Below, in pieces: positions 1-64,000 of a stretch of 64,000 nucleotides of DNA. The stretch is from Candidatus Eiseniibacteriota bacterium (lineage in GTDB: Bacteria > Eisenbacteria > RBG-16-71-46). How positions within the stretch are numbered: position 1 is the first letter of the stretch; the number at the start of each line of letters is the position of its first letter. Under the pieces are notes generated by a model. It did not search any database and had not been told where the DNA came from. It was given only the letters and a program-made list of their open reading frames with translations. The translations under genes and the position numbers were made by a program. The stretch is from contig OY970178.1 in NCBI GenBank assembly GCA_963707915.1, positions 3,104,001 through 3,168,000 on the forward strand. The letters run 5' to 3'.

Positions 1-1183
1 CGCCGTCGACGGTGACGTTCAGGTCGGGGAACTCGCGCTCGCGCCGCGAATAGCCGCCGCCCAGGGTGACGCCCTCGCGGGGCTGCACCTGGAGCTTCGC
101 GCGGACCTGCGAGGCCTCGACGTCCTTGAGGAGGGTCAGCTCCTCCTGGTCCTTCTTGACGCGGCTCGCGTAGTCGACCTTGGCGTTCACGACCTTGCCG
201 TAGCGGAATGCCGTCCCGACGCGCCAGTTGTGGTAGCTGGTGAGCGTTTGGTCGTCGTCGTTGGTCTCGTAGCCGTAGCCGCCGCTGAACTGGCCGTACC
301 GATAGAGCCAGGTCGCGTCGAAATCGTTCTGGAATCGGTCGGTCATCAGCCCGCTGGACGGGTCGTCGGTGCGGTTCGCATCGAAGCCGTAGCGGAACCG
401 GAAGGCCTCGACCGGCTCGACCACCCCGGTGTACTGGAAGCTCGACATCGTGAAGTCGCGGTCGCGGTCGGAGTGCGAGCGGGTGCCGTAGGACGCGCGC
501 AGCAGGTGGGTCCACTTGTCGTAGAACAGGCAGGGCGAGTAGAGCCGGGCCGACACCACCTGCCCGTTGCGGTCCGCCGCCGGGACGAGCTCGTCGCGGA
601 AGGCCGACGCGCGCAGGCTGATCGCCCCGCCCCGCCGCCCCTTGTGAACGTCCGCCGCGATCTCGCCGGTCCTCAGCGCGTTGTCGTACCCGCTCCCCAG
701 CACGCTCAGCGTGCCGGACGGGTAGGGCAGGCGGTCGCCGTCGCGCGTCAGGACGCCGAAGCCTCCCGAGAGCCCCAGCCAGGCATTCGGCGTGAACTGG
801 GCGTTCGCCCTCCAGTCCTTGCGTCCGGAGTTGACGAGGCCGCCCGGGGAGAAGATCTGCCGGTGCTGGTCGAAGGCCGAGGTGAGCTTGAAGGTGCCCG
901 GCACGCGGAAGACGAGGTCGCCCTGCCGCGAGTCCAGGTTGAGGTCGCGCAGGTCGAGCGAGAAATAGTGACCGCGATCGAGGGCGCCGCTCAGGCTGAT
1001 CTGGGCGAGGGAGAACCCGTCGTAGATGTTGTAGGTCTCCTGGACGGCGGAGCGGTCGCCGGTCTGGTTCATGATGATGCCGCCCAGCTTCACGGTGCCG
1101 TCCAGCGTGCCGGCCCAGGCGGCGGTCGCGGCCAGCGTGACGGCGAGCGTGACGCATGTGGCCGTAATCTTGGTCGTTCGCAT
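1..1183 (-). CDS. Outer-membrane beta-barrel, MtrB/PioB-like porin partner of the decaheme cytochrome (runs off window start)
   Basis: Not in the ORF track. Translated by hand from ATG 1183: MRTTKITATCVTLAVTLAATAAWAGTLDGTVKLGGIIMNQTGDRSAVQETYNIYDGF..., a signal peptide followed by amphipathic Y/F/G-rich beta-strands. Lies 12 bp downstream of the decaheme gene. Confidence 0.75.
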   Translation of the reverse strand, partial: MRTTKITATCVTLAVTLAATAAWAGTLDGTVKLGGIIMNQTGDRSAVQETYNIYDGFSLAQISLSGALDRGHYFSLDLRDLNLDSRQGDLVFRVPGTFKLTSAFDQHRQIFSPGGLVNSGRKDWRANAQFTPNAWLGLSGGFGVLTRDGDRLPYPSGTLSVLGSGYDNALRTGEIAADVHKGRRGGAISLRASAFRDELVPAADRNGQVVSARLYSPCLFYDKWTHLLRASYGTRSHSDRDRDFTMSSFQYTGVVEPVEAFRFRYGFDANRTDDPSSGLMTDRFQNDFDATWLYRYGQFSGGYGYETNDDDQTLTSYHNWRVGTAFRYGKVVNAKVDYASRVKKDQEELTLLKDVEASQVRAKLQVQPREGVTLGGGYSRREREFPDLNVTVDG

Positions 1184-1195
1184 TCGTGCCCCGTC

Positions 1196-2143
1196 CTAGA
1201 ACTTGTGGTGGCAGCCGACGTTGAAGCAGCCTCGAAGCGACTCGCTCAGGAACAGGCGGCTGGTGTAGGAGCCGTGGATGTCCGTGTGGCAGTCATTGCA
1301 GGGCATGCCCGCCCATCTCGTCCCGTGCATCGGGTTCGAGTTGTGCCGCGGGACCGAGTGGCACTGCGTGCACAGCTGGAAGTGGGGCGCCTCGTAGGGC
1401 TGCTTGAGCATCCGCGGCAGGTTCGAGCCGTGGGGCTCGTGGCAGGTCACGCAGCCGCCCTCCTCCGTCGAGTAGTCGAGGGTCGCCGGGTGCTCGTAGG
1501 GGAACGGCCCCTCGAACTCGGCATGGCACTTCATGCAGACGTTCGTGCCGTTGGTCGCCAGCTGGCGGCGCGTGGCGTCGAGGGTCAGGTGACACTCGCT
1601 GCACTTGACGATGCCGTCGTTCACCGGGTGCCGGTACGACCGGGAGAACTGCCCTTCGACGTCCTTGTGGCAGCCCAGGCACAGGCCGCTCTCGGCCTGC
1701 TTGAGCAGCGCCGGGTGCTTCGACGCGTGGACACTGTGGCACGTGCTGCAGTTGAGGTCGTTCGCCGCGTGGGCGTTCTTCTCGAGCATGTTCTGCTGGT
1801 GCGCGTTCTGGTGGCACCCCGAGCACACGCGCGCCTCGGCCGCCGCGCCGCTCTTCGAGGGGTTGGCCATCGGGTACTGGGCCGGGTCCTCGTCCCAGTG
1901 GCGGCTGTCGCCGGCATGGCAGTCCGTGCAGGCGACGCGCGCCGTCGGACCGTCCAGCCCGCCGGCCGGCATCCGGTGCCCGGTGGTGGCGAGGGTCAGG
2001 TCCTGGCCGGTGTGGCAGGCGAGGCACGCCTGGCTGACGCGGGGCTTGCCCTGCGCCGCGGGAGCGCCATTCGCCACGGCGAACGACGCGACCAGCACGA
2101 CGCAGGCGATCAGCATCGAGGACGCGGATCGGCATGAAGTCAT
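1196..2143 (-). CDS. MtrA/DmsE-family periplasmic decaheme cytochrome c
   Basis: Signal peptide; 10 CxxCH motifs; family-like motifs GPFPYEH...CVTCHEPHGS and CNDCHTDIHGS; extra C-terminal CX4CH (CFNVGCH). Start could be 2143 or 2116. Confidence 0.85.
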   Translation of the reverse strand: MTSCRSASSMLIACVVLVASFAVANGAPAAQGKPRVSQACLACHTGQDLTLATTGHRMPAGGLDGPTARVACTDCHAGDSRHWDEDPAQYPMANPSKSGAAAEARVCSGCHQNAHQQNMLEKNAHAANDLNCSTCHSVHASKHPALLKQAESGLCLGCHKDVEGQFSRSYRHPVNDGIVKCSECHLTLDATRRQLATNGTNVCMKCHAEFEGPFPYEHPATLDYSTEEGGCVTCHEPHGSNLPRMLKQPYEAPHFQLCTQCHSVPRHNSNPMHGTRWAGMPCNDCHTDIHGSYTSRLFLSESLRGCFNVGCHHKF

Positions 2144-2587
2144 GTGGGGCGTTGGCAACGCGACTCCTTCCGAGAGTGGGTCCGGAATGCGACTTCCGTA
2201 TCGCTGCGTCGTGAGCGGCACCAGGTGGCGGCCCGACCGGTTGATGGGGCGCGTGATGGCGGCTCGCGGCCGAAAGGCATTCGCGTCGGGCTCGGAGGTG
2301 GAGACGTCCGGAGCTTGTCAGGCCCGCTTCCGCAATGCCGTGTTCGTGATCGTGGATCGAGCGCCATCCCTGCGCGCATGACGTGCACTATAGCGCAGAA
2401 CGAAAGCGAAGTCTCCGTAGTAATACCGACCCACCTATCATCGCCCCGCCCCGGGGAATCTTGAGCGATATCGGCGTCCGCATGACGCTTCCGTCGATTC
2501 GGCCGCGCGGTCAAGTTGCGTCCGGCTAAACACGGTGGCGTCGATGGATTCCGCAATGGTGGCCTCATCCGCCCGAGGGGCGGGCCG

Positions 2588-3634
2588 TCAGCTGCCCGTG
2601 GTGTCGGGCGGCGTCGTGTCCTGCGGCAGGGCGAGCACCTGGAGCCGGCCGAGCGCGCGCTCGGTGATGGCGACGAGCCCCCGGCCGTCGGTCACGAACG
2701 AGGTCGGGTAGGAGACCTCGCCGGGAGCCGTGCCCTCGCCCGTGGCCAGGGTGAGGAAGCCGCCGGCGTGGTCGAAGACCTGCACGCTCTGGCGGATCTC
2801 GTCGCACACCCAGATGCGGCCGTCCCGCGTGCCCAGCACCCCCGACGGCAGCGAGATGTTGCCCGGCCCCATCTCGTGCGTCGCGAAGCCGCGCAGGTAG
2901 GCGCCCTCGCCGGTGAACACCTGCACGCCGAGGTCCGTGCGCGCGCAGGTCACCGCCAGCGTGCTGTCCGGCATGACGGCCAGCGCGGTCACGCTGTGCA
3001 GGCGGCCCGGGCCGCTCCCGGGCTCGCCCCAGGAGCCGGCGCGGGAGTAGTCGGCGGCGAAGCGGTGGATCCGGGAGCCCTCTCCGGAACTGGCCACGTA
3101 GATGGTGCCGTCGGGGCCGACGGCGAGGGCGATCGGCCGCTCGCCGGGAAGGTCCAGGCGCCGCAGCGGGCGGCCGCGACGGTCGAGGACGTCCACGTAC
3201 GACGCCGAGTTGTCCGCCACGAGCAGGCGCCCCGCGCGGTCGAAGGCCAGCGCGCAGGGCTCGCCGTCCACCAGCCCGCCGTCGGGACCGGCGACCCGGT
3301 GGACGAACCAGGTGAGGGCGCGCCCGGTCTTCGAGAAGACCTCGATCCGGTGGGCGCCGGTGTTGGCGACGTAGATCGCCCCGTCGAGCGGATCGAACGC
3401 CGCCCCGCGCGGCCGGCTCAGGTTGGTGCCGTCCGCGTAACCCCAGATGACCAGCCTAGGGGTGAGCAGGCGCGGGGCCGCGGCGACCGCGGCCAGCGCG
3501 CACGCGAGCAGCGCGGCCGCCAGCCCCGGGGCGAAGACGTGGCGCCGGACCCGTGCGCTGCGGAGCACCGCGCCCGCTCGGAGGCCGGGCTTCGCCCGGG
3601 CCCCCGGCTTCTCCTCGAGCGTCGCACGCGTCAC
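2588..3634 (-). CDS. NHL-repeat beta-propeller protein with N-terminal membrane anchor/signal
   Basis: Repeated NHL motifs (PRGAAFDP..GAIYVANTGAHRIEVF; PCALAFDRAGRLLVADN; PSGV..DGRIWVCDE..QSVQVFD); GTG start with GAAAGGTG RBS. Confidence 0.8.
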   Translation of the reverse strand: MTRATLEEKPGARAKPGLRAGAVLRSARVRRHVFAPGLAAALLACALAAVAAAPRLLTPRLVIWGYADGTNLSRPRGAAFDPLDGAIYVANTGAHRIEVFSKTGRALTWFVHRVAGPDGGLVDGEPCALAFDRAGRLLVADNSASYVDVLDRRGRPLRRLDLPGERPIALAVGPDGTIYVASSGEGSRIHRFAADYSRAGSWGEPGSGPGRLHSVTALAVMPDSTLAVTCARTDLGVQVFTGEGAYLRGFATHEMGPGNISLPSGVLGTRDGRIWVCDEIRQSVQVFDHAGGFLTLATGEGTAPGEVSYPTSFVTDGRGLVAITERALGRLQVLALPQDTTPPDTTGS

Positions 3635-3998
3635 GGGGCACGCACCTTTCTGCGGTCGGGCTGGCCCGGGCTCGCCGCCGGGGCGAGGCGGCACGGGGAT
3701 CGAGTCCCTTCGGGTCCGCCCATCGGCGCAGACACTACGGTCAGCCTCGCCCGCTGGCAACGCACGCCCCGCGGCGCCACCCGCGGCCGGGCGTTGACGC
3801 GCCTCGACCCCGGCCCCTATGTTGCCGCCGGCCGCGCGGCGGCCCGCAGGGTGCCGGCCCGGGCGGCCGCACGGAGACCACGCCATGACCAGGAACGGGG
3901 CGGTCCATGACCCGCAGGGCGGCAATCCGAGGGGAGCTCGGGACGTGGCCATCGCCGAGCGCGAGCCGGTCCGGCGCGGCGGCGGGCGGGATCACCTG

Positions 3999-5594
3999 AT
4001 GCCTCGCCGGGCGTCCGTGCTGGTCGCGCTCCTGGCGCTCGCGGTCTACCTGCCCCTCTGCCCGCCGGTGTCGGGGGTCGGGGACGGGAGCGAGTTCACC
4101 CTGGTGCTCGCCACGAACGGGGTCGCCCACCCCACCGGCTACCCCCTGTACGTCCTGCTGGGGCACCTGTTCTGCGTGCTCCTGCACGCGCTGGGCGTGT
4201 CCTGGCCGCTGGCTGCCAACGCCTGGAGCGCGGTCGGGGCCGCGGTGGCCATCGGCTTCCTGCACGCGCTCGGAACGGAGCTCGTCCGGCTCGCCACGCC
4301 GGGCCTGGCGGGGACCGCCCGCTTCGTCGCGGCGCTCGTGCCGGCGGCCCTGATCGCGTTCCAGCCCATCCTGCTGGGAGTGGCGACGTCGGCCGAGGTG
4401 AACAGCTGGAGCCTGGCCTGGGTCTGTGCGGCGGCCTGGGCCTTCCTGCGGCTGTCGGCCGCGGTGGCGCGCGACGGGGGCCCCGAGCCCTCGCCCGGCC
4501 GTGCGGCCGCCCTCTGGGGGCTGGTCTGCGGCCTCGGGTTGGCGCACCACCTCACCTCCGTGGTGGTGGCGCTGCCGCTCTCGGCGGGCCTGGTCGTGCT
4601 GCTCGCCCGGCGGCGGCGTCTTGGGCCCGGTCTGCTGTTCCGGGCCGCCGCGGCGGCGCTGGTCCCGCTCGCGAGCTACGGGATCATCGCCTGGCGCGCC
4701 TGGCACCCGGCCCGGGTGCAGTGGCCGGCGCTGGTCCCGGGAGCGGCCTCGGTGCTCGAGCACATCAGCGGAGCGCAGTACCGCCACTTCCTCGGCTACT
4801 TCGACCCGGCCGCCGACCACCGCGCGTTGCTGGCGCGCGCGGGCTATCCATTCCTCGTCCCGGGGTTGGCGCTGCTCCTGCTCGGTGTCCTGCGCGAGCG
4901 GCGGCCGGAGCGGCGGGTGGCGTGGGCGGCGCTCCTGGCCGCCGCGCTGTCGTCGGCCCTCTTCGCCTTCCGCTACGGGGTTCCCGACCCGGCGCCGTAC
5001 TTCCTGCCGGCGATGGCGCTGGGCGCGGCCGCGGCCGCGCCCACGGTGGCGAGCCTGGCGGGCGGGGCCGGGCGCGAGCGGGCGCTTCGCCTGGGCGTGA
5101 TGGGTCTGGCCGCGCTCGCCCTGGTCGTCCCCTGGATCCGCGGCGGGCTGGCGGAGCGCCGCGGACTGATCGAGAACGAGGCCATGCTCCGCTCGATGTG
5201 GTCCGCCGTGCCGTCGGACACGGCCATCGTCCTGTGGCCCGACGACCGCTTCATCCACCTGGTCGAGTACCAGATCCTGCGCGGCGAGAAGCCCGCGCTG
5301 TGGATCGCCACGCCGGACATGCTGCTGGAGGCCGCCACGCGCGCCGAGCTGCGGGGGCGCTTCGGGACCGACCCGCTCGAGGGGGTGCGCGTTCCCACGG
5401 TTCGCCCCGGCTTGCCGGACGAGGCGGCGACCATCCAGCGGTCGCTCGCCGCCATCGTCAGGAACCTGAACGCCCGCACGCGCGTCCCGGTGATCTGGTT
5501 CGACCCGGGCGTGCCCGAGGTGCGGCAGTTGCGCAAGCCCTGGGAGCCGGTGGAAGGCTCCGGCGCGCGTCCCGCCACGCTCCTGTCGCCGTAG
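3999..5594 (+). CDS. DUF2723/TMEM260-like membrane glycosyltransferase (GT-C fold)
   Basis: GDGSEF...GVAHPTGYPLYVLLGHLF and TSAEVNS motifs, many TM helices. Alternative starts at 3885 and 3945. Confidence 0.75.
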   Translation: MPRRASVLVALLALAVYLPLCPPVSGVGDGSEFTLVLATNGVAHPTGYPLYVLLGHLFCVLLHALGVSWPLAANAWSAVGAAVAIGFLHALGTELVRLATPGLAGTARFVAALVPAALIAFQPILLGVATSAEVNSWSLAWVCAAAWAFLRLSAAVARDGGPEPSPGRAAALWGLVCGLGLAHHLTSVVVALPLSAGLVVLLARRRRLGPGLLFRAAAAALVPLASYGIIAWRAWHPARVQWPALVPGAASVLEHISGAQYRHFLGYFDPAADHRALLARAGYPFLVPGLALLLLGVLRERRPERRVAWAALLAAALSSALFAFRYGVPDPAPYFLPAMALGAAAAAPTVASLAGGAGRERALRLGVMGLAALALVVPWIRGGLAERRGLIENEAMLRSMWSAVPSDTAIVLWPDDRFIHLVEYQILRGEKPALWIATPDMLLEAATRAELRGRFGTDPLEGVRVPTVRPGLPDEAATIQRSLAAIVRNLNARTRVPVIWFDPGVPEVRQLRKPWEPVEGSGARPATLLSP

Positions 5595-5657
5595 CCACGT
5601 CCGGCGCCCTGCCCGCACCGGCCGCCCCGGGGATCAGGTGGCCGGTGCGGCGCGCCC

Positions 5658-8600
5658 TCAGTCGCGCTTCGGCCCCATGGAGGGGTCGTGGCACTGGATG
5701 CACAGCTCCCGGGTCGGCTCGTGCGTCAGCAGGGAAGGCTGGTCGCTCGAGTGGGGCAGGTGGCAGCCGACGCAGTCGAGCGGCTCGTTGGTGCGCGGGT
5801 CCACGCCTCCCGAGACCTTGTGGAAGTGCTTGGACGTGTCCGAGTGGCACTGCCGGCACAGCGTGTCCACGTCCTCGGTGAGCAGCTTCTTGTGCTTCCC
5901 GCTGTGGGGATCGTGGCACGTCGCGCAGCCCTGCCCGAGCGCGGCGTGCACGTTCTTCCGGCGGAACGGGCGGGGATCGTGGCACTGGAAGCAGAGCTTC
6001 TCGCCCGCGCGCTTCAGCACGCCGGTCGCCATGCCCGCGTGCGCTCCGTGGCAGGAAAGGCAGGCCTCGCGCGACTGCAGCGGCGCGTGGACGACGGGCG
6101 CGGAGAGCCACGCTTTCTGCCCCTCGTGGCAGCGGAAGCACAGGTCGGGCACCGGCTGAGTCGTCGCCCCGGTCTTGCGCTCGCCATGACACTCGACGCA
6201 CCTGCGCTGCGCGAAGGGCATGTGCGAGACGGGCTTGAGCATGCCGGGCCGGCCCGTCGCTCCGACGTGCGGATCGTGGCAGTCCACGCAGTTGGCCTTC
6301 GCGAGGGCGAAGCCCTGGTGCTTCGCCAGGAGCCCCTGCTTCTCGATCGAGTGGCAGGCGGTGCAGAGCGCGGCCCCCTGGCGCTTCGTCATGCCGGGCT
6401 CGTCGGTGCCGTGGCTCGCGTGGCAGGTCGAGCAGAGCCCCATGGCGACCGGCGCGTGGGGCTTGCCCTGCGCGATGCGGGTCTGCAGGTCCGCGTGGCA
6501 GGTGAAGCACAGCGCGCCGGTGCGCTGCTTCAGCAGCGCCGGGTTGGCGCTCTCGTGCGGCTCGTGGCAGGTCGCGCACTGGCCCGCGGCCGCGGGCGGG
6601 TGCCCGTGCTTGAGCCGGGCGTCGGCGACGGCCCCGGCATGGCACCGGACGCACAGCCGGATGGGCTGGGTGACCAGCAGCGCCGCGCGGTCGGAGGCGT
6701 GCGGCGTGTGGCAGGCGACGCAATCGCCCTTCGCGACCGGCGGATGCACGTGGCCGGCGGCCGCGCCCTGCGGTGTGGCCTTCTTCTTCGGGATCTGGTG
6801 GCACGAGGCGCACAGCGTGGCCGCCGGGCGCGCCAGGTTCAGGGCCCCGGGCGCGCCGGTCTTCCCGTGGCACTTGGTGCACTCCTTCGACCCGAAGAAC
6901 GGGTGTTCGCGGGCCGCCAGCAGGCCGGCCGACTTGGACGCGTGCGGGGTGTGGCACGAGAGGCAGTCGACCGCGGTCAGCGTGGCGCCGCCGTGTTTCC
7001 GGGTGAGGTCCGCGTCCTCCAGGTCGTGGCAGTCGCCGCACAGCGCGGGCACCTTCTTCGTCAGGGCGGGCGCCGCCACGCCGCCGTGGGGATCGTGGCA
7101 GGAGAGGCACTCGCCGCTCTCCACCGGGGGATGCACGGTGTCCCCTTCCTTGCCGATGCCGCCGTGGCACCGGGTGCACAGGGCGTTGGGCTCGTCGCGC
7201 AGCAGGGCCGCCCGCGACCCGCCGTGGGGCTCGTGGCAGGCCGCGCACTGCCCGGCCGCGGCCGGGGTGTGGGGTGCGGGGCCCTTGATCTTCGCGGCGA
7301 TGTCGGCGTGGCACTTGGTGCAGAGGGTGGCCCCGCCGGTCGCGAGCAGGCGGTTGGTGAGCCCGCCGTGGGCGCCGTGGCACTCGAGGCACTGCCCGGC
7401 GGCTGCCGGCGCGTGCGGATGGGACGCCTTGGCCGCCATCACCTCCTGGCCGTGGCAGGGCGCGCAGATCTTCGCCGGCTCGCCGCGCAGCAGCTTGCCC
7501 TGGCCCGACTGGTGCGGGTCGTGGCAGGCGGTGCACTGGCCGGAGCGGAACGGCGGGTGCACCTCGAGGCCGACGAGCTTCTGCGCCAGGTCGGCGTGGC
7601 AGGTCCGGCAGAGCGCGCGCATGTCCTTGCGCAGGAGCCGCTCCTCGGCCGCCGAGTGGGGGGCGTGACAGCGCAGGCAGTCCTTCTTCGCGAACGGCGG
7701 GTGCGTCCCGGCGCTGTCGGCGCGGGCCCCGAGGTCCTTGTGGCAGTCGAGGCACATCGCGCCGTCGGCGGTCTTCAGGAGGTGCTCGCGGTCGGATCCG
7801 TGCGGCTGGTGGCAGCCGGCGCAGTCGCCGGCCGCGAACGCCTTGTGGACCACCGGCTGCTTCAGCGCTTCGGCGAGCTGGTCGTGGCACTGGCCGCAGA
7901 GTTCCAGCGGCTTCGACTTGAGCAGGCCCCGGGCGACCCCGCGGTGCGGGTCGTGGCAGGTGAGGCACTCGCCGCCCGCCGCCGGCGGGTGGGGCGTGGG
8001 TTTCTGGGACGCGGTCCGCACGTCGTCGTGGCAGGTGAAGCACAGCTCCGGCACCTCGGTGACGAGCTTCGCGCCCGCCTTGCCGTCCTCCATCGTGTGG
8101 CAGGCGTCGCAGCTGCCCTCGGCCGCGGGCGCGTGCGCGGTCTCGCGCCGGAGCGCGGTCTCGGTCGAGGCGTGCGGGTCGTGGCAGTCGAGGCAGGCCA
8201 GCCCGGCGACCGTGAGCTTCGCGTGCGCGGTGGCCGTGTCGGCGGGCTTGTGGCACGTCGCGCAGAGCTGGTCGGCCGGGCCGCGGAGCAGCCCGGCGTC
8301 CTTCGAACCGTGGGCGTCGTGGCACGCGTAGCAGTCGCCCCGGGCAAAGACCGCGTGCACGTGCGGCTTCTTCGCCTGGGCCGCGGCCTCCTCGTGACAG
8401 GGGAAGCAGGTGGCTTGCGGGCCCCCGGCGCGCAGCAGCCGCGGCTGGTCGGAGGCGTGCGGATCGTGGCAGGAGAGGCACTTGCCCTGTTCGTAGGCGG
8501 CGTGCGCGTGCTCGGGCTTCGCGGCCGTCTTCAGGGCGTCATGGCAGCCGAAGCACAGCTCCGGCGCCGGCTTCACCAGGATCAGCTTCTGCAGGAAGCC

Positions 8601-8819
8601 GTGGCTCTTGTGGCAGGCCGCGCAGTCCACCTTCGCGACCGGCGCGTGAACGAACTTCCTCGACCCGTAGTCCTGCTTCGCGTCCTTGTGGCAGTCGTAG
8701 CAGGGACGGCCCTTCGGCACCGGCTTCGCGGCGTCGACGTGTCCGGGCAGCAGCAGCGGGACGGCGCCGAGCAGTGCTGCCGCGAACAGCGCGCGCAGGA
8801 GACGGGCGGGGCGGCTCAT
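5658..8819 (-). CDS. Giant multiheme cytochrome c, 42 CxxCH motifs in paired (doubled) CxxCH repeats
   Basis: Counted 42 CxxCH motifs in 1053 aa; repeat unit H-x-P-x(4-5)-CxxCHxxH-x~15-LCxxCH; N-terminal signal peptide. Confidence 0.92.
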   Translation of the reverse strand: MSRPARLLRALFAAALLGAVPLLLPGHVDAAKPVPKGRPCYDCHKDAKQDYGSRKFVHAPVAKVDCAACHKSHGFLQKLILVKPAPELCFGCHDALKTAAKPEHAHAAYEQGKCLSCHDPHASDQPRLLRAGGPQATCFPCHEEAAAQAKKPHVHAVFARGDCYACHDAHGSKDAGLLRGPADQLCATCHKPADTATAHAKLTVAGLACLDCHDPHASTETALRRETAHAPAAEGSCDACHTMEDGKAGAKLVTEVPELCFTCHDDVRTASQKPTPHPPAAGGECLTCHDPHRGVARGLLKSKPLELCGQCHDQLAEALKQPVVHKAFAAGDCAGCHQPHGSDREHLLKTADGAMCLDCHKDLGARADSAGTHPPFAKKDCLRCHAPHSAAEERLLRKDMRALCRTCHADLAQKLVGLEVHPPFRSGQCTACHDPHQSGQGKLLRGEPAKICAPCHGQEVMAAKASHPHAPAAAGQCLECHGAHGGLTNRLLATGGATLCTKCHADIAAKIKGPAPHTPAAAGQCAACHEPHGGSRAALLRDEPNALCTRCHGGIGKEGDTVHPPVESGECLSCHDPHGGVAAPALTKKVPALCGDCHDLEDADLTRKHGGATLTAVDCLSCHTPHASKSAGLLAAREHPFFGSKECTKCHGKTGAPGALNLARPAATLCASCHQIPKKKATPQGAAAGHVHPPVAKGDCVACHTPHASDRAALLVTQPIRLCVRCHAGAVADARLKHGHPPAAAGQCATCHEPHESANPALLKQRTGALCFTCHADLQTRIAQGKPHAPVAMGLCSTCHASHGTDEPGMTKRQGAALCTACHSIEKQGLLAKHQGFALAKANCVDCHDPHVGATGRPGMLKPVSHMPFAQRRCVECHGERKTGATTQPVPDLCFRCHEGQKAWLSAPVVHAPLQSREACLSCHGAHAGMATGVLKRAGEKLCFQCHDPRPFRRKNVHAALGQGCATCHDPHSGKHKKLLTEDVDTLCRQCHSDTSKHFHKVSGGVDPRTNEPLDCVGCHLPHSSDQPSLLTHEPTRELCIQCHDPSMGPKRD

Positions 8820-9340
8820 CGCGCGGACACGGTGTCGTGGCCGGCCGGCCGCGTCGGGGGCGCGGTGGGCGGGCTCGCCGGGGCGACGGCCGACGTGTCG
8901 ACCATGATCGGCGCCCGCCCGGTGAACTCGACCTTGACCACCTGGAAGGCGAACATGGACTTGCGCGCGAAGTGGGGCGGCATCTTGAGCAGCGCCCAGG
9001 TCGTGTCCTGCGGCGCCTTCTTCTGGAAGACGATGATGCGGAAGGCGGGGTTGTCGGGCTGGTCGGACTTCGACATGATCTTGCGGGTGGTGAGGTCCAT
9101 GGTGAAGTCGGGCACGTACTCGACCACGCGCGCCGAGAAGTCGGTGTCACCGAGGATGAAGTCCTGCTTCAGCTTCACCCGCTGCAGGTCGCGGAAGTCG
9201 TGGAAGACGCGATGCCGCACCAGCAGCGTCACGGCGTCCAGCCGCGCCCCGCCCGCGGCCGCCGGCGGCTTCACCTGCGCCTGGGACGGGAGGACCGCGA
9301 CGAGTCCGATCAGGAGCCCGAGCCACCACGTGCGTCTCAT
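8816..9340 (-). CDS. Exported protein with a ResB/DUF2155-like PDF..S.S..P.NPA motif
   Basis: Signal peptide MRRTWWLGLLIGLVAVLPSQA; motif VVEYVPDFTMD...SKSDQPDNPAFRI; ATGA overlaps with both neighbours. Confidence 0.6.
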   Translation of the reverse strand: MRRTWWLGLLIGLVAVLPSQAQVKPPAAAGGARLDAVTLLVRHRVFHDFRDLQRVKLKQDFILGDTDFSARVVEYVPDFTMDLTTRKIMSKSDQPDNPAFRIIVFQKKAPQDTTWALLKMPPHFARKSMFAFQVVKVEFTGRAPIMVDTSAVAPASPPTAPPTRPAGHDTVSAR

Positions 9341-9969
9341 CTGGATCCTTCCTTGCGGGGGCCCGGCGCGCGGCGCGCGCCCGCCACCCTGAAGTCGCCG
9401 AGCATGTCCTGGGCGAGCAGCGAGACCAGCCGTTCCGTGCTCATGACCCGTCCCCAGCCGAACAGCGTCTCGTGGTCCTCGCCGGAGCGGAAGTGCACAC
9501 CGGCCCACAGGACCCGGCCGCTCGCGGCCTCGACCAGCCGCAGCGTGCCGCCCACGGCGGGCACGTCCAGGTCGCCGCTGCGCAACCGTCCGCTCTCGAG
9601 CACGCTGCCCATCAGCAGGTAGGGGGCGCGCAGGGCCTCGCCCAGCTCGCGGACCTGCGCCGGCGTGAGCGAGCCGCCCGAACGGATGCCCAGCGAGTCC
9701 ATCGCCTCGTCCACCTGCCCGGGCTCGGCCATCTCGAGGGCGCCGCTGGCGACCAGCTGGGCGAAGAACACCTTGCTGAAGAGCGCGCCCTGCTCCTCGC
9801 GGCCCGCGAGGTTCTCGAACGGCACGAGCGCGGCGCGCGGGTGGTCCGCGGGCACGGTGCCTCCGGCGGAGCGACGCAGGGCCGGTGCGCTCCCGGCGCA
9901 CAGCACCGCCAGGCCGGCGAGGACGGCGAGCCGCAGCCCGATCGCGATGCGCCCGTGACGTCGAGCCAT
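9337..9969 (-). CDS. CsgG/HfaB/PelC-like exported protein
   Basis: ALVPFENLAG...LGEALRAPYLLMGSV...VGGTLRLVEAASGRVLW matches the CsgG/TolB-N/LpoB-like alpha/beta fold pattern. Confidence 0.6.
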   Translation of the reverse strand: MARRHGRIAIGLRLAVLAGLAVLCAGSAPALRRSAGGTVPADHPRAALVPFENLAGREEQGALFSKVFFAQLVASGALEMAEPGQVDEAMDSLGIRSGGSLTPAQVRELGEALRAPYLLMGSVLESGRLRSGDLDVPAVGGTLRLVEAASGRVLWAGVHFRSGEDHETLFGWGRVMSTERLVSLLAQDMLGDFRVAGARRAPGPRKEGSR

Positions 9970-9971
9970 GG

Positions 9972-10562
9972 TCAGAACGCCCTCCCGCGCAGCCGGGCCA
10001 CGAGCTCGTCGCAGGCGTCCTGCGTCAGCCGTCCCAGCGAGCGCGAACTCTGGCCGAGGACCGGGATGCGGCTCTTGCCGCGCTTCGCGATCGAGGACCG
10101 CCAGACCACGTTCCCGGTGTTGGCGTCCAGCAGCTCCGCGTCGAACGACAGGACCGGGATGTCGCCGTTCTCCGTGCGCTGCATGGTGTACTCGCTGACC
10201 GCGCCGCGCAGCACGCCGGTGGCTCCCAGCCGGAGGGCCACCTCCTTGAGCTTCTGCAGGTCATACGTCCCGTCCGTCTCCGGCATGACGTTGTCCTTCA
10301 GCAGGGCGGTGCGGAACTCCTCGGGCTGCACGATCTGGTAGCGGTCCGTCATGATCAGCGAGGTGATGAAGGCGCGCGTGACGCGCGGTCCGGCCAGCCC
10401 CTCGCTGCTCAGGTTGGTGAACGGCAGCACGGCGATCCTGGTGTAGAAGGCCATGTCCGCGTCGGGATTCAGGTAGACCCGGGAGACCGGGGCGCAGGAG
10501 AGCAGGAGCAGGCCCAGGGCGGCGGCCGCCATGCGTGCCAGAGGATGGTGCTTCCCGGCCAT
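9972..10562 (-). CDS. CsgG/HfaB/PelC-like lipoprotein
   Basis: Lipobox LLLSC; RIAVLPFTNLS...LGATGVLRGAVSEY...LLDANTGNVVWR; GGAGG RBS; paralog of the neighbouring gene. Confidence 0.7.
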   Translation of the reverse strand: MAGKHHPLARMAAAALGLLLLSCAPVSRVYLNPDADMAFYTRIAVLPFTNLSSEGLAGPRVTRAFITSLIMTDRYQIVQPEEFRTALLKDNVMPETDGTYDLQKLKEVALRLGATGVLRGAVSEYTMQRTENGDIPVLSFDAELLDANTGNVVWRSSIAKRGKSRIPVLGQSSRSLGRLTQDACDELVARLRGRAF

Positions 10563-10563
10563 G

Positions 10564-12213
10564 CTACCTCCAGAGACTCTGGGACAAGGTCGCGCTCACC
10601 TGCCGGGCGCGGGTGGGAAGACCCGGGTCCGCCTGAGTGTAGCGAATCGTGGCGTGCAGGTCGCGGTTCAATGCCACGGCGAGCCAGGCGCCGTAGGCCT
10701 CACGGCCGGCCGTGAGCGACGTGCCGGGGTCGCGCAGTTGCTGGTTCGCGCGGGTGTAGGTGCCGCTCGCCTGGACGGTGCGCGAGGGGGTCCACTGCAC
10801 GCTGGCCTGCAGCGTCGAGCGGTCGGGCGCGTTGCGCACGAAGCCCCCGGCGCGGCCCCAGCTGCCGCTCGCCTGCAGCTTCTCCGAGGCCCGCCAGTCG
10901 AGGCTCGTCGTGTAGGTGGTCGAGGCCGGGCCGTCGCCCCGCAGCGTCGCGCCGGTGCGGTAGCGCCGCAGGTTCGCATTGAGGGTGACGGTGCGCAGCG
11001 GCACCGCGCGCAGGCCGGCGGCGGTCTGCAGCGTCACCAGGGTCGCGGCCGGGCCGGTTTCGAGGCCCGCGCTGGGGCGGTCGGCCCTGGAGAGCGAGGC
11101 CTCGCCGAAGGCGTCGAACCCCTTCGAGAGCCGCATCCGCGTGTTCGAGCGGATGCTCTGGACCGGGCGGGCGCGGTCGCCGGGGAGCCAGTTCCACGAC
11201 TGGTTCGCGCTCGCTCCCAACCTCCACCCGGGCCGGGCGTCGCCCTCGGCCGAGGCCGACGTGCTCAGGAAGCTCTCGGTCTCCTCGCTGCCCGCGACGT
11301 TGACGCTGCGCACTCCGCCGCCGCCGGACAACTGCACCGCCTTCCAGGGCCGGTGGATGACGCTGAGTGAGCCGTCGTGATCGACCTCGGTCGTGGTGGC
11401 GAACTGCGTGGTGCCCACGCTCCGGAAGCTGTAGGCGAGACTGGCAGAGGTCCGCTTGGAGATCGCCAGCCCCCCGTTCGCGGACGCGCTGTGCACGCGC
11501 GAGGTGGCGTCATGGGCCCCGTCGACCTGCCTGCGCGACTGGTTGTAGTCGTACTGGAGGACGGCATTCGCACGCCGGTTCTCGAGGCGCACGGTCGAGC
11601 CGGCGTTGACGTTCTCCTCGCTCCCGGTCCGCCGCCGCGCGCTGCGGTCCTCGTTGGCCAGGTCGCCGTAGCCCGCGTGGAGGTTCAGCCGCCCCAGGTC
11701 GTAGTTGGCCATCAGGCTGCGCCTCACGGCCGCTGTGCCCGGGAACGGGCCGCTCGCATCCTGGTTGCGACGGTTCCACGAGGCCGACAGCTGGGGAAGC
11801 CCGGCCCGCTGGAAGTAGCCCGTCAGGTTGGTCTCCTGCTGGCGGGTCGTGAGGTTGCGCGAATCGACGACCGTGATCGGCCGGTAGGAGCCGAACAGCC
11901 CGAACAGCGGATGGGCCAGGCGCAGGGAGCCCTGCGGGAGGATCTGGCGGTCGGGTCGTCCGATGGTGCGCTGGTCGGTGAACTGGAACCGGGACGAGAG
12001 CTCGTAGGCCTTGCGGAAGCGGCGGGAGTAGTCGAGTTGCACGGAGGTGAGCCACCATTCCACGTCGTTGGCCGGGTCCAGCAGGCTGAGCTTCGAGTAT
12101 TGCACCTCGGCGACTCCCCGGATCTTCTGCTGGGCGTCAGCGGGCCCGGCGAGCAGAACGGCCGCCATCGATGCCGCCACCAGCCCCGCCCCCAGCGCTC
12201 TTCGCCGCATCAT
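10564..12213 (-). CDS. Outer-membrane beta-barrel protein
   Basis: True start is MMRRRALGAGLVAASMAAVLLAGPADA (signal peptide; ATGA overlap with the upstream cytochrome); about 520 aa of amphipathic beta-strands. Confidence 0.75.
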   Translation of the reverse strand: MMRRRALGAGLVAASMAAVLLAGPADAQQKIRGVAEVQYSKLSLLDPANDVEWWLTSVQLDYSRRFRKAYELSSRFQFTDQRTIGRPDRQILPQGSLRLAHPLFGLFGSYRPITVVDSRNLTTRQQETNLTGYFQRAGLPQLSASWNRRNQDASGPFPGTAAVRRSLMANYDLGRLNLHAGYGDLANEDRSARRRTGSEENVNAGSTVRLENRRANAVLQYDYNQSRRQVDGAHDATSRVHSASANGGLAISKRTSASLAYSFRSVGTTQFATTTEVDHDGSLSVIHRPWKAVQLSGGGGVRSVNVAGSEETESFLSTSASAEGDARPGWRLGASANQSWNWLPGDRARPVQSIRSNTRMRLSKGFDAFGEASLSRADRPSAGLETGPAATLVTLQTAAGLRAVPLRTVTLNANLRRYRTGATLRGDGPASTTYTTSLDWRASEKLQASGSWGRAGGFVRNAPDRSTLQASVQWTPSRTVQASGTYTRANQQLRDPGTSLTAGREAYGAWLAVALNRDLHATIRYTQADPGLPTRARQVSATLSQSLWR

Positions 12214-13613
12214 CGAGCATAGTTGATCGTGTACGACTCGGGATCGTGACACGTCGGCGAGCAGGTGCCGCCGCTGGCCGTCTCGGTGTAGGAGCCGATG
12301 CCCGGGTTGCGCCCCGTGGCGATGAGATGGCGCTGGTCGGGCGAGCCGTGCGTGACGTGGCAGGCGTAACAGGGGACGTGCTCCTCGCCGACGTGCTCGG
12401 CGTGGCCCTTGTCCACCCCGGGCTTGTTGAACCGCGAGAGGGCCCTCGTCGCCTCGGGCGCGCCCGGGTCCGCGTAGACTTCGGGGGTGTGGCAGGCGAA
12501 GCAGATCTCGCCGGTGCTCATCGTCCGCGGCTGGGGCGAGGCGGTGTAGGGCTGCGTCAGGATGTAGCGGTACGAGGAGCCGTGCGGCCCGCGCGTGGAC
12601 CCGACGAAATCGCTGCCGTGGCAATCGCCGCAGCGCGTGAGGCTGGCGGCGCTCCAGCCGGGCGCGAACGCGCCGGCCGGGATCCCCGGGTTGCGGCCCG
12701 CGGCCTCGACCGGGTGGAACGACTCGTTCGCCGGGTTCAGGACCAGGGCCAGGTCGGTCTGCCCCGAGGGCTGGCTGGTCCAGGACGAATGGCACTTGAA
12801 GCAGAGCTGGTATTCCGCCACCGGCGCGCTCAGCGTATCGGAGCCGGCGGCGAACGTGAACGTGGGGGGCGTGCCCGCCGGGCCGTTCTGCACCAGCACC
12901 CGACTCACGCCCAGGTTGGTGCGCGAGAGCCCGGGGGCGGCCGGCGTGGCGGGCCGGTCGGCGCCGGCCACGTGCGGGTTGTGGCAGTCGACGCACTCGG
13001 AGTGGCGCGCGTTCGCGGGCGAGACCCCGAAGTCGGCGGGATCGGATTCGGCCGGTCCCTTGTGGCGCCCGGAGTAGAGCCGCACCGGGTGCCGGTAGAC
13101 CTTGGCGAGATCGGCGCCGATGTTGGTGGAAGCGGGCGCGCCGTCATGGCAGGTGAGGCAGAGAGTCTCCTCGCGCCCGATGGCGAGCGCCGGGATCAGC
13201 CCGCCGGCGTCCGACCAGCCGTGCGGGTCGTGGCAGTTGAGGCACTTGCCCTCCGCGCCCGGCTCGGTGCGTGGCGGGGGGGTGGGCCCCGGCCAGGCGG
13301 TCCCGGTGGCCGTGCCGTGAGAGGCGCCGGAGTACACCCAGGGCCCCGCGTAGCTGCCGGCCGTCCAGGGCTTGTCGTGGCAGCGGTCGCAAAGCGAGTT
13401 GTCGTCCGGGCCGAGCAGCGCGTGCCCGTAGACGACATCCCCCTGGCCGTGCACGGTGTGGCACTGGTCGCAGTCGCCCGCGTGCGCGCCCTGCGCCAGG
13501 AGCTTCTCGACGCCGGCGGGGGTGCGATAGGGATGCAGGGGCTGCGCTCCAGTCGCCAGCAGGCACACCAACGCCAGCCCCGCGAGGCTCGAGACGAGAT
13601 CCCTCGGTCGCAT
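12210..13613 (-). CDS. Multiheme cytochrome c (9 CxxCH + 1 CX3CH)
   Basis: Signal peptide from ATG 13613; CDQCH, CDRCH, CLNCH, CLTCH, CVDCH, CFKCH, CGDCH, CFACH, CYACH and terminal CSPTCH. Confidence 0.88.
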   Translation of the reverse strand: MRPRDLVSSLAGLALVCLLATGAQPLHPYRTPAGVEKLLAQGAHAGDCDQCHTVHGQGDVVYGHALLGPDDNSLCDRCHDKPWTAGSYAGPWVYSGASHGTATGTAWPGPTPPPRTEPGAEGKCLNCHDPHGWSDAGGLIPALAIGREETLCLTCHDGAPASTNIGADLAKVYRHPVRLYSGRHKGPAESDPADFGVSPANARHSECVDCHNPHVAGADRPATPAAPGLSRTNLGVSRVLVQNGPAGTPPTFTFAAGSDTLSAPVAEYQLCFKCHSSWTSQPSGQTDLALVLNPANESFHPVEAAGRNPGIPAGAFAPGWSAASLTRCGDCHGSDFVGSTRGPHGSSYRYILTQPYTASPQPRTMSTGEICFACHTPEVYADPGAPEATRALSRFNKPGVDKGHAEHVGEEHVPCYACHVTHGSPDQRHLIATGRNPGIGSYTETASGGTCSPTCHDPESYTINYAR

Positions 13614-13692
13614 GCTGCCCAGATTAGCCCAGCGCGTCGAAAACCTCACGCTGCCCACCCGTCCCGGCCTGGAAGTGGATGCCCGATGGACA

Positions 13693-13725
13693 TCCGGCCG
13701 ACTCCGGGATGCGGAGCCGGCCGGA
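13693..13725 (-). terminator. Strong intergenic hairpin after the omcS-like gene (mRNA stabiliser or partial terminator)
   Basis: Minus strand TCCGGCCGGCTCCG-CATCC-CGGAGTCGGCCGGA, 14-bp stem with one G-U pair; no clear U-tract. Confidence 0.5.
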
Positions 13726-13746
13726 CCTTGCCCGATGTTGCGAGGC

Positions 13747-14820
13747 TCAGGGGATGATCGCGACCGGGTTGCCGGCCGGGAAGCTGCCCTGGGTGTGGCA
13801 CTGACGGCACAGGTCGCGGTACTCGCCGCCGTCACCCTGCTCGGTGATGTCGGTCGGGGTTGCGGGCGTGTTGGGACCGGTCGTGGTGTTGTCCACGAAC
13901 CAGATCAGCCCGAAGCCGTTCTGGTTGCCGTGCGACTTGTGGCAGGTGAAGCACGACGGGGTCGCGGTGGCGGTCGAACCGTCCCACTGGCCCAGCCCGT
14001 CCATCAGCTTGACCTTGTGCGTGTGCAGGTTCAGCTGGGTGCGGTTGCTGGTGCTGAGGTCCACGCCGGCCGTCGGGTGACGGACCACGCCGTCGACGGT
14101 CTCGATGTTGGCGTCCGCCGGTGAGCCGTGGAAGGTCGTGTGGCAGGCCTGGCACCATGCGCCGTAGGCGCTCGTGGTCTGGCTCGGCTCCTGGTAGTTG
14201 ACGTTGTTCCAGCCGTAGCCGCGCGCGGCCGCCTCGTAGACGTCCTTCGTGTTGGTGGGCGTCCCGCCGATCTCGTAGGAGACGAACCGGTTGTAGAAGG
14301 CGTTGGTGCTGCGCGTGCTGCTCTTCAGGTTGCGGTAGTTCGCCGCGCCGTGCGCGGAGTGGCAGTCCGCACAACCCAGGCCGCTCGCGCTCACGGGCGA
14401 AGTCGTGCCGCTGAAGCCCGGCGGCGTGGCGGTCGACCACAGCGTGTGGCCGTCACCGACGGAGTAGCCGGCGTCGTTCGTGTAGCCGTGGCCCGACTCG
14501 ACGTTCAGCGCACCGGCGAGGCGGCCGTTCAGCGGGGCCGCGCTCGTGGTGCCGAGCACGTCCGGAACGTCCGTGCGACCGTCGTGGCACGAGAGGCACA
14601 CCGCGTTGACCGACGACTGGCGCAGCAGCTTCGCGAACGGAGCGCCGGCGCCCGGAGGATTCAGCTCGCCGGTCTCGGGGTAGGTGTGCGACTGCTGGCC
14701 GTGCATCACGTGGCAATCGCTGCAGACCAGCAACTGGCCGACGTGATAGTCGCCCGACAACGCGACGGTCGTGAGACCGGCGAGGGCCAGGACGACGAGG
14801 GAGAGCAACAGGCGCTTCAT
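13747..14820 (-). CDS. OmcS-like hexaheme cytochrome c (candidate nanowire subunit)
   Basis: Six CxxCH motifs in OmcS-like context: YHVG....CSDCHVMH; LL......CLSCH; GH...PPG; LGCADCHSAHG..YRNL; WCQACH..FH...RHP; CFTCHKSH; RDLCRQCH. GAGGAG RBS. Confidence 0.8.
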   Translation of the reverse strand: MKRLLLSLVVLALAGLTTVALSGDYHVGQLLVCSDCHVMHGQQSHTYPETGELNPPGAGAPFAKLLRQSSVNAVCLSCHDGRTDVPDVLGTTSAAPLNGRLAGALNVESGHGYTNDAGYSVGDGHTLWSTATPPGFSGTTSPVSASGLGCADCHSAHGAANYRNLKSSTRSTNAFYNRFVSYEIGGTPTNTKDVYEAAARGYGWNNVNYQEPSQTTSAYGAWCQACHTTFHGSPADANIETVDGVVRHPTAGVDLSTSNRTQLNLHTHKVKLMDGLGQWDGSTATATPSCFTCHKSHGNQNGFGLIWFVDNTTTGPNTPATPTDITEQGDGGEYRDLCRQCHTQGSFPAGNPVAIIP

Positions 14821-15378
14821 GAGTTTGCTCCTCGTGGTGGTGGGGGATGCTTCGGGTTCGAATCTTCAGGAGTCGGGTCTGAAGGTAACGAGCGAGTTGC
14901 GCTGACCCCCCTTTCGAACCCGGGAGTGGGAACGAGTGCTGGTCCAGCGGCGTTTCGCAGGACCGTGCTCGATTCGAACGGACCTTCCTGAGCCTTCGGA
15001 TCGGGCGGGAGGCGGGAGGCGTTCTGCCTCCCTCCGTCACCCTGCGTCTCGACCACGAGTGACTCAGGACGTTGAGACGGGAACGATGATACGGTAATGT
15101 GAACTGCGCGTCTAGGTGAAAGTACTGATGCGAGGTCCGCAGTCCACCTGTGGTCTGGTGTTCTAAAGTACCATGTGCCATCTAGATACGTAGACTAATG
15201 GCTATCAACGACATGAGTCCGCTTCTGGGAACGGATGGTCCTTACCGGCGCTTGCCGAATCAACTGGAGTCTGAAATCCTCCGTCGACTAGGCCATTTCC
15301 CGCTCTTGTGTTCCATAAAGAAACGATTGGTTGGATGGTCTTCCGCCCGTCGAGTGACCCATAATTCCGAGGGAAGTC

Positions 15379-17589
15379 GTGAATCTTGGTGACCTGCTGC
15401 TGAAGCTCGCATTCCTGCTCGCGGTCCCGGCCGCCTTCCTCTTCTTCCAGGACGTCCGGGGCCGCCGCGGGCCCGCAGCGGCTGAATGGATGTTCGGGCT
15501 CCACTCGGCCGCCATCCTCGGCGCGGTCGTCACGCTCTGGGCGCTCTTCCTCGGCCACCGCTTCGAGTACGCCTACATCGCCGAGTACAGTTCCCGCGCC
15601 CTCTCGCCCGCGCTCACCTTTGCGGCCTCCTGGGCCGGGCAGGAGGGCAGCATCCTGCTCTGGGCACTGCTCATGGCGCTGGTGGGCGTCGCCCTGATGC
15701 GGCAGCCGGGGCCGCTCTCCCGGCCGGCGATGTTCTTCGTCGCGCTCGCCCAGCTCGGCCTGCTGGTGCTGCTCCTGGTGCGCAGTCCGTTCCGCGTGAG
15801 CCACGTCACCCCGGCGGACGGCCAGGGCCTGAACCCGCTGCTCGAGGATCCCTGGATGGTCGTCCATCCGCCGGTGCTCTTCGTGGGGTACGCGGCGATG
15901 GTGGCCCCCTTCGCCCTGGCGGGCGCCGCGCTGGTGCTCGGTCTGTGGCGCGAATGGAACCGCGCCGTTTGGCCCTGGGTGCTGTTCGCGGTGCTCTCGC
16001 TCGGAACCGGCATCGCCCTCGGCGGCATCTGGGCCTACAAGGTGCTGGGCTGGGGCGGCTACTGGGGCTGGGACCCGGTCGAGAACGCCTCGCTCGTGCC
16101 CTGGCTCGTCGCGGTCGCGCTCCTGCACGGCCTGTTCATCCAGAAGACCACCGGTGGGCTGGTGCGCAGCAACCTGCTCATGGCGTTCCTGGGATGGCTC
16201 ACCGTGCTCGGCGGGACCTACCTGACCCGCAGCGGCGTGCTGCAGGACTTCTCGGTCCACTCCTTCGCCGACTCGGGCCTCAACGTGCCGCTGATCGTCA
16301 ACCTGGCCGGCGCCCTGCTGATCGCGGCCGTGCTGCTGGCCTGGCGCTGGCGCGCGATCGAGTCGAGGCCCACCCGCTGGACCAGCGTCTCGCGCGAGGC
16401 CGCGCTGTGGGTCGGGCTCGTCACGGTGCTGGTCTTCGCGGCCATGGTGACCTTCGGCACGATCGCTCCGCTGCTCACCTCGCTGGCCGGCCGGCCCGCC
16501 AGCGTGCGCCCGTCGTTCTACCAGTCGATGAGCGTGCCGCTCGGCGTCCTGCTGGTGCTGGTCATGGCGGTCGCGCCGGCGCTGCGCTGGTCGCGGCAGG
16601 TGGGGTTCGGCTGGCTCACGGCGCTCGCCCCGGGGTTCCTGTGCGCGCTGCTGGCGTTCGGGGGCGCGCTCCTCACGGGCGTGCGGGACGGGGCGCACCT
16701 GGCGCTGCTCGCCACGACCGGGTTCGCCCTCGGGATCAACGCGTGGATGACCGTGAAGCTGTTCCGCCGCGGCTGGAGCTACGGCGCGGGCTACCTCGGG
16801 CACGCGGGGCTCGCCATCATGATCCTGGGGATGGTGATGTCCACGGCGCTGGGACGCACCGAGCGCCTGACGCTGCGGACGGGCGAATCGGGGCAGGCCC
16901 TCGGCTACACGATCACCTACCGCGGAGACCATTTCGATCCGCGCGGTGGCCACCAGCTCGACGTGCTGGTGAGCCGCAAGGGCTGGAGCTTCGAGGCCCG
17001 CCCGCAGCTGCTGAAGATGCCGCAGGGCGAGGGCAGCATGCACAAGCCGGCCATCAGCGGCCGGCGCGAGCTCTACCTGTCGCCAGTGGACGTGCAGCGG
17101 CTGGAGAGCGACGCGGACCGGATCGTGTGGCTGCCGCAGGGCCAGGCGGTGCCGGCGCTGGGACTGACCTGGACCTTCGTGGGGTTCCGGATGGAGTCGC
17201 ACGAGGCCATGCAGGTCCTGGCCGACATCGATGTCCGCCGGAGCGGGCCGGCGGTGCGGATCTCCCCCGGGATGCGCGCCGACGCGCAGGGGACCCGGGC
17301 GCTGCCGGTCGAGGTGGCCGGCCTGGGGCAGGTCACGGTCGAACGGATCGACGCGGATCGCAAGCGGGTGGGTGTGCTGCTCCCGGGTGCCGGGGCGGCG
17401 AGCCAGGCGGTGCTGGAGTTCAGCACCAAGCCGCTGGTCAACCTGGTCTGGGTGGGCGCGCTCATCACCCTGCTCGGGGCCGCGCTGGCCGGCCTGCGCC
17501 GTGCCATCGAGGTCGTGCCTGGCGCGCGACGCCGGCGGGCCGCCGCCGCTCCGGCCGCTCCAGCCGTCCCGACCGGCGGGGCCCGGTAA
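15379..17589 (+). CDS. ccmF: Cytochrome c heme lyase, CcmF/NrfE family
   Basis: WAGQEGSILLW, GLNPLL, HPPVLFVGY, WWD motif WAYKVLGWGGYWGWDPVENASLVPW, TRSGV..SVHSF, C-terminal KPLVNLVWVG. Confidence 0.9.
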   Translation: MNLGDLLLKLAFLLAVPAAFLFFQDVRGRRGPAAAEWMFGLHSAAILGAVVTLWALFLGHRFEYAYIAEYSSRALSPALTFAASWAGQEGSILLWALLMALVGVALMRQPGPLSRPAMFFVALAQLGLLVLLLVRSPFRVSHVTPADGQGLNPLLEDPWMVVHPPVLFVGYAAMVAPFALAGAALVLGLWREWNRAVWPWVLFAVLSLGTGIALGGIWAYKVLGWGGYWGWDPVENASLVPWLVAVALLHGLFIQKTTGGLVRSNLLMAFLGWLTVLGGTYLTRSGVLQDFSVHSFADSGLNVPLIVNLAGALLIAAVLLAWRWRAIESRPTRWTSVSREAALWVGLVTVLVFAAMVTFGTIAPLLTSLAGRPASVRPSFYQSMSVPLGVLLVLVMAVAPALRWSRQVGFGWLTALAPGFLCALLAFGGALLTGVRDGAHLALLATTGFALGINAWMTVKLFRRGWSYGAGYLGHAGLAIMILGMVMSTALGRTERLTLRTGESGQALGYTITYRGDHFDPRGGHQLDVLVSRKGWSFEARPQLLKMPQGEGSMHKPAISGRRELYLSPVDVQRLESDADRIVWLPQGQAVPALGLTWTFVGFRMESHEAMQVLADIDVRRSGPAVRISPGMRADAQGTRALPVEVAGLGQVTVERIDADRKRVGVLLPGAGAASQAVLEFSTKPLVNLVWVGALITLLGAALAGLRRAIEVVPGARRRRAAAAPAAPAVPTGGAR

Positions 17590-17662
17590 GCGGTCAACTT
17601 CGGCGTGTCGGTGGCCGATAACCCGAGAGCCGCGAGATCGACTCCGGGAGGATGCCACGACG

Positions 17663-18487
17663 ATGACCCACCCTGACGACGTACTGCGCGCGCGCGAGTG
17701 GCTCGAGCGCCAGTTGGCCGACCTCGGTCAACTGCGCAACGCGACGCGGCGTGACCAGAGTTTCAAGACGTGGCGGCAGCAGACCCTCACGGTGATCCAG
17801 CGGGTCTGGCCCGGCGACGCGCGCCGGGTGGACCGCTTCCGCCGCATCCCGTTCAGTCCGCCGGGCCAGCATGCCACGGCCGACCAGGTGCGCGATGGCT
17901 ACGAGCGCGGCTGGGGCGAGGCGGGGGTGCTGCTGCGGGAGTTCCTCTCCGAGATCAACCTGCTCGGCCTGCCGCAGATCCGCGCGGCCGGGACCAGCGC
18001 GGGCTCGGAGACCGAGGCCGCGATGGGTCCGATCCCGGCGCTGGACGGCCGCAAGGCGCCGCGGCCGCCGGCAGCCGCCGCGCCGGCCGCCGCCGCGCCG
18101 GCCGCCCCGGGCCCGCCTACGGGACCCCCGCCACTCGAACGCCGGTCCGGCGGTGACGTCGGCCGCGCGATGGACCGGCTGCTGGGGCGCGCGCGGGGCT
18201 TTGCCGGACCGGCCGAAGTGCCGCCCGCGCCTCAGGACGCGGCGCCCGAGCCGGGCTCTCCGGCGGCGGAGCTGGAGCGGATCGCGGGCGAGCTGGAGAC
18301 GCTGGGGCTCACGCCGGCGATGGCCGTCCCGGCACGCGCCGCGCTGCTCGCGCTGGCGCGCGAGGCGCGCTCGAAGCCGCCGCGCTGGGAGTTGGTGGGC
18401 GAGGCGCTGGCCCACGCCGGGGCCACCCCGGCGCTGGCGCGGCGCGTGCTGCCGCTGCTGCACGAGTTCGTCGCGAAAGCGGCGTAG
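17663..18487 (+). CDS. Hypothetical protein (helical N-domain, Pro/Ala linker, helical C-domain)
   Basis: ATG after GGAGG; coding-like composition; no family recognised. Confidence 0.6.
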   Translation: MTHPDDVLRAREWLERQLADLGQLRNATRRDQSFKTWRQQTLTVIQRVWPGDARRVDRFRRIPFSPPGQHATADQVRDGYERGWGEAGVLLREFLSEINLLGLPQIRAAGTSAGSETEAAMGPIPALDGRKAPRPPAAAAPAAAAPAAPGPPTGPPPLERRSGGDVGRAMDRLLGRARGFAGPAEVPPAPQDAAPEPGSPAAELERIAGELETLGLTPAMAVPARAALLALAREARSKPPRWELVGEALAHAGATPALARRVLPLLHEFVAKAA

Positions 18488-18604
18488 CCCCGGTCCCGCC
18501 GGGACGGACCGCGCGGTTGCCCGGGGACGCCACCCGGGCCCTCCGGCCGTGGACCGTTGCGCCACGGCTCCTGTGCTATCCTGCGATTCCCTAAGGGAAT
18601 CCGC

Positions 18605-21274
<2,670 letters not shown>

Positions 21275-21446
21275 ACATGCGCCCGCGCGATTGACCGCGG
21301 GGACGGCTTCGTGTTCCACTGGGCGGGTTCGTCCAGTGTCATCCCGGCAGGGAGCGGCGGGGCCCGACACGATCCGGATCCGAGCGCAGGCCTCCGGATG
21401 ACCCGCCACCCTTCGTCCACGGCCTCCAGGGGCTCCACCTCGAGCG

Positions 21447-22706
21447 GTGCGCGAATCCTCCTTGAAGACCATCCTCTTCGTCGATGACAGCCCGGCCGCT
21501 TCGTACGGTGGATCCAAGCGCGTCCTGGTGGACATCGCCACCCGTCTCGATCGTTCCGAGTGGCGCCCATACGCCGCCTTCCGTACCGACGGTCCGTACC
21601 GGGCCGAACTCGACGCCGCGGGGATCCCCACGCTGGTCTATGGCAGGCTCGCGCAGCGCTCCCGGTCGGTGGCGTTCCCGGCCTGGCTCCGGTGGCTCGG
21701 GCTCGACACCGCCCCCGAGGGGACGGTGCGCCGGGCCGCCCTGCGCCGCGCCCTCTGGAACGGGCGCGCGGCCTTCCGCTGCCTGTGGCCGGACCGCTTG
21801 CTGGCGCGCCGGCTGTGCGCCGCGCTGCCCCGCGACGTCGCGGTGGTCCACTACAACTCCCGCATGTCGGACGGCTGCGAGTGGGCGCACGTGGCGCGGT
21901 GGCTCGGCGCCGCGCTGGTGATCCACGATCACGAGGTGTGGCGGGAGCCGACCAGCCTGTATCGCCGCGTGGCGCGCCGGGCCGCGTGCCTGGTCTGCCT
22001 GACGGAGGAGCGCGCGGGGAAGCTGCGCGAGTTCTGCGGAAGCGCCATCCGGGCGACGGTGGTCTCCAACGGGGTCGATCTGGACGCGCTCCAGGCCCGC
22101 CGCGAGCCGGACAAGGTCGCCGCGCTCCGGGCGGAACTGCGGGGCCGCCCGCTGCTCGTGACGGCCGCTCACTACCGGCCCTGGAAGGGGCAGCTGCAGG
22201 CCCTCGACGCGGCGGCGCGGCTGGTCGCCGAGGGCCGCTCGTTCCTCTGGAGGTTCTGCGGGCACCCGTCGGACCCGGCCTACTTCGAGGCCCTCCAGGC
22301 CCGGGTCGGGGCCCTCGGCCTCGGGAGCCACGTCGTCATCGAGCCGCACCGGGACGACGTGCCGGCGCTGCTCGAGGCCGCCGACGTCGCGGTGCACACC
22401 TCGATCGAGACCGAGCCGTTCAGCCTCTCCATCCTCGAGGCCATGGGCTTCGGCGTTGCCGTCGTCGCGGCGCGTGCCGGCGGACACACGGAGGTCGTCC
22501 GCCACGGCGTGGAGGGTCTCCTCTACGCCCCGCGGGACGTGGCGGATCTGGCGGAGGCGCTCGCCGCGCTGCTCGCGGACCCGGCGCTTCGGCAGCGGCT
22601 CGGCGCGGCCGGCCTGGAGCGCGTTCGCACCTCCTACTCCCTCGCCACCCAGGTGGAGCGCCTCGAAGCGATCTACCGGGAGGCCGTCCTCGCGGGAGCC
22701 GGCTAG
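21447..22706 (+). CDS. Glycosyltransferase family 4
   Basis: NGVD, KGQ and EPFSLSILEAMGFG (E-x7-E) motifs. Confidence 0.88.
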   Translation: MRESSLKTILFVDDSPAASYGGSKRVLVDIATRLDRSEWRPYAAFRTDGPYRAELDAAGIPTLVYGRLAQRSRSVAFPAWLRWLGLDTAPEGTVRRAALRRALWNGRAAFRCLWPDRLLARRLCAALPRDVAVVHYNSRMSDGCEWAHVARWLGAALVIHDHEVWREPTSLYRRVARRAACLVCLTEERAGKLREFCGSAIRATVVSNGVDLDALQARREPDKVAALRAELRGRPLLVTAAHYRPWKGQLQALDAAARLVAEGRSFLWRFCGHPSDPAYFEALQARVGALGLGSHVVIEPHRDDVPALLEAADVAVHTSIETEPFSLSILEAMGFGVAVVAARAGGHTEVVRHGVEGLLYAPRDVADLAEALAALLADPALRQRLGAAGLERVRTSYSLATQVERLEAIYREAVLAGAG

Positions 22707-22707
22707 C

Positions 22708-23768
22708 TGTGGAGTCTCAGGACGTTGTTCTCACCCGGGGTCGCAACCGACTGAAGGGTGGTAGGCCGTCCAGACTACCGTGTGGACGTCTCTGGTTGTA
22801 GTAGCGAAGCCAGCGGGGCAGGACGCGGGCCCGGACCTCGGAGGTCAGGTAGGCGGCCCCGTAGGCCCACTCGCGGATCAGGGTCTGGATGAAGCGCTCG
22901 GCCTTGCCGTTCGTCCTCGGGCGGTAGGGCCGCGTACGTTTGTGGACCAAGCGCAGCCGTTCCACCTCGTGAGCAAAGCAGCGCGCGAGGTAGCCCGAGC
23001 CGTTGTCACTGAGGATTCGGCGGATGCGGATGCCCAAGGTGCGGAACCAGGCCACAGCACGACGCAGGAACGCTGCCGAGGTCACGCCGGTCTCGTCCCG
23101 CAGCACCTCGGCATAGGCGATCCGGCTGCGGTCGTCGATGGCGACGTGCACGTAGTCCCAGCCCACCCGATGACCCCGTCGCCGGCGGTCTCCGGTGATG
23201 CGGTGACCGTAGAAGCCACTGATCCGCCCCAGTTTCTTGACGTCGAAGTGGAGCAGGTCCCCCGGGCGACGATGCTGGTAGCGGTTCGCGGGCTCCTGCG
23301 GCTCGAGCTTCTGGAGCCGTTCCAGCCCGGCGCGTTTGAGCACCCGCGCCACCGTTGCCCGCGGACGCTTCAGGTCCCGGGCGATCTGCGGCCCGGTCAT
23401 CCTCGTGCGCCGCAGCAGCAGGATCATCTCCCGCCATTCGATCGGGGTCGCGTGGGGGTGGCGCCGAGGCCGCGAGCTGCGGTCCTGCAGGCTGGCCGAG
23501 TCCTCGGCCTGGTAGCGGCCCAGCCACTTGTGGGCCGTCCGGCGGCTGATCCCTGCGGCCGTGGCCGCTCGGGTCACGCTCCAGCCCGACTCCCGTACCC
23601 GGCCAACAAGCAGTGCTCGACTGGCAGGGCAGGTCCGTGCTCCACTGTGGAGGTTCATCCGGGGTTCCTCGCTGGTCAGACGTTGACGGCTTCGAACACC
23701 ACCAACATCTGTCAGAAGGACCCCGGTTGAACAGTCTCAACCTGTGAACAACCTAGTGAGACTCCACA
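22708..23768 (-). mobile_element. Complete IS481-family insertion sequence (1061 bp) with 6-bp GCTAGC target duplication
   Basis: Terminal IRs TGTGGAGTCTCAggacGTTGTTCtCA and TGTGGAGTCTCActagGTTGTTCaCA; GCTAGC at 22702-22707 and 23769-23774. Confidence 0.95.
22717..23658 (-). CDS. IS481-family DDE transposase
   Basis: HTH N-terminus; PGDLLHFDVKKLG, HVAIDDRSR, LSDNGSGY, PRTNGKAERF, YNQRRPHGSL. Confidence 0.95.
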   Translation of the reverse strand: MNLHSGARTCPASRALLVGRVRESGWSVTRAATAAGISRRTAHKWLGRYQAEDSASLQDRSSRPRRHPHATPIEWREMILLLRRTRMTGPQIARDLKRPRATVARVLKRAGLERLQKLEPQEPANRYQHRRPGDLLHFDVKKLGRISGFYGHRITGDRRRRGHRVGWDYVHVAIDDRSRIAYAEVLRDETGVTSAAFLRRAVAWFRTLGIRIRRILSDNGSGYLARCFAHEVERLRLVHKRTRPYRPRTNGKAERFIQTLIREWAYGAAYLTSEVRARVLPRWLRYYNQRRPHGSLDGLPPFSRLRPRVRTTS

Positions 23769-23769
23769 G

Positions 23770-24726
23770 CTAGCGGCCGACGAGCCGTCCGAGGGCCCTG
23801 CTCAGGACCTTCCCCGGGGCGAAGTCGTAGCGCAGGCTGGTGAGCAGGCAGCGCAATGCCGCCCCGGGGGCGTGGCGGCGGTCCAGGTGGTCGCGGCCCA
23901 GGGCCCACATGCGGCGGGCGTAGATCCGGCGATAGAGCGGGTCGCCCGTGTCGGCGAGCGGCCGGTGGTGGCGCGCGAACACCTGCTCGTACGCGCTCAG
24001 CAGCCGGGCGAAATCGGCGGTGATGCTCCCCGGGGTCTTGACGTAGCGGTACAGCGGGCCGGGCGCGTAGGCGGCGATCACTCCGGAGCGCACCATCCGG
24101 ATGCAGAGCTCCCAGTCCTCGTAACAGCGGAACGCGGGATCGTAGCCGCCGAGCCGCAGCAGCATCCCGCGCTCCAGCAGCACCGTCCGCTCCACGAAGC
24201 AGTGCTCGAGCAGGGCGGGGAGCCAGCCCGAGGTCGGGCCCGCCGGCAGAGCGCTCGCGCGGAACTGCTCGCCTTCGGCGTCCACGCGCACGATGTCGCT
24301 GATGCACCAGCCGGCCCCGGGCGTGCGCCCGACCGCGGCCAGCGCCCGTTCCAGTGCGCGCGGATCGAGCTCGTCGTCCGCGTCGAGCGGCATGATCCAC
24401 TCGCCGTGCGCGCGCCCGACCGCGGCGTTGCGCGCGGCGGAGACGCCGGCGTTGCGCTGCCGGATGACGGCGGCGACCCTGCCCTCCGCCGCGAGCCGCT
24501 CCAGCAGCTGCGGGGTGCCGTCGGTGGAGCCGTCGTCCACGGCGATCACCTCCAGCGCCGGGACGGTCTGGACCTCCACCGAGCGGACCGCGCGCTCCAG
24601 CGTGTTCGCGCGGTCGTGGACCGGGATGCACACGCTGATCGAGCCCCGCACCGACGGTGCCGGGGGGGCCGGGGTCCCGGGCGTGGCCGCGGCGGGACGC
24701 CGGGACGGGTGGGGGCTGTCTTCCAT
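23770..24726 (-). CDS. Glycosyltransferase family 2
   Basis: ISVCIPVHD, VDDGSTDGT, NAGVSAARN, LDADD and EDWEL motifs. Confidence 0.9.
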   Translation of the reverse strand: MEDSPHPSRRPAAATPGTPAPPAPSVRGSISVCIPVHDRANTLERAVRSVEVQTVPALEVIAVDDGSTDGTPQLLERLAAEGRVAAVIRQRNAGVSAARNAAVGRAHGEWIMPLDADDELDPRALERALAAVGRTPGAGWCISDIVRVDAEGEQFRASALPAGPTSGWLPALLEHCFVERTVLLERGMLLRLGGYDPAFRCYEDWELCIRMVRSGVIAAYAPGPLYRYVKTPGSITADFARLLSAYEQVFARHHRPLADTGDPLYRRIYARRMWALGRDHLDRRHAPGAALRCLLTSLRYDFAPGKVLSRALGRLVGR

Positions 24727-25119
24727 GTCCGTTCGCCTCGCGCCGTGATCGGTCGGTTCGCTCGCGGGCGTCCGGGCGCGCGGAAGACCCGACCGAAGCC
24801 CTGCCGAAGCGGGAGCACCCCGACCGGACTCGCTGCCGGGCTCGACAACACCGTGTGGCGCCGGTGCGTCACTCCCGGGCGTGGGAGGGGAGAAGAGCGG
24901 ACCCGGATACGCGTGTCAAGGGCGGCGTCTCACCGGGTTGCCGGCTCCGGCCCGGATCCCCGCGCGGGGCCGCGGGGGGACCCGTAGAGTGTGGCGGGGC
25001 CATGCATTCCGCCTTGGGAGCGGTCCAGACTTGTGCGCCGCCCGGGGCCGGTGCTCCCGGGGGCGGGGGTCCGCACTCTCAACCCCTTGCGCCGCAACCC
25101 CGGTTGCTCCAACATGCGG

Positions 25120-25135
25120 CGGCACGCTAGGTGCA
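25120..25135 (+). promoter_or_regulatory. sigma54-type -24/-12 promoter
   Basis: CGGCACGCTAGGTGCA: GG-N10-GC with GGCACG and TGCA context, about 65 bp before ATG 25202. Confidence 0.6.
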
Positions 25136-25201
25136 ATCGTGGTGAGCCCTTTCCCGAACCACAGTCCCGGCTGAGGCTGGCGACCCTTGTCCCGAGGACC
25201 C

Positions 25202-27154
25202 ATGCACGTCATTCGTGATCGACAGCCGGCCGTCGTCGTCCGGAACGCCTTGATGAGGATCCTGCCGGTGCTGGGCTGCCTGCTCCTCGCGGCGGGCCCG
25301 AGCGCCGCGGCGACCTACTACGTGAGCACCGCCGGCAACGACGCGAACGTCGGCACCCAGTCCTTGCCGTGGCGCACGCTGGCCAAGGCCAATGCCACGC
25401 TCGTGGCCGGGGACGCCTGCTGGATCGCCGCCGGGACGTACGCCGACCCGATCCAGCCCGTCAACTCCGGCACGGGCTACCGCCCCGGCGGGATGATCAG
25501 CTACGTCGGCTCGATCGCGAACCCCGGGGGGGTCGTCGTTCCCTCGCTCGTGCTGCGGGGCCAGTACGTGAGCGTCAAGGGCGTGACCGTCACCATGCCG
25601 TCGACGTCACACCTGGGAGCCATCCTCTCGGGCACCCGCGACTCCCTGTCCTTCTGCACCCTCAACAACGAGTGGGTGCAGATCGACGGCGGCAGCGACA
25701 ACCTGATGGCGAACTGCACCATCAACGCGGGGCATTTCTTCTTCGACGGGCTGGGTACCGCCGACACGACCCCGTTCGTCGTGCGCGACACCATCCGGAA
25801 CTGCACCTTCAACCTGAACCCGACCGACCCTGCCCACACCTCCAACATCACGATGAGCTGGACCGGGGTGAAGTCGTGCCTCATCGACAGCTCCCGCTTC
25901 AACATCACGGCGGGGACGGCCGTCCCCGGTGGCGGCTTCACCAAGCTGTTCTACAGCCAGCGGAACCGGATCGCGGACTGCAAGTGGACGATGACCCTGA
26001 ACACCACCGGGAGCTGCGACGAGTGCTGGAGCTTCCGGATCCGCGACATCAGCCGCTTCAACGTCTTCGAGCGGGACACGTTCTACATGGACGGCGCCGG
26101 CGGTGCGCTGCACGTGGGGTTCTACGCGGCCTGCACGGGGGCGGTGGGGAACAACCTGGCCAACACCAACAACAAGTTCGACCACTGCCTGTGGAAGATC
26201 CCGGTCCAGACCCAGATCGGCGGGGCCGTGGTCTTCCAGGCCCCCGGGACCGCCGACACGCTGGACCACTGCACCATCATCTCGGGGGTCGATCCCGCGA
26301 TCGCGTTCAAGGGCGACGCCGCCACCGTCAACCCGAACTCGCTGGTCATCGACCACTGCACGTTCGTCAGCTTCGGGCCCGAGGGCCGGGTGTTCGACAA
26401 CAGCGACGGGTCGGGCGTGGCGCCGGGCGGGGCGAACGCGTTCACCAACTCGATCTTCTACGCCGCTGCCGCCGCTCCGACGCGGGCGCCGTACTGGCTC
26501 CGCTACCCGACGGGCGTGGCCTCGGATCGCAACCTGTTCTACTCGCAGGGCGGGTCGGGACGCGTGCTCGATCTCGGATTCGCGGACTACCACTCGCTCA
26601 CCCAGGCCTGTACGGACCACGGATACGACTGCAATTCCGTCTTCGGGAACCCGGCGTTCGCCGTCTCGAGTTCGGTCGCGGCCTTCGACCCGCGCCTGCT
26701 GTCGGGCTCCGCGGCGATCGGCCGGGGGGCGGGCGGGAGCGACATCGGCGCGTTCCCTTTCGTCCCCGGCGGCGCTGACCTGACCCCTCCGGCCACGGTC
26801 ACGAACCTGGCGGTCGTGCAGGTGGGCGTCGACTACGCGCTGCTCGGCTGGACCGCCCCGGGCGACAACGGCACCACGGGCACGGTCGCCGCCTACGACC
26901 TGCGCACCTCGACGCAGCCCATCACCGCGGCCAACTTCGCCGCCGCGACCGCGGTGGCGGTGGCGCCCGCGATCCTGCCGGCGGGATCGGCCCAGAGCTA
27001 CGCGGCCACCGGGCTCACCGCATCGACGCCGTACTACTTCGCGCTCAAGGCGCGCGACGCGGCCGGCAACTGGTCCACGGTCAGCAACGTGCCCACGACC
27101 ACCACGACCGCGACGGACCAGGTGCCGCCGGCGCGGATCACCGACCTCCACTAG
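25202..27154 (+). CDS. Secreted right-handed beta-helix (pectin-lyase-like) protein with C-terminal FN3 domain
   Basis: Signal peptide then ATYYVSTAGNDAN...PWRTLAKA, NCT/HCT beta-helix repeats, SDIGA, FN3 motif (LGWTAPGD...YYFALKARDAAGNWS). Confidence 0.8.
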   Translation: MHVIRDRQPAVVVRNALMRILPVLGCLLLAAGPSAAATYYVSTAGNDANVGTQSLPWRTLAKANATLVAGDACWIAAGTYADPIQPVNSGTGYRPGGMISYVGSIANPGGVVVPSLVLRGQYVSVKGVTVTMPSTSHLGAILSGTRDSLSFCTLNNEWVQIDGGSDNLMANCTINAGHFFFDGLGTADTTPFVVRDTIRNCTFNLNPTDPAHTSNITMSWTGVKSCLIDSSRFNITAGTAVPGGGFTKLFYSQRNRIADCKWTMTLNTTGSCDECWSFRIRDISRFNVFERDTFYMDGAGGALHVGFYAACTGAVGNNLANTNNKFDHCLWKIPVQTQIGGAVVFQAPGTADTLDHCTIISGVDPAIAFKGDAATVNPNSLVIDHCTFVSFGPEGRVFDNSDGSGVAPGGANAFTNSIFYAAAAAPTRAPYWLRYPTGVASDRNLFYSQGGSGRVLDLGFADYHSLTQACTDHGYDCNSVFGNPAFAVSSSVAAFDPRLLSGSAAIGRGAGGSDIGAFPFVPGGADLTPPATVTNLAVVQVGVDYALLGWTAPGDNGTTGTVAAYDLRTSTQPITAANFAAATAVAVAPAILPAGSAQSYAATGLTASTPYYFALKARDAAGNWSTVSNVPTTTTTATDQVPPARITDLH

Positions 27155-27233
27155 GGGCGGGTCGCCGGCCGAAGAACCCGGGCCGGCGGAGGCCGGGACG
27201 CCCGCACGCAGCACCGTGCGGTGGCGCGCGGTC

Positions 27234-28550
27234 CTAGAGGGCGCTGCGCTGGGGCGAGTAGAAGACCACCTTGTTCTTGGGCGGGCGCTTGGCCCTCAGC
27301 AGCGCCTGGTTGGCGGCGCGCCACAGGTCCTCGCCGCTCAGCGCGTGGTCCGGGAACAGCGCCACCCCGAGGCTCATCGTCACGCCCACCGGGTGCCGCT
27401 TGCGGTCGAGCCCCTCGACCTCGATGGCGAGCCGCTCCACCACCGAGCGCAGGCGCTCCGAGACCGTCACCACGTCGTGGGCGTGCACCGGTGAAGTGAG
27501 CAGCACGGCGAACTCCTCGCCGCCCCAGCGCGCCACCGTGTCGAAGGGACGCACGCCGTGGCTCAGCGACTGCGCCACCTGCACCAGCACCTCGTCGCCG
27601 GCCCCGTAGCCGAACGAGGTGTTGAACGACTTGAAGTCGTCGATGTCCGCGATGCACAGCGCCATCGAGGTGCGTTCGCGCTGGGCGCGCGCCATCTCGT
27701 TGCGCAGTTGCAGGTCGAAGTACGAGCGGTTGTAGACCGCGGTGAGCGGATCGATGAAGATCAGCTTCTCGATGCGGGCGGCGCGCTCCAGGACGCCGGC
27801 GCACGAGTCCGCCAGCAGGGCCACCAGCGCCAGCGCGTCGGGCGGGAAGCGGTCGGCGTCGCGCGACAGCACCTCGAGCAGCCCCAGCGGCTCGCCTTCG
27901 AACGTGGCGGCGGCCGCGATCACGGCCGAGCGGATCCCGCGCCGCCGGCCTTCGGCCACGAGCGCGGGACAGCGCTCCGTGTCGGGGCAGTAGAGCAGCG
28001 CGTCGGGCCTCCCGCGCGCCTCGGCGGCGAGCGCGGCGGAGAGCGGTTCGGGGCCGGTGGCCTCGTCGCCGGGGGGGACGAAGCGGACCTCGCTGGCGCC
28101 GAGCAGCTCGCGGCCGGCCCGGTCGAGCTGCTCGATCAGCCCGGGGCGGGTCTGGCCGGAGCGCGGGTCGAAGGCGAGCATGGCCTCGTCGAGCCTGAGC
28201 AGCCGGCGCACCTGCTCGAGCCCGGTCTGGGCCTGCTCGGGCAGGCTCGACCGCAGCACGACCAGCAGCCCGGTGCGCTCCAGTGGGGCGGGCTGCTCGA
28301 GCGTGATGATCCCAAGGGTGTCGCGGGTCTGCCAGCGCCGCACGCGCCGGCCGTTCTCGGAGTCGGGCATGCGGCGCACCGCGCCGGTCTCCTCGAGGCG
28401 CGCGAGCGCGAAGAGGGCGGCCTGCTCGAGCTGGGCCGAGACGCCGGTCTGGAGCGCGCGCTGGACGCGCAGGCGGTCGGTGGGGGGCAATTCGTCCAGC
28501 GGGAGCAGGTGCTCGATGAGCTCCCGAAAGTCGATCGCCTTCTGTCGCAT
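27234..28550 (-). CDS. GAF-GGDEF diguanylate cyclase
   Basis: DPLTAVYNR, DIDDFK, RxxD I-site (RPFD) and GGEEF; upstream GAF-like region. Confidence 0.88.
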   Translation of the reverse strand: MRQKAIDFRELIEHLLPLDELPPTDRLRVQRALQTGVSAQLEQAALFALARLEETGAVRRMPDSENGRRVRRWQTRDTLGIITLEQPAPLERTGLLVVLRSSLPEQAQTGLEQVRRLLRLDEAMLAFDPRSGQTRPGLIEQLDRAGRELLGASEVRFVPPGDEATGPEPLSAALAAEARGRPDALLYCPDTERCPALVAEGRRRGIRSAVIAAAATFEGEPLGLLEVLSRDADRFPPDALALVALLADSCAGVLERAARIEKLIFIDPLTAVYNRSYFDLQLRNEMARAQRERTSMALCIADIDDFKSFNTSFGYGAGDEVLVQVAQSLSHGVRPFDTVARWGGEEFAVLLTSPVHAHDVVTVSERLRSVVERLAIEVEGLDRKRHPVGVTMSLGVALFPDHALSGEDLWRAANQALLRAKRPPKNKVVFYSPQRSAL

Positions 28551-28800
28551 GGGGCGTCCCTGCCTCGATTCCGATGCCATCGGGTGCGGCCCTCCGGAGC
28601 CCTGACGAGGTGCGATCTCACGAGGTGCTGGGCCCGCCGATCCCGGTGCGGAGCGAGACAATGGTAGCACAGCCGGGGGGCGCCGGAGCCGTCGCGCGAC
28701 GGACGCGGCGGGCGAGTGGGGCGGCGAGGCGCGGGGCCGGGGCATTCGACCCAGCGGGGGCTCCGCGCCGGGCGGTCGGGCGCGGCCCGTCCGGGGGAGG

Positions 28801-28911
28801 CTAGCGGAAGAACGTGAAGCGCAGGATCAGCAGCAGGAAGAGCAGCAGCAGGTAGAACTGCAGGAAGTACAGGGCGAACCGCTTGCCCTTGGTCATCTTC
28901 ACCGGGGGCAT
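28801..28911 (-). CDS. 36-aa single-TM small protein
   Basis: Not in the ORF track. MPPVKMTKGKRFALYFLQFYLLLLFLLLILRFTFFR*, 7 bp downstream of the MgtE-CBS gene, with a GAGG RBS. Confidence 0.6.
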   Translation of the reverse strand: MPPVKMTKGKRFALYFLQFYLLLLFLLLILRFTFFR

Positions 28912-28918
28912 GGCGGCC

Positions 28919-30208
28919 TCACGTCCTCACCTTGGTCACGACACCCTTCATGACCTCGTTGTAGCGCACCACCCCGAGCAGGTGGTCGTGGTGGTCGACG
29001 ACCGGCAGCAGCCGGTAGTGGTACTTCACGAACAACTCCTGCAGGTCGTCCCGCAGGTCCTCGGCCTCGGCGCTCACCACCGGGGAGATCATGATGTCGC
29101 CCATCAGGGTGTCGTCCTGCGCCAGCACCAGGTCGCGCAGGTCCACCACGCCCTCGAGCACGCGCTCCTCGCCCTCGACCACGTAGACGTACGAGATGCC
29201 ATCGGCCTCGCGGCCGGAGCGGCGGATGTCGCCCAGCACCTCGCCCACGCGGCTCTCCTTGCCGACCGCGAGGAAGTCCGGGGTCATCAGCGAATGGGCG
29301 GTGACCTCGCGCTCCGAGAGGATGGCGTGGAGCCGCCGGGCGGTCTCGGCGGGCAGCATCTTCGTGAGCTCGGTCACGTGGGCATGGGGCAGCACGGTGA
29401 AGAGGTCGGCGAGCTGGGCGACGTTCATCTCCGCGAGCACGGACCGTGCCCGCTCCTCGCGCATGTCGGCGATGATCTGGCGCTGGGCGCGCGGCTCGGC
29501 CTCGAGCAGGGCCTCGGCCGCGGTCTCGGAGTCGAGCGCCGAGAACAGCGCCTCCTGCTCCTTGCCGGAGAGCTCCTCGAGCGCGTCGGCCAGGTCCTCG
29601 GGCGGCAGGTCCACGAGCTGTTTGCGCGTCACCGAGAGCGACACCTTGTCGGTGCTGACGGCGTCCTCGAGGTTGAGCGGCTGGACGTACTTCCAGGTGA
29701 TCAGGTTCTCCTTGAAGAGCTGGAGCCATCCCAGGTGCCAGCGGCGCAGGAAGCCGTTGAACGAGGTGTCCACGTGCACCACGGCCAGCCGGCCGCGGCT
29801 CTCCAGCAATTGCACGTCGTTCACGGCCTCGACGCGGCGGCCGTCGATGTCGAGGATGGTGCGTCCGACCAGGTGGTTCTCGAGCAGCATCCAGCCCGGC
29901 TGGTCCACGAACGGGGGATAGGCCTCGCCCGCCTCGGGCGGCTGCACGAAGATGGCGTCGTCCTCGATGCGCAGCACGCGCTTCCACGGCACGAACTCGG
30001 TGGGCTTGCCCCAGCCGTGCTCGACGACGATGCCGACCGCCTCCGGGTAGAGCTCGGCGAGCGAGAAGACCAGGTCGTCCACCTTGCCGATGCGGTCGTG
30101 GATCTTGCCCTTGCAGACCGGGCGGTGGATCAGCTGCGAGAAATAGAGGAACCGGAACTCTCCCGGCAGCTCGAGGTTCTTCGTGCTCTTCTGGGTGGTC
30201 GCGGTCAT
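28919..30208 (-). CDS. Soluble MgtE-N + CBS-pair protein (PRC-like N-terminus, no membrane domain)
   Basis: GGAGGTGA RBS, MTATTQK start; LPPEDLADALEEL, YVYVVE...LEGVVDLRDL, LLPVVD...LLGVV. Confidence 0.85.
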   Translation of the reverse strand: MTATTQKSTKNLELPGEFRFLYFSQLIHRPVCKGKIHDRIGKVDDLVFSLAELYPEAVGIVVEHGWGKPTEFVPWKRVLRIEDDAIFVQPPEAGEAYPPFVDQPGWMLLENHLVGRTILDIDGRRVEAVNDVQLLESRGRLAVVHVDTSFNGFLRRWHLGWLQLFKENLITWKYVQPLNLEDAVSTDKVSLSVTRKQLVDLPPEDLADALEELSGKEQEALFSALDSETAAEALLEAEPRAQRQIIADMREERARSVLAEMNVAQLADLFTVLPHAHVTELTKMLPAETARRLHAILSEREVTAHSLMTPDFLAVGKESRVGEVLGDIRRSGREADGISYVYVVEGEERVLEGVVDLRDLVLAQDDTLMGDIMISPVVSAEAEDLRDDLQELFVKYHYRLLPVVDHHDHLLGVVRYNEVMKGVVTKVRT

Positions 30209-30221
30209 GGTCACCTCCGGC

Positions 30222-31540
30222 TCATCCCTGCGGGAAGAGCCCCGGGAAGAGGGTGCTGAGCGCGAACAGCGTCGAGACGATGACGATCGCCGATCACGAT
30301 GCTCCAGTTCACGATGTTCTGCCAGCGCGTGTTGACGTACTTCCCCATGAAGCCCTCGTCGTTGAGGATCAGCAGCAGGAAGACCAGGGCGACCGGCAGC
30401 AGGGTGACCGCCACGACCTGCACGTACATGGTGATGGTCACGAGCGGGGCGCCGGGGATGAGCACCACGGCCCCGCTGGTGAGCAGCATGCCCAGGTAGG
30501 CCATGTAGAACCAGGGCGCGTCGCGCACGCTCTTGTTGAGCGAGTGGGCCCAGCCCAGCACCTCGCCCATCGCCCAGGAGGAGGACAGCGAGATGCACAG
30601 CGCGCCGAGGAAGCCGGCGTCGAACAGGCCGATGGCGAAGAGCTGCTGCGCCAGCCGGCCCTGCCCGTGGGGCAGCAGGGGCACCAGCGCGTCGGCGGTC
30701 TGCCGGGCGTCCTCGATCGCGATCGGCGGGCTGGTGGTAGTGAAGAGCGGCCCCGGTGACGATGATGATGAACGCCGCCACGATGCAGGTGAGCAGCGCG
30801 CCCGCCAGCGTGTCCCACTTGCCGAAGCGCACGTCGTGGATGTCGAGGCCCTTGTCCACGACCGAGCTCTGCTGGAAGAAGATCTGCCACGGCGTGATCG
30901 TGGTGCCGATGTTCGCCAGCAGGATGAAGATCAGGCCCGGGGTGAATCCGCCCGGGATCTCGGGCTTCACGAAGCCGTCGAGCACCTTGTTCCAGCCGGG
31001 TGCGCCCGGGGCATTCATGGCCCACAGGGCCGCCGGGATGTAGACCAGGTTGAAGATGCAGAAGAAGAGCGTCAGCTTCTCGAAGGTCCAGTAGCGCCCG
31101 GTCACCACCACCGTGAAGAGGATGGCGGTGACCCCCAGGAACGTGATCCAGGGCGGCACGCCGAAGATGCTCGCCGCCGCGATCATGCCGATGTACTCGG
31201 TCACCAGCGTGAGCCAGTTCACGATCGCCAGGTCGAACAGCGAGAACCATCCCCAGACCGGCCCGAAGCCCTCGAAGATGGCCTCGGCGTGCCCGCGCTT
31301 GGTGACCGCCCCCAGCCGCACGGTCATCTCCTGGATGTAGTAGGCGATCGGGACCAGCAGGAGGAAGATCCACAGCAGGCTGAAGCCGTATCGGGATCCG
31401 GTCACGGCGTAGGTGGAGATGCCGCCGGCGTCGTTGTCGGCCACCATGGTGATGATGCCCGGGCCCAGCACGGCGGCGAAGATCGTGATCTGCCGCCGGA
31501 AACGCGAGAGCTTGTGGATGCTCTTGCTGAGCCAGTACAC
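30222..31540 (-). pseudogene. NRAMP-related Mg2+ transporter (DNDAGG type) with two +1 frameshifts (pseudogene or sequencing errors)
   Basis: GPGIITMVADNDAGGISTY, QEMTVRLG, ANIGTTITPWQIFFQQS; the reading frame jumps at about 30728 and about 30290, and the protein continues coherently to TGA 30222. Confidence 0.8.
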
Positions 31541-31608
31541 GTGCACCTCGAGGTGGGTCCGGCAGGGGGGCGGAGGCCTGGGCAGCCTGGCGCTGGACGA
31601 TTCGGCGC

Positions 31609-31637
31609 AGAGTAGGCCGCGGCTCCGCGGTCGGCAA
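31609..31637 (-). promoter_or_regulatory. Putative sigma70 promoter of the NRAMP operon
   Basis: TTGCCG-N17-TACTCT on the minus strand. Confidence 0.4.
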
Positions 31638-31694
31638 GCGGAAATGGGCCGGATGCGCGCCGGGACGCGACGCGCGACGCGAATTGGAAACGGC

Positions 31695-31724
31695 TTGACA
31701 CTCCGCGACGGAGGCCGATACGGT
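31695..31724 (+). promoter_or_regulatory. Putative sigma70 promoter of the PTS-IIA operon
   Basis: TTGACA-N18-TACGGT with a CTCCG-cga-CGGAG palindrome in the spacer. Confidence 0.4.
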
Positions 31725-31771
31725 GGAAGTCGTCGCTTCCTTCGTCGGCTCGCCATGGAGTCCTCCCCGCC

Positions 31772-32245
31772 ATGCTGCTCTCCGAGCTCCTCAATCCCGA
31801 CGCGATCTGCCTGCGCCTGAAGGGCCGCGCCAAGCGCGAGGTGCTGGTCGAGCTCGTGGACCTGCTCGAGGCCAGCCACGGCTTCGCGAGCCAGGGCGAG
31901 ATCCTCGACCGCGTGCTGCGGCGCGAGGCCATGATGTCCACGGGGCTCTTCCCCGGCGCGGCCATCCCGCACGGCAAGGCCCGCTCGGTGAACCGCATGG
32001 CGGCGGCCTGCGGGCTCTCGCCCGAGGGCGTGGATTTCGAGTCGGAGGACGGCCAGCCGACCCACCTGTTCGTGCTGCTGGTCTCGCCCGAGAACGCCAC
32101 CACGCCGCACGTGCGGCTGCTCGCGAACATCTCGCGCCTGCTCAAGGACGACGCCGTGCGCAAGGGCCTGCTCGAGGCGCGCAGCCCGGAGGAGTTCCTG
32201 GCGGTGATCCGGGGCGGCGAGAGCCCGTCCATCCCGCAGGGCTGA
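31772..32245 (+). CDS. PTS IIA (PtsN/fructose-mannitol type) protein
   Basis: REAMMSTG...AAIPHGK with the phospho-accepting His; HVRLLANISRLL. Confidence 0.88.
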   Translation: MLLSELLNPDAICLRLKGRAKREVLVELVDLLEASHGFASQGEILDRVLRREAMMSTGLFPGAAIPHGKARSVNRMAAACGLSPEGVDFESEDGQPTHLFVLLVSPENATTPHVRLLANISRLLKDDAVRKGLLEARSPEEFLAVIRGGESPSIPQG

Positions 32246-32270
32246 CACCCGGCCGGCGCCACCGGCCGCG

Positions 32271-32936
32271 ATGGGGGACACGGTGCACTTCCTCGACGCC
32301 TGGGCGGCGCTGCCGCTCCCCGAGCTCCTGCGCTTCGCCGTCCCGGCCGCGCTGCTGCTGGTCGCGGTGCTGGCGCCCGGCCGCGTGCCGGCGCGGCTCA
32401 CCGCGCTGGGGCTGGCGGCCGCGATCCCGTTCCTGCCCGGGTCGGGTGGTTCGGCGTGGGTCACGGCGGGCTGGGTGCTCCTCTGGCTGGCGATCGCCTG
32501 GCGGGCGGGGCGGCCCTCGTGGCGGGCGGGGCGCTCCGGCGCGCGGCTGGGGGGGATCGAGTCCGGCACCGTGGGGCTGCTGCTCGGGGCGTCGTCGCTC
32601 GCCTTGCTGCTCGCCGGCGTGGCCCGGCTCGACCTCGACGCCGCCGCGACGCGGCAGTGCTCCTTCGGCGTGCTGCTGGTCAGCCTGGGCTTCCTGCACC
32701 TCATGCTGCGCCGCCACGCCGTGCGGGCCGCCACCGCCTTCGCCGCGATGGGGCTCGGCCTGCAGCTCCTGCAGGCCGCGGTGCGGGTGGTGGCGACGGC
32801 CGGCAGCGCGCCCCCCGAGGGACTGCCGCTGGCCGCCAGCGCGCTGGCGGTGGCGCTGACGGTGCGCGTCGGCGCGGCGCGCCTGGCGACGGCCGGCTCT
32901 CCGTGGGTGAGCGAAGCCCACGACCTGCATGACTGA
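32271..32936 (+). CDS. Membrane protein, possibly HyfE/NuoK-like
   Basis: About 7 TM helices; short acidic C-tail (SEAHDLHD); first of three coupled membrane genes. Confidence 0.45.
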   Translation: MGDTVHFLDAWAALPLPELLRFAVPAALLLVAVLAPGRVPARLTALGLAAAIPFLPGSGGSAWVTAGWVLLWLAIAWRAGRPSWRAGRSGARLGGIESGTVGLLLGASSLALLLAGVARLDLDAAATRQCSFGVLLVSLGFLHLMLRRHAVRAATAFAAMGLGLQLLQAAVRVVATAGSAPPEGLPLAASALAVALTVRVGAARLATAGSPWVSEAHDLHD

Positions 32937-32939
32937 GCC

Positions 32940-34274
32940 ATGCGCCTCCTGAGCCACCTGTTCCCCGGTCCCCGCACCGCGGGCGGCCTGCTGTGCACGG
33001 CGGGCCTCGTGCTGGCCGTCCTGCCCGCGCGCTTCGCGCCGGCGCTCGGGATCGAGCTGCTCGCGGGCGGATTCTGGTGGTGGGCCCGCGCCAGTGACGA
33101 GCCCGCCTTCCAGGTCCCGCGCTGGCGCTGGCTGCGCCGGCCCGCGACCGCGCTGTGGCTGGCGGCCGCCATCGAGATGGCGCTGCCCGGGGCGGCCGGC
33201 GGTTTCGTGGTGCCGCCCGCCACGCTCGCGTTCTGGTCGCGGGTCGAGGCCATCGCGATCGTCTGGGCCGCGCTCGAGTTGCTGGCCGCGCTCCCGCTGG
33301 CGCGGCCGTTCTCGGACCTGCCGGGCCCGCTGGTCGGCACCGGCGCGTGGTTGCCGGCCCTGCTCCCCGCGGCCGGGTTCCTGCTGCTCTGGCGGTTGGC
33401 GCCGCGCTGGCTCGACGTGGACGAGGTGCGTGACGCGGCCGCCGCGCTGCTGTTGCTCACCGCGGGGCTGGCGGCGCTGCGGGCCTACGGGCGCCGGCGC
33501 TGGACCGCCGGGCTGCGCTGGCTGGTCGTGTTCGACGGCGCACTGGCCGGCGTGCTGCTGGCGAGCGGCGCGGTGCCGCCGTGGATCGCGGGCGTGCTGT
33601 GGGCCGGCGCCTGCGGCACCCACGCCCACCTGCTGGCCGGCGAGCTCGGCGGAGCGAGCGCACGTCGCGGCCCGGTGATGGCGATGTCGTGGCGCATGAC
33701 CTCGTGGATCTCGACCGCCGCGCTGGGCTGGCCGCTGCTCGCCGCCGCGGGCGGGCTGAGCGCGCGCCGCGCCGCGCTCGTGCTGGTCTGCGGGGGCGTC
33801 CCGGTCGCGCTCGCCTCGTGGGTGAACGTGGCCCGCCTGGTCGAGGCCCCCGAGCGCCGCTCGCTCGCCCGGCCGGTGTCGTGGTTCACCCCCACCCGCG
33901 TCGCCCCGGTCGTGCTGCTGGGCGGCGTGCCGCTGGCGCTGGTGAGTGCGTGGTGGGTGGGCTTCGCGCCGCGGCCGCTGTACGCGCTGCTCGCGCTGCT
34001 GCCCGCGGCACTGGGCGGGGCGCTCGGCCTGCTCGCCCTGCACGGCGCGGCGAGCGCCCGCGAGGCGCGCGCCGACCGGGTCGCCCAGCACGCCGCGCGC
34101 CGCCTGTTCCGCCTGGTGATCGGCCTCGAGCGCGCGCTGGTCGCGGGGGCGGGGCGCCTGGTGCGGGTGCTCGCCACCCCGCTGCGCGACCTGCACACCG
34201 GCGACGCCCAGGAGTACGTGCTGTTCCTGGTCGGCGTGGCCGTGCTCGCCATCCTGCTGCCGCTGATGCGATGA
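32940..34274 (+). CDS. Divergent NuoL/MrpA/HyfB-like membrane protein
   Basis: Polytopic; C-terminal amphipathic helix then LRDLHTGDAQEYVLFL, resembling the NuoL-type terminal TG...Y helix. Confidence 0.45.
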   Translation: MRLLSHLFPGPRTAGGLLCTAGLVLAVLPARFAPALGIELLAGGFWWWARASDEPAFQVPRWRWLRRPATALWLAAAIEMALPGAAGGFVVPPATLAFWSRVEAIAIVWAALELLAALPLARPFSDLPGPLVGTGAWLPALLPAAGFLLLWRLAPRWLDVDEVRDAAAALLLLTAGLAALRAYGRRRWTAGLRWLVVFDGALAGVLLASGAVPPWIAGVLWAGACGTHAHLLAGELGGASARRGPVMAMSWRMTSWISTAALGWPLLAAAGGLSARRAALVLVCGGVPVALASWVNVARLVEAPERRSLARPVSWFTPTRVAPVVLLGGVPLALVSAWWVGFAPRPLYALLALLPAALGGALGLLALHGAASAREARADRVAQHAARRLFRLVIGLERALVAGAGRLVRVLATPLRDLHTGDAQEYVLFLVGVAVLAILLPLMR

Positions 34275-35479
34275 GCGCGACCGCCCTGCTCGCCCGCCCC
34301 GCCCTGCCGGTGGCGCTCGCACTGGTCGCGGCCCTGCTGCTGGTCGCGTCGCAGCGCCGGCAGCGCCCGCTCTCCGGCTCGCTCGGCCTGCTGCTCGCGC
34401 TGGTGCCCTGTGCGCTGGTGCTCGCGCGGCTCGACGCGGCCGGCTGGATCATGGCCCCGCTGGTGGCCGCGCTCACCATCGCCGCGCTCGCCCGCGAGCG
34501 TCCCGACCCGCTGCCCGGCGAATGCGCGCTCAAGCTGGTCTGGGTGCTGGGGGGCGCCTTCGCCCTCACCGCGGTGGGGCTCGCGCTGCTGGCGCTCGCC
34601 ACCGGCGTGACCGCGCCGCGCGAGCAGTGGAGCGTGCTGCAACTCGGCCTCTCGCAGCGCATCGTCTGGGCGGTGGCGCTGCCGCTGGTGCTGCTCGCCG
34701 GCGTGGTGCTGCTGGGCGGGGCGCCCTTCCACTTCTGGGTGGCCGACCTGTTCCAGGGCGCCTCCGCCGCGCTGGTGCCGCTGGCGGTCGCGACCCTGCA
34801 GGGGCTGGGGGCGATGTGGCTGGTGCGGTGCCTCGCCGGGATCGAGGCGTTCGCGGACGGCGCCGCGCTGGCGGGGACGCTGCTGCGCACCGCCGCGGTC
34901 GCCGCGCTGCTCGCCGGCGCCGGCACGCTGCTCTTGCAGCGCCGGCCGGAGCGGCGGGTGGGCACGCTCGCGAGCCTGCAGGGCGGTCTCGCGCTGGCCG
35001 CGCTGGCCATCACCGCGGGGCGCGGCCCGCTGGACGCGATGGTCGCTGCCTGGCTGGTGCCCTGGGCCGCGCACCTGGCGCTGGCGCTCTCGGGCGCGGC
35101 GCTGCTCGCGCGCCTCACGCCCGCCGACCCGGCCGCGGGCGCGCCCGGCGGCCACCTGTTCCGCCGCCACCCGCTGAGCGCGTTCGCCGGGCTCTACGCG
35201 CTGTTCTCGCTGGCCGGCGTGCCGGGCACGCCCGGCGCCGCGCTCTGGCTCGAGATCGCGCGCGGGCTCGCGGCCGGCGGCCGCAGCGGACTGCTCGTCG
35301 CGCTCGCGCTCGGCTGGCTCGCGGCCTTCACCACCGCGATGCAGGCGCTGCGCGACGGGTTCGGCGCGCCCACCGCGGTGCGGCCGGAGCGCCGCGTGCC
35401 GGTGCCGGTGCGGGCCGCGCTGTGGGCGAGCGGCGCGGGGCTCGCGGCGCTGGGCGCGGCGCGGGCGCTGCTGCGATAG
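34271..35479 (+). CDS. Divergent NuoN/MrpD-like proton-antiporter-family membrane protein
   Basis: GAPFHFWVADLFQGA and LFSLAGVPGTPG motifs; ATGA overlap with the upstream gene. Confidence 0.65.
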   Translation: MSATALLARPALPVALALVAALLLVASQRRQRPLSGSLGLLLALVPCALVLARLDAAGWIMAPLVAALTIAALARERPDPLPGECALKLVWVLGGAFALTAVGLALLALATGVTAPREQWSVLQLGLSQRIVWAVALPLVLLAGVVLLGGAPFHFWVADLFQGASAALVPLAVATLQGLGAMWLVRCLAGIEAFADGAALAGTLLRTAAVAALLAGAGTLLLQRRPERRVGTLASLQGGLALAALAITAGRGPLDAMVAAWLVPWAAHLALALSGAALLARLTPADPAAGAPGGHLFRRHPLSAFAGLYALFSLAGVPGTPGAALWLEIARGLAAGGRSGLLVALALGWLAAFTTAMQALRDGFGAPTAVRPERRVPVPVRAALWASGAGLAALGAARALLR

Positions 35480-35676
35480 CCCGGGCCGGGGGAATGGGGG
35501 CTCCCCCGCGGGCGCAGGGCGAAGCGCCCCGGGAGCGCCGCGGCCGGGGGGCGCTCTGCCGCGTTCAGCGTGGCCATGCGGCATCCGGTCACATCGTGGC
35601 TGTGCCTGTCGGCTCGCTGCCGCAGGATCCCCGCAGGCGGAGGTCGGAGGGGCCGGCCGCCGGAACAGGAGGACGG

Positions 35677-36225
35677 ATGGACAGGAAGGCATTCCTCATG
35701 GGCATGTGCGGGCTGGGTGCCTGCAGTTGTGTCGCGGGTCTGCTGGACGCGCCGGCCGCGCGGGCGGCCGAAACGGCGGAGGTCCCGGATCAGCGGCTGG
35801 TGTTCGCGCGCTACCAGGTGGCCCATCTGGTCCGCTTCATGGCGGCGGGGCCCGCGGTGCCCGCCTGCACGGACGCCGTCGAGCGGACCGGCCGCGAGTG
35901 CGCGAAGCTCGGCGGACTCGGCGCGAAGTTCAAGGGCGACCCGCAGGGGTACTTCGAGACCGCCCGCAAGGCGTGGGGCACCGACTTCCAGTGGGACAAG
36001 GCGAAGGGCATCGTCACGGTCGCGGTCGCCGAAGGCCCGTGCGGCTGCCCGCTCGTCGACGTCAAGCGCACGCCGGCCTTCTGGTGCAACTGCTCGGTCG
36101 GCTACCAGAAGGAGATGTTCTCGGCGGTGTTCGACCGGCCGGTGCAGGCGACGCTCAAGGAGTCGAAGCTGGCGGGCGCGAAGCGCTGCGTGTTCGAGGT
36201 CCAGGTGGGTCCGTCGGCGGGATGA
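35677..36225 (+). CDS. Cys-rich exported protein (Tat-like leader; V4R/DUF6144-like)
   Basis: AGGAGG RBS; MDRKAFL leader; CGCP...WCNCSVG...RCVF. Confidence 0.55.
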   Translation: MDRKAFLMGMCGLGACSCVAGLLDAPAARAAETAEVPDQRLVFARYQVAHLVRFMAAGPAVPACTDAVERTGRECAKLGGLGAKFKGDPQGYFETARKAWGTDFQWDKAKGIVTVAVAEGPCGCPLVDVKRTPAFWCNCSVGYQKEMFSAVFDRPVQATLKESKLAGAKRCVFEVQVGPSAG

Positions 36226-36268
36226 GACCGGGAACGCGTCGCCGCACCGGTCGTCGCGCTCCTCTTCT

Positions 36269-36967
36269 TCACCGGGGGGGCGACTCCTTCGACCCGGTGA
36301 GTGACTTGCTCAGGACGACGTGCAGGGCGAGGTCCGAGGAGGCGCGCTCCGTGCACCGGTAGCCGAGGCCCGCCGTATCGATGCCGGCGAGCAGGTGCTC
36401 GCCGCGCCCGAGGAGCACCGGGGACATCACGAGATGCATCTCGTCGATCAGCCCCGCGGTGAGGTACTGGCGGACGGTGGCGACGCCACCACCGAGACGG
36501 ACATCCTTGCCGTGCGCCGACTCCTTCGCGCGCTGCAGCGCGGCCTGGATGCCCTCGGTCACGAAGTGGAAGGTCGTCCCGCCCTGCATGACGATGGGCG
36601 CGCGGGCGTGGTGCGTGAGCACGAACACGGGGACGTGGTAGGGCGGGTCGTCCCCCCACCATCCCTTCCAGTCGTCGCCGGCCCAGGGGCCCCGCATCGG
36701 CCCGAACATGTTCCGGCCGAGGATCCAGGCGCCGACGTTCTCGAAACCGCGCGCGGCGAACGCGTCGTCGACGTCCTCCCGGCCGACCGGGTCGCGGATC
36801 AGCGGCCCGGCGAACCCGGCGTGCATCTTCTGGAAGGTCTTCGTGCCGAAGACCCACTCGTGGAGCGCCATCCCTCCGACGCCCATCGGATCGGCGAGGG
36901 CCTGGTCAGGACCGGCGCCGAAACCATCGATCGAGATCGAGAAAGCGTTCACCCGGAGCCTGGACAC
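36269..36967 (-). CDS. Dihydrofolate reductase/RibD C-terminal family protein
   Basis: SISIDGFGAGP, GAWILGRNMF, PVFVLTHH, GGGVATVRQYL..GLIDE. Confidence 0.88.
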   Translation of the reverse strand: MSRLRVNAFSISIDGFGAGPDQALADPMGVGGMALHEWVFGTKTFQKMHAGFAGPLIRDPVGREDVDDAFAARGFENVGAWILGRNMFGPMRGPWAGDDWKGWWGDDPPYHVPVFVLTHHARAPIVMQGGTTFHFVTEGIQAALQRAKESAHGKDVRLGGGVATVRQYLTAGLIDEMHLVMSPVLLGRGEHLLAGIDTAGLGYRCTERASSDLALHVVLSKSLTGSKESPPR

Positions 36968-37072
36968 GGCGTGGATCCTCCCCGGCCTGGGTTTCGCCTG
37001 CGCCCCGCCCTTCCGGCGTGGCCCACGGCTTTCGATGCATCGGCCCCGGCCGCGGTTGCAGTTCTCCCGCCT

Positions 37073-38683
37073 TCAGGGTCCGAGCTTCTCGATGGCCGAT
37101 GTCGCCACCCAGAACACCTGGTTCCCGTTCTGGGTCGAATGGCGGTTGTAGAAGAGGTACTTCCCGTCGGGCGACAGATGGGCGCCGTACTCGTCGTCCG
37201 GGCCGTTGAACGCGTCGCCGAGGTTGACCGGCGTCGTCCAACCACCGTGCCCGTCGGTGAAGCTCGCGTACAAGTCGGTCCCGCCGTGCCCGCCGATGCG
37301 GCCCGAGTAGAAGACGAGGAAGTGCCCGTCGGGCGCGATGCACGGGTCGCCCTCGTAGGACTGCGCGTTGATGGGGGCGTCGAGCTTCTTCACCACCATC
37401 GCGCCGGAGGCGTCCCGATACGCCTTGTAGATCTGGTTGGCCAGCCCGGCAGGAGCCCGGCCGAAGTAGCGCGTGCCGTCGGTCATGACGCTGCTGCGGA
37501 CCTCGCGCTGCTCGCTGTTCACGGGGGGTGGCAGCGGCGCCGGCGGGCCCCAGCCCTTGTCCAGCCAGCTCACCTGCCAGAGATCGGGGGCGCCCTGCTT
37601 GATCGCGGTGAACGTGACGGTCCGGCCGTCCGCCGAGAAGACCGGCTCGCCGGTGAAGGCGAAGTCCGCGGCGAAGGGAACCTCCTGGAAGGCGCTCCAG
37701 GTGCCGCGCACGCACTCCGAGGAATACAGGCGGGAGTTCGAGTAGTCGGACGCGCCGACCGCCACCAGGCAGCGCCTGCCGTCGGGCGAGAACGAGATGT
37801 CCTCGACCCAGCGGCTCAGGCTGTCGAGGATCTCCGGGGCGAAGCGCACCGGCCGGTCCCCGGGGCGGGCCGCGCCGAAGTAGACGCCGCGGAGCGGGGC
37901 CGGCAACGGATGGATGACCGGAGGCTCGGTCGGGCTCGGGGCCGCGCTGGTGGGCGTGCCCGGATGATCGGAGAAGTACGCCGTCAGCGCGGCGATCGCC
38001 TCGGTGCGCAGGGGCATGACGATCTCGAGGTTCATGGCGGCGCTCAGCAGTCCGGTGGCCATCTCCTGCGTGAGCCGCCCGTCCGTCACCGCGGGATCGA
38101 GGCCCGCCTCGATGCCGGCGACCAGTTGTGCGGGCGTCGTCGCCTGGAGGTTGCCCTTCACGAGCTGCAGCGTGCCCTGCACGTCGGCGTGGGGGAGCGA
38201 GGCGAGGCGCTCGTCGAAGCGCTTGCGGAAGGCGGCGCGGAGGTCGTTCCCCGGTTCCGCGCTGGCCTCCAGGTAGGTGCCGGTGATCAGGCCCGTCAGG
38301 ACCCGGCCGACCGGGTTCTGGTTGAGATTGCGCACGCGCTCGATGCAGCCCACGGCGCCGTCGTGGTCCCGCTTCAGCAGGGCGACCGCGAGCAACGTGG
38401 TGTAGCTGCGCTGGATCAGGGAGCTGTCCGCGATGGCCGAGGCGGCGAGGTCCGCCCTGAGGTCCTTCTCCACCTGCAGGGCGAGCGCGAGCACCGCCGC
38501 ATGGTTCTGCAGCACCTCGCTCGGCTTGCCCTGGATCGTATACGCATGGGCGGGCAGGGTCGCGGGCGTGTTCTCGGCGGCCCGGGCCGGCGTCGCGGCC
38601 GGTCGGAGGCCGACGCCTGCCGTCACCGCGAGCACCGCGCAGATCAGAGCCGCCCGGCGTGTGAACGATCTTCCTTCCTTCAT
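37073..38683 (-). CDS. Secreted protein: helical N-domain plus PD40/TolB-like beta-propeller
   Basis: Signal-like N-terminus; FSPDG, FSADG, IAPDG and LSPDGKYLF repeats. Confidence 0.75.
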   Translation of the reverse strand: MKEGRSFTRRAALICAVLAVTAGVGLRPAATPARAAENTPATLPAHAYTIQGKPSEVLQNHAAVLALALQVEKDLRADLAASAIADSSLIQRSYTTLLAVALLKRDHDGAVGCIERVRNLNQNPVGRVLTGLITGTYLEASAEPGNDLRAAFRKRFDERLASLPHADVQGTLQLVKGNLQATTPAQLVAGIEAGLDPAVTDGRLTQEMATGLLSAAMNLEIVMPLRTEAIAALTAYFSDHPGTPTSAAPSPTEPPVIHPLPAPLRGVYFGAARPGDRPVRFAPEILDSLSRWVEDISFSPDGRRCLVAVGASDYSNSRLYSSECVRGTWSAFQEVPFAADFAFTGEPVFSADGRTVTFTAIKQGAPDLWQVSWLDKGWGPPAPLPPPVNSEQREVRSSVMTDGTRYFGRAPAGLANQIYKAYRDASGAMVVKKLDAPINAQSYEGDPCIAPDGHFLVFYSGRIGGHGGTDLYASFTDGHGGWTTPVNLGDAFNGPDDEYGAHLSPDGKYLFYNRHSTQNGNQVFWVATSAIEKLGP

Positions 38684-39130
38684 GCCTGAGAGAGCCAAGT
38701 CCATCCTCCTTGTCGGCACGACGATCACCTCGGAGTGAGTGGGGCGGAGCCGATCCACGGGCATCATAGCCCGCGACATCTGCGCGGATCGCGGGGAGCG
38801 AACCGATGGCCCGTCTTCCGGCACGAAACGCACGAATCGCGGCACGAGCGCGGGAGAAGAACTCTCCGGGCGCGAGTCCCCCGGGCGCATTCGCCGCAGG
38901 CGACGGCGGCGAATGCGGGATGGCGGGCGCCGGTGCGCGGTCCGGCGCCGCCCGGCACTGGAGCAGCCCGGTCGCGCCATTGTAGGCTCGGTCGCGTGCC
39001 GAAGGTGATCCGACGCGACTTCCCTCCGCGGGACGTCGCGTGGCGATGCGGCACACGACCGGGACCGACCCTTCCTCGAGCGTCCGCCGGATGGGCGGAG
39101 CGTCGGGGATCATGAAGCGGGAGGGGATGT

Positions 39131-40018
39131 ATGAAGCGCAGTCTCGCGGTTGCCGTGATGGCATTGGTCGAGTTGTCGGTGCTCCAGCCCGCGGCTGCGA
39201 CGTGGGCGGCGCCCTACCTGGGACAGAAGCCTCCGGGCGTCACGCCCCGCATCTTCGCGCCCGGCGTGGTCTCCACCGGCAACCTCCACAGCCGGCTGGC
39301 GATCTCGCCCGATGGCCGCGAGATGTTCTGGAACACCGTGGACACGACGACGTTCTCGACGCAACTGATGACGGTGCGGGAGGTCGGCGGTCGGTGGACG
39401 AAGCCGGAGGCCCCGTCCTTCGCGACCGCGGGTTCCACGCAATCGCCCCGGTTCTCGCCGGACGGCGATCGGCTCTACTTCAACACGCGTGCCGAGCAGG
39501 AATGGACGGCGGCGTTCGTGGAACGGCTCGCGTCGGGGTGGGGGGCGCCGCGTCGCGACGGCGTGATGCTGAGCAGTAGCTCGTCGTTCACGCGGTCGGG
39601 GAAGGTCTACCTGTCGTCGGGGATGGAGACCAAGATCTGGGGCACCGGGATCTTCTCGGCCCGGCTCTCGGCGGACGGCATCACCGACGCCGTGCCGCTG
39701 GACTCGGTGATCAACGTCCCGCACGCCATCGACTACACGCCCTTCGTGTCGCCCGACGAGTCCTTCCTGCTGTTCTCGTCGAACCGCCCGGTGGTCGGCG
39801 AGAAGGAGGACATGCACGTGCTGGCGAGCTTCCGCTCCACCGATGGGACGTGGTCGGTGCCGCGCCGCGTGAGCGAGATCCACGCCAGGTTCCCATCGCT
39901 CTCGCCCGATGGCCGCTATCTGTTCTTCTGCGGCGACGACGGCAACATGTACTGGGTGGACGCGAAGGTCATCGAGACCCTGCGGCCCGCTCGGAGTGCG
40001 GGCGCTACGCGGCGCTGA
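39131..40018 (+). CDS. Secreted PD40/TolB-like beta-propeller protein
   Basis: YLGQKPPG.TP.IFAPG.VS, ISPDG, FSPDG, VSPDE and LSPDGRYLFF motifs. Confidence 0.8.
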   Translation: MKRSLAVAVMALVELSVLQPAAATWAAPYLGQKPPGVTPRIFAPGVVSTGNLHSRLAISPDGREMFWNTVDTTTFSTQLMTVREVGGRWTKPEAPSFATAGSTQSPRFSPDGDRLYFNTRAEQEWTAAFVERLASGWGAPRRDGVMLSSSSSFTRSGKVYLSSGMETKIWGTGIFSARLSADGITDAVPLDSVINVPHAIDYTPFVSPDESFLLFSSNRPVVGEKEDMHVLASFRSTDGTWSVPRRVSEIHARFPSLSPDGRYLFFCGDDGNMYWVDAKVIETLRPARSAGATRR

Positions 40019-40108
40019 GGCGCACGGGCCCCCGCGCGCCACGTTCGATCCCGGCCAGGGCGGCGCACACGGCCCGGCCGGTCTTGCCTGGGCCGCGGAG
40101 GACGGCGA

Positions 40109-40924
40109 TCAGGAGCCGAAGCGTCGCTGCAGGTCGGCGTACGCGATCGCGCCGTCGAGGAAGCCGAGCGTCCCGGAGTCGAGCAGCTCCCGGCCGGCTC
40201 GCTCCAACAGGCTGAGCGAGGCTCGGGCCAGGCTTCCGCCCAGGCTGACCCGCTTGACGCCGAGCGAGAAGAGCGTGGGCGCGTCGATGGTGTTCGCCAG
40301 CCCGGCCACCACGTTGAGCGGGCCCGGGATGGCCGCGGCGAGCCGGCGGATCGTGTCCTCCTCGACGACGCCGGGCACGAAGACGCAGTCGGCCCCGGCT
40401 TCGACGTACCGGACCGCCCGCTCGACCGTTTCGGCGAACGCATCGCCGGTCGTGCCGGCGAAGTAGGTGTCGGTGCGGGCGTTCAGCACGAAGGTGCCCC
40501 TGGGCGCCGCGGCCCGGGCGGCCGCGAGCCGGTCGACGGCCTCATCGATGCTGAACAGCCCGCCCTTCCCGGAATCCTCGAGGTTGCCGCCCACCGCCCC
40601 GAGCTCCACGGCCCGGGCCACGGTGCGGCCGACGTCCTCCGCGGTGTCGCCGTACCCCGCTTCGAGGTCCGCGGTCACGGGCACGCCCACCGCGGCCACG
40701 ATGCGACCGACCTGCTCGAGCATCGTGTCGCGGTCCAGCGGTCCTCCGTCCGGGACTCCGCAGGACCAGGCGATGCCCGCGCTGGTCGTGGCGATGGCCG
40801 GGAAGCCGACCTGCTCGAGGATGCGGGCGGACCCGGCATCCCAGGCGTTGGGGAGCACGAAGCCGGGACCGGCGTGCAGGGCAAGCAGGGCGGCGGCCTT
40901 GTCGGTCGAAGGTCCGGTGGTCAC
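40109..40924 (-). CDS. Isocitrate lyase/PEP mutase family protein
   Basis: LPNAWDAGSA, ATTSAG, VTADLEAGYG, GNLED, NARTDTY, AGADCVFVPG. Confidence 0.9.
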   Translation of the reverse strand: MTTGPSTDKAAALLALHAGPGFVLPNAWDAGSARILEQVGFPAIATTSAGIAWSCGVPDGGPLDRDTMLEQVGRIVAAVGVPVTADLEAGYGDTAEDVGRTVARAVELGAVGGNLEDSGKGGLFSIDEAVDRLAAARAAAPRGTFVLNARTDTYFAGTTGDAFAETVERAVRYVEAGADCVFVPGVVEEDTIRRLAAAIPGPLNVVAGLANTIDAPTLFSLGVKRVSLGGSLARASLSLLERAGRELLDSGTLGFLDGAIAYADLQRRFGS

Positions 40925-41084
40925 GAGCCCCCCACGTCGATGTCGGTGTACGACATACCGCCGGGGAGCCGGGCGTACCCGCCTCCCCGGCCGAAGCGGA
41001 CCTCGACCGGGGCCGGCCGCGATGCGCGTGCCGCTTCCGTCGCTGCCGCGTCGTCGTCGTTCCAGTCTTCCGCGAGCACACCCC

Positions 41085-41116
41085 ATTGTTGGCGGCAGGG
41101 TTGACGTTGTCAACCC
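41085..41116 (-). promoter_or_regulatory. sigma70 promoter with an overlapping palindromic operator
   Basis: TTGACA-N17-AACAAT on the minus strand; perfect inverted repeat GGGTTGAC-gtt-GTCAACCC (41098-41116) over the -35 box. Confidence 0.6.
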
Positions 41117-41346
41117 GGAGTGTCCCCATTCCTCGGACCACCGGTCATGACAGGGGCTTCGGCGTGATGGGGTGGACCTCGGGCTTCATCGCCGCGCGGG
41201 GAACAGGTATCTTCGAAGCGCGGCGCCGCGACCGGGAAGACGCAGCTTCCGGCGCGCGCCGCCCGCATCTGGAACCGACGGGCGTCGCGCGGGATGATCA
41301 CCCGCGTCCCCCGGGGGCATCTGCATCATCTCGTCTGGAGGATGGT

Positions 41347-42872
41347 ATGCGAGCTCGGGTCGTCGCCCGGCTTCTCGCCCTGGCGCTGGTGGTGTCGTCG
41401 CCGTGCCCGGCGCAGGCGGGCACGGTGCGCATCGAGAGCGGGGGGATCGATAGGCGTCCCGAGCGGCCTGCCCGGCGTCCTCGTCTTCAGGGGGGTGCCC
41501 TATGCGCGGCCGCCGGTCGGGGCGCTCCGGTGGCAGCCGCCGCAGCCGCCGGCGGCGTGGAGCGGTGTGCGCAGGGCCGACGGCGTCGCTCCGTGCTGCC
41601 AGCAGGTGCCGTGGTCGGCGCCGCCCTGGACGGCGGAGTTCGTCACGCAGGAGCGGACGAGTGAGGACTGCCTCGACCTCAACCTCTGGACCGCGCAAGC
41701 CTCAGGCCGCACGAAGCGCCCGGTGCTCGTGTGGCTGCACGGCGGCGCGCTGACCGGAGGATCCGGCGCGGTGGCCGTGTACGACGGCGCCCAGCTCGCC
41801 CGTCGCGGCCTCGTGGTGGTGACCGTCAACTACCGGTTGGGCGCACTCGGCTTCCTCGCGCATCCCGGGCTGAGCGCGGAGTCCCCGCGGCACGTCTCCG
41901 GGAACTACGGGCTGCTCGATTGCATCGCCGCGCTGCAGTGGGTCCGGCGGAACATCGCGGCCTTCGGTGGCGACCCCGGGCGAGTGACGATCGCCGGGCA
42001 GTCTGCGGGCGCCGACCTGGTCAGCGCGCTGATGCGCTCGCCCCTGGCGACAGGGCTCTTCCACCGCGCCATCCTGATGAGCGGGGGCTCGTCCGACGGA
42101 TACCCTGCCGCTCGCCGAGGCCGAGCGGCAGGGCGCGGCGTGGGCGAGGACCTTCCAGGACAGCTCGCTCGCGGCGCTGCGCGCGCTGCCCGCCGCCGGA
42201 ACCATGGTCGGCGGGCGCTTCGGGCTCGTGGCGGACGGCTGGTGCCTTCCCGCGAACGGATCGACCGCTCCGGTGAGCGACGTGCCGATCCTCTTTGGCC
42301 TGACCGCGGACGAAGGCAGCAGTGACCCCACGTACGGCAAGGTCACGGCCGCGGAGTACGCGGCGTTCGCGCGCTCGCACCTGGACACGCTGGCGGACGA
42401 GGCGCTGCAGCTCTATCCGTTCTCCAACGACGAGCAGGCCGGGCTCGCGCAGAAGCAGAGCATGCGCGACCTCGGGCTCTTCCAGACCCTGCGCTGGGCG
42501 CGCGCGCGCGCCGCTCGGGACCACGCGCCACTGTACGCGTACTATTTCACGCGCGGCATCCCCTGGCCCGAGCATCCGGAGTTCGGCGCGTTCCACAGCT
42601 CCGACGTGCCCTATGCATTCGCGAACCTCCGGCTGCTGCAACGTCCCTGGCAGGAGGCCGATCGCCGCCTGTCCGAGACGCTCGCGGCGTACTGGGTCCG
42701 CTTCGCCCGGACGGGAGATCCGAATGGGCCGGGATTGCCGGAGTGGCCGGCGTTCGATCCCGGCGAGCCGCGGCTGCTGGAGCTGGGCGCGACCGTGGCC
42801 CCGCGCCCGATCCTCGAACCCCGGCGCGTGGAGTTCTACGAGAAGTGCCTGGCGCTTCCCCCGCGCGAGTAG
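41347..42872 (+). pseudogene. Secreted type-B carboxylesterase with two frameshifts (pseudogene or sequencing errors)
   Basis: FRGVPYARPPVGALRW, SEDCL.LN, WLHGG, GQSAG, GAFHSSD; frame changes at about 41445 and about 42104. Confidence 0.8.
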
Positions 42873-42943
42873 GCGCGCGCAGCCCGCCTCACGATCCGCC
42901 CGCTGGCCATGCTGCAGTCCGCGCGAAGCGTCGATGATGCCCG

Positions 42944-45919
42944 TCACTCCAGCAACGTCAACTTGCGCGTTCCGACCACACGGTCACCGAGCCGCATGCG
43001 CACGAAGTAGAGCCCCGCCGCGAGTCTCCGGCCGCTGGCGTCCGCCGGTCGCCAGGACGCCGACCATTCGCCGGCACTGCGCGCGCCCGGCTCCACCGAC
43101 GCCACCCGACGGCCAGCCATGTCGAGGACGTCGAACGCCACCTCGCCCTCGGCCCGCAACGCGTAGTCGATGCGCAGCGCGCCGCGGCCCGGGTTGGGCG
43201 AGATGCCGCCTAACGCGTCGCGGTCGGGACGTGGCGTGCCTTCCACGGTGACGGTTCCGCTCCGCAGTCCGACCTCGAAGATGCCTGCGCCCCCGTCGCG
43301 CACCACGACGACGCCGTACCAGCCGGTGACCGGCGCCGTGATCACCACGGACTGCTGACTCTCCACCAGCGCGCTCGCGCGACCCGTCCACAAGGGGCCG
43401 CCGGTGGGCGCGAAGACCAGCACCTTCGCATCGAGCCCGGGGCTGTGCGAGAACGTGAGGGTGTAGGTCTGGCCGGCGATCATGGGCGCATCCCAGCTCT
43501 CCACCAGGAAGTCGCTCGTTGTGGTGCGCACGTTGTCGGGCGCGTCGAGCGTCAGCTCCTGATGGCCTGGGAAGTACTCCACCAGTCCCGCATCGGCGCC
43601 GGTCCAGCGGATCGCGGAAGCGTAGTAGGTGGCGAACGAGTTGAAGTTGAAGTCGCCGACCACGACGTCCGCCTCGGGGTACATGGTCGAGTTCGCCAGC
43701 ATCCCGCTCAGGCACGTGCCGATCGCTCCACCTGTCGGCGACGAGTAGGCGTAGAGACTCCAGTCGCTGCTGCTCGTCAGTCCGGCCGCGGCGATCGCCG
43801 TCCAGTAGGGCAACGCCGGCGCGAACGAGACGAACGCCCTTGGCTCGGTCGGCACGATGAACGCCGGCCCCGGCGTGAGCGACACGATCGGCGGGCAGGT
43901 GCGCACCCTGATCGTGTAGGCGTCCGCCGCTCCGTTCTCGTTGACGACAACGACTCCATAGAATCCGCTGCTCGGCGCCGTGTACGTGTGGGCGCCCGCG
44001 CCGCTCTCGAACTCGGCCATCTGGCGGCCTGCCCAGTACTCGTAGCCGGTCTCGTTGCGGAACAGCATGAGCGTGAGGGAGGCGGCCGGACCGCTCGAGA
44101 GTTCGAACTCGTAGGCCTGCCCGGCCTCCAGGTACACGTCCCAGCAACCCACGACGTCGTCGGGTCCGGTGGTGCGCTGCGTGACGTTGTTGTCATTGGC
44201 GATGATCAGGTTCTCGCCGGAATCCCACTGCACGGCTGTCGACGACACGCTTTCGGCGCGGGGCTGCGCGGCGTTCAGATAGTAGGTGCCGGGCGTGTTG
44301 TAGTTGAAGTCGCCGACGACGACGGGTTGCCGCCCTGAGGGCACGCCATAGGACGTGGCAAAGGGCAGCGTGGTGCAGCTTGGCCACAGCGAACTGAGGT
44401 TGTCGCCGTTGAGGTTCAGCACCCATTCCGGGCTTTCGCCGCGCAATGCGGCGGCGGTCCAGTATCGGGCGGTCTGCGCGATCGAGAAGTACGCCGTCAT
44501 CACCATGCCGGTCGAGGCGGTAACGCCGGGCGAGAGCGCGGTCGGGAACGAGCAGTCGCCGAAGGTAACGCTGTAGTCGCCGGCAACCGCCGCATCGTTG
44601 ACGACCGCCACGCCGTACCATCCGCTCACCGGCGCGGTGTAGGTGGTCGGCCCCGCCCCGCCCCCTGGCGAGCTCAGGACGGCCGCGGACCTACCGGCAA
44701 AGTACGCGCCGCCGCCGCTGTTGGCGAACAACAGCAACGTCCGACCGATGGGGAGTGAGAGGATGAAGCGGTACGTGTGGCCGGCGTGCAAGTAGACGTC
44801 GTAGAAATCGGCGAGATCGCTGCCCGCCATGGACTCGAAATGCGGGAGGCTGTTGGTTTCGAGGATCCCCTGCGTACCGGTGAACTCGACTTCGCCCGCG
44901 GCCGCGCCGCTGAACAGGTGCGGGTAGACGAAGTACCAGCCCGCGGGTGAGAAGCTGAAGTCGCCCACCGTGAGGTCCACGCTGCCGGGGCCGAACCCCG
45001 AGGTGGCGAACAGCCCGTCGAAGCACGTCGGCGGACTGCCGCCGCTCGGCATGTCGTAGAGGCCGAGGTCCCAGTCTGCGGCCGAGGACCGGACCGCACA
45101 TCCCATCCAGAACGGGTCCCTCGCCTCGAAGGCCAGGTTCCCGTTCGGCAGAGCGACGACAACCGGCGTCTGCGCCGTGAGGGCCGAGGGGATCGGGCAG
45201 GTCGAAGCCGTGACGCCCAGCTTGTACGAGAGGGCGGTGCCGGCGTCGTTGGTGAGCACGAGGCCGTAGTAACCGGTCGTTGTCGGCGTGAAGGTCGTTG
45301 TGCCGGTGACGTCGAAGTGGGCTGCGCTGCGGCCGGCCCAGTAAGTGCCGCCCGTGATGTTGGCGAACAACATCAGGTGGGCCCCCGACCAGTTCGTGGG
45401 GAAGAAGTCGAACGTGTAGGTCGTGCCCGTGGACATGTAGACGTCCCAGACGCGGATCAGGTCGGATGTGGCCATCGATCCGGAGATCGCGGAGCCGTTG
45501 GGTACGATGACGTCGGGGCCGTCGTCCCACTGCACGGTCGCATTCCCTCCGGAGTATCGGGACACCGAGGGGTAGTAGGTGCCCGGCGCGTTGTGGTTGA
45601 AATCGCCGACGACGAAGTCCAGCACGCCGACTCCGGCGGTCGATGACGCCAGCAGGCCGGTGGGCGTGCAGGAAGGCTCTGGCGTGGTGCCCGAGTAGAG
45701 GAAGAGGTCCCAGTCCGCGCCCGGCTGCGGTCGCACCGCAACGGCAGTCCAGAAGGCCGAGGACTGCGCGAACTGACAGAGTGCCGGCGTGCTCGATACC
45801 GGCACCGCAGTGCCCGAGGTCAGCACTTGGGTCGGACATGCCGCACGCGCCGGGCCGGCGAGCGCGAGCGCAAGTACGACGGCGCTCGTCGTGTGGTGGA
45901 GAGCGATTCGGAGAGTCAT
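42944..45919 (-). CDS. Secreted 991-aa protein with four ~220-aa internal repeats and a FlgD-Ig/T9SS-A-like C-terminal domain
   Basis: Repeats start CPTQVL, CPIPSAL, CSFPTAL and CPPIVSL and share (F/Y)W.A, W.L, VGDF, (W/Y)D, AGR, G(Y/W/F)YG.V motifs; C-terminus SPNP...IDYAL...DMAGRRV...GLYFVR. Confidence 0.8.
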   Translation of the reverse strand: MTLRIALHHTTSAVVLALALAGPARAACPTQVLTSGTAVPVSSTPALCQFAQSSAFWTAVAVRPQPGADWDLFLYSGTTPEPSCTPTGLLASSTAGVGVLDFVVGDFNHNAPGTYYPSVSRYSGGNATVQWDDGPDVIVPNGSAISGSMATSDLIRVWDVYMSTGTTYTFDFFPTNWSGAHLMLFANITGGTYWAGRSAAHFDVTGTTTFTPTTTGYYGLVLTNDAGTALSYKLGVTASTCPIPSALTAQTPVVVALPNGNLAFEARDPFWMGCAVRSSAADWDLGLYDMPSGGSPPTCFDGLFATSGFGPGSVDLTVGDFSFSPAGWYFVYPHLFSGAAAGEVEFTGTQGILETNSLPHFESMAGSDLADFYDVYLHAGHTYRFILSLPIGRTLLLFANSGGGAYFAGRSAAVLSSPGGGAGPTTYTAPVSGWYGVAVVNDAAVAGDYSVTFGDCSFPTALSPGVTASTGMVMTAYFSIAQTARYWTAAALRGESPEWVLNLNGDNLSSLWPSCTTLPFATSYGVPSGRQPVVVGDFNYNTPGTYYLNAAQPRAESVSSTAVQWDSGENLIIANDNNVTQRTTGPDDVVGCWDVYLEAGQAYEFELSSGPAASLTLMLFRNETGYEYWAGRQMAEFESGAGAHTYTAPSSGFYGVVVVNENGAADAYTIRVRTCPPIVSLTPGPAFIVPTEPRAFVSFAPALPYWTAIAAAGLTSSSDWSLYAYSSPTGGAIGTCLSGMLANSTMYPEADVVVGDFNFNSFATYYASAIRWTGADAGLVEYFPGHQELTLDAPDNVRTTTSDFLVESWDAPMIAGQTYTLTFSHSPGLDAKVLVFAPTGGPLWTGRASALVESQQSVVITAPVTGWYGVVVVRDGGAGIFEVGLRSGTVTVEGTPRPDRDALGGISPNPGRGALRIDYALRAEGEVAFDVLDMAGRRVASVEPGARSAGEWSASWRPADASGRRLAAGLYFVRMRLGDRVVGTRKLTLLE

Positions 45920-46536
45920 CGCGAGCCTCCCTTCGCGATGCGACGAAGCTCCGCCTGCTTCTCGAGCTGCGCGGGCGCCAGCGGCGTGGGCGCGGGGTTG
46001 AGGATCGCGCCGGCCGCCAGCCGGTTCTCCGATGCAGACGACGGCGCACTGCGCGCGTGCGCCCGCTTCTCGGTGATCGCCGCGGCCCGCTCCGCCCCCA
46101 GCTTCGGATCCAGCGGCCGTGACGTAACGAGCGGGCCGGGCCTGGTGCGTACGTCACCCGCGGGCGCAGCGCCCGCGGGCAGCCCGAGCATCGTGGCGCG
46201 ATTGCGCTGCTGCATCCTCAGCAGCGCGCCAGACTGCTTCTCGGCCTGCGAATTCTCCGTCGGCCGGTCGGGGCCCGGCGGGCGCGAGGTCGCGACCGGC
46301 GGGGCCTTCGCATCGCCGAGCGCGAACGCCGCTGCCGGCGCCGGAATCGCCGCGTGGATCGACTCCAGCTTGATGCGTTGAGCGGCCGTGGGCGTGGGCG
46401 ATAGCGAAGGCGGCAGTTCGGTGCGCACCTCGGCGGGCTTGCCGGTGGCGTCCGGCGAGGAGTCACCGGCGAGCGCCGGATCGGGTGAGGCGCACAACGC
46501 TACCGCGCTGGCGAGAACCAGGAGAGCGCATTTCAT
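45916..46536 (-). CDS. Secreted Pro/Ala-rich low-complexity protein
   Basis: Signal peptide MKCALLVLASAVALCASPDPALA; GGAG RBS; ATGA overlap with the repeat protein. Confidence 0.6.
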   Translation of the reverse strand: MKCALLVLASAVALCASPDPALAGDSSPDATGKPAEVRTELPPSLSPTPTAAQRIKLESIHAAIPAPAAAFALGDAKAPPVATSRPPGPDRPTENSQAEKQSGALLRMQQRNRATMLGLPAGAAPAGDVRTRPGPLVTSRPLDPKLGAERAAAITEKRAHARSAPSSASENRLAAGAILNPAPTPLAPAQLEKQAELRRIAKGGSR

Positions 46537-46585
46537 GGGAGACTCCTCCGCGTCGAGGTGAAGAATCGGCATGGGGCTACCGCTC

Positions 46586-46612
46586 AAACGACCCGAGGCC
46601 GCGCGAATCACA
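46586..46612 (-). promoter_or_regulatory. Putative ECF-sigma promoter TGTGATTC-N14-CGTTT (target operon)
   Basis: Same motif and spacing as 49826-49852; lies 50 bp upstream of ATG 46536. Confidence 0.7.
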
Positions 46613-46930
46613 CGGGAAGTGCGGGCGCGAGGGATCCCCGAGGCGGGGCGGACGGGCCGTGCCGGGGGCCACCGGGAACGAGCTTGCGTCGGGCGAAGGG
46701 CCCGGCTTTACTTGCGCTCACGACGAGGGGTCTGCGTCCGCAAATGACCCCGAGCGGGGCCGGGACGTTCCGCCGGAGCCCGCGCCGGCGAACTCCCGAG
46801 CCGCGGCTGGAGGGTGGGTGTCGAATCCCGAAGGTCAACTCCACTGGGTCGGCGGGGCGCCCGCGGGCGCCGCGCCCCGTTGATCGACTTTTCCGTGGCC
46901 GCCACCCGGGCGGGGCCGGTCCGGCTGGGG

Positions 46931-49858
46931 ATGCTCCTCGCCGTGGTGTTGCTCGCGAGCGGCGCGGGTTCCACGCCGTCCGCGCCGGGGCGGGCCGCGG
47001 CGCCCGAGGTCGCCGGGCGCACGTCGCCGGGGGCTTCGGCCCCGGATCGCACTCCCGTCCAGCGCCGCACGCTCGCGCTCCTCGATTCGCTCTGGGCCGC
47101 GGGGAGGACCGATACGCTGTGGACGTGCGCGGAGGCCGCGTTGCGGACGGCCCGCGTCCGCGGCGACGCGAGGCTCACGCTCGATCTGCTGGCGACGCGC
47201 GGGCGGATGCGCGCGAGCCTCGGACTGATCGCGGAATCCGAGCCCGATCTACGAGCCGCCATCCGCATGGCGCGATCGGCCGGCGACGACTCGACGCTGC
47301 GGGCCAGCCTGCGATGGCTCGCCTATGCCCTGGATCGCGAGGGCAGGAACGACGAGGCGCTCCGCGCGTGGCAGCGTCTTCGCGCGCACTCGGAGCGGGC
47401 CGGCGACCTCGTGCACCAGGCGTGGGCCTGGTCGGGCATCGGCTTCCTGCGCTGGCAGTCGGGCGACCCCCGGGCCGCCGAGAGCGCCGACCTGCGGGCG
47501 CTGGGCCTCTTCCGCGCGGCGCACGACGAGCGCGGCGAGGCGTTCGTGCTGAACGCGCTGGGTGTGGTGGCGAACGCGCAGGGTGACTACCTCCGGGCCG
47601 ACCAGCGCTTCCGGCTCGCGGCCGCGAAGGCCGACCGTGCGCGGTGGACGTGGCTGGCGGCCGTTGCCTGGAACAACGTCGCGTCGCTCGAGCAATCGCT
47701 GGGCGATCCGGGGCGCGCCCGCACCCTGTACGTGAAGGCCGCCGAGTTGCATCGCCGCGCAGGTGACCTGGCGGAAGCCCTGGTGACGGGCGAGAACGTC
47801 GCGCGCTGCGACGCGGCGCTGGGCGCGTACGACGAGGCCGCCGCGGAGCTCGAGCTGCTCTTCCGGGAGTGTCGCGAGCACGGGATCGCACACCTGGAGG
47901 GCGGGCTTCGCAACGCGCTCGCCGACGTGCGCACCCGCCAGGGTCGCCCGCACGCGGCCGCCCGTCTCTATCGGGCGAACCTCGAGCGTGGAGCCTCGAT
48001 CACGGCGGATGCGCATCAGGAAGCGGTGCTCGGACTCGCCCGCACGCTTGCCGCCGTGGACAGCGTGCCGGCTGGCCTGGCGCTGATGCGCCGGGAGTCG
48101 AGCTGGATTCGCACGGCGGCGGACGCGATCGGTCGCGCCGAATGCGACGAGGAGCTGGGCGACTTGCTGCTGCGAGCAGGTCGCCCGCAGGAGGCGCTGC
48201 GGGTCCTGCTCTCCGCGGCCGCCGAAGCTCGCCGGCTGGGGGTCGGTGCGCCCCGCATCCGGGCTCTGGCCGGGGCCGCCCGGGCCGCGGAGCGTCTCGG
48301 CATGCGCGATCGCGCGCTGGCGCTGCTCCGCGAGGCACTCGGCGTGTGGGAAGTGGAGCGGGGCCTGCCCGCCGATCCCGAGTGGCGTGAGGTGCGTGGT
48401 GTCGTTGCCGCGGACGTGGTTGCGAGCCTGGGAAGGCTGCTGCTCGTGCTCCCGCCCGACGCCTCCCCTGCCGAGCGCGCCCGGCACGCATTCGACGCGG
48501 TGCAGGCGTTCAAGGCGCGCACGTTGATGGAGCGCATGCTCGGCCCCGCGCGCGGCGACACGTCGTCACCCGCGGCGATCCCGACCACCTGCACGGAGCT
48601 ACAGCGTCGGGTGCTTCGCCCCGGGGAGCTGATGCTCGACTTCTACCTCGGGGCGGATTCCGGGCTGGTGTTCGTCGTGAGTCGCGAGGAGTGTCGCGCC
48701 TACCGCATTCCGCCGCGGCGCGAACTCGAGTCGGTGCTCGCGCCGTACTCGCGAGCCGTCGCCGCGGCCGACGGGAGTGCGGAGCCCGCGAGGGGGCGCG
48801 ACGCCGGTCTGGCGCTCGCACATCGCAGCGTGCGCGAGTTGCTGCTCGGGCCGGCGCTCGATCGCATCGCGCGGAGCCGCAGCCTGATCGTGGTTCCCGA
48901 CGGCATCCTCGATCGCCTAAGCTTCGCCGCGCTGCTCGACGACCCTTCGCCGGACCCGGCGGCGCGTCGGCTCGCGCTGCAGACCGTGCCGTCCGCGTCG
49001 ATCCTCGCCCGACTGCGAGCGACGCTGGCCGACCGCCCGGCGTGGGTGCGTGACGGGCCGTCGATCCTCGCTCTCGCCGGCGGCAGGGACGCGAGCGGCA
49101 ACCGACTCTCCGGCGCGCTGGGCGAAGTCCGGGACCTCGCCTCCGACTTCCGCCGCGTCTCCCTCGCGCTGCCCGGGACGCCGTCGCCCCCGCGGGCGGG
49201 TCCGGTGGACTCGATCCGCGCGGCGGAACTCCGCGGGACGGCGCTGCTCGAGCGCGCGGCGGGTTACGATGTGCTCCACTTCGCGGCGCACACCACGATC
49301 GACGAGCAACGTCCCTGGCGATCCTCGCTCCGCCTCGGCGACGAGACCGACCCGGGGCGGCTACTGCGCCTGACCGGCTCGGCCATCGCGCGATCGACGC
49401 TCTCCGCGCGGCTGGTCGTCCTGTCGACCTGTCGTTCTGCCGACGGCCGGTTGCTGCCGGGGGAAGGCGTGCAGGGGCCGGCGGCGGCGTTCCTGGTCGC
49501 TGGGGTTCCGGCCGTGGTCGCGGCGCTGTGGCCGGTGCAGGACGCCGATGCCCGCTGGATGATGCGACGCCTCTACCTCCACCTGGCGGAGGGTGCGACC
49601 GTGGGCGAAGCGCTGTCGCTGGCCCAGTCGGACGCGCGCAGGACCGCCGAGCGATTCCGTTCGGCGCGCTGGGCGGGCTATGTCGTCGTCGGCGACGGCG
49701 ACTTGCGGATTCCGATTCGACGCAGGACGCTTGCGGAACGCTTCGGGCTCCCGGCCGCGCTCCTGCTGTTCGGATGCGCGGCGGTCCTCGGCTGGCTTCT
49801 CCGGCCACCTGACATCAAGAGGGAATGTGATTCCCGCGAACCGTCGGCGTTTCCATGA
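46931..49858 (+). CDS. TPR-CHAT (caspase-HetF-like) protease with N-terminal signal and C-terminal TM helix
   Basis: TPR-like helical repeats, FKARTL, LIVVPDGIL..LSFAAL, catalytic His (VLHFAAH) and Cys (LVVLSTC), ALWPVQD, WAGYVVVGD, C-terminal hydrophobic helix. Start uncertain. Confidence 0.88.
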   Translation: MLLAVVLLASGAGSTPSAPGRAAAPEVAGRTSPGASAPDRTPVQRRTLALLDSLWAAGRTDTLWTCAEAALRTARVRGDARLTLDLLATRGRMRASLGLIAESEPDLRAAIRMARSAGDDSTLRASLRWLAYALDREGRNDEALRAWQRLRAHSERAGDLVHQAWAWSGIGFLRWQSGDPRAAESADLRALGLFRAAHDERGEAFVLNALGVVANAQGDYLRADQRFRLAAAKADRARWTWLAAVAWNNVASLEQSLGDPGRARTLYVKAAELHRRAGDLAEALVTGENVARCDAALGAYDEAAAELELLFRECREHGIAHLEGGLRNALADVRTRQGRPHAAARLYRANLERGASITADAHQEAVLGLARTLAAVDSVPAGLALMRRESSWIRTAADAIGRAECDEELGDLLLRAGRPQEALRVLLSAAAEARRLGVGAPRIRALAGAARAAERLGMRDRALALLREALGVWEVERGLPADPEWREVRGVVAADVVASLGRLLLVLPPDASPAERARHAFDAVQAFKARTLMERMLGPARGDTSSPAAIPTTCTELQRRVLRPGELMLDFYLGADSGLVFVVSREECRAYRIPPRRELESVLAPYSRAVAAADGSAEPARGRDAGLALAHRSVRELLLGPALDRIARSRSLIVVPDGILDRLSFAALLDDPSPDPAARRLALQTVPSASILARLRATLADRPAWVRDGPSILALAGGRDASGNRLSGALGEVRDLASDFRRVSLALPGTPSPPRAGPVDSIRAAELRGTALLERAAGYDVLHFAAHTTIDEQRPWRSSLRLGDETDPGRLLRLTGSAIARSTLSARLVVLSTCRSADGRLLPGEGVQGPAAAFLVAGVPAVVAALWPVQDADARWMMRRLYLHLAEGATVGEALSLAQSDARRTAERFRSARWAGYVVVGDGDLRIPIRRRTLAERFGLPAALLLFGCAAVLGWLLRPPDIKRECDSREPSAFP
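49826..49852 (+). promoter_or_regulatory. Putative ECF-sigma autoregulatory promoter TGTGATTC-N14-CGTTT
   Basis: Inside the 3' end of the CHAT gene; the -10 box ends 5 nt before ATG 49858, which fits a leaderless mRNA. Confidence 0.7.
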
Positions 49859-50463
49859 TGAAGCCGGACGCTGAGGATCCCCGAAGCGACGAGGATCTGG
49901 CGCTCCTGGCCGCGGGCTGCCCGGATAGTCCGGCCGGGAGGAAGGCGGCGTGCACGGTTCTCGAACGCTACGCACGGGTCGTCTACCGCTGGTGCTATTC
50001 CTACGTCGGCAACGTCGAACAGGCCGAGGATCTCGCGCAGGACGTGCTGCTACGCGCCTACCGTCACCTCGGGGACTTCGAGGGATGGGGACGATTCTCG
50101 GCCTGGCTCTTCGTGATCACGCGCAACCTCTGCCTGGACGCGGTGCGGCGCGACGCGCGTCGGAAGCGCGAGGAGATCGAGTTGGATCGGCTCGCCGACC
50201 CCGCTCCGGGGCCGGAGGCCGAGTTGGCCGCGCGCCGGGAAGAGGAGCGCACGTTGTCGCTGATTCGAGAGCATCTGTCGGAGCAGGAGCAGGACGCGCT
50301 CTGGCTCCGCTGCTTCGAACGCATGCCCCTCGACGCCATCACCCGTGTGCTCGGTATCACGCAACGCAGTGGAGCGCGCGCGGTGCTCCAGAACGCCCGG
50401 CGCAAGCTCCGCGCGGCGTTGGGCGATGCGCATCCGCTGGCCCGGGAGGGGGACGATGACTGA
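49855..50463 (+). CDS. ECF RNA polymerase sigma factor
   Basis: AEDLAQDVLLRAY, FSAWLFVITRNLCLD, region 4 LSEQEQDALWLR...ARRKLR. Confidence 0.9.
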   Translation: MMKPDAEDPRSDEDLALLAAGCPDSPAGRKAACTVLERYARVVYRWCYSYVGNVEQAEDLAQDVLLRAYRHLGDFEGWGRFSAWLFVITRNLCLDAVRRDARRKREEIELDRLADPAPGPEAELAARREEERTLSLIREHLSEQEQDALWLRCFERMPLDAITRVLGITQRSGARAVLQNARRKLRAALGDAHPLAREGDDD

Positions 50464-51277
50464 ACGATGCCCGACGCTGCGCGAGCTCCTCGCGCTGGTG
50501 GACCGCGTGCCCGGTGGCGACGCCGCCCACGGCGTGAGCGGCGCCCCGAGCCAGCCGCCGCCGATCCCCACCGACGCGGGCGCCTCCAACCCGCCGCTCC
50601 CGGATGACACCTGGGCGCACGTCCGCAGTTGTCCGCGGTGCCGGAGTCTGCTGGCGGCCTACCACGAGTTCGAGTCGCCGCAGGTCCGAGATCGCTGCGA
50701 GGGCGAGCCCGAGGCAGTGGCGCGCCTGGGCGCATTCCTCGAGTCGATGATCGTCGGGCCCGGCGCCGCCCCGACCGTGGCCGCGATCCCCGGGGCCCGA
50801 CGGCTTGCGGGTGGCAGGGCGGGGGAAGCCACGCGGGTCGGGGAGATCTTCCGTCTACTCACCGGGTCCGGCCGCCTGGTTCCCGTGGCCGGCGCGGCAG
50901 CCATCGTCGCGGCGGTGTTCCTGTTGGTGCGCGGGAACGTGGATACGGCTCTGCGCTCCACCGTGCTTCGCGAGCAGCCGGCCGAATCCGCAGTCGGCAG
51001 TATCGTCGTCTTCCCACCGCGCCCGGTTGCGGGACGCGGGCTCGAGTTGCGCTGGAGGCGCGGGGGACCCGACGACACCTACCGGGTCCGCCTGCTCGAT
51101 TCCGGGATGCGCGAGGTCGGGTGTGTGGAGGCGGGACGTGAGACGCTTCTGGTACTCGCCACGTCGGCGCTTACCGGCCCGCGCCTCCCGGTCTTCTGGC
51201 AGGTGGAAGCGCTGCGCGAGGGCGATCGCGTCGGCGATTCTCCTCCCGGCGAGCTGCCTCTGCTGCGTGGGCGGTAG
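50456..51277 (+). CDS. Putative ZAS anti-sigma factor (HxxxCxxC, TM helix, periplasmic Ig/FN3-like domain)
   Basis: WAHVRSCPRC; TM LVPVAGAAAIVAAVFLLV; overlaps the sigma stop. Confidence 0.75.
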   Translation: MTERCPTLRELLALVDRVPGGDAAHGVSGAPSQPPPIPTDAGASNPPLPDDTWAHVRSCPRCRSLLAAYHEFESPQVRDRCEGEPEAVARLGAFLESMIVGPGAAPTVAAIPGARRLAGGRAGEATRVGEIFRLLTGSGRLVPVAGAAAIVAAVFLLVRGNVDTALRSTVLREQPAESAVGSIVVFPPRPVAGRGLELRWRRGGPDDTYRVRLLDSGMREVGCVEAGRETLLVLATSALTGPRLPVFWQVEALREGDRVGDSPPGELPLLRGR

Positions 51278-51379
51278 CTCGAGTGGCGCGAGTCCCGCCG
51301 CCCCCCCTCGACCGAGCCGCCGGAGCCGTAGCCGGCGCGCGGCGCTCTGGGTGGCGTGGTTCAGCGGGGACTGAGAACT

Positions 51380-51564
51380 TGGTGCGCCGCCTAGGACTTG
51401 AACCTAGAACCTACTGATCAAGAGACTCTGATCGCCGCCAGCACGCAGCGGTTGTCGCGCAACGCACTGCGAAGAACGGCAAGAAGTTGGCCCGGGAACG
51501 AACGGGCATCTGCGGGCATCCTCGGGCACTTGAAGGGGCACGAAACGGGGAAGGTTTCCCCGCT
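51380..51564 (-). repeat. att-like repeat copy 1: 45-bp 3' half of tRNA-Lys plus 140-bp arm
   Basis: 185-bp direct repeat of 55855-56039 (9 mismatches counted); the first 45 bp match the tRNA with 1 mismatch. Confidence 0.92.
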
Positions 51565-51685
51565 CGGATGGAATGGGGATCGCCATGTTCGCCTCGGCGT
51601 GCCCGGGTGGCGTTTCCGCAGAAATTCATGAAATGCAGTGGACATGCCACTGGATTTCTCTGCCCGCCTGGGCTAGCCTTCGGGC

Positions 51686-52855
51686 ATGTTCCGGCGCTTC
51701 CTCGACCTCCCCGCCCTTGCTGCCGAGCGGAGTTTCTTCCTGCTCGGGCCTCGCCAGACGGGCAAGTCCACGCTGTTGCGGGCCTCCTTTCCGGATGCGC
51801 TGTTTCTCGACTTGCTGGACGCGCAGACGTTCCGCTCGTTGGCGGTGGCCCCGAACCTGATCGGTGAGCGCGCGCGAGCATTGAAGGGGCGTCACCGCGT
51901 TGTCATCGTCGATGAGATCCAGAAGTTGCCCGAGCTGCTTGACGAGATTCACCGGCTCATGGAACTCGACAAGTCCCTGCGCTTCATCCTCACCGGGAGC
52001 AGCACGAGGAAGCTCCGCACTCGCGGGCGAAACCTGCTCGGTGGCAGAGCCGGGCTGGTGCGGATGCATCCGATCGCATACCCGGAGCTGGGGACTGCCA
52101 GCCGACCTCATTCCTGGGCGGACATGCTTCGATGGGGCGGGCTTCCCTCGGTGCTCGGTTCGAAGACGTCGAAGGACGATCTCCAGGCCTACGTGGGCCT
52201 CTATCTCCAGGAGGAGATCAGGGCCGAGGGGTTGGCGCGCTCCGTTCCGAACTTCAGTCGGTTCCTCGAGACCGCGGCCGCCATGAACGGCGAGACCCTG
52301 AACTACACGAAACTGGGCAACGATGCACAGCTCTCACCGCGGACCGTGCGGGACTACTTCCAGATCCTGCAGGACACGTTGGTGGGCGATCTGCTTCCTC
52401 CCTTCCAGCACACCCGCACGCGCAAGGCCGTTGCCACGGAGAAGTTCTACTTCTTCGACATCGGGATGACGAACGCTCTCGTCGAGCGTTGGGCCGTTTC
52501 GCCGCGCACGCCGGAATACGGTCGTCTGCTCGAGCACCTGGTCGAGCGCGAGATCAGGGCCTCGATGGACTACCTCAGAAACGACCGTCATCTGTTCTTC
52601 TGGCGCACGCTGTCGCGGCTGGAAGTCGACTTCGTCGTCGCGGAAGGGCAGAAGCCCGTGGTGGCGATCGAGGTGAAGGCTTCGCGGTCGGTCTCCCAGC
52701 AGGACCTCAAAGGCCTCCGGGCGTTCGCCGAAGACTGGCCGCGGGTTCGCAAGGTCGTGGTGTCGCTGGAGCCCCACCTACGCACGACGGAGGATGGCGT
52801 GGAGATCGTGCCGGTGGAGGAGTTCCTGGCTCGGCTCTGGGGTAAGGCGATTTGA
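51686..52855 (+). CDS. AAA+ ATPase with DUF4143 nuclease-like C-terminal domain
   Basis: GPRQTGKST, IVDEIQK, ILTGSS, KFYFFDIG, FFWRT...EVDFV...IEVK. Confidence 0.88.
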   Translation: MFRRFLDLPALAAERSFFLLGPRQTGKSTLLRASFPDALFLDLLDAQTFRSLAVAPNLIGERARALKGRHRVVIVDEIQKLPELLDEIHRLMELDKSLRFILTGSSTRKLRTRGRNLLGGRAGLVRMHPIAYPELGTASRPHSWADMLRWGGLPSVLGSKTSKDDLQAYVGLYLQEEIRAEGLARSVPNFSRFLETAAAMNGETLNYTKLGNDAQLSPRTVRDYFQILQDTLVGDLLPPFQHTRTRKAVATEKFYFFDIGMTNALVERWAVSPRTPEYGRLLEHLVEREIRASMDYLRNDRHLFFWRTLSRLEVDFVVAEGQKPVVAIEVKASRSVSQQDLKGLRAFAEDWPRVRKVVVSLEPHLRTTEDGVEIVPVEEFLARLWGKAI

Positions 52856-52961
52856 TGGTCTGCTGCCAGATTTCGGTCCAGCGTGGCGGGATGCCGACTA
52901 CAAGTGCATCAGCGTCGGGGGCAGGTCAGGCAGTAGTCCCCAGCTCATCTCGGAGGCCGCC

Positions 52962-53861
52962 ATGGGTATTGTGACGAAGCACAAATCACGACGTATACCT
53001 GCCAAGCTTCGAATATCATGCCTGCCACTCCTGACCTGGCTGATCGTTCTGGGTGCAGGGCTCCTGGTCACGGGCTCCACGGCCCGGGCCGCGGTCTGGG
53101 ACTTGCCCCGTCGGCCCCTGGCTGACGACGAGAAGCTCGCCCTCACGGTGAGCCAATCGGACGCGATTGTCATCGCCTGCATCCGGCAGGTGAGGGACAG
53201 CACGATCGAGCTGCGGTCCGACCCTGAGTCCGGCTCCACCGATCACGTTTCCTATGTCGACGTGGCGCTCGTCCCACTGCAGTGGCTCAAGGGCGATCCC
53301 GAACCCGGCGACCTGCACGTCGGGATGTTCCCGACGATGGACAGGGTGCTGGACGAAGTGCAGCGACGCCTCCGGGAAGGATCACTCACCGCGATGTTCT
53401 TCCTGCGGCGCTCTCCTCGGGGCTGGATGATCTCCGATGACCCGAACGGCTTCCGGACGGGAAGCCTGCTGGTTCTCGACCAGCCGACGAGCGCCACTCA
53501 TGACATCGCCGCGGTGCGGGCGGCCGTCGCCCGGCAGAGCCTCGACTCGCTCCTCGTCCGGGCGGATCTCGTTGTCGTCGGCCATCCGGACCTCACGTCG
53601 TCGCGGGTGCACGTGGACAGCGTCGTCGTGGGCGAGTCGCCGGGCGTCTCAATCCGCGTGGACAGCCCCGTCTGGGGCGTGGTCCAGCCCGGTCGGTCGG
53701 TTCTCTTCCTGCGTCGGCTGGCGCCAGACAGGTTCGAGACGCTCGACTTCTTCGCCGGCAGCGTGCCGATGAAGTCGGACTCCCTCGAGCGTCAGGGAAT
53801 CCCGCTCCAACGGCTCTTCGAGCGCGCCGCAGAGTTGCGCCGGGGTGCGGGACCGAGATGA
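52962..53861 (+). CDS. Hypothetical exported protein with two related subdomains
   Basis: GGAGG RBS; TM/signal segment; related motifs SDAIVIA and ADLVVVG. Confidence 0.55.
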   Translation: MGIVTKHKSRRIPAKLRISCLPLLTWLIVLGAGLLVTGSTARAAVWDLPRRPLADDEKLALTVSQSDAIVIACIRQVRDSTIELRSDPESGSTDHVSYVDVALVPLQWLKGDPEPGDLHVGMFPTMDRVLDEVQRRLREGSLTAMFFLRRSPRGWMISDDPNGFRTGSLLVLDQPTSATHDIAAVRAAVARQSLDSLLVRADLVVVGHPDLTSSRVHVDSVVVGESPGVSIRVDSPVWGVVQPGRSVLFLRRLAPDRFETLDFFAGSVPMKSDSLERQGIPLQRLFERAAELRRGAGPR

Positions 53862-55114
53862 GTGCGCCCATGAACTCCCGGAGCAGGTGCGTCTTGCTGC
53901 TCGGAATGGTCCCGTCCATGCTCCCGACCGCGGTCGCGGCCGGGACGATGGACTGAGAGGGCCCCTACGTCTGTGCTCCCTGGTACTGCTACGAGTATAA
54001 CGGGCGATACTGGTACAAACACTGGTACGGCGGTTCGTCGGAATACGTGTACGTATCCGGCTCGACGACCGGTGTCACCACCGCGGCGCTGTCAAGTGCC
54101 GCCTCGCCCGCGGTCTCGCAGTGGACCACCCGGACATACGGACTTCCCCGTCTGACGTTCTACCAGAGCACCATCGAGACGTACTCGTACGTCAAGTTCG
54201 TCTCCGACCAGACCTGGCTTGCCGCCGGGCTGAGTCCCACTGGGCGGGCGGTCACGTTCTGGGTCGAGAACGGCAATGGGACCATCGCCCATTGCCGTAT
54301 CTGGCTGCGGATTCGATCGGCTGACCAACCGGGATGGTGCGCCGATTGCAATGCGCCGGGCGCTGATTGCATCACGCCGCCCCTCAAGTACGACCTGCCA
54401 TCGATTTTGGCGCACGAGTTCGGTCACTGGTGGGTCGTAGGTGACACCTACGACCTGACCTGCGGCGAGAACATGGATCTCATGTACTGGATTGCATCGC
54501 CGGGGATCGTGAACCGCGTTCCATCATCCGAGGACGTGGCGAGCGCGCAATCACTCTACGATCAGCCTGTCGACGTGCTGGCCTCGGTCTCTCGCAGCGA
54601 TGCCACGCCGGAGAACGTCACGCTCGTCTGGTCGCTCGGGGCGGGCGTGAGTTCGGTGGTTGTCGAGCGCTGTGTGCCGGGCGCGGGATGGTCCTCGCTC
54701 GGGACGGCGAGCATCGACGGCACCGGATTCGCGAGCTATGTCGATGCGAACGTCGTGCCTGGCACCCGCTACGGATACCGGCTCCTGCTCTCGACTGGCG
54801 GCGGCGATGTGGTGGCCGGCGAGACCTGGGTGGATGTCCCGCGGTGGGAATTGACGCTCGGAGCGGTCACGCCCAACCCCTCGTGCGACGGCCTTCTGCG
54901 CCTGCACTACGTGCTCGGGGACGCGGCGCCGGCGTCGCTAGACGTGATGGACGTCGGCGGCCGATTGGCGCGGCACGTCGATGTCGGTGCCGCCGGTAGG
55001 GGGGCTCACACGGTCTGTCTGGGGGACGGCGCCCCGTTCGCCGCCGGGCTCTACTGGGTGCGCCTGAGGCAAGGCACGCGCATCCGGACGACGCGCGCCA
55101 TCGTCGTGCGATGA
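53858..55114 (+). pseudogene. Matrixin-like Zn metalloprotease with C-terminal sorting-like domain, interrupted by an in-frame TGA at 53954
   Basis: Signal peptide from ATG 53858 is in frame with ORF 54047; LAHEFGHWWVVGD and Met-turn DLMY; C-terminus TPNP...DVGGR...GLYWVRL. Confidence 0.7.
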
Positions 55115-55148
55115 CCTAGGTTCTGTCCGAGCCTCCCCGGGACAATCG

Positions 55149-55177
55149 AGCCCCGGCGATCGGCGATCGCCGGGGCT
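55149..55177 (+). terminator. Intrinsic terminator-like hairpin
   Basis: AGCCCCGGCGATC-ggc-GATCGCCGGGGCT perfect 13-bp stem, followed by TATCGTT. Confidence 0.65.
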
Positions 55178-55285
55178 TATCGTTCGGGGGGCTCAGCCCA
55201 GCGACGGGGGCTCGGCCACCGCCTGCGCAATGGCCGCGGCGTCTGCCTGTTCCCCGAAGTCCAGCCGCCGTGCTTCGCGGTCAGC

Positions 55286-55588
55286 GTGGAGAATGCGCCG
55301 CTCGTGGGCGCGGCCGAGCTGCGGCTGCCTGGCGCCAACCCGCGCATGGGCAGCGTCCGTTTCGGCTATCGCACGCCGCAGGTGGGACGCATCGAGGCGA
55401 GCATCCACGACATCGTGGGCCGCAAGCCGGCCCGCCCGGTGTCGGCCTGGCAGCCGGCCGGCGAGCAACTGGGCGGCTGGGATGCCTGCGACGATCGCGG
55501 CGAACGCGTTCATGCGGGCGTCTGCTTCCTGAGCGTGACCCTCGACAGCCAGCCCGTGGGCGGGAAGAAGCTCCTGATCGTGCGGTAG
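55286..55588 (+). pseudogene. Orphan remnant of a FlgD-Ig/T9SS-A-like C-terminal domain
   Basis: ANP...IHDIVGRK...WD..DDRGERVHAGVCFL...KKLLIVR, with no upstream body or signal peptide. Confidence 0.55.
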
Positions 55589-55854
55589 CGGGGGCAGCGC
55601 GCCGGGTCGCAAATCCAGGCGGCCAGGAGCGGCGACGTTCCGCGAGAGGTTCTGAAGTTCGACGCCCAAAGACCCGACGGCGTCTTCTGCTTGCCCGGGT
55701 GCGCCTGCGCGCCGCCCCCGACCGATGACTTGGCCGCTCCCTTTGTCGGCGATGACCTCGCCAAACACGAAGCCCCGCGCCGCGTGCAGTATCGCGCACA
55801 AGCGCAGGGCGAAGGGCGGAGCGGGGAAGGTGCTCCGAGCAGCCAGAGGGAAGA

Positions 55855-56039
55855 TGGTGCGCCGCCTAGGACTTGAACCTAGAACCTACTGATTAAGAGA
55901 CTCTGACCGCCGCCAGCACGAAGCGATTGTCGCGCAACGTATTGCGAAGAACGGCAAGAAGTTGGCCCGGGAACAAACGGGCATCCGCGGGCATCCTCGG
56001 GCATTTGAAGGGGCACGAAACGGGGAAGGTTTCCCCGCT
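55855..56039 (-). repeat. att-like repeat copy 2: 45-bp 3' half of tRNA-Lys plus 140-bp arm
   Basis: The first 45 bp are identical to 57993-58037; identity stops at the anticodon loop. Confidence 0.92.
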
Positions 56040-56317
56040 GGCTCATGACTGCACCCTCCGTGCGGTCCTGTCCCCGGGGTCCGGAGTCATGTCCCTGTGC
56101 CGGCGCGGCATCCCACACGCTAGTGATCGACCCGAGGTCGCCCTCGCGGGCGCCTCCGTTCCCTCAATCGTGGTCTGTCGGCCGGGTCGGATCTCCCATC
56201 TAGTGCACGCGGTCGCGAGAAGCGCCTCCAACGCACAATCGGAATCTCGGACCCAGCCGACATCTTGCGCCGTCACCGTCGCCAGGAACATCCCAAGAAC
56301 CCGGCGACGTGATCGTA

Positions 56318-56824
56318 CTATCGCACCAAGACCACCCCGGTGTTGGCCGTGGCCGAGCCAAGTCGGAATCTCACGACGTACTTCCCAGCAGGCATCACCG
56401 CCCCAGTCTCGCTGACTCCTGACCAGTAGTAGTCGACGCGCCCATCAACCACCGGCAGCGATCGCGAGTAGGCGCGGCGTCCGGCCGCATCGAAGACATC
56501 GACGGTTGCCAATCCCGAGCGCGCGATCGCGGCCCGCTGGTCAAGCGTGGGGTAGGTGTCGCCGCTATGCGTCAGCAGCGCCAAGTAGCCACCGATGAGG
56601 AGGACGTTCGCGATCTGGCCAGCCGTCTGCCGGGTGACGACCTTTTCCTGTGTTCCCCCGACGCCGATGTTGCCGGGATCGGTTCCGCCGTGGCCCGGGT
56701 CAATCCAGACGTCGATCTGTGCCTCGGCTCGTAGCGACCAGAGAGCTCCACTGAGCAGCAGCAGGGACGAAGACAGCGCCAGCGAGGAGAAAGACCGGAA
56801 CAGACTGCGAGAAGAGTGGATCAT
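56318..56824 (-). pseudogene. Internally deleted N-acetylmuramoyl-L-alanine amidase (Amidase_3 N-terminal part fused to a C-terminal sorting-like domain)
   Basis: VWIDPGHGGTDPG...EK...LDQRAAIAR is joined directly to VDVFDAAGRR...PAGKYVVRF; the SIH/E half of the domain is missing. Confidence 0.65.
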
Positions 56825-57687
56825 GACGCCCTCCCAGCCTTGGTGCCGCGTCTTGGCACCAACTCGATCACCTTCTGCCACGAGGCGTCCTCGCCGTTGC
56901 CGGAAGGCACCTCGAACAGCAGACGAGTGCGGTCAATCCAATGCGGCTCACGTTCGGCCTCAGGCGTGTCGGTCAAGCGGCACTTGCCGCCGCGCCGATC
57001 GAAGAGCCACAGATCGGCCGCGGCGACTTCCTCGTATTGATTGACGGACGTTGGCTTGGACACCACAAGTAGCCGGGAATCGGGGGACCAGCTGAAGTCG
57101 TAGTCGGCGTGAATCGAGAGCGTGTCAACGACGCGAACCTGTCCCGACGGAATGGAGACGAGCACAAGTACGCACGTCGGTCGTCCGTAGAGGACGCCTG
57201 CCACAGCGAGCGTCCGCGAATCCGGGGCCCAGCGGAACCTGGATACGAGCGCACCGAACTCAGGCCGAAGGGTGCGCCGAGATGCGACGTCGACGACGCA
57301 GAGCAGCCAGGGGCGCTGTCTCGACTCCCAGGTCGTGCACGCGATCCACTTGCCGTCGGGAGACCACCGTGGCTGGGATAGCGACCGTTCAAGCAGCGGC
57401 CGGGATGAACCTGTCGCTGAATCCTCGAGGAAGATGTGGGGGTGATGCTGCGCGTCGCTCTTGACGACGGCTTGAAGTGAACCGGGGCCTGGCGCTACCC
57501 GCGCATCATCGAGTTCGCGGAGCAGCCGATGGGTGGAGACGAAGGGGCGATCGGCGGAGGTCGCGGGCCTTCTCGTCTGCACCCTCCAATCGCACGCGCC
57601 GAGCGGCGACGCCGGGCCGGTGGCCTTGGTGGCCGCCGCCAAGAGCAGCAGGCCAGCGCTCACGATTCCTACGAAGTATCGGGCCAT
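56821..57687 (-). CDS. Secreted TolB-like/PD40 propeller protein
   Basis: Signal peptide; PRWSPDG, RWAPDS and SWSPDS repeats. Confidence 0.75.
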   Translation of the reverse strand: MARYFVGIVSAGLLLLAAATKATGPASPLGACDWRVQTRRPATSADRPFVSTHRLLRELDDARVAPGPGSLQAVVKSDAQHHPHIFLEDSATGSSRPLLERSLSQPRWSPDGKWIACTTWESRQRPWLLCVVDVASRRTLRPEFGALVSRFRWAPDSRTLAVAGVLYGRPTCVLVLVSIPSGQVRVVDTLSIHADYDFSWSPDSRLLVVSKPTSVNQYEEVAAADLWLFDRRGGKCRLTDTPEAEREPHWIDRTRLLFEVPSGNGEDASWQKVIELVPRRGTKAGRAS

Positions 57688-57951
57688 GTTCGCCTCGCTG
57701 TCCCTCATTGCGTATTCCGGCCATCGCGAACGCTCATCGGAGCGAAGCGACGCGGGTCAGGTTGTGCCTCGCGCCTCCGTGCCTCAGGTCTGCTGCATCT
57801 TAGCGCCTCCTCGTTCTGCGCGGGTGGTCTTCCTGATGCGGGGCGGGTCATGGCGGACAGCCGGAGTGATCTGCGACCCATCGGGCCAGGGGCAGCCGTG
57901 AGCCCACGCAGGCCGTCCGCCCGTGTCACCGCGGACGGGCCGGAAACGCGA

Positions 57952-57976
57952 AGGGCCCGACCGTGGGCCGGGTCCT
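57952..57976 (-). terminator. Terminator-like hairpin downstream of the tRNA
   Basis: AGGACCCGGCC-cac-GGTCGGGCCCT (one mismatch) followed by TCGCGTTTC. Confidence 0.5.
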
Positions 57977-57992
57977 CGGGAGTTCGAGAAGT

Positions 57993-58068
57993 TGGTGCGC
58001 CGCCTAGGACTTGAACCTAGAACCTACTGATTAAGAGTCAGTTGCTCTACCAATTGAGCTAGCGGCGC
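57993..58068 (-). tRNA. tRNA-Lys (anticodon CTT)
   Basis: GCGCCGCTAGCTCAATTGGTAGAGCAACTGACTCTTAATCAGTAGGTTCTAGGTTCAAGTCCTAGGCGGCGCACCA, 76 nt cloverleaf with encoded CCA. Confidence 0.97.
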
Positions 58069-58409
58069 AACACTGGACTGCGGGGCTGCGATCGAGGGTC
58101 GGCGAGCCTGCCCGTCTCGCCACGCGTCAGGCAACGTGGACGGGAAACCTACCCGGAAACCGCCCGCCCCGCAAGCGTGCCCGCGGTCCGCGCCGAGGGA
58201 CGCCCGGCCGGGCGGGCCCGCAGGCGCGCCGGGGCGATCCCCGGGCGGTGCTCGTCCGACGCTGGCGCGCCCGCGCCTGGCTGGTAGAATCGGCGTCGCG
58301 CTCGCACGTCGCCGGCGACGGACCGGGTCGCCCCGGGGGCGCCCTGAGCGCGGTGGCATCCCCACGCGCCGGCCGGACCTCGCGGCGGACACCGGAAGGG
58401 AGTCGCTCG

Positions 58410-59993
58410 TTGAGAAGGTCGCTGCCGCTCCTCCTCCTCCTGGCCCTGCTCCGCGCCGACGCGGTCCCAGCCGCCGCGCCGCCGCCGGCCGCGCCGCTGG
58501 AACTCTCGTTCTACTACGGCGTGGACCTGCGGAAGGACGAGGCGGTCCGCGAGCTCGAGCGGGTGTGGCGCCGCGCGGCGGCCGCCGGATACACGCGGGT
58601 GATGCTGGCCGACCTCCGCTTCGCCCGGCCGGACGAGATGGACGCGCACTACCGGGCGAACGCCGCGCGCGTGCGGAGCCTGGCGGGCGGTCTCGGGCTG
58701 GCGATCGTGCCCGGGGCCTTCCAAGTGGGGCGTTCCAACGTCATGCTGGGCCGCGATCCGAACCTGGCCGAGGGCCTGCCGGTGCGGCGCGCCCGTTTCG
58801 TGGTGCGCGGGGGCGAGGCGCGGCTGGTCGCCGATCCGCCGGTGTCGCTGCCCGGCCGGCCGGAGTGGGCGGATCCCGGCGTGCGGCTGGCCGGCGCGGT
58901 GGCCGTCAGCGTCGACAACCCGGGGCGCGCCCGCTTCCGCCTGCGAGTGCGCGTCGCCCCGTTCCGCTGCTACCGCGTGTCGGTCAAGGTGCGCAGCCGC
59001 GGCTTCTCCGGCGCGGCGCAGGTCAGCGCGGTGGGCGGCCGGCAGGCGCTGGACTTCCCCGGGCCGCTCGACGTCCGACCCACCCAGGACTGGCGCGGCT
59101 ACGACGTCGTCTTCAACTCGCTCGACCACCGCGAGGTCGAGGTGTACATGGGCCTGTGGAAGGCCGCGCGCGGCCGGCTCGAGTGGACCGACTGGCGGAT
59201 CGAGGAGGTCGGCCTGCTCAACGTGCTGCGCCGCCCCGGCGCGCCGTGCGTGGTCGAGGGCCGGGTCGAGGGTCGCGACTACGAACTCATCCGCGACCCC
59301 GCGCTCGAGCGGGCGCGCGGCGACGGAACGTACTCCGAATGGCACGAGCCGCCGCGGATCCGCACCCGGCTCCCCGACGGCACGGAGCTGCGGGTGTCCT
59401 GGTACCACCCGGCCTTCTTCTTCGGCGGGACGACGACCTGCTGCCCCTCGGAGCCCGGGACCTACGCCCTGCTGCGCGACGAGGCCGCGCGGCTGCGGGA
59501 GCTGTGGGGCGCCTCCGGCCGCCTGCTGATGCACAACGAGATCCGCTGCCTGGGCTGGGACGCCTCGTGCGCCGCGCAGGGCCGCACCGCCGGCGTGGTG
59601 CTGGCGGCGCACCTGCGGCGCTGCCGCGCATTGCTCGCCGGCGCGCAGGTCTACGCCTGGAGCGACCTGTTCGACCCGTTCCACAACGCCCACGACGGCT
59701 ACTACCTGGTGCACGGCGACCTGGCGCGCGCCTGGGAGGGGCTCGGTCGGGACGTCATCATCCTCAACTGGAACTTCGAGAACCGCGGCGAGTCGCTGCG
59801 CCTGTTCGCGCGGCGCGGCCAGCGCCAGGTCATCGCCGGCTACTACGACGGCGACCCCGCCGCGATCCGCGACGCGCTGGCCGCCGCGCGGGGCGTGCCG
59901 GGGATCGTCGGCGTGATGTACACGACCTGGCAGGGGCGCTACGACGATCTCGAGGAGTTCGCGCGGATCGTACGAGGGGCCGCGCGGGACTGA
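58410..59993 (+). CDS. Secreted GH20-like TIM-barrel protein with CBM-like insertion
   Basis: TTG start after GGGAG; signal peptide; MHNEIR (position of the GH20 DE pair), WSDLFDP, IILNWNF, GVMYTTW. Confidence 0.5.
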   Translation: MRRSLPLLLLLALLRADAVPAAAPPPAAPLELSFYYGVDLRKDEAVRELERVWRRAAAAGYTRVMLADLRFARPDEMDAHYRANAARVRSLAGGLGLAIVPGAFQVGRSNVMLGRDPNLAEGLPVRRARFVVRGGEARLVADPPVSLPGRPEWADPGVRLAGAVAVSVDNPGRARFRLRVRVAPFRCYRVSVKVRSRGFSGAAQVSAVGGRQALDFPGPLDVRPTQDWRGYDVVFNSLDHREVEVYMGLWKAARGRLEWTDWRIEEVGLLNVLRRPGAPCVVEGRVEGRDYELIRDPALERARGDGTYSEWHEPPRIRTRLPDGTELRVSWYHPAFFFGGTTTCCPSEPGTYALLRDEAARLRELWGASGRLLMHNEIRCLGWDASCAAQGRTAGVVLAAHLRRCRALLAGAQVYAWSDLFDPFHNAHDGYYLVHGDLARAWEGLGRDVIILNWNFENRGESLRLFARRGQRQVIAGYYDGDPAAIRDALAAARGVPGIVGVMYTTWQGRYDDLEEFARIVRGAARD

Positions 59994-60014
59994 CCGGGGC
60001 CCGGGGGACTGCGG

Positions 60015-60683
60015 TCAGGTCGTGCGGAACAGCGCGTGCCGGCGCAGTCCCTGGAACTCGTCGGTCTTCGCGATCCACGCGGCGCCGGCCAGCGCCTTCT
60101 CGAAGTGATCGGGATTCGAGGCGATCAGCGCGAGCCGGCGGGGGGCGCGCGCCAGCGAGCGGCGCAGGTTCTCGACCACCGCCGCGAGCACGGTCCCGAC
60201 GAACGGGTTGTAGACGAACAGGCAGGTCAGGTCGTCCGGGAACTCGTAGGCGGTCGCGTCCACGGTGACGAACCCGACGTCGCGGCAGCGCAGTCGCGGT
60301 CGCGCGGCCTCCAGGTTCCGTTCGGCGATGCGGGTCAGCACCGGCGAGATCTCGACCCCGATCACGCGGCGGAACGGGAAGCGCGCCGCGGCCAGCACGA
60401 TCCGGCCCTTGCCCGAGCCGCAGTCGAGGAACACGCCCCGACGTTCGTCGGCCGAGAGCCACCGCATCGACCGGTGGAAGTCGAGGTAGCTCTCCGGCGC
60501 GTAGTCGTGGTCGTCGCGATCCACGACGCCCTCCGTCTCCAGCCGGTAGCCGCCGAAGGAGCGGATGCCGAGCCGGCGCTCCCAGTACTCCGCGTGCAGC
60601 CGGTGCACGGCGTAGCGCAGCGAGGGCGCGGGCCCCTCGCGCCGCAGCCTGTCGAGGATCCGGACGGGAGACGGGAACGGCAT
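60015..60683 (-). CDS. Class I SAM-dependent methyltransferase
   Basis: FLDCGSGKGR, VIGVEIS, DAT, FVYNPF. Confidence 0.85.
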   Translation of the reverse strand: MPFPSPVRILDRLRREGPAPSLRYAVHRLHAEYWERRLGIRSFGGYRLETEGVVDRDDHDYAPESYLDFHRSMRWLSADERRGVFLDCGSGKGRIVLAAARFPFRRVIGVEISPVLTRIAERNLEAARPRLRCRDVGFVTVDATAYEFPDDLTCLFVYNPFVGTVLAAVVENLRRSLARAPRRLALIASNPDHFEKALAGAAWIAKTDEFQGLRRHALFRTT

Positions 60684-60958
60684 GCACGGCCTCCGATGAC
60701 GGCGCTTCCGGCCCCGGGAACTCCCGGCGGACGCGAGCCGGAGCGGGCGCGCGCGAGGATCGCCATCGTCCGCGCGCGCCGGCGAGTCTAGCCCGCCGCC
60801 CGGCCGCTGCTCAAGGCGGGGGCGCCGTTCCCGCCGCCGCGCGCGCTCGGCGGGACACCGCGCCCGGCGCCGCCGCGCCGCATGACGGAGGGGGGGGCGC
60901 ATGCTATCCTGCGGTCCCTTTCTGACCCGCATGCGGCCCGCCGCGAGAGGATCCGGGC

Positions 60959-61351
60959 ATGGTGACTCGACCGCCGAAACGCAGGTTCTTCGTGCTCTTC
61001 ATGGGCTTCTGGCTGCCGGTGCTGGCCTACGTCAGTCTCATCTTCGTCGTCAGCGCGCAGCCGAACCTGCAGTCCCCGCTCACGTTCACGAACGGGGACA
61101 AGGTCGCGCACGTGTGCGAGTACGTCCTGCTGGGGCTCCTGCTGGTGCGGGCGCTGCGCGCGACCCTGCGGGTGAGCCGCCCGCTCTTCGCCGCCATGAT
61201 CGCGATCGCCCTGGTGGTGGCGGTGGGCGCGGGGGACGAGTTCCTCCAGTCGTTCATCCCGGGCCGGACGTCGGACATCTTCGACCTGCTGGCCGACGTG
61301 GTGGGTGGGGGAATCGCCCAGCTCGTCTACGTGACGTTCGTGAGGAGCTGA
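60959..61351 (+). CDS. VanZ family membrane protein
   Basis: DKVAH..EY..LG, DEFLQSFIPGRTSD..DLLAD. Confidence 0.88.
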   Translation: MVTRPPKRRFFVLFMGFWLPVLAYVSLIFVVSAQPNLQSPLTFTNGDKVAHVCEYVLLGLLLVRALRATLRVSRPLFAAMIAIALVVAVGAGDEFLQSFIPGRTSDIFDLLADVVGGGIAQLVYVTFVRS

Positions 61352-61354
61352 CCC

Positions 61355-62671
61355 ATGGCACCCAGGTTCCAGGCCCCGCGCGGCACCCGCGACCTGCTGC
61401 CCGAGGACCTCGGCCGCTGGCAGTGGGCGGAGGCCCGGGCCCGCGGCGTGCTCGAGCGGTACGGCTACGGCGAGATCCGCACGCCGCTGTTCGAGGACTT
61501 CGAGCTCTTCGCCCGCACCTCGGGCGAGTCGAGCGACGTCGTGCAGAAGGAGATGTACCGCTTCAAGGACCTCGGCGAGCGCGACCTCGCGCTGCGGCCC
61601 GAGTTCACCGCGGGCGTGATGCGGGCCTACCTGGAGCGCGGCCTCGGCGGGCGCACCCGCATCCACCGGCTGTGGAGCGCGGGCCCGGTGTTCCGCTACG
61701 GCCGGCCGCAGAAGGGCCGCTACCGGCAGTTCTCGCAGGTCAACTGCGAGCTGGTGGGCTCGGCCGCGCCGGGCGCGGACGTGGAGATGATCACGCTCTT
61801 CGTGGACCTCTACGAGGCCTGGGGCTTCCGCGACCTGGTCGTGGTGCTGAACAGCGTCGGGCAGCCGGCCTCGCGTCGCGCCTACGGCGACCGCCTGCGC
61901 GAGTGGCTCGCGCCGGCGCACGGGCGGCTGAGCGCCGACTCGCAGCAGCGCCTGGTCGTGAACCCGCTGCGGGTGCTCGACACCAAGGACGAGGGCGACC
62001 TGGCGTTGTTCCGCGAGCTGGGCGAGGTGCCGCGCATGCTCGACGCCATCGACGAGGCCGACCGCGCGCACTGGGAGGCGGTGCTCGCCGGGCTCGCGTC
62101 CGCGGGCGTCGCCTACGAGGTGGACCACGGGCTGGTGCGCGGGCTCGACTACTACACCCGTACCGCCTTCGAGGTGCACGACCGTTCGCTCGGCGCGCAG
62201 AGCGCGCTGGGGGGCGGCGGGCGCTACGACGGGCTGATCGCCGAGCTGGGCGGCCCGCCCACGCCGGGCGTGGGCTTCGCCATCGGGCTCGACCGCGCCA
62301 TGCTGGTGCTGGAGGAGCGCGGCGCCGCGGTCCCCGCGCCGCCCGCCGGCGTGTTCGTCGCGGCGATGGAGGCCACGCACGGTGCCGCGCTCGCGCTGGC
62401 GCGCGAGCTGAGGCGCCGCTTCGCGGTGGACCTCGACGTCGAGGCGCGCGGCTTCGGCGCGCAGATGAAGGCGGCCGGCAAGAGCGGCGCGCGGCTGCTG
62501 GTCATCCTCGGGGAGGAGGAGTGGGCGCGCGGCGAGGTGGCGGTGAAGGACCTCGCCAGCGGCACGCAGGAGACGGTCGCCCGCGCGGGCCTGGCGGAGG
62601 CCCTCGGCGCGCGATTGGCGCAGGCACCCGCGCCCGCCCGCGGCGGCGCGAAGGAGACGGGAACGCCATGA
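61355..62671 (+). CDS. hisS: Histidyl-tRNA synthetase
   Basis: PRGTRD, LRPEFT, RPQKGRYRQF, LVRGLDYY, GGGRYDGL. Confidence 0.97.
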   Translation: MAPRFQAPRGTRDLLPEDLGRWQWAEARARGVLERYGYGEIRTPLFEDFELFARTSGESSDVVQKEMYRFKDLGERDLALRPEFTAGVMRAYLERGLGGRTRIHRLWSAGPVFRYGRPQKGRYRQFSQVNCELVGSAAPGADVEMITLFVDLYEAWGFRDLVVVLNSVGQPASRRAYGDRLREWLAPAHGRLSADSQQRLVVNPLRVLDTKDEGDLALFRELGEVPRMLDAIDEADRAHWEAVLAGLASAGVAYEVDHGLVRGLDYYTRTAFEVHDRSLGAQSALGGGGRYDGLIAELGGPPTPGVGFAIGLDRAMLVLEERGAAVPAPPAGVFVAAMEATHGAALALARELRRRFAVDLDVEARGFGAQMKAAGKSGARLLVILGEEEWARGEVAVKDLASGTQETVARAGLAEALGARLAQAPAPARGGAKETGTP

Positions 62672-64000
62672 CGGAGCCTCAAGGCATCGTGCTCGAAGAC
62701 CTCGGCGGCTGGCGCCGCTCGCACACCTGCGGCGAGCTGCGCCGCTCCCACGCGGACGCCACCGCCACGCTGATGGGCTGGGTGCACCGGGTGCGCGACC
62801 ACGGCGGCGTGCTGTTCGTGGACCTGCGCGACCGGCACGGGCTCACGCAGATCGTCTTCCGCCCCGAGACCGGCGGCGGGGCGCTGCTCGAGCGCGCCAC
62901 GCGCCTGGGGCTCGAGTACGTGGTCGCGGTGAAGGGCGTCGTGGCCGCGCGCCCGGCGGAGGCCCGCAACGCCGAGATGCCGACCGGCGAGATCGAGCTG
63001 GACGTGCGCGAGCTGAAGACGCTGGCCGCCTCGGACCCGCTGCCGGTGCTGCCCAGCGAGGAGGTCAACCTCGCCAACGAGGACCTGCGCCTGCGCTACC
63101 GCTACCTCGACCTGCGCCGCCCCGAGTTGTCGCGGGTGCTGGCATTGCGCCACCGGGCCGCGCAGGCCGCCCGCTCGCACCTCTCGGCGGCGGGTTTCCT
63201 CGAGGTCGAGACCCCGCTGCTGGTCAAGCCGACGCCCGAGGGCGCGCGCGACTACGTGGTGCCCAGCCGCGTGCACCCGGGCACGTTCTACGCCCTGCCC
63301 CAGTCGCCGCAGCTCTACAAGCAGACGCTGATGATCGCCGGCGTGGACCGCTACTTCCAGCTCGCGCGCTGCCTGCGCGACGAGGACCTGCGGGCGGACC
63401 GCCAGCCCGAGCACACCCAGATCGACCTCGAGATGTCCTTCGTCGACGAGGAGCAGGTGTTCGAGGCGGTCGAAGGCCTGTTCGTGGCGCTGTGGAAGGA
63501 CGTGCTCGGCATCGAGGTCCCGCGCCCCTTCCAGCGGCTGACCTTCCGCGAGGCGATGGGCCGCTACGGCAGCGACAAGCCCGACCTGCGCTTCGGGCTC
63601 GAGTTCCACGACGTGACCGCGATCCTGGCGCGCTCGCCGCGCAACGTGGTCGCCGGTCCGGCGCAGGCCGAGGGCGGCACCGGCGTGGCGCTGACCCTGC
63701 CGGGCGGCGCGGCGGTCTCGGGTTCTCAGCTGCGCAAGTACGAGGAGGTCGTGAAGGGCGCGGGCGCGGCGGGGCTGGGGTTCCTGAAGGTGCTGCCAGC
63801 CGAGCGGGCGAAGGCCGAGGCGGTCTTCCCGGGGGCGCTGCTCGACGAGTTGTTCGCGGCGGCCAGCGCGCGGGAGGGCGACGCGGTGCTCTACACCTCG
63901 GGCCCGTGGGAGCCCACGCTCAAGGCGCTGGGCGTGCTGCGCAGCCAGCTCGGCCAGCCGCTGGTCAAGGGGAAGGAGCGCGAGTGGCGCTTCCTCTGGG
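62668..64000 (+). CDS. aspS: Aspartyl-tRNA synthetase (runs off window end)
   Basis: RSHTCGEL, RDHGGVLFVDLRD, RLRYRYLDLRR, TPEGARDY, YALPQSPQLYKQ, RDEDLRADRQPE, RYGSDKPDLRFG. Confidence 0.96.
   Translation, partial: MTEPQGIVLEDLGGWRRSHTCGELRRSHADATATLMGWVHRVRDHGGVLFVDLRDRHGLTQIVFRPETGGGALLERATRLGLEYVVAVKGVVAARPAEARNAEMPTGEIELDVRELKTLAASDPLPVLPSEEVNLANEDLRLRYRYLDLRRPELSRVLALRHRAAQAARSHLSAAGFLEVETPLLVKPTPEGARDYVVPSRVHPGTFYALPQSPQLYKQTLMIAGVDRYFQLARCLRDEDLRADRQPEHTQIDLEMSFVDEEQVFEAVEGLFVALWKDVLGIEVPRPFQRLTFREAMGRYGSDKPDLRFGLEFHDVTAILARSPRNVVAGPAQAEGGTGVALTLPGGAAVSGSQLRKYEEVVKGAGAAGLGFLKVLPAERAKAEAVFPGALLDELFAAASAREGDAVLYTSGPWEPTLKALGVLRSQLGQPLVKGKEREWRFLW

Follow-up and report, generated by a model that had tools for sequence, protein, structure and literature searches.

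The 42-heme cytochrome gene and its product

The window analysed here, a stretch of 64,000 nucleotides from an Eisenbacteria-type genome, carries at positions 5658..8819 on the minus strand a gene, designated c42, that encodes a c-type cytochrome of 1053 amino acids (plus stop codon) in which an OscI-like and an OscJ-like chain appear to be fused. The corresponding plus-strand frame at 5658-8819 contains zero CxxCH motifs, whilst the c42 protein contains 42 (one per 25.1 residues), the number given in a preliminary description of this DNA. All 84 cysteines lie inside these motifs, histidines number 93, and no CxxxCH, CxxxxCH or CxxCK variants are present anywhere in the 1053 residues. Shuffled versions of the protein (n = 2000) contain a mean of 0.58 CxxCH motifs and at most four, against 42 in the real sequence.

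Membership of the doubled-CXXCH cytochromes calls for domains of 41 residues in tandem, with a pair of CxxCH motifs apiece, and for a score above the curated cut-off. Pfam and NCBIfam each identify 21 doubled-CXXCH stretches in c42, with scores of 693.3 bits for PF09699 (cut-off 20.6) and 646.5 bits for TIGR01905 (cut-off 25.2), and on these profile matches c42 is a member of the doubled-CXXCH multiheme cytochromes (PF09699/TIGR01905). Nineteen of the motifs take the form CxxCHxxH (hemes 2, 4, 6, 8, 11 and so on up to 41) and 14 have an H.P sequence no more than 12 residues upstream, much as expected from the earlier proposal of around 21 paired units with alternating distal histidines. The families matched in Pfam and NCBIfam are cytochrome families only, with no catalytic domain among them, as the preliminary description also had it.

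A signal peptide occupies approximately residues 1-30 (8730..8819, minus strand), as judged from hydropathy and from comparison of N-termini, and is probably cleaved between VDA and AK. Hydropathy peaks at 2.0 in residues 5-25 and does not exceed 1.08 beyond residue 40, in line with the cleavable signal and missing transmembrane anchor described before. Neither a lipobox nor a membrane anchor was found in c42 by N-terminal comparison or hydropathy, so that nothing fixes the N-terminal end of the protein. An N-terminal lipobox is present in at least nine of 24 related 26-heme proteins (see below), suggesting that in some relatives this end is held at the membrane. Judged by its motifs and signal, the c42 product is a Sec-exported cytochrome of ~134 kDa with 42 predicted covalent hemes, and the signal peptide and the relatives point to the periplasm as its likely location.

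A conserved gene cluster

The start codon of c42 overlaps the stop codon (ATGA) of a gene for a small secreted beta-sandwich protein of 174 amino acids (8816..9340, minus strand), which is detected by tblastn at 22 of 22 related loci. This protein matches no Pfam family and has no Foldseek match at E≤0.001; its best VIA Z score (6.4) is within noise and a weak Atlas lead points to DUF2155 at 0.79. Further upstream, all on the minus strand, are genes for lipoprotein 2 (210 amino acids, 9337..9969), with a weak LpoB-like match, lipoprotein 1 (196 amino acids, 9972..10562), which is LpoB-like and has a lipobox, a putative outer-membrane barrel of 549 amino acids (10564..12213) with no Pfam match, a 9-heme cytochrome (c9; 467 amino acids from its likely start, 12210..13613) and a 6-heme cytochrome (c6; 357 amino acids, 13747..14820), the first cluster gene in the window. 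A sequence search of the PDB with c6 (E≤1) returned neither OmcS nor a cytochrome of any kind. An NHL-repeat beta-propeller protein is encoded at 2588..3550 (minus strand), and its homologue lies directly upstream of c6 at 22 of 22 related loci.

The gene order NHL, c6, c9, barrel, lipoprotein 1, lipoprotein 2, small protein, c42 is found in all 22 loci fetched, with the barrel picked up by tblastn at 15. By this conserved order, c42 is the last gene of an eight-gene cluster that resembles the osc (omcS-companion) cluster. The link drawn earlier between c42 and the filament would fit this arrangement, with a putatively OmcS-like hexaheme gene in the same cluster at 22 of 22 loci. When the barrel (residues 28-549) and c42 (residues 661-1053) were modelled as a complex, in a prediction run without controls, the score was 0.00, a value that weighs neither for nor against contact between them. 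Downstream of c42, at 2-2221, is a separate and ordinary decaheme-barrel pair.

Across 151 genomes of the phylum, c42 is found in 55 and the c6 hexaheme in 44, with both in 42. Thirteen of the 55 c42 genomes have no hexaheme match at E≤1e-15, a threshold at which distant hexahemes may have been missed. A candidate claim that c42 is absent from the genus (0/5 genomes) was dropped, the contig of one relative that was checked ending inside the barrel gene.

Heme number, ligands and modules

The number of hemes is strikingly constant. Exactly 42 motifs are present in 90 of the 120 homologues listed, which span several phyla at 35-40% identity, and in 20 of the 22 loci fetched, a comparison of heme counts that the preliminary description had proposed as a check. 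Amongst the 92 homologues of 1000-1110 amino acids, 89 have 42 motifs, the others having 35, 40 and 41. An alignment of 46 sequences shows the 42 motifs and 38 further histidines to be invariant, and in the 91 42-heme proteins (c42 included) the conserved distal-histidine positions number exactly 42, meaning that every heme in c42 can have bis-His ligation.

The spacing of the motifs is conserved also. Over the same 91 proteins, query included, odd spacings of 28, 28 and 30 at hemes 8-9, 25-26 and 34-35 recur in 84, 87 and 83, respectively, and the pattern breaks noted previously at these positions are real and ancient; a fourth break, at hemes 40-42, had been missed. A recurring three-heme, histidine-rich punctuation occupies these four points and yields modules of 9 + 17 + 9 + 7 hemes along the chain. 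The breaks had been taken to suggest larger duplicated blocks, an idea that self-comparison does not support: similarity peaks at even heme offsets, indicating a two-heme period, and no duplication is seen at the level of blocks.

Repeats of this kind naturally raise the question of whether the repeat number of c42 was inflated or collapsed during assembly. The architecture is repetitive and there is no public contig that spans the whole gene: contigs from four public runs fall on c42 as pieces of 151-297 nt, none spanning, the best run sharing 0.17 of sampled words, with no RNA run among those listed. Against this, the c42 DNA contains no array with the period of the repeat by TRF, DNA identity between heme segments is 73% at most and the longest exact repeat is 22 nt, the genome was assembled as one contig of 3.62 Mb, and the same count of 42 comes from the independent assemblies noted above. 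Short contigs from three other runs are colinear with c42, with 0-1 differences and no indels. The joints listed for the public contigs have sides of 20-29 letters and less than 95% likeness, and are probably derived from other organisms or from cross-matches between motifs. The assembly expansion that could have undone the original description thus finds no trace in the DNA, and we regard an artefact as a negligible prospect.

A fusion of 26-heme and 16-heme cytochromes

The N-terminal part of c42, comprising hemes 1-26 (modules 9 + 17; 6840..8729, minus strand), matches the stand-alone 26-heme proteins, among which GSU2495/OscI is counted; these proteins end just past heme 26. The C-terminal part, comprising hemes 27-42 (modules 9 + 7; 5661..6839, minus strand), matches stand-alone 16-heme proteins: of 53 matches of 380-460 amino acids, 46 have 16 motifs and the spacing signature of hemes 27-42, and most of the 16-heme proteins have a signal peptide of their own. 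The joint itself (residues 652-674; 6798..6866, minus strand) takes in the heme-26 and heme-27 motifs and the 18 residues that link them. The gap from heme 26 to heme 27 is 23 in c42 (median 22), making the joint as short as ordinary spacing between neighbours.

In two lineages the separate genes are found side by side. A Desulfuromonadales metagenome-assembled genome (MAG) encodes adjacent proteins of 658 amino acids with 26 hemes and 389 amino acids with 16 hemes, corresponding to c42 residues 31-651 and 662-1044 at 36% and 34% identity, respectively, and a Nitrospiraceae MAG likewise has adjacent 26-heme and 16-heme genes that are colinear with c42. These alignments show c42 to be a natural fusion of 26-heme and 16-heme cytochromes that are encoded by adjacent genes in Desulfuromonadales and Nitrospiraceae. 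That c42 is a fusion of chains made separately in other lineages is the main new result of this work. Changes between the fused and split states number at least 3-5 on a tree, compared with 36.7 when labels are shuffled. That the same two genes have fused repeatedly is an argument for a physical interaction between the 26-heme and 16-heme proteins. The earlier picture of a covalent, 'pre-polymerised' wire holds in that two chains (26 + 16) have been joined into one; it fails in that these chains differ from each other and do not make up a polymer of one repeated subunit.

Structural likeness to MtrA

The sole solved relative of c42 is MtrA (phmmer E 3.2e-14), which is also the only significant Foldseek match to the c42 model (E 4.1e-6). 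The AlphaFold2 model, built without hemes, has a pLDDT of 82.8 but a pTM of only 0.57. VIA aligns residues 845-1032 of the model with MtrA residues 143-333 (Z 11.7, rmsd 4.0 Å, 169 amino acids), the likeness in fold being limited to the C-terminal part. The TIGR03508 profile reaches 439.8 bits on c42 (cut-off 192.2), a score summed over 10 repeated stretches. c42 and MtrA/DmsE (PDB 6R2Q chain A; TIGR03508) share the doubled-CXXCH block, bis-His hemes and little secondary structure. They differ in size, MtrA having 10 hemes in ~300-350 amino acids and c42 having 42 in 1053, and in gene neighbourhood. MtrA is encoded beside an MtrB/PioB-type porin, whereas the barrel gene of the c42 cluster lies three genes off and encodes a protein of 549 amino acids with no MtrB/PioB match. 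In MtrA, 10 hemes extend over 80 Å with the C-terminus outward, and the linear reading of c42 draws support from having this linear, insulated wire as its only solved relative.

Relation to other multiheme systems

The closest parallel is with the osc cluster of Geobacter sulfurreducens, reportedly defined by Shen et al. in Cell Chem Biol in 2025. In this cluster GSU2495 is OscI, with 26 heme motifs, and GSU2494 is OscJ; both are listed as periplasmic in a Geobacter study and gsu2495 is called a periplasmic cytochrome in a preprint, neither of which gives the basis. The cluster is proposed to secrete OmcS nanowires, and its other genes are described as folding or secretion factors. The heme count of GSU2494 is probably 16, going by the Desulfuromonadales MAG, and the 26-heme and 16-heme genes match GSU2495/OscI and GSU2494/OscJ by heme count and gene context rather than by direct alignment. 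OscI and OscJ would together supply 26 + 16 = 42 hemes, split at the same module boundary, and both c42 and the Osc pair have a periplasmic-type signal; the two clusters also appear to share a putatively OmcS-like hexaheme, LpoB/CsgG-like lipoproteins, a barrel and NHL propellers. In contrast to the Osc pair, c42 is a single polypeptide in an Eisenbacteria-type host, and the cluster in the window has no peptidyl-prolyl isomerase (PPIase; OscH-like) gene, the gene for the 174-amino acid beta-sandwich protein taking that position. The PPIase gene is present in the Desulfuromonadales locus.

Two further groups invite comparison. The PCC3 cytochromes of Gallionellaceae (21-27 hemes) are also long single chains from a porin-cytochrome cluster and are predicted to have a linear shape and a length sufficient to cross the periplasm, but they vary in heme number (21, 24, 27), belong to iron oxidisers and sit in a different gene cluster. 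The c7 polymers of the GSU1996/GSU0592 type are many-heme single chains for which wire or capacitor roles have been proposed; they are built on a three-heme c7 repeat, whereas the period of c42 is two hemes and PF09699 is by far its best match (693 bits versus 152 for Cytochrome_C7). No published description of this 42-heme protein family was found by full-text search, including in work on doubled-CXXCH proteins and on multiheme cytochromes and OmcS in Eisenbacteria and Zixibacteria.

Possible functions of c42

The periplasm is ~20-30 nm wide, and there is continuing debate over how electrons cross it to reach outer-membrane conduits and cytochrome nanowires. The constancy of the heme number, 42 across phyla in fused and split forms alike, suggests a static wire that is matched to a set distance and is part of the nanowire cluster, and we give an even chance to c42 being a periplasm-spanning wire that feeds the outer-membrane and filament machinery. 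On this view the 42 hemes would run through c42 in an unbroken series whose length is fixed, reaching ~36 nm at most if as straight as MtrA, and the protein would work as a static wire, not as a shuttle that diffuses. The N-terminal 26-heme part would cross the periplasm, starting at an inner-membrane quinol dehydrogenase; the MtrA-like C-terminal 16-heme part would hand electrons on to the barrel and lipoproteins of the outer membrane and, through them, to the putatively OmcS-like hexaheme and the 9-heme cytochromes outside. Where the genes are split, the 26- and 16-heme chains would dock end to end as an equivalent 42-heme unit. Weighing against this reading are the low pTM of the heme-free model, the lack of a lipobox or anchor at the N-terminus of c42, and a barrel that has no MtrB/PioB match and whose gene does not adjoin c42.

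Other roles have to be weighed against this. With 25 residues per heme and no anchor, c42 could instead be a periplasmic electron capacitor, its hemes mainly storing charge and buffering respiration when the acceptor is out of reach; storage is what is usually proposed instead of conduction for very large multiheme cytochromes. A store has no need of an exact heme number, yet the count is 42 in 90 of the 120 homologues listed and 26 + 16 when split, module order and all 42 distal-histidine positions are fixed, and some relatives are lipid-anchored at one end, all of which makes a capacitor unlikely, although storage and conduction are not mutually exclusive. Somewhat more doubtful is that c42 crosses the outer membrane by way of the barrel and lipoproteins to become a surface base or extension of the filament. 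The secretion role proposed for the Geobacter cluster would favour this, and the preliminary description had also considered export, but c42 has a Sec signal only, MtrA is periplasm-facing and barrel-inserted, OscI and OscJ are listed as periplasmic (as is gsu2495, in each case with no basis given), and the lipobox seen in some relatives suggests that they are tethered to a membrane leaflet.

The co-occurrence of c42 in 42 of the 44 hexaheme genomes, its fixed length and the folding or secretion factors described among the other Geobacter cluster genes might also suit a scaffold or ruler that templates or primes hexaheme polymerisation or sets envelope spacing, rather than serving as the main electron path. 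Full ligation of all 42 hemes and a conserved bis-His geometry would be superfluous in a scaffold, and 13 of the 55 c42 genomes have no hexaheme match at the threshold given above (at which distant hexahemes may have been missed); we consider such a role improbable.

The static wire may also be put in a stricter and more tentative form, one that we hold as a possibility only. c42, as a single chain or as 26 + 16, might be a molecular ruler, a rigid wire of ~33-36 nm permanently linking the quinol dehydrogenase of the inner membrane with an OmcS-type filament at its base, making soluble periplasmic shuttles unnecessary, with the joint hard-wired by repeated fusion. For OscI and OscJ of Geobacter, which are uncharacterised, c42 suggests a function that can be tested, whilst the natural fusion provides a ready construct for structural work and a template for engineered long protein wires of defined length.

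In the current Geobacter model, periplasmic electrons are carried by small diffusing triheme cytochromes. The idea that the present genome is devoid of a soluble shuttle was rejected when a gene for a di-c7 hexaheme, a possible soluble carrier, was found in it, and with this protein encoded some electrons may take a diffusive route.

A 42-heme cytochrome with a conserved heme count

The 42-heme cytochrome gene (c42) is a single open reading frame at 5658-8819 on the minus strand, encoding a protein of 1053 aa in which, as the preliminary description had it, there are 42 CxxCH motifs. All 84 Cys residues lie inside these motifs, His residues number 93, a scan of the whole protein found no variant heme motifs, and 2000 shuffled versions of the protein held a mean of 0.58 CxxCH motifs (maximum 4) against the real 42. 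The arrangement into about 21 paired units is likewise borne out, with Pfam and NCBIfam each recognising 21 doubled-CXXCH domains in tandem (693 bits against PF09699, 646 bits against TIGR01905), and so is the presence of a signal without membrane anchor or catalytic domain: the protein begins with a classical signal peptide, hydropathy analysis found no hydrophobic stretch past it and the Pfam and NCBIfam searches returned no matching non-cytochrome families. Comparison of N-termini identified no lipobox. Cleavage of the signal near residue 30 would leave a holoprotein with a computed mass of ~134 kDa.

Inflation of the repeats by assembly can be rejected, since there is no DNA array with the repeat period and independent sequences carry 42 motifs. 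Tandem Repeats Finder detected no array with the heme-repeat period in the c42 gene, single-heme segments are at most 73% identical as DNA and no exact repeat is longer than 22 nt. The genome itself is one 3.62-Mb contig, 94.8% complete; public read data on the gene consist of short colinear pieces only. Comparing heme counts among orthologues, as had been suggested, gave exactly 42 motifs in 90 of the best 120 homologues among the matches listed. For homologues of 1000-1110 aa the figure is 89/92, the remaining three having 35, 40 and 41 motifs; the homologues are 31-40% identical to the c42 protein and, where a name is attached, belong to Zixibacteria, GN15, Krumholzibacteria, Latescibacterota, Gemmatimonadaceae and groups of that kind. 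At 20 of 22 loci from relatives, a single ORF encodes the orthologue with its 42 motifs.

Heme ligands and modules

Alignment of 46 full-length family members shows all 42 motifs and a further 38 His residues to be invariant. When non-motif His residues were counted per inter-motif segment in 91 proteins with 42 hemes, each segment was found to have one conserved His, bar a small set of exceptions: two are present after hemes 8, 25, 34 and 40 and none after hemes 9 and 26 (91/91 proteins in each case), and after hemes 35 and 42 no His is conserved. The total of conserved distal His is exactly 42, and thus all 42 hemes can be bis-His. The points of extra or absent His coincide with odd spacings near hemes 8-9, 25-26 and 34-35 (in 84, 87 and 83 of the 91 proteins), so that the breaks in the pattern reported earlier are real, and they split the chain into modules of 9, 17, 9 and 7 hemes. 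The larger duplicated blocks that had been read into these breaks are not supported: the segments resemble one another with a period of two hemes, with odd segments 7, 24 and 33, and also 9 and 35, mutually alike, and there is no sign of recent block duplication in the similarity among the heme segments.

Fusion of 26-heme and 16-heme cytochromes

Homologues of a second class are about 650-720 aa long, carry 26 motifs and stop a few residues past heme 26, exactly at the boundary of modules 2 and 3. Using residues 661-1053 as query against shorter proteins, we obtained 53 matches of 380-460 aa, of which 46 carry exactly 16 motifs, spaced as hemes 27-42 are; most of these 16-heme proteins have their own signal peptide and three resemble fragments. 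The two kinds of gene are adjacent in a Nitrospiraceae MAG (653 aa/26 hemes, then 447 aa/16 hemes) and overlap by 4 nt in a Desulfuromonadales MAG (658 aa/26 hemes and 389 aa/16 hemes), the proteins of the latter being 36% and 34% identical to the respective halves of the c42 protein. The distance from heme 26 to heme 27 is 23 residues in the window protein (family median 22), like that of ordinary neighbours, which makes an unbroken heme chain across the joint probable. These sequences show the c42 protein to be a fusion of two cluster-encoded periplasmic-type cytochromes of 26 and 16 hemes. The suggestion of a pre-polymerised chain holds in this form, and not as a polymer of identical subunits.

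In a FastTree phylogeny built on the 16-heme portions of 91 fused and 43 split proteins (three fragment-like rows having been dropped), a branch with 93% support sets apart 83 of the fused forms, among them that of the window. The fused or split state changes five times, and well-supported branches force at least three of these changes; shuffled labels need 36.7. The tree, which is unrooted, quickly made and built from matches picked by similarity to the c42 protein, indicates only that fusion or fission took place a few times.

Relationship to the osc cluster of Geobacter

Clues to the identity of the two halves come from Geobacter sulfurreducens. Published accounts describe GSU2495 as having 26 heme-binding motifs (~70 kDa) and as lying near omcS together with GSU2494. 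The same accounts link a block of eight genes, GSU2500-2493, which follows GSU2501 (OmcS-like) on its downstream side, to the maturation and secretion of OmcS nanowires; they name GSU2495 oscI and GSU2494 oscJ, both listed as periplasmic, and connect OscH with folding, OscE, OscF and OscG with secretion and OscD with filament morphology. The Desulfuromonadales locus encodes a heme-bearing NHL propeller, an OMP barrel, LpoB/CsgG-like and TolB_N-like lipoproteins and a PPIase, followed by the 26- and 16-heme genes and then an NHL protein, and fits the osc cluster as far as the citing literature describes it. Judged by heme count and gene context, the c42 protein is best described as a putative fused OscI-OscJ, a form of a known kind of protein that is functionally uncharacterised.

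The c42 gene cluster

In the window, all on the minus strand, the cluster runs from a 6-heme cytochrome gene (13747-14820) through a 9-heme cytochrome gene (12210-13613), a putative barrel of 549 aa (10564-12213) and two lipoproteins (9972-10562 and 9337-9969) to a 174-aa secreted protein (8816-9340), the stop codon of which overlaps the c42 start (ATGA), and ends with c42. We compared 22 loci with hexaheme and c42 homologues on the same contig, 20 from the window's phylum and two from a related-locus search. In all 22, c42 is encoded with the putatively OmcS-like hexaheme, barrel and lipoproteins; the barrel gene was found by tblastn in 15. The window's gene order is kept in 22/22, with an NHL gene directly upstream of the hexaheme gene. 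The window's own NHL gene lies instead downstream of c42, within 2588-5594, with a TMEM260-like glycosyltransferase gene (3819-5594, plus strand) between them, and seems to have been rearranged locally or separated by an insertion. Among 151 genomes of the phylum, c42 is present in 55, the hexaheme in 44 and both in 42, a patchy distribution in which absence calls are weak: in one genome of the same genus the contig breaks off within the barrel gene.

The 174-aa gene takes the slot of the PPIase (OscH-like) gene of the Desulfuromonadales locus. Its product is a beta-sandwich (AF2 model, pLDDT 84) with VPDF, NPA and PPHF invariant in 22 orthologues; it has no Pfam family, no clear fold match in the PDB (best Z 6.4) and a weak Atlas lead to DUF2155.

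Structure and length

AlphaFold2, run with the 46-sequence alignment, gave a model of the c42 protein with sparse secondary structure (mean pLDDT 82.8, pTM 0.57), the weakest internal stretch of which, residues 678-686, is the loop after heme 27, where the protein has a small insertion of its own. The sole significant Foldseek match in the PDB was the decaheme cytochrome MtrA (6R2Q chain A, E 4.1e-6), with VIA-align placing residues 845-1032 on MtrA 143-333 (Z 11.7, rmsd 4.0 Å, 169 residues), and phmmer against the PDB also found MtrA (E 3.2e-14). The c42 protein is a member of the doubled-CXXCH/MtrA superfamily. The ten hemes of MtrA span 80 Å in the solved complex, with the C-terminus outward and the N-terminus extending into the periplasm. 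Scaled at 8.9 Å per heme step, 42 hemes would reach at most ~36 nm, the first 26 accounting for ~22 nm and the last 16 for ~13 nm.

A fixed wire or a diffusing store

What stands of the preliminary description's wire or capacitor feeding the filament is a fixed-number heme chain of MtrA type in a conserved cluster; the static, periplasm-spanning role is one that we infer. The c42 protein would act as a static wire with its length under selection, the 26-heme part spanning the periplasm and the MtrA-like 16-heme part linking to outer-membrane machinery and outer cytochromes. Alternatively, it might be a diffusing electron store. The protein has no anchor and its contact with the barrel is putative, both of which caution against over-reading the wire model, and a six-heme protein made up of two cytochrome-c7 domains (2284057-2284776 of the genome, minus strand) could serve as shuttle. 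A store is nevertheless less well supported than a fixed, end-attached wire, because exactly 42 hemes are conserved, also as 26 + 16, because the same two genes have been fused repeatedly and because at least 9 of 24 26-heme relatives have a lipobox.

The idea of a periplasm-spanning single-chain cytochrome is already in print for PCC3 (21-27 hemes). In the literature searched, which did not include Shen et al. 2025, the cross-phylum invariance of exactly 42 hemes, the 9-17-9-7 arrangement of modules together with its 42 conserved distal His and the 26 + 16 = 42 equivalence all seem to be undescribed.

Other multiheme proteins

Only 17 ORFs in the genome have two or more CxxCH motifs. A second multiheme locus (2604929-2653508) has ORFs with 13, 19, 9, 8, 18, 9 and 23; the 18-heme ORF (2617191-2619008, minus strand) starts with a NapC/NirT-type region and is a candidate quinol dehydrogenase of the inner membrane, carrying a long tail of hemes, and a possible donor to c42. 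A motif scan of the genome saw no PpcA-size triheme ORF, and the sole small PpcA-like shuttle candidate found was the di-c7 hexaheme.

Among relatives, the closest named one (L001, Candidatus Eisenbacteria; 9566-12490, plus strand; 52% identity) has only 34 CxxCH in its ORF and adjoins CcmF, the remaining cluster genes being absent there; it is either truncated or arranged differently. In two relatives (L028 and L031) the homologue is in pieces, the largest ORFs having 18 and 35 motifs; these breaks may be frameshifts or real splits elsewhere in the chain. One Desulfuromonadales MAG (L007, 9788-14269, plus strand) encodes a 1493-aa ORF with 72 CxxCH, spaced unlike the c42 family, followed by a 12-heme ORF, and another (L012, 7394-17053, plus strand) has an ORF, open-ended and longer than 3220 aa, in which 49 CxxCH lie far apart. 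The 1629-aa homologue P0094 has 52 CxxCH in four copies of a 13-heme super-repeat and, unlike c42, looks like a block duplication. Finally, P0103, P0106 and P0110 form a 38-heme class of ~980 aa, punctuated after hemes 8, 13, 18, 23 and 30 and with a long insert near the C-terminus, in which the building blocks of c42 are found in a different module plan.

Follow-up and report, generated by a model that had tools for sequence, protein, structure and literature searches.

The hexaheme gene and its product

The window, a 64,000-nucleotide stretch of DNA from Candidatus Eiseniibacteriota bacterium, carries on its minus strand a gene for an OmcS-type hexaheme c-type cytochrome (13747..14820). The ORF, which begins with ATG at 14820-14818 and ends with TGA at 13749-13747, is a real gene, and its length agrees with the initial annotation. 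It codes for a precursor of 357 amino acids and a mature protein of approximately 335. The protein had been described as a hexaheme cytochrome, and it indeed has exactly six CxxCH motifs, which start at C33, C75, C150, C223, C290 and C338. Neither CxxxCH nor CxxxxCH occurs in its sequence. The same count of exactly six CxxCH motifs is found in all 141 aligned relatives.

Residues 1-22 (14755..14820, minus strand) form a hydrophobic N-terminus characteristic of a Sec-type signal peptide, and this segment is helical in the first AF2 model. Cleavage would take place after an A-x-A-like site, just before G23-D24-Y25-H26. Among 33 aligned relatives, G23 is invariant and D24 is at least 90% conserved directly after this site, giving the pattern A-x-A followed across the cut by G-D-Y-H. 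This suggests that the mature protein starts with G23-D24-Y25, two residues ahead of the residue originally taken as position 1. A mature N-terminus of the form G-D-[YF]-H, fixed in all 33 of these relatives and comparable with F-H in OmcS, fits a role at an interface.

The heme 1 motif, C33-S-D-C-H37 (14710..14724, minus strand), includes a histidine, H37, that is present in 141/141 relatives. The codon for H26 (14743-14745, minus strand) lies seven residues before this motif, as does that for H2 in OmcS. The codon for H40 (14701..14703, minus strand) follows the motif. The remaining motifs, all encoded on the same strand, are C75-L-S-C-H79 for heme 2 (14584..14598), C150-A-D-C-H154 followed by H157 for heme 3 (14359..14373), C223-Q-A-C-H227 followed by H231 and then R247-H248-P249 for heme 4 (14140..14154), C290-F-T-C-H294 followed by H297 for heme 5 (13939..13953), and C338-R-Q-C-H342 for heme 6 (13795..13809).

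The last CxxCH is followed by a C-terminal tail (TQGSFPAGNPVAIIP; 13750..13794, minus strand), which had been noted as an extra feature and amounts to 15 residues. The tail is specific to a clade: only 37 of the 141 relatives have one of at least 10 residues, and 17 have an NP..I.P-like end. In the structure model, the pLDDT of this region drops to 66-76. The mature protein is shorter than OmcS, as had been remarked (335 versus 407 residues).

Relationship to OmcS and the conserved histidines

The proposal that this protein is related to OmcS was built on the N-terminal string Y25-H-V-G-Q-L-L-V-C-S-D-C-H-V-M-H40 and on its OmcS counterpart. The former is present in the translation, and the latter is printed by HMMER for residues 1-19 of 6ef8_A (FHSGGVAECEGCHTMHNSL). 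HMMER aligns Y25..Q43 with OmcS column by column and with high posterior, such that H26/C33/C36/H37/M39/H40 are in the register of OmcS H2/C9/C12/H13/M15/H16, exactly as claimed. Within the family M39 varies, with M in 103 and A in 23 of the 141 relatives. The downstream heme contexts that had been listed also match OmcS, including CH..HG and then YR at heme 3, WCxxCH...H and then RHP at heme 4, and R.LCxxCH at heme 6. At heme 4, however, the spacing from H to RHP is unlike that in OmcS (16 residues here versus 10).

Alignment of the family profile with OmcS (6ef8_A) gives an E value of 3.9e-8 when the profile is built from 33 sequences, and of 7e-24 (87.6 bits) when built from 141. The match is a single stretch that covers residues 1-405 of the 407 in OmcS, with the six CxxCH motifs colinear, and thus the resemblance exceeds what is expected by chance. 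A pairwise phmmer search of PDB sequences did not find OmcS at E values up to 10, and so the homology is visible at the profile level only. The relationship is distant, with 24% identity to OmcS in a structural alignment. The monomer model is predicted to have the OmcS fold, the absence of which had been named in advance as grounds for abandoning the proposal.

We considered whether CxxCH motifs and composition alone could account for the likeness to OmcS, with the protein being some generic multiheme cytochrome. The phmmer result, a sizeable HMMER bias term, and searches of Pfam and NCBIfam that yield generic CxxCH families but no curated model naming the family are all in keeping with this idea. 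It is contradicted by the full-length, colinear match (E 7e-24), and also by what the two proteins have in common beyond their motifs, namely seven further histidines as well as the contexts RHP and R.LC. We thus reject a chance CxxCH resemblance as very improbable indeed. Membership in the OmcS family is well supported.

Seven non-motif histidines are conserved among the 141 relatives, specifically H26, H125, H157 and H297 (141 each), H248 (140), H40 (139) and H231 (134). Six of these (H26, H40, H125, H157, H231 and H297) align directly to OmcS histidines in HMMER, whereas H248 of R-H-P faces the OmcS RHP a few columns off register and was equated by eye. Seven is enough to give every one of the six hemes bis-His coordination.

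The central claim of the initial annotation was that the histidine needed for contact between subunits is retained, and this is borne out by H40, which aligns to OmcS His16 and is kept at the frequency given above. OmcS His16 reportedly ligates heme 5 of the neighboring subunit (Wang et al. 2019). By homology, the partner for H40 of an adjoining subunit would be the heme 5 bound at the C290 motif. All 12 axial ligands in OmcS are histidines, of which 11 come from the same subunit and one, for heme 505, from the neighbor (Filman et al. 2019, PMC6584659). The six distal positions nevertheless have seven conserved non-motif histidines to draw on, and heme 5 may instead be completed within its own chain, with H40 in another role.

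Searches with the profile place the protein in a family of 1077 cluster representatives at E values up to 1e-3. Among the titles of 79 retrieved loci, 34 name Candidatus Eisenbacteria (metagenome-assembled genomes), and others name Zixibacteria, Planctomycetota, Acidobacteriota, Gemmatimonadota, Armatimonadetes and Ignavibacteriales. Elsewhere in the 3.62-Mb genome, a family-profile search finds just one further OmcS-like gene, a stand-alone paralog (G000:C1, ~1453.5-1454.9 kb) that codes for a six-heme protein 27% identical to the hexaheme protein described here. The paralog has G in place of H40 and has lost H231, but it keeps all six hemes and the heme-5 pocket.

A paralogous family, mostly with seven hemes, is also informative. 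The donor histidine is present in 26 of 32 sampled members, all 26 of which have seven CxxCH motifs, and is missing from a sub-clade made up of the other six. Its absence from these six and from the stand-alone paralog indicates that the OmcS-type fold does not force that histidine to be retained. Conversely, because so many of the mostly seven-heme paralogs also keep it, the donor histidine is necessary but not diagnostic of wire-formers.

The gene cluster and its flanking elements

The hexaheme gene leads a conserved cluster on the minus strand, whose further genes encode a cytochrome with 10 hemes, a putative barrel, a pair of lipoproteins, a small secreted protein and a cytochrome with 42 hemes. 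Located 3' of the hexaheme gene, and on the same strand in relatives, is gene B (12210..13613), which codes for a secreted cytochrome with nine CxxCH motifs and one CxxxxCH motif. A tblastn match to gene B at a coverage of at least 0.5 is found in 57 of the 79 loci. Gene C (10564..12213; 36/79 loci at the same coverage) codes for a secreted, cysteine-free protein of 549 amino acids that is a putative outer-membrane beta-barrel. Neither Pfam nor NCBIfam matches this product, and its feature neighbors in the ESM Atlas include OMP_b-brl/porin clusters with a score of 0.94, which serves as a lead only.

The lipoproteins are encoded by paralogous genes (9972-10562 and 9337-9969), whose products have lipobox-like N-termini and weak matches to the LpoB family (E 9e-6 and 2.4e-3). 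The small secreted protein (8816..9334) has 172 amino acids and no family assignment from Pfam or NCBIfam, and its conserved C-terminal part is detected in 49 of the 79 loci at any coverage. Gene E (5658..8819) codes for a cytochrome of 1053 amino acids with 42 CxxCH motifs and is matched in 54/79 loci at a coverage of at least 0.5.

A gene for an NHL-repeat beta-propeller (2588..3952, minus strand; Pfam NHL, E 2.3e-14) is also present. In most relatives this gene is directly upstream of the hexaheme gene; matches at a coverage of at least 0.5 occur in 71 of the 79 loci and mostly end about 100 bp before it, but the gene is displaced in this window. The recurrent one-strand order among relatives is NHL, hexaheme, B, C, D, E, and these counts come from loci of which many are cut off by contig ends. 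On the other side of the hexaheme gene lies a divergent CcmF-like cytochrome c maturation gene (15379..17589, plus strand; Pfam Cytochrom_C_asm, E 1e-28; CcmF_C, E 2e-23), which is found beside the cluster at 13 of the 79 loci with a coverage of at least 0.5.

Two adjacent GC-rich hairpins (13677..13722, minus strand), with stems of 11 bp and 8 bp, begin 25 nucleotides past the stop codon of the hexaheme gene, and both are part of the centroid structure. No canonical intrinsic terminator was found 3' of the gene, as the hairpins are not accompanied by a T-run. The z-score for the region is -1.05, which is not significant. The pair is possibly an attenuator or an mRNA-stabilizing element placed between the subunit and accessory genes, although we regard this suggestion as weak. 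Upstream of the hexaheme gene is a sigma-70-like promoter match (15086..15114, minus strand) that agrees with the consensus at 9 of 12 positions, with one site observed versus 0.2 expected; it is a consensus match only. A dataset lookup for positions 12210-14820 returned no RNA row and nine DNA rows with shares of 0.05-0.16.

Overall, the conserved block has an osc-type layout, in which an OmcS-type gene resides beside genes for a putative barrel, for lipoproteins and for multiheme cytochromes of very large size. Published descriptions of the osc operon include secretion (OscEFG) and folding (OscH) components as well as the large cytochromes OscI and OscJ (PMC13194489, citing Shen et al. 2025). 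A general Pfam scan of the ORFs in window positions 1-21,274 gave no match to an OscH-type peptidyl-prolyl isomerase or to OscD. The cluster resembles a stripped-down version of the osc (omcS-companion) cluster of Geobacter.

This arrangement can also be read in terms of a porin-cytochrome conduit formed by B and C. The hexaheme protein would then be an OmcS-fold monomer or small oligomer that serves as the terminal cytochrome on the outer face, with H40 binding a partner heme or not serving as a ligand. Gene B directly precedes a cysteine-free secreted gene with barrel-like Atlas neighbors, which is the Mtr/Pcc gene order, and both B and E show similarity to decaheme models of the DmsE/MtrA type, either below the curated cut-off or as repeats. 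Moreover, of four related hexahemes in Geobacter, polymerization is known for OmcS only (10.1101/2025.11.06.686851). Against this reading, the architecture of OmcS (as presented in PMC6584659) implies that a subunit with the OmcS fold would have heme 1 at one end and heme 5 at the other, which would leave H40 out of reach of its own heme 5. A conduit role is also less easily reconciled with a histidine kept in 139/141 relatives and with a fixed mature N-terminus. We therefore judge this reading to be possible but rather unlikely. The narrower identity of an outer-face cytochrome of the MtrC/OmcA type was rejected.

The position of the gene raises another alternative, in which the protein is a counterpart of OscC (GSU2501), the OmcS-like hexaheme that in Geobacter is invariably found with the osc accessory block. 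Maybe periplasmic, it would donate electrons to, prime or anchor a wire built from another protein. Here the accessory block has one OmcS-like gene as its immediate neighbor, in the GSU2501/OscC position, and OscC is tabulated as predicted periplasmic (PMC13194489). The cluster, however, offers no other candidate wire subunit, and the only other OmcS-like gene that the family profile finds in the genome is the stand-alone paralog that lacks the donor histidine. Furthermore, GSU2501 has itself been considered a possible uncharacterized nanowire (10.1101/2025.11.06.686851). On balance, this alternative seems improbable.

A candidate compact nanowire subunit and its known counterparts

We lean toward the view that the gene codes for a compact, Sec-exported hexaheme cytochrome with the OmcS fold, which is the first gene product of an extracellular-electron-transfer cluster and forms a heme-chain filament. 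From homology we infer the export, the bond from H40 to heme 5 of the neighboring subunit, and the filament. In this model, hemes would be attached in the periplasm and the protein then exported via the barrel and lipoprotein module. Subunits would assemble head to tail outside the cell, where H40 would supply the sixth ligand of the neighbor's heme 5. Heme 1 would stack on the neighbor's heme 6, creating a continuous, insulated heme chain that could carry electrons away from the cell.

A further elaboration, which we consider quite speculative and probably incorrect, is that the two OmcS-like proteins of this genome form a donor/acceptor pair. The cluster subunit, equipped with H40 and heme 5, would extend the chain, whereas the stand-alone paralog would be a filament-end or anchor protein that sets where the wire starts. 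Having a heme-5 pocket but no donor histidine, the paralog could accept a subunit but not donate to one. If this were true, a cap paralog would give wire nucleation in these bacteria a genetic basis, and the 335-residue subunit, together with its seven helper genes, would represent the minimal natural cytochrome-nanowire system.

So far, only a few organisms, all of them in culture, have been shown to make cytochrome nanowires. Both OmcS-like wires outside Geobacter and the osc assembly genes have already been published. Our literature search found no report of this hexaheme family, although the phylogeny or supplements of Shen et al. 2025 may include it, and the literature found on Eisenbacteria and OmcS merely names Eisenbacteria among taxa with iron-cycling genes. 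Uncultured phyla of sediment and soil commonly have a compact subunit with a predicted OmcS fold and an intact inter-subunit histidine. As the family goes unnamed in the curated models of Pfam and NCBIfam, surveys of iron cycling probably undercount it. If the hexaheme protein polymerizes, long-range extracellular electron transfer would be a trait of these phyla, and conductive filaments could be engineered on a smaller scaffold, of 335 residues.

Among named systems, the OmcE cluster offers a parallel in its accessory genes. OmcE (GSU0618) is a tetraheme protein that forms an insulated heme-chain filament, and its cluster, like others for cytochrome nanowires, contains a sizeable beta-barrel of the outer membrane and a beta-propeller lipoprotein (PMC13712944). 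A putative barrel and a beta-propeller gene are present here as well, and OmcE itself has weak similarity to the hexaheme family profile (E 1.5e-5). DA_402 from Desulfurivibrio alkaliphilus, a cultured member of the Desulfobacterota, is an OmcS-like extracellular cytochrome that is induced more than 100-fold on iron oxide (Nature 2025, PMC12545173). It differs from the present protein in having seven heme motifs rather than six, as does the paralogous family of this genome's relatives. The likeness to OscC, an OmcS-related hexaheme gene beside an accessory block, is one of gene arrangement. In some Geobacter genomes OscC is the sole OmcS-type gene at that block (10.1101/2025.11.06.686851), which matches the single-gene layout observed here.

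The closest counterpart is OmcS itself (GSU2504 of Geobacter sulfurreducens; PDB 6EF8/6NEF), the hexaheme subunit of conductive Geobacter nanowires. The present protein differs in having about 72 fewer residues as a result of shorter loops, two added N-terminal residues (G-D) and the 15-residue C-terminal tail. Its host is an uncultured Eisenbacteria-type bacterium rather than Geobacter, and its filaments are hypothetical, whereas those of OmcS have been demonstrated. The two proteins nonetheless agree in the number and order of their six CxxCH motifs and share the N-terminal register H-x6-C-x2-C-H-x-M-H, the contexts CH..HG, WCxxCH...H, RHP, CH..H and R.LCxxCH, and a Sec signal peptide whose predicted removal would leave the first ligand histidine nearly at the mature N-terminus.

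Sequence and fold of the hexaheme cytochrome

The hexaheme cytochrome gene (13747-14820, minus strand) is a single ORF that runs from an ATG at 14820 to a TGA at 13749-13747 and codes for 357 amino acids, whereas reading of the plus strand of the same interval is broken by a stop. The protein begins with a hydrophobic signal sequence and includes 17 histidines, 12 cysteines and exactly six CxxCH motifs, whose first cysteines are C33, C75, C150, C223, C290 and C338 in precursor numbering. Exactly six such motifs are likewise present in all 141 sequences of our alignment of its relatives. The C-terminal tail, G-[ST]-[FW]-P-x-G-N-P-T-N-I-x-P, is encoded at 13750-13794 (minus strand); it is clade-specific and may act as a motif for sorting or contact. 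A similar NP..I.P-like end occurs in 17 of the 141 relatives, and most others stop 2-6 residues past the last CxxCH.

Pfam and NCBIfam return only generic matches for the protein (Paired_CXXCH_1, cytochrome c7 and a doubled CXXCH domain), and a search of PDB sequences with the single sequence did not retrieve OmcS, the six-heme Geobacter nanowire subunit, at E values up to 10. A profile of 33 relatives matches OmcS with an E value of 3.9e-8, and the 141-relative profile does so with 7e-24 (87.6 bits) in one stretch covering OmcS residues 1-405 of 407. The runners-up of this last search against the PDB are far weaker (9yuq_N, 3.7e-6; OmcE, 1.5e-5). The second-best match, ranked above OmcE, is a 218-aa "putative multiheme cytochrome c" from a 16-chain deposit, and 9yuq may be another filament structure.

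The initial annotation had quoted the string Y25 H V G Q L L V C S D C H V M H40, which is found in the protein, and had proposed that it shares the OmcS register H2/C9/C12/H13/M15/H16. This register (H26/C33/C36/H37/M39/H40) is real, since HMMER pairs residues 1-19 of the OmcS chain 6ef8_A, given as FHSGGVAECEGCHTMHNSL, with Y25 to Q43 at high posterior probability. The later heme contexts also fall opposite their OmcS equivalents in the HMMER alignments: CH..HG followed by YR after heme 3, WCxxCH...H followed by RHP at heme 4, CH..H at heme 5 and R.LCxxCH at heme 6.

The evidence for the fold is a predicted model, built from the 141 sequences after removal of the signal peptide, with a mean pLDDT of 93.0, a pTM of 0.90 and 286 of 335 residues at a pLDDT of at least 90. 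When compared with the full PDB using Foldseek, this model matches OmcS (E 1.3e-7, probability 1.00), and no other entry is matched at E < 1. Profile homology and fold comparison together thus provide good support for membership of the OmcS family, to which the protein almost certainly belongs.

Gene neighbourhood and its conservation

Several genes follow the hexaheme gene on the same strand. Gene B (12210-13613) codes for a secreted cytochrome with nine CxxCH motifs and one CxxxxCH, and gene C (10564-12213) codes for a secreted protein of 549 aa without cysteine. The product of gene C matches no Pfam or NCBIfam family. Its ESM Atlas neighbours are unnamed clusters from Eisenbacteria and Acidobacteria, along with OMP beta-barrel/porin clusters at a score of 0.94, and a putative outer-membrane barrel is therefore a lead rather than proof. 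Two genes for lipobox proteins with weak LpoB-family matches (9972-10562 and 9337-9969) are followed by gene D (8816-9334; secreted protein, 172 aa) and gene E (5658-8819), whose 1053-aa cytochrome product carries 42 CxxCH motifs. An NHL beta-propeller gene is located further downstream (2588-3952), about 10 kb from the hexaheme gene. Another secreted cytochrome, with ten CxxCH motifs and one CxxxxCH, is encoded at the window start (1196-2221, minus strand).

A divergent gene for a CcmF-like heme lyase lies upstream of the hexaheme gene, and a sigma-70-like promoter consensus match is present at 15086-15114 (minus strand). Two back-to-back GC-rich hairpins (13677-13722, minus strand), one with an 11-bp and the other with an 8-bp stem, start 25 nt past the hexaheme stop codon; this region has no T-run, and its folding z-score is not significant. 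Placed between subunit and accessory genes, the hairpins may serve as an attenuator or stabiliser, and could mean that the accessory genes receive less read-through, a pattern expected of a structural subunit made in abundance. The cluster's far end has, on the opposite strand, a gene for a TMEM260-like protein O-mannosyltransferase (3819-5594, plus strand; Pfam E 5e-17), for which a cluster product may be the substrate. The gene occupies the same place in two loci of relatives, L002 and L003, with 59-60% identity.

Relatives of the hexaheme protein are numerous. Among 8000 scored candidates from 90% clusters, 377 match at E values up to 1e-3, and an exhaustive search of a 50%-representative library yields 1077, 469 and 207 matches at E values up to 1e-3, 1e-10 and 1e-30. 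A scan of genome contigs matched 185 stretches, 154 of which were confirmed as relatives, and 79 loci were kept. These are labelled as Candidatus Eisenbacteria (34), Zixibacteria (6) and Planctomycetota (4), with the remainder from Acidobacteriota, Gemmatimonadota, Armatimonadetes, Ignavibacteriales, Latescibacterota and others, or unclassified. The closest relative among them, in locus L001, is 87% identical to the hexaheme protein.

When the window's neighbours were searched by tblastn against the 79 loci at a coverage of at least 0.5, matches were found in at least 71 loci for NHL, 57 for gene B, 36 for gene C, 18 for gene D (49 at any coverage) and 54 for gene E, all of which are lower bounds given that many loci end at contig edges. 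The recurrent order on one strand is NHL, hexaheme, B, C, D, E, and the hexaheme gene usually starts about 100 bp past the NHL gene end. No NHL gene adjoins the hexaheme gene in the window (14821-15378) or in L001, and the one at 2588-3952 is the only NHL gene in the window.

Conserved histidines and a paralog as a natural control

Outside the CxxCH motifs, H26, H125, H157 and H297 are histidine in all 141 relatives, H248 in 140, H40 in 139, H231 in 134 and H45 in 124; position 39 is methionine in 103. Each of H26, H40, H125, H157, H231 and H297 aligns directly to an OmcS histidine in HMMER, and H248 (of R-H-P) lies a few columns off the OmcS RHP in the HMMER path, the two being equated by eye. 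The inter-subunit donor of OmcS, the counterpart of H40, is said to have been identified as His16 by Wang et al. in 2019. In OmcS, histidines are described as filling all 12 axial positions; 11 belong to the subunit itself and one, that of heme 505, comes from the neighbouring molecule (PMC6584659). Because H26, H40, H125, H157, H231, H248 and H297 amount to seven conserved histidines for six distal roles, one of them must be a non-ligand.

When the genome, a single contig of 3.62 Mb, is searched with the family profile, one further OmcS-like gene is found. This paralog, P0269 (locus L081:1090-2439, minus strand; about 1453.5-1454.9 kb on the source contig), stands alone among unrelated housekeeping-type ORFs. 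Its product has six CxxCH motifs and 27% identity to the hexaheme protein, and its C-terminus is a tail of about 45 residues rich in Gly, Ala and Pro. Histidines equivalent to H26, H125, H157, H248 and H297 are kept, whereas H40 is replaced by glycine and H231 by serine. An OmcS-like fold therefore does not by itself bring the donor histidine with it.

The paralog's own family, with 203 of 8000 candidates matching at an E value of 1e-3 or below, is more distant from OmcS than that of the hexaheme protein, with a profile E value of 2.2e-5. Of 32 members sampled, 26 keep the donor histidine, each of them with seven CxxCH motifs. The six that lack it comprise five six-motif proteins and the seven-motif P0280. 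These six may form a single clade, in which case the loss counts as one or two evolutionary events rather than six. Since the histidine can be lost in paralogs yet is kept in 139 of 141 relatives, its retention suggests selection. However, its presence in a different family also means that it is, by itself, no marker of wire-formers.

A candidate wire subunit compared with known clusters

The initial annotation, which had proposed a compact, polymerising nanowire subunit, was right about the family and the ligand layout. Polymerisation is a prediction towards which we lean only modestly. As a wire subunit, the protein would be exported by Sec, matured by Ccm and passed across the outer membrane via the barrel and lipoprotein module. 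Subunits would then assemble head to tail, with H40 completing the neighbour's heme 5 and with heme 1 stacked on heme 6' of the neighbour, and electrons would be supplied by B and/or E. Provided that the protein folds as OmcS does, its own heme 5 would be out of reach for H40. This geometry and the G-D-[YF]-H sequence at the mature N-terminus, invariant in 33 of 33 aligned relatives, are both consistent with the N-terminus acting at an interface, as it does in OmcS. Set against the wire reading are the lack of specificity of the donor histidine and the position of the gene, which resembles that of OscC rather than that of OmcS.

OscC (GSU2501) is the OmcS-like protein of the osc operon, the omcS-companion operon of G. 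sulfurreducens, in which OscD is assigned a role in morphology, OscE/F/G in secretion and OscH in folding, and which includes the large cytochromes OscI (GSU2495) and OscJ (GSU2494) (PMC13194489, citing Shen et al. 2025). Geobacter genomes that contain the eight-gene block are reported to carry a GSU2501-type gene without exception, sometimes as the sole OmcS-type gene (10.1101/2025.11.06.686851). OmcE-type nanowire clusters are described as carrying a sizeable beta-barrel of the outer membrane and a beta-propeller lipoprotein (PMC13712944). Judged by gene arrangement, the window cluster fits a compact version of this osc/OmcE-type pattern. BLAST-detectable OmcS homologues are listed from Geobacter, Geoalkalibacter and Anaeromyxobacter (PMC10954620). 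The kind of system has already been described, and the hexaheme protein is a distant, compact member of it in uncultured phyla.

Follow-up and report, generated by a model that had tools for sequence, protein, structure and literature searches.

The window analyzed here, a 64,000-nucleotide stretch from an uncultured Candidatus Eiseniibacteriota bacterium, carries a trio of plus-strand genes encoding, in order, a TPR-CHAT protein, an ECF sigma factor, and a membrane anti-sigma factor. A two-gene operon, the candidate target of the sigma factor, diverges from the trio. The features of the locus are as follows.

42944-45919, minus strand: second gene of the candidate target operon, encoding a 991-aa secreted repeat protein (ORF list; FlgD_ig)
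45916-46536, minus strand: first gene of the candidate target operon, encoding a 206-aa protein (ORF list)
46586-46612, minus strand: candidate target-operon promoter, second exact copy of the motif, divergent from the CHAT gene (motif scan)
46814-49858, plus strand: TPR-CHAT gene, 1014 aa from GTG 46814
49277-49291, plus strand: predicted catalytic His region HFAAH (H822, H826; HFAAHT) (translation)
49430-49432, plus strand: codon of the predicted catalytic Cys873, in LSTC (translation)
49826-49852, plus strand: candidate sigma-proximal ECF-type promoter, TGTGATTC-N14-CGTTT (motif scan; comparison with relatives)
49855-50463, plus strand: ECF sigma gene, 202 aa
50456-51277, plus strand: anti-sigma gene, 273 aa
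50618-50641, plus strand: HVRSCPRC, the H-x3-C-x2-C zinc motif, residues 55-62 (translation)
50963-50974, plus strand: V170-L171-R172-E173, V-L-R-G motif next to the membrane, candidate for site-1 cleavage (translation)

The CHAT stop codon (TGA, 49856-49858) shares bases with the sigma ATG at 49855, and the sigma stop codon (50461-50463) shares bases with the anti-sigma ATG at 50456. Because of these overlaps, the trio is translationally coupled, in the order that the first-pass annotation gave. By their coordinates, the stop codon of the 206-aa gene (45916-45918) and the first codon of the 991-aa gene (ending at 45919) also overlap. Genes neighboring the locus, as examined, encode PD40, PEP mutase, carboxylesterase, and AAA/DUF4143 proteins, and gene-by-gene domain matches revealed no cas gene among them.

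The TPR-CHAT protein has a signal-like N-terminus, about 11 TPR pairs (helices 81-515), a CHAT domain (approximately residues 600-960), and a C-terminal transmembrane (TM) helix (973-995). Alternative starts are GTG 46919 and ATG 46931. Pfam matches include TPR_12 (E = 1e-19) and CHAT (PF12770, E = 4e-41, residues 674-961). HFAAHT and LSTC are both present, which bears out the earlier claim that the catalytic His and Cys are retained, and all 17 aligned CHAT homologues of the module have H822, H826, and C873. The PF12770 match and the conserved His-Cys dyad place the protein among the CHAT, clan CD caspase-like peptidases, with predicted peptidase activity. Its AF2 model (mean pLDDT 80.8, pTM 0.76) matched separase, DdvA (8rw5, rank 4, E = 1.3e-13; 8rot, rank 10), and Csx29 (8eey_B, E = 1.7e-12) in Foldseek, and DdvA 8rw5 had the highest identity (17%) in the top ten matches. 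Among the CHAT homologues examined, eight of nine have a signal-like N-terminus, a call made from hydropathy and by eye, and eight of nine have a C-terminal TM helix. Given the predicted export signal and C-terminal tether, the TPR array and caspase-like domain would be periplasmic. Basic residues flank both ends of the C-terminal helix, so the positive-inside rule leaves its orientation unsettled. The signal-like N-terminus, the C-terminal helix, and the FN3-like domain that follows the anti-sigma TM helix are consistent with the proposal that the CHAT body and the anti-sigma ectodomain lie on the same, extracytoplasmic side.

The sigma factor matched Sigma70_r2 in Pfam (E = 2.9e-20) and TIGR02937 (94.1 bits against a cut-off of 42.9, E = 6.6e-27), and on these two matches the 202-aa protein belongs to the ECF (group 4) sigma-70 factors. 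Its Sigma70_r4 match (19.3 bits) is under the 24.1 cut-off, and the best NCBIfam equivalog, NF058625, scored 82.3 bits, under its cut-off of 130.

The anti-sigma protein consists of CHCC zinc-type N-terminal helices, a TM helix (142-163), a disordered linker (163-179), and an FN3-like ectodomain (185-265). It has no Pfam or NCBIfam match at E ≤ 0.01. Its AF2 model places N-terminal helices at 8-16, 50-58, 60-73, and 84-99, and past the TM helix (142-163) it shows a beta-sandwich for which FN3 domains are the top PDB matches in Foldseek; a search of the PDB with the family profile gave weak FN3 matches only. All 15 aligned sequences have H55, C59, and C62, and over 94 family members, which are approximately 25-35% identical to the window protein, C5, H55, C59, and C62 each reach 90% conservation or more. 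The N-terminal helical domain of the protein therefore carries a ZAS-type zinc motif, H-x3-C-x2-C with a Cys/His ligand upstream of it. None of the 94 members matches zf-HC2 (PF13490) at threshold; at E ≤ 0.1 seven do (best E = 0.017), and the window protein is not one of them. The earlier description of an HxxxCxxC-TM-Ig anti-sigma thus holds, with HVRSCPRC and the TM helix confirmed and "Ig" acceptable for an FN3-like sandwich. Sigma binding by this protein is predicted from gene position only (its start overlaps the sigma stop). It represents a previously unannotated CHCC-zinc, TM, FN3 family, which is new here.

Over the 94 members, the only invariant columns are R172 and the FN3 tryptophan W200. 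R172 belongs to the V-L-R-G motif (R in 94/94, L in 85/94, G in 80/94 members, with VLRE in the window protein), which sits 7-19 residues past the TM helix (median 11) in a Pro/Gly-rich linker with pLDDT < 50 in the AF2 model. The first-pass annotation had proposed several candidate cleavage sites in an Arg-containing linker; the third of these, LRE, is the one that aligns with the motif and its invariant Arg. Separase cuts after Arg. Conservation of the motif is just as strong in the anti-sigma genes lacking a nearby CHAT gene (10 of 33), so it may be there for a different protease or a different function.

The candidate sigma-proximal promoter falls inside the 3'-terminal codons of CHAT, and its end is separated from ATG 49855 by 2 nt and from ATG 49858 by 5 nt; a leaderless sigma mRNA is therefore probably implied. 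The second copy lies approximately 50 nt upstream of the 206-aa gene ATG at 46536. In the window the motif has only these two matches, even with 2 mismatches allowed (0.22 expected; 2 of 100 shuffles reached two). The exact motif likewise occurs only twice on both strands of the 3,623,634-base genome (about 7.2 Mb scanned), with both copies correctly oriented and 3.2 kb apart, while TGTGATTC by itself occurs 10 times. The bipartite motif reported earlier ahead of the sigma gene and of the divergent secreted operon is thus found exactly at these two places in the genome.

Comparison with relatives also points to a promoter. A GTGAY-N16-CGTCC-like element stands just 5' of the start codon in 26 of 28 related sigma genes, the distance from the start of its -10 block to the ATG is about 11 nt in most of these upstream regions, and it is kept at the DNA level although the overlapping CHAT C-terminal tails differ between relatives. 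With a matrix trained on relatives only, the window sigma-proximal site ranks 12 of approximately 7.2 million genome positions, and the target promoter falls outside the top 25. The target site differs from the sigma-proximal site by 2 mismatches over 15 scored positions, and a match with ≤2 mismatches is expected 0.000 times per locus. A second copy of a locus's own promoter variant (≤2 mismatches) was found at 6 of 22 loci, with at most 0.10 expected per locus, and none was found at this limit in the other 16. These results agree with the suggested autoregulated ECF-type promoter, which appears to recur in locus-specific variants before the sigma gene and a neighboring secreted-protein gene. 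The window has no motif copy in the interval that separates the divergent target promoter from the CHAT start. Nothing therefore puts CHAT under control of the sigma factor, and CHAT looks pre-made and sensor-like.

The 206-aa protein is Ala/Pro-rich with a signal-like N-terminus, and a GGAGGAG-like sequence precedes its ATG. It has no Pfam or NCBIfam match and no tblastn match in 31 related loci. The 991-aa protein contains four repeats of about 225-240 aa each (seen by eye) and a C-terminal FlgD_ig/T9SS-like tail (FlgD_ig, PF13860, E = 4.6e-8, residues 923-975, 33.4 bits against a cut-off of 27). Its Por_Secre_tail match (TIGR04183, 19.4 bits) is under the cut-off of 23 and so does not mark it as T9SS cargo; its nearest Atlas clusters are PPC plus Por_Secre_tail (scores 0.95 and 0.94). 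Full-length relatives of this protein are encoded directly 3' of the trio at two related loci (L033 and L034), and the genes behind second promoter copies at related loci encode proteins of 850-1500 aa with FlgD_ig tails. The CHAT/sigma/anti-sigma trio probably switches on a large secreted protein.

The host genome has exactly two CHAT genes and exactly two genes of the anti-sigma family, and each of the latter lies next to one of the former. A set of 41 related genomes gave 33 anti-sigma matches, 21 of them no more than 3 kb from a PF12770 match on their own contig, and by tblastn the CHAT, sigma, and anti-sigma genes of related loci adjoin, mostly in that order. CHAT genes occur in every one of the 15 genomes that have the anti-sigma family, and 101 of 122 CHAT matches in relatives do not adjoin a member of that family. 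The family is present in 48 of 151 genomes sampled from the phylum. Judged by this gene order, the trio is a conserved unit. At one related locus (L043), a long open frame suggested a fusion of CHAT and anti-sigma; this was ruled out, as the frame has no CHAT.

On a slight balance of probability, we read the locus as a split, trans-acting version of a DdvA/DdvS-type trans-envelope switch, in which CHAT would cut the anti-sigma to free the sigma factor. At rest, the cytoplasmic CHCC zinc domain of the anti-sigma would keep the ECF sigma at the inner membrane. TPR-CHAT would be exported by its N-terminal signal and anchored by its C-terminal helix, which would place the TPR array (11 repeats) and the caspase-like domain in the periplasm beside the FN3 ectodomain. 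A periplasmic cue bound by the TPR array might then activate the His826/Cys873 site, a sensing step that we purely infer. The CHAT protease would cut the flexible juxtamembrane linker of the anti-sigma, most likely after the invariant Arg172 of V-L-R-(G/E), approximately 11 residues off the membrane. An RseP-type site-2 protease could then clear the anti-sigma stub and free the sigma factor; the host genome has a Peptidase_M50 gene of the site-2 protease type (192 bits). Free sigma would transcribe from two promoters, both supported by sequence statistics and comparison. The one before its own gene would also renew the anti-sigma. The other would drive the divergent operon, yielding the 206-aa protein and the 991-aa secreted repeat protein with its sorting-type tail.

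Contact between CHAT (residues 95-975) and the anti-sigma (162-273) was modeled in three runs with three controls. The complex score was 0.44 (runs 0.44, 0.50, and 0.01; best control 0.00), on a scale where 116 of 157 solved complexes, but only 2 of 215 mismatched pairs, attain the mark. With a score no higher than 0.60, the mark was attained by only 18 of the 157 solved complexes and by both of the passing mismatches. The runs showed at least 77% contact agreement, with partner pLDDT of at least 67. The prediction lends weak support to CHAT/anti-sigma contact.

A different arrangement keeps the sigma pair and promoters as proposed and makes TPR-CHAT a non-proteolytic or self-processing sensor that binds, releases, or shields the FN3 domain; V-L-R-G would then be cut by another periplasmic protease or would be a site-2 protease recognition element. 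Persistence of V-L-R-G in anti-sigma genes without a neighboring CHAT (10/33) fits this arrangement, as do the low complex score (0.44 against 0.00 for the best control) and the description of the DdvA active site as incomplete and resting (PMC11506125). However, an invariant His/His/Cys set (17/17) is hard to square with a pure scaffold, and since 15 of 15 anti-sigma genomes hold CHAT genes, a CHAT encoded elsewhere could act in trans. We regard a sensor of this type as unlikely.

CHAT might also act on the output instead of the switch, by maturing, releasing, or stripping the sorting domain of the large secreted proteins, and would then sit near the sigma gene merely through common service to the secreted protein. 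PorU, a clan CD peptidase, removes T9SS C-terminal domains in Bacteroidota, and wherever a target gene behind a second promoter copy was examined, its product was a large protein ending in a FlgD_ig/T9SS-like tail. Yet in the window the stretch from the target promoter to the CHAT start holds no further motif copy, so CHAT does not look induced with the cargo. Cargo bodies vary (PPC-like, FG-GAP, beta-helix) while CHAT and anti-sigma stay alike, the TM helix tethers CHAT, presumably in the inner membrane, and FlgD_ig-tailed proteins may simply be common in the phylum. Taken together, action on the output is improbable. That the adjacency is merely historical, with the motif pair a chance or non-promoter repeat and CHAT functionally unlinked to the sigma pair, is hardly credible: the window-only motif test was modest (2/100 shuffles), but the two copies are the only exact ones in 3.62 Mb and stand in the right orientation 3.2 kb apart, the element recurs in 26/28 related sigma upstream regions, the stop and start codons of the trio overlap, and CHAT adjoins 21/33 anti-sigma genes.

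The preferred switch resembles several known systems. Anti-sigma factors are classically subject to regulated intramembrane proteolysis, in which RseA is cut by DegS and then RseP, and RsiW by PrsW and then RasP (outlined in PMC11506125). The window locus shares with these a single-pass anti-sigma and a proposed outside site-1 cut near the membrane, followed by a site-2 M50 protease, for which a gene is present; what sets it apart is its candidate site-1 enzyme, a caspase-like protease of clan CD that has a TPR sensor array and shares an operon with the anti-sigma.

Craspase combines Cas7-11 (gRAMP) with the TPR-CHAT protein Csx29 and cleaves Csx30, which holds RpoE (PMC10028731, PMC11506125). 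The first-pass annotation took Csx29/Csx30 as its model. The comparison is apt insofar as both involve a TPR-CHAT protease whose proposed task is to release a sigma factor by cleaving the protein that inhibits it, and the window model matches Csx29 chains; it is not the closest, as DdvA/DdvS, with its fused periplasmic TPR-CHAT, is nearer. Craspase is described as a CRISPR-linked complex of the cytoplasm that guide and target RNA activate, whereas the window protease is predicted to be exported and membrane-tethered and its would-be substrate is a transmembrane protein. With export and anchor signals on the protease and no cas gene among the neighbors examined, the locus does not fit a type III-E craspase module (Cas7-11, CRISPR array, cytoplasmic protease).

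ECF54 of Actinobacteria occurs in a conserved context of CHAT/TPR, subtilase, and carboxypeptidase-regulatory-domain genes (PMC8999054, PMC7826278). Both have an ECF sigma beside a conserved CHAT-TPR protein, with proteolytic regulation proposed. As described in these sources, ECF54 has no anti-sigma, is limited to Actinobacteria with subtilase and carboxypeptidase-like genes, and has a predicted GTATCAG/CTCC promoter; the window has an anti-sigma, and its family has a GTGAY-N16-CGTCC-like element.

Myxococcus xanthus DdvA is an anti-sigma with a fused periplasmic TPR-CHAT, and its partner is DdvS (PMC11506125). Its authors propose that CHAT cuts the linker and RseP follows, with CHAT cleavage only hypothesized, and show that truncated DdvA is lost in an RseP-dependent manner (PMC11506125). 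In both systems a single-pass anti-sigma holds, or is predicted to hold, an ECF sigma through its CHCC zinc-type domain in the cytoplasm, and a flexible juxtamembrane linker is the proposed cut site ahead of RseP. DdvA is described without a three-helix motif, and its targets are CBASS/CRISPR defense genes, whereas the predicted window targets are secreted repeat proteins. No sequence homology to DdvA was detected in the PDB, where phmmer of CHAT returned designed TPR proteins only and the anti-sigma profile weak FN3 matches only. Reports of fused DdvA-like proteins are confined to Myxococcota and one Comamonas (PMC11506125). In the window, by contrast, TPR-CHAT is encoded by a gene of its own and bears its own predicted signal and C-terminal anchor, and the anti-sigma ectodomain is a small FN3 domain (100 aa), so ZAS, TM, TPR, and CHAT are not joined in one polypeptide. 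Since DdvA/DdvS is already described, the window locus is a split variant of that type rather than something categorically new.

The genome is a single contig of 3.62 Mb with 72% G+C, and the window covers positions 3,104,001-3,168,000 of it. The locus consists of three genes on the forward strand and a divergent pair on the reverse strand:

46814-49858, plus strand: TPR-CHAT protein, 1014 aa (TPR_12, E 1e-19; CHAT PF12770, E 4e-41, residues 674-961)
49855-50463, plus strand: ECF sigma factor, 202 aa (Sigma70_r2, E 2.9e-20; TIGR02937, 94.1 bits against a cut-off of 42.9)
50456-51277, plus strand: predicted anti-sigma factor, 273 aa, without a Pfam or NCBIfam match
45916-46536, minus strand: Ala/Pro-rich protein, 206 aa, with a signal-like N-terminus, divergent from the CHAT gene
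42944-45919, minus strand: repeat protein, 991 aa, with a C-terminal FlgD_ig domain (E 4.6e-8), divergent from the CHAT gene

The first-pass annotation described a coupled trio with a repeated motif, and the overlapping junctions and an exact motif pair confirm this observation. The sigma gene opens with ATGATG, and the CHAT stop codon (TGA, 49856-49858) falls within these two codons. The ATG of the anti-sigma gene (50456) lies in an 8-nt overlap with the end of the sigma gene and is preceded by a GGGAGGGGG stretch. Directly 3' of the anti-sigma gene, an ATPase gene with AAA_14 and DUF4143 domains (51686-52855) lies on the same strand, with no sign of module membership. On the other side of the locus, a carboxylesterase gene (PF00135, 41294-42872, plus strand) is broken into two overlapping ORFs in different frames, the first (41294-42325) covering profile positions 24-221 and the second (42204-42872) positions 377-500; the split is a frameshift, a pseudogene, or an assembly error.

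The same bipartite motif had been placed before both the sigma gene and the divergent operon, and we found two exact copies of TGTGATTC-N14-CGTTT there, at 49826-49852 (plus strand) and 46586-46612 (minus strand). These two sites are also the only window matches with up to two mismatches (0.22 expected), and a scan of both strands of the genome returned them as the sole exact matches; the first octamer by itself occurs ten times in the genome. Of two looser matches considered as regulon members, neither was accepted: the one at genome position 647221 lies inside a 671-aa ORF, and the one at 1823454 has an ambiguous context. The sigma-proximal copy ends 2 nt 5' of the ATG at 49855. The second copy lies approximately 50 nt 5' of the ATG of the 206-aa gene, where there is also a GGAGGAG-like ribosome site.

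Comparison of 28 sigma upstream regions, including that of the window, identified a common element in 26: (G/C)TGA(C/T), a 16-nt spacer, and a CGTCC, ACTCC, or GTCTC-like block. It was not seen upstream of sigma in loci L039 and L042. Automatic extraction recovered the element in 23 of 23 loci, with the window, the near-duplicates L025 and L034, and L039 and L042 left out. The element is kept at the DNA level even though the C-terminal tails of the overlapping CHAT proteins diverge, and the cross-locus comparison strongly supports reading it as a promoter. A CRP-type palindrome was rejected by eye as an explanation of TGTGA, because TCACA is absent at the right spacing in the sigma upstream sequences. 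A simple scan for sigma-70 promoters and terminators gave nothing useful.

In these regions the start codon is mostly 1-4 nt past the 8-nt -10 block, so that a transcript would start at or beside the start codon, and the sigma mRNA is probably leaderless. The window has adjacent ATGs at 49855-49860. At the first (49855), the overlap with the CHAT stop (ATGA) is suited to translational coupling when the mRNA reads through from CHAT; the second (49858) fits a leaderless start best and coincides with the expected 5' end of a leaderless transcript made from the internal promoter. Transcripts from the two motif copies are predicted to begin at approximately 49855-49860 (leaderless) and approximately 46575-46582. 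With one coupled ATG and one at the leaderless start, the sigma gene may be expressed in two ways.

A promoter matrix trained only on 20 relatives was scanned over approximately 7.2 million positions of the window's own genome. The sigma promoter of a paralogous module ranked second and that of the window twelfth; the window's target promoter was outside the top 25 positions. The top match (G000:C1:89584-89615 on the genome contig, plus strand, 20.9 bits) is apparently intergenic, and no downstream target was identified for it. We also searched each locus with the site proximal to its sigma gene, scoring 15 positions at fixed spacing and allowing up to two mismatches. A second site was present in six of 22 loci (the window, L013, L016, L018 with two sites, L022, and L040), with 0.000-0.10 expected in each, and was not found in the other 16, several of which are short contigs. 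The -10 variant goes with the locus; in L022, the block is identical at both sites.

The genes behind the second sites encode large proteins with FlgD_ig tails and differing bodies, which include FG-GAP repeats (L013 and L020) and beta-helix or NosD-like domains (L021, L022, and L040). In the window, the 991-aa protein has four repeats of approximately 225-240 aa, recognized by eye and from staggered tblastn matches; blastp self-comparison (E <= 1e-3) did not find internal repeats. As a lead only, this protein is similar to Atlas clusters that have PPC and T9SS-tail domains (scores 0.95 and 0.94). Full-length relatives of it are encoded directly 3' of the trio in L033 and L034, and relatives of the 206-aa protein were not found in the 31 loci searched. 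Since no other site in the genome is convincing for the window's sigma factor, its regulon appears to be local.

Judged from its sequence, the third gene of the trio is an anti-sigma factor of an unannotated family. H55, C59, and C62 (H-x3-C-x2-C), together with a Cys upstream of them, are shared by fifteen homologues from related loci; a single hydrophobic helix comes next, and then a C-terminal domain that is also conserved. The AlphaFold2 model (mean pLDDT 70.5) has N-terminal helices, a transmembrane helix at 142-163, a low-confidence linker at 163-179, and a confident beta-sandwich at 185-265, for which fibronectin type III (FN3) domains are the best PDB matches. The Pfam profile zf-HC2 misses the family (7 of 94 members match at E <= 0.1, and none at threshold). 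A word-indexed protein search with the homologue alignment returned seven proteins, all unnamed or "hypothetical" and without Pfam domains. Against 1.84 billion representative proteins, the family profile had 9926 matches at E <= 1e-3, 2159 at E <= 1e-10, and 654 at E <= 1e-30, the last being clusters at 50% identity. Among the best 150 of the 9926, most are full-length proteins of 216-273 aa. Five giant proteins (P0014, P0015, P0058, P0130, and P0148; 2484-6828 aa) have 22-37 matches each to the ectodomain profile and were recovered only by way of these FN3-like repeats, indicating that the FN3-like unit also serves as a repeat in very large proteins. A 1354-aa open frame with an anti-sigma match in L043 (4048-8109, minus strand) was considered as a fused form and rejected, as it is without CHAT. 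Here the anti-sigma frame continues without a stop into a large repeat protein whose tail is FlgD-type, which may be due to a frameshift, to a fusion, or to a stop-to-stop artefact.

An alignment of the window protein with 13 family members from related loci and 80 representatives (94 in all) has only two invariant columns, R172 and W200. W200 is an FN3 core residue. R172 belongs to a V-L-R-G motif (V in 49, L in 85, R in 94, and G in 80 of the 94) located 7-19 residues (median 11) past the hydrophobic helix, with variable flanks rich in Pro and Gly. A short motif that is invariant and sits in a disordered linker immediately outside the membrane has the look expected of a site-1 cleavage site. 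The window protein has VLRE at the motif. Three candidate cleavage sites had been proposed in this linker; the third (LRE) aligns with V-L-R-G, but the other two do not. The motif is also present in family members without a CHAT neighbour (L024-L026), which weakens a specific link to CHAT.

The CHAT protease looks intact. H822, H826, and C873 are invariant in all 17 CHAT proteins from modules, and their codons were checked in the window. The acidic residues E771, E884, and D910 are also invariant, and may line the S1 pocket. The AF2 model (mean pLDDT 80.8, pTM 0.76) has 22 TPR helices (81-515), a CHAT domain at approximately 600-960, and a terminal helix at 973-995. Foldseek ranked human separase first (5.9e-14) and DdvA, a Myxococcus anti-sigma factor with fused TPR-CHAT, fourth (8rw5, 1.3e-13, 17% identity) and tenth (8rot), then the craspase protein Csx29. 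A sequence search of the PDB matched designed TPR proteins and nothing else. Of nine CHAT homologues inspected, eight show a signal-like hydrophobic stretch at the N-terminus, which in several has an Ala-x-Ala-like end, and eight carry a hydrophobic helix at the C-terminus with a basic tail after it. In most module CHAT proteins, a conserved L/I-x-R-R-like basic cluster (approximately 960-972 in the window protein) directly precedes this helix. Because basic residues precede the helix too, its orientation cannot be read from charge bias. The signal-like N-terminus and the DdvA precedent make the CHAT body look exported, pointing to a periplasmic location.

The pairing of CHAT and anti-sigma genes recurs. 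CHAT genes and genes of the anti-sigma family each number exactly two in the window's own genome, and both times they are side by side, the second time at about 440-444 kb. In the second, paralogous module (L013, G000:C1 ~435000-444100), the target gene comes first, followed by CHAT, sigma, and anti-sigma. The target encodes an FG-GAP protein of 1405 aa carrying a FlgD_ig tail, and the module has its own promoter variant upstream of both sigma and target. Across 41 genomes (the window's own and 40 relatives), the anti-sigma profile had 33 matches in 15 genomes and PF12770 had 122 matches in 31 genomes; five of these matches come from the unpublished genome G026. When coordinates were compared by hand, 21 of the 33 anti-sigma matches had CHAT no more than 3 kb away on their own contig; ten had none nearby, and two were at contig ends. 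The association is one-sided, with 101 of the 122 CHAT matches not adjoining this anti-sigma family. The 40 relatives (G001-G040) encode many TPR-CHAT proteins of 900-1300 aa, with up to 14 matches per genome. By tblastn against the fetched loci, the order is mostly CHAT, sigma, anti-sigma, and in a few (L021 and L035) sigma, anti-sigma, CHAT. Used as sole query, the CHAT protein returned one locus (L028, 49% identity), from an uncultured bacterium. A sigma gene 3' of the L028 CHAT gene was not found (tblastn, E <= 1e-3), and a 204-aa ORF upstream may be a sigma factor. Of 151 genomes sampled from the phylum, 48 (27 of 72 genera) encode the anti-sigma family at a cut-off of E <= 1e-20, with no more than eight matches in any one genome.

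A split DdvA-like switch is the most likely reading of the locus. The periplasmic TPR-CHAT protein would sense a cue and cut the anti-sigma factor after Arg172, and an RseP-type M50 protease would remove the stub; an M50 protease is encoded in the genome (192 bits). The sigma factor, once free, would transcribe its own gene and the divergent operon. Sensing, cleavage, and sigma activity are steps that we infer. The first-pass annotation had proposed that TPR sensing activates CHAT to cleave the anti-sigma and so induce the secreted repeat protein; that proposal is partly supported, in its architecture, promoters, and target, and the R172 motif now makes its putative cleavage step more specific. 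A structure prediction of CHAT residues 95-975 with anti-sigma residues 162-273 lends weak support to a complex, with a score of 0.44 against 0.00 for the best control (runs 0.44, 0.50, and 0.01; contact agreement at least 77%; partner pLDDT at least 67; no interface in the output). Of 157 solved complexes, 116 reached the mark used for these scores, as did 2 of 215 mismatches; at scores of 0.60 or below, it was reached by 18 of the 157 and by both passing mismatches. We tentatively propose, at somewhat short of an even chance, that periplasmic TPR-CHAT proteases encoded in the operons cleave a large unannotated anti-sigma family (654 clusters) in trans, after the invariant V-L-R-G arginine a few residues outside the membrane, with each sigma factor having its own promoter variant and giant surface protein.

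If this is true, caspase-like proteases would be dedicated site-1 proteases of regulated intramembrane proteolysis, and such modules, with up to eight anti-sigma family matches per genome, would act as mutually orthogonal switches for "surface protein on demand". The locus suggests how an uncultured phylum times the deployment of very large surface proteins. Locus-specific promoter pairs and a probably leaderless sigma mRNA would suit compact, orthogonal reporter parts.

Full-text literature search found no paper on a split periplasmic CHAT/anti-sigma system; a search for split CHAT/ECF/anti-sigma systems returned DdvA and craspase papers and a review mentioning ECF54. In the passages cited from that review, ECF54 is an actinobacterial group with CHAT neighbours and without an anti-sigma factor (PMC8999054), and its promoter is given as GTATCAG/CTCC in the supplement of the ECF re-classification (PMC7826278). 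The main text of the re-classification does not mention CHAT (PMC7826278), though later groups in its supplement may do so. DdvA is the only studied anti-sigma factor with a periplasmic TPR-CHAT, and fused DdvA-like proteins are reported from Myxococcota and one Comamonas and nowhere else (PMC11506125). Its authors propose, without showing it, that CHAT cuts its own linker ahead of RseP, and state that this first cut cannot be validated before the trigger is known (PMC11506125). In DdvA, TPR-CHAT is fused to the anti-sigma factor, whereas in the window the protease and its putative substrate are separate proteins. Because the partners are separate and the disordered linker has just one invariant arginine, a simple two-protein cleavage assay with C873A and R172A controls could address whether the caspase-like domain makes the first cut. 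The split locus is no surprise in kind, and it would be an unusually clean test of caspase-like proteases as anti-sigma site-1 proteases. To the known systems it adds an FN3 anti-sigma family with an invariant arginine, a leaderless promoter geometry, and locus-specific promoter pairs.
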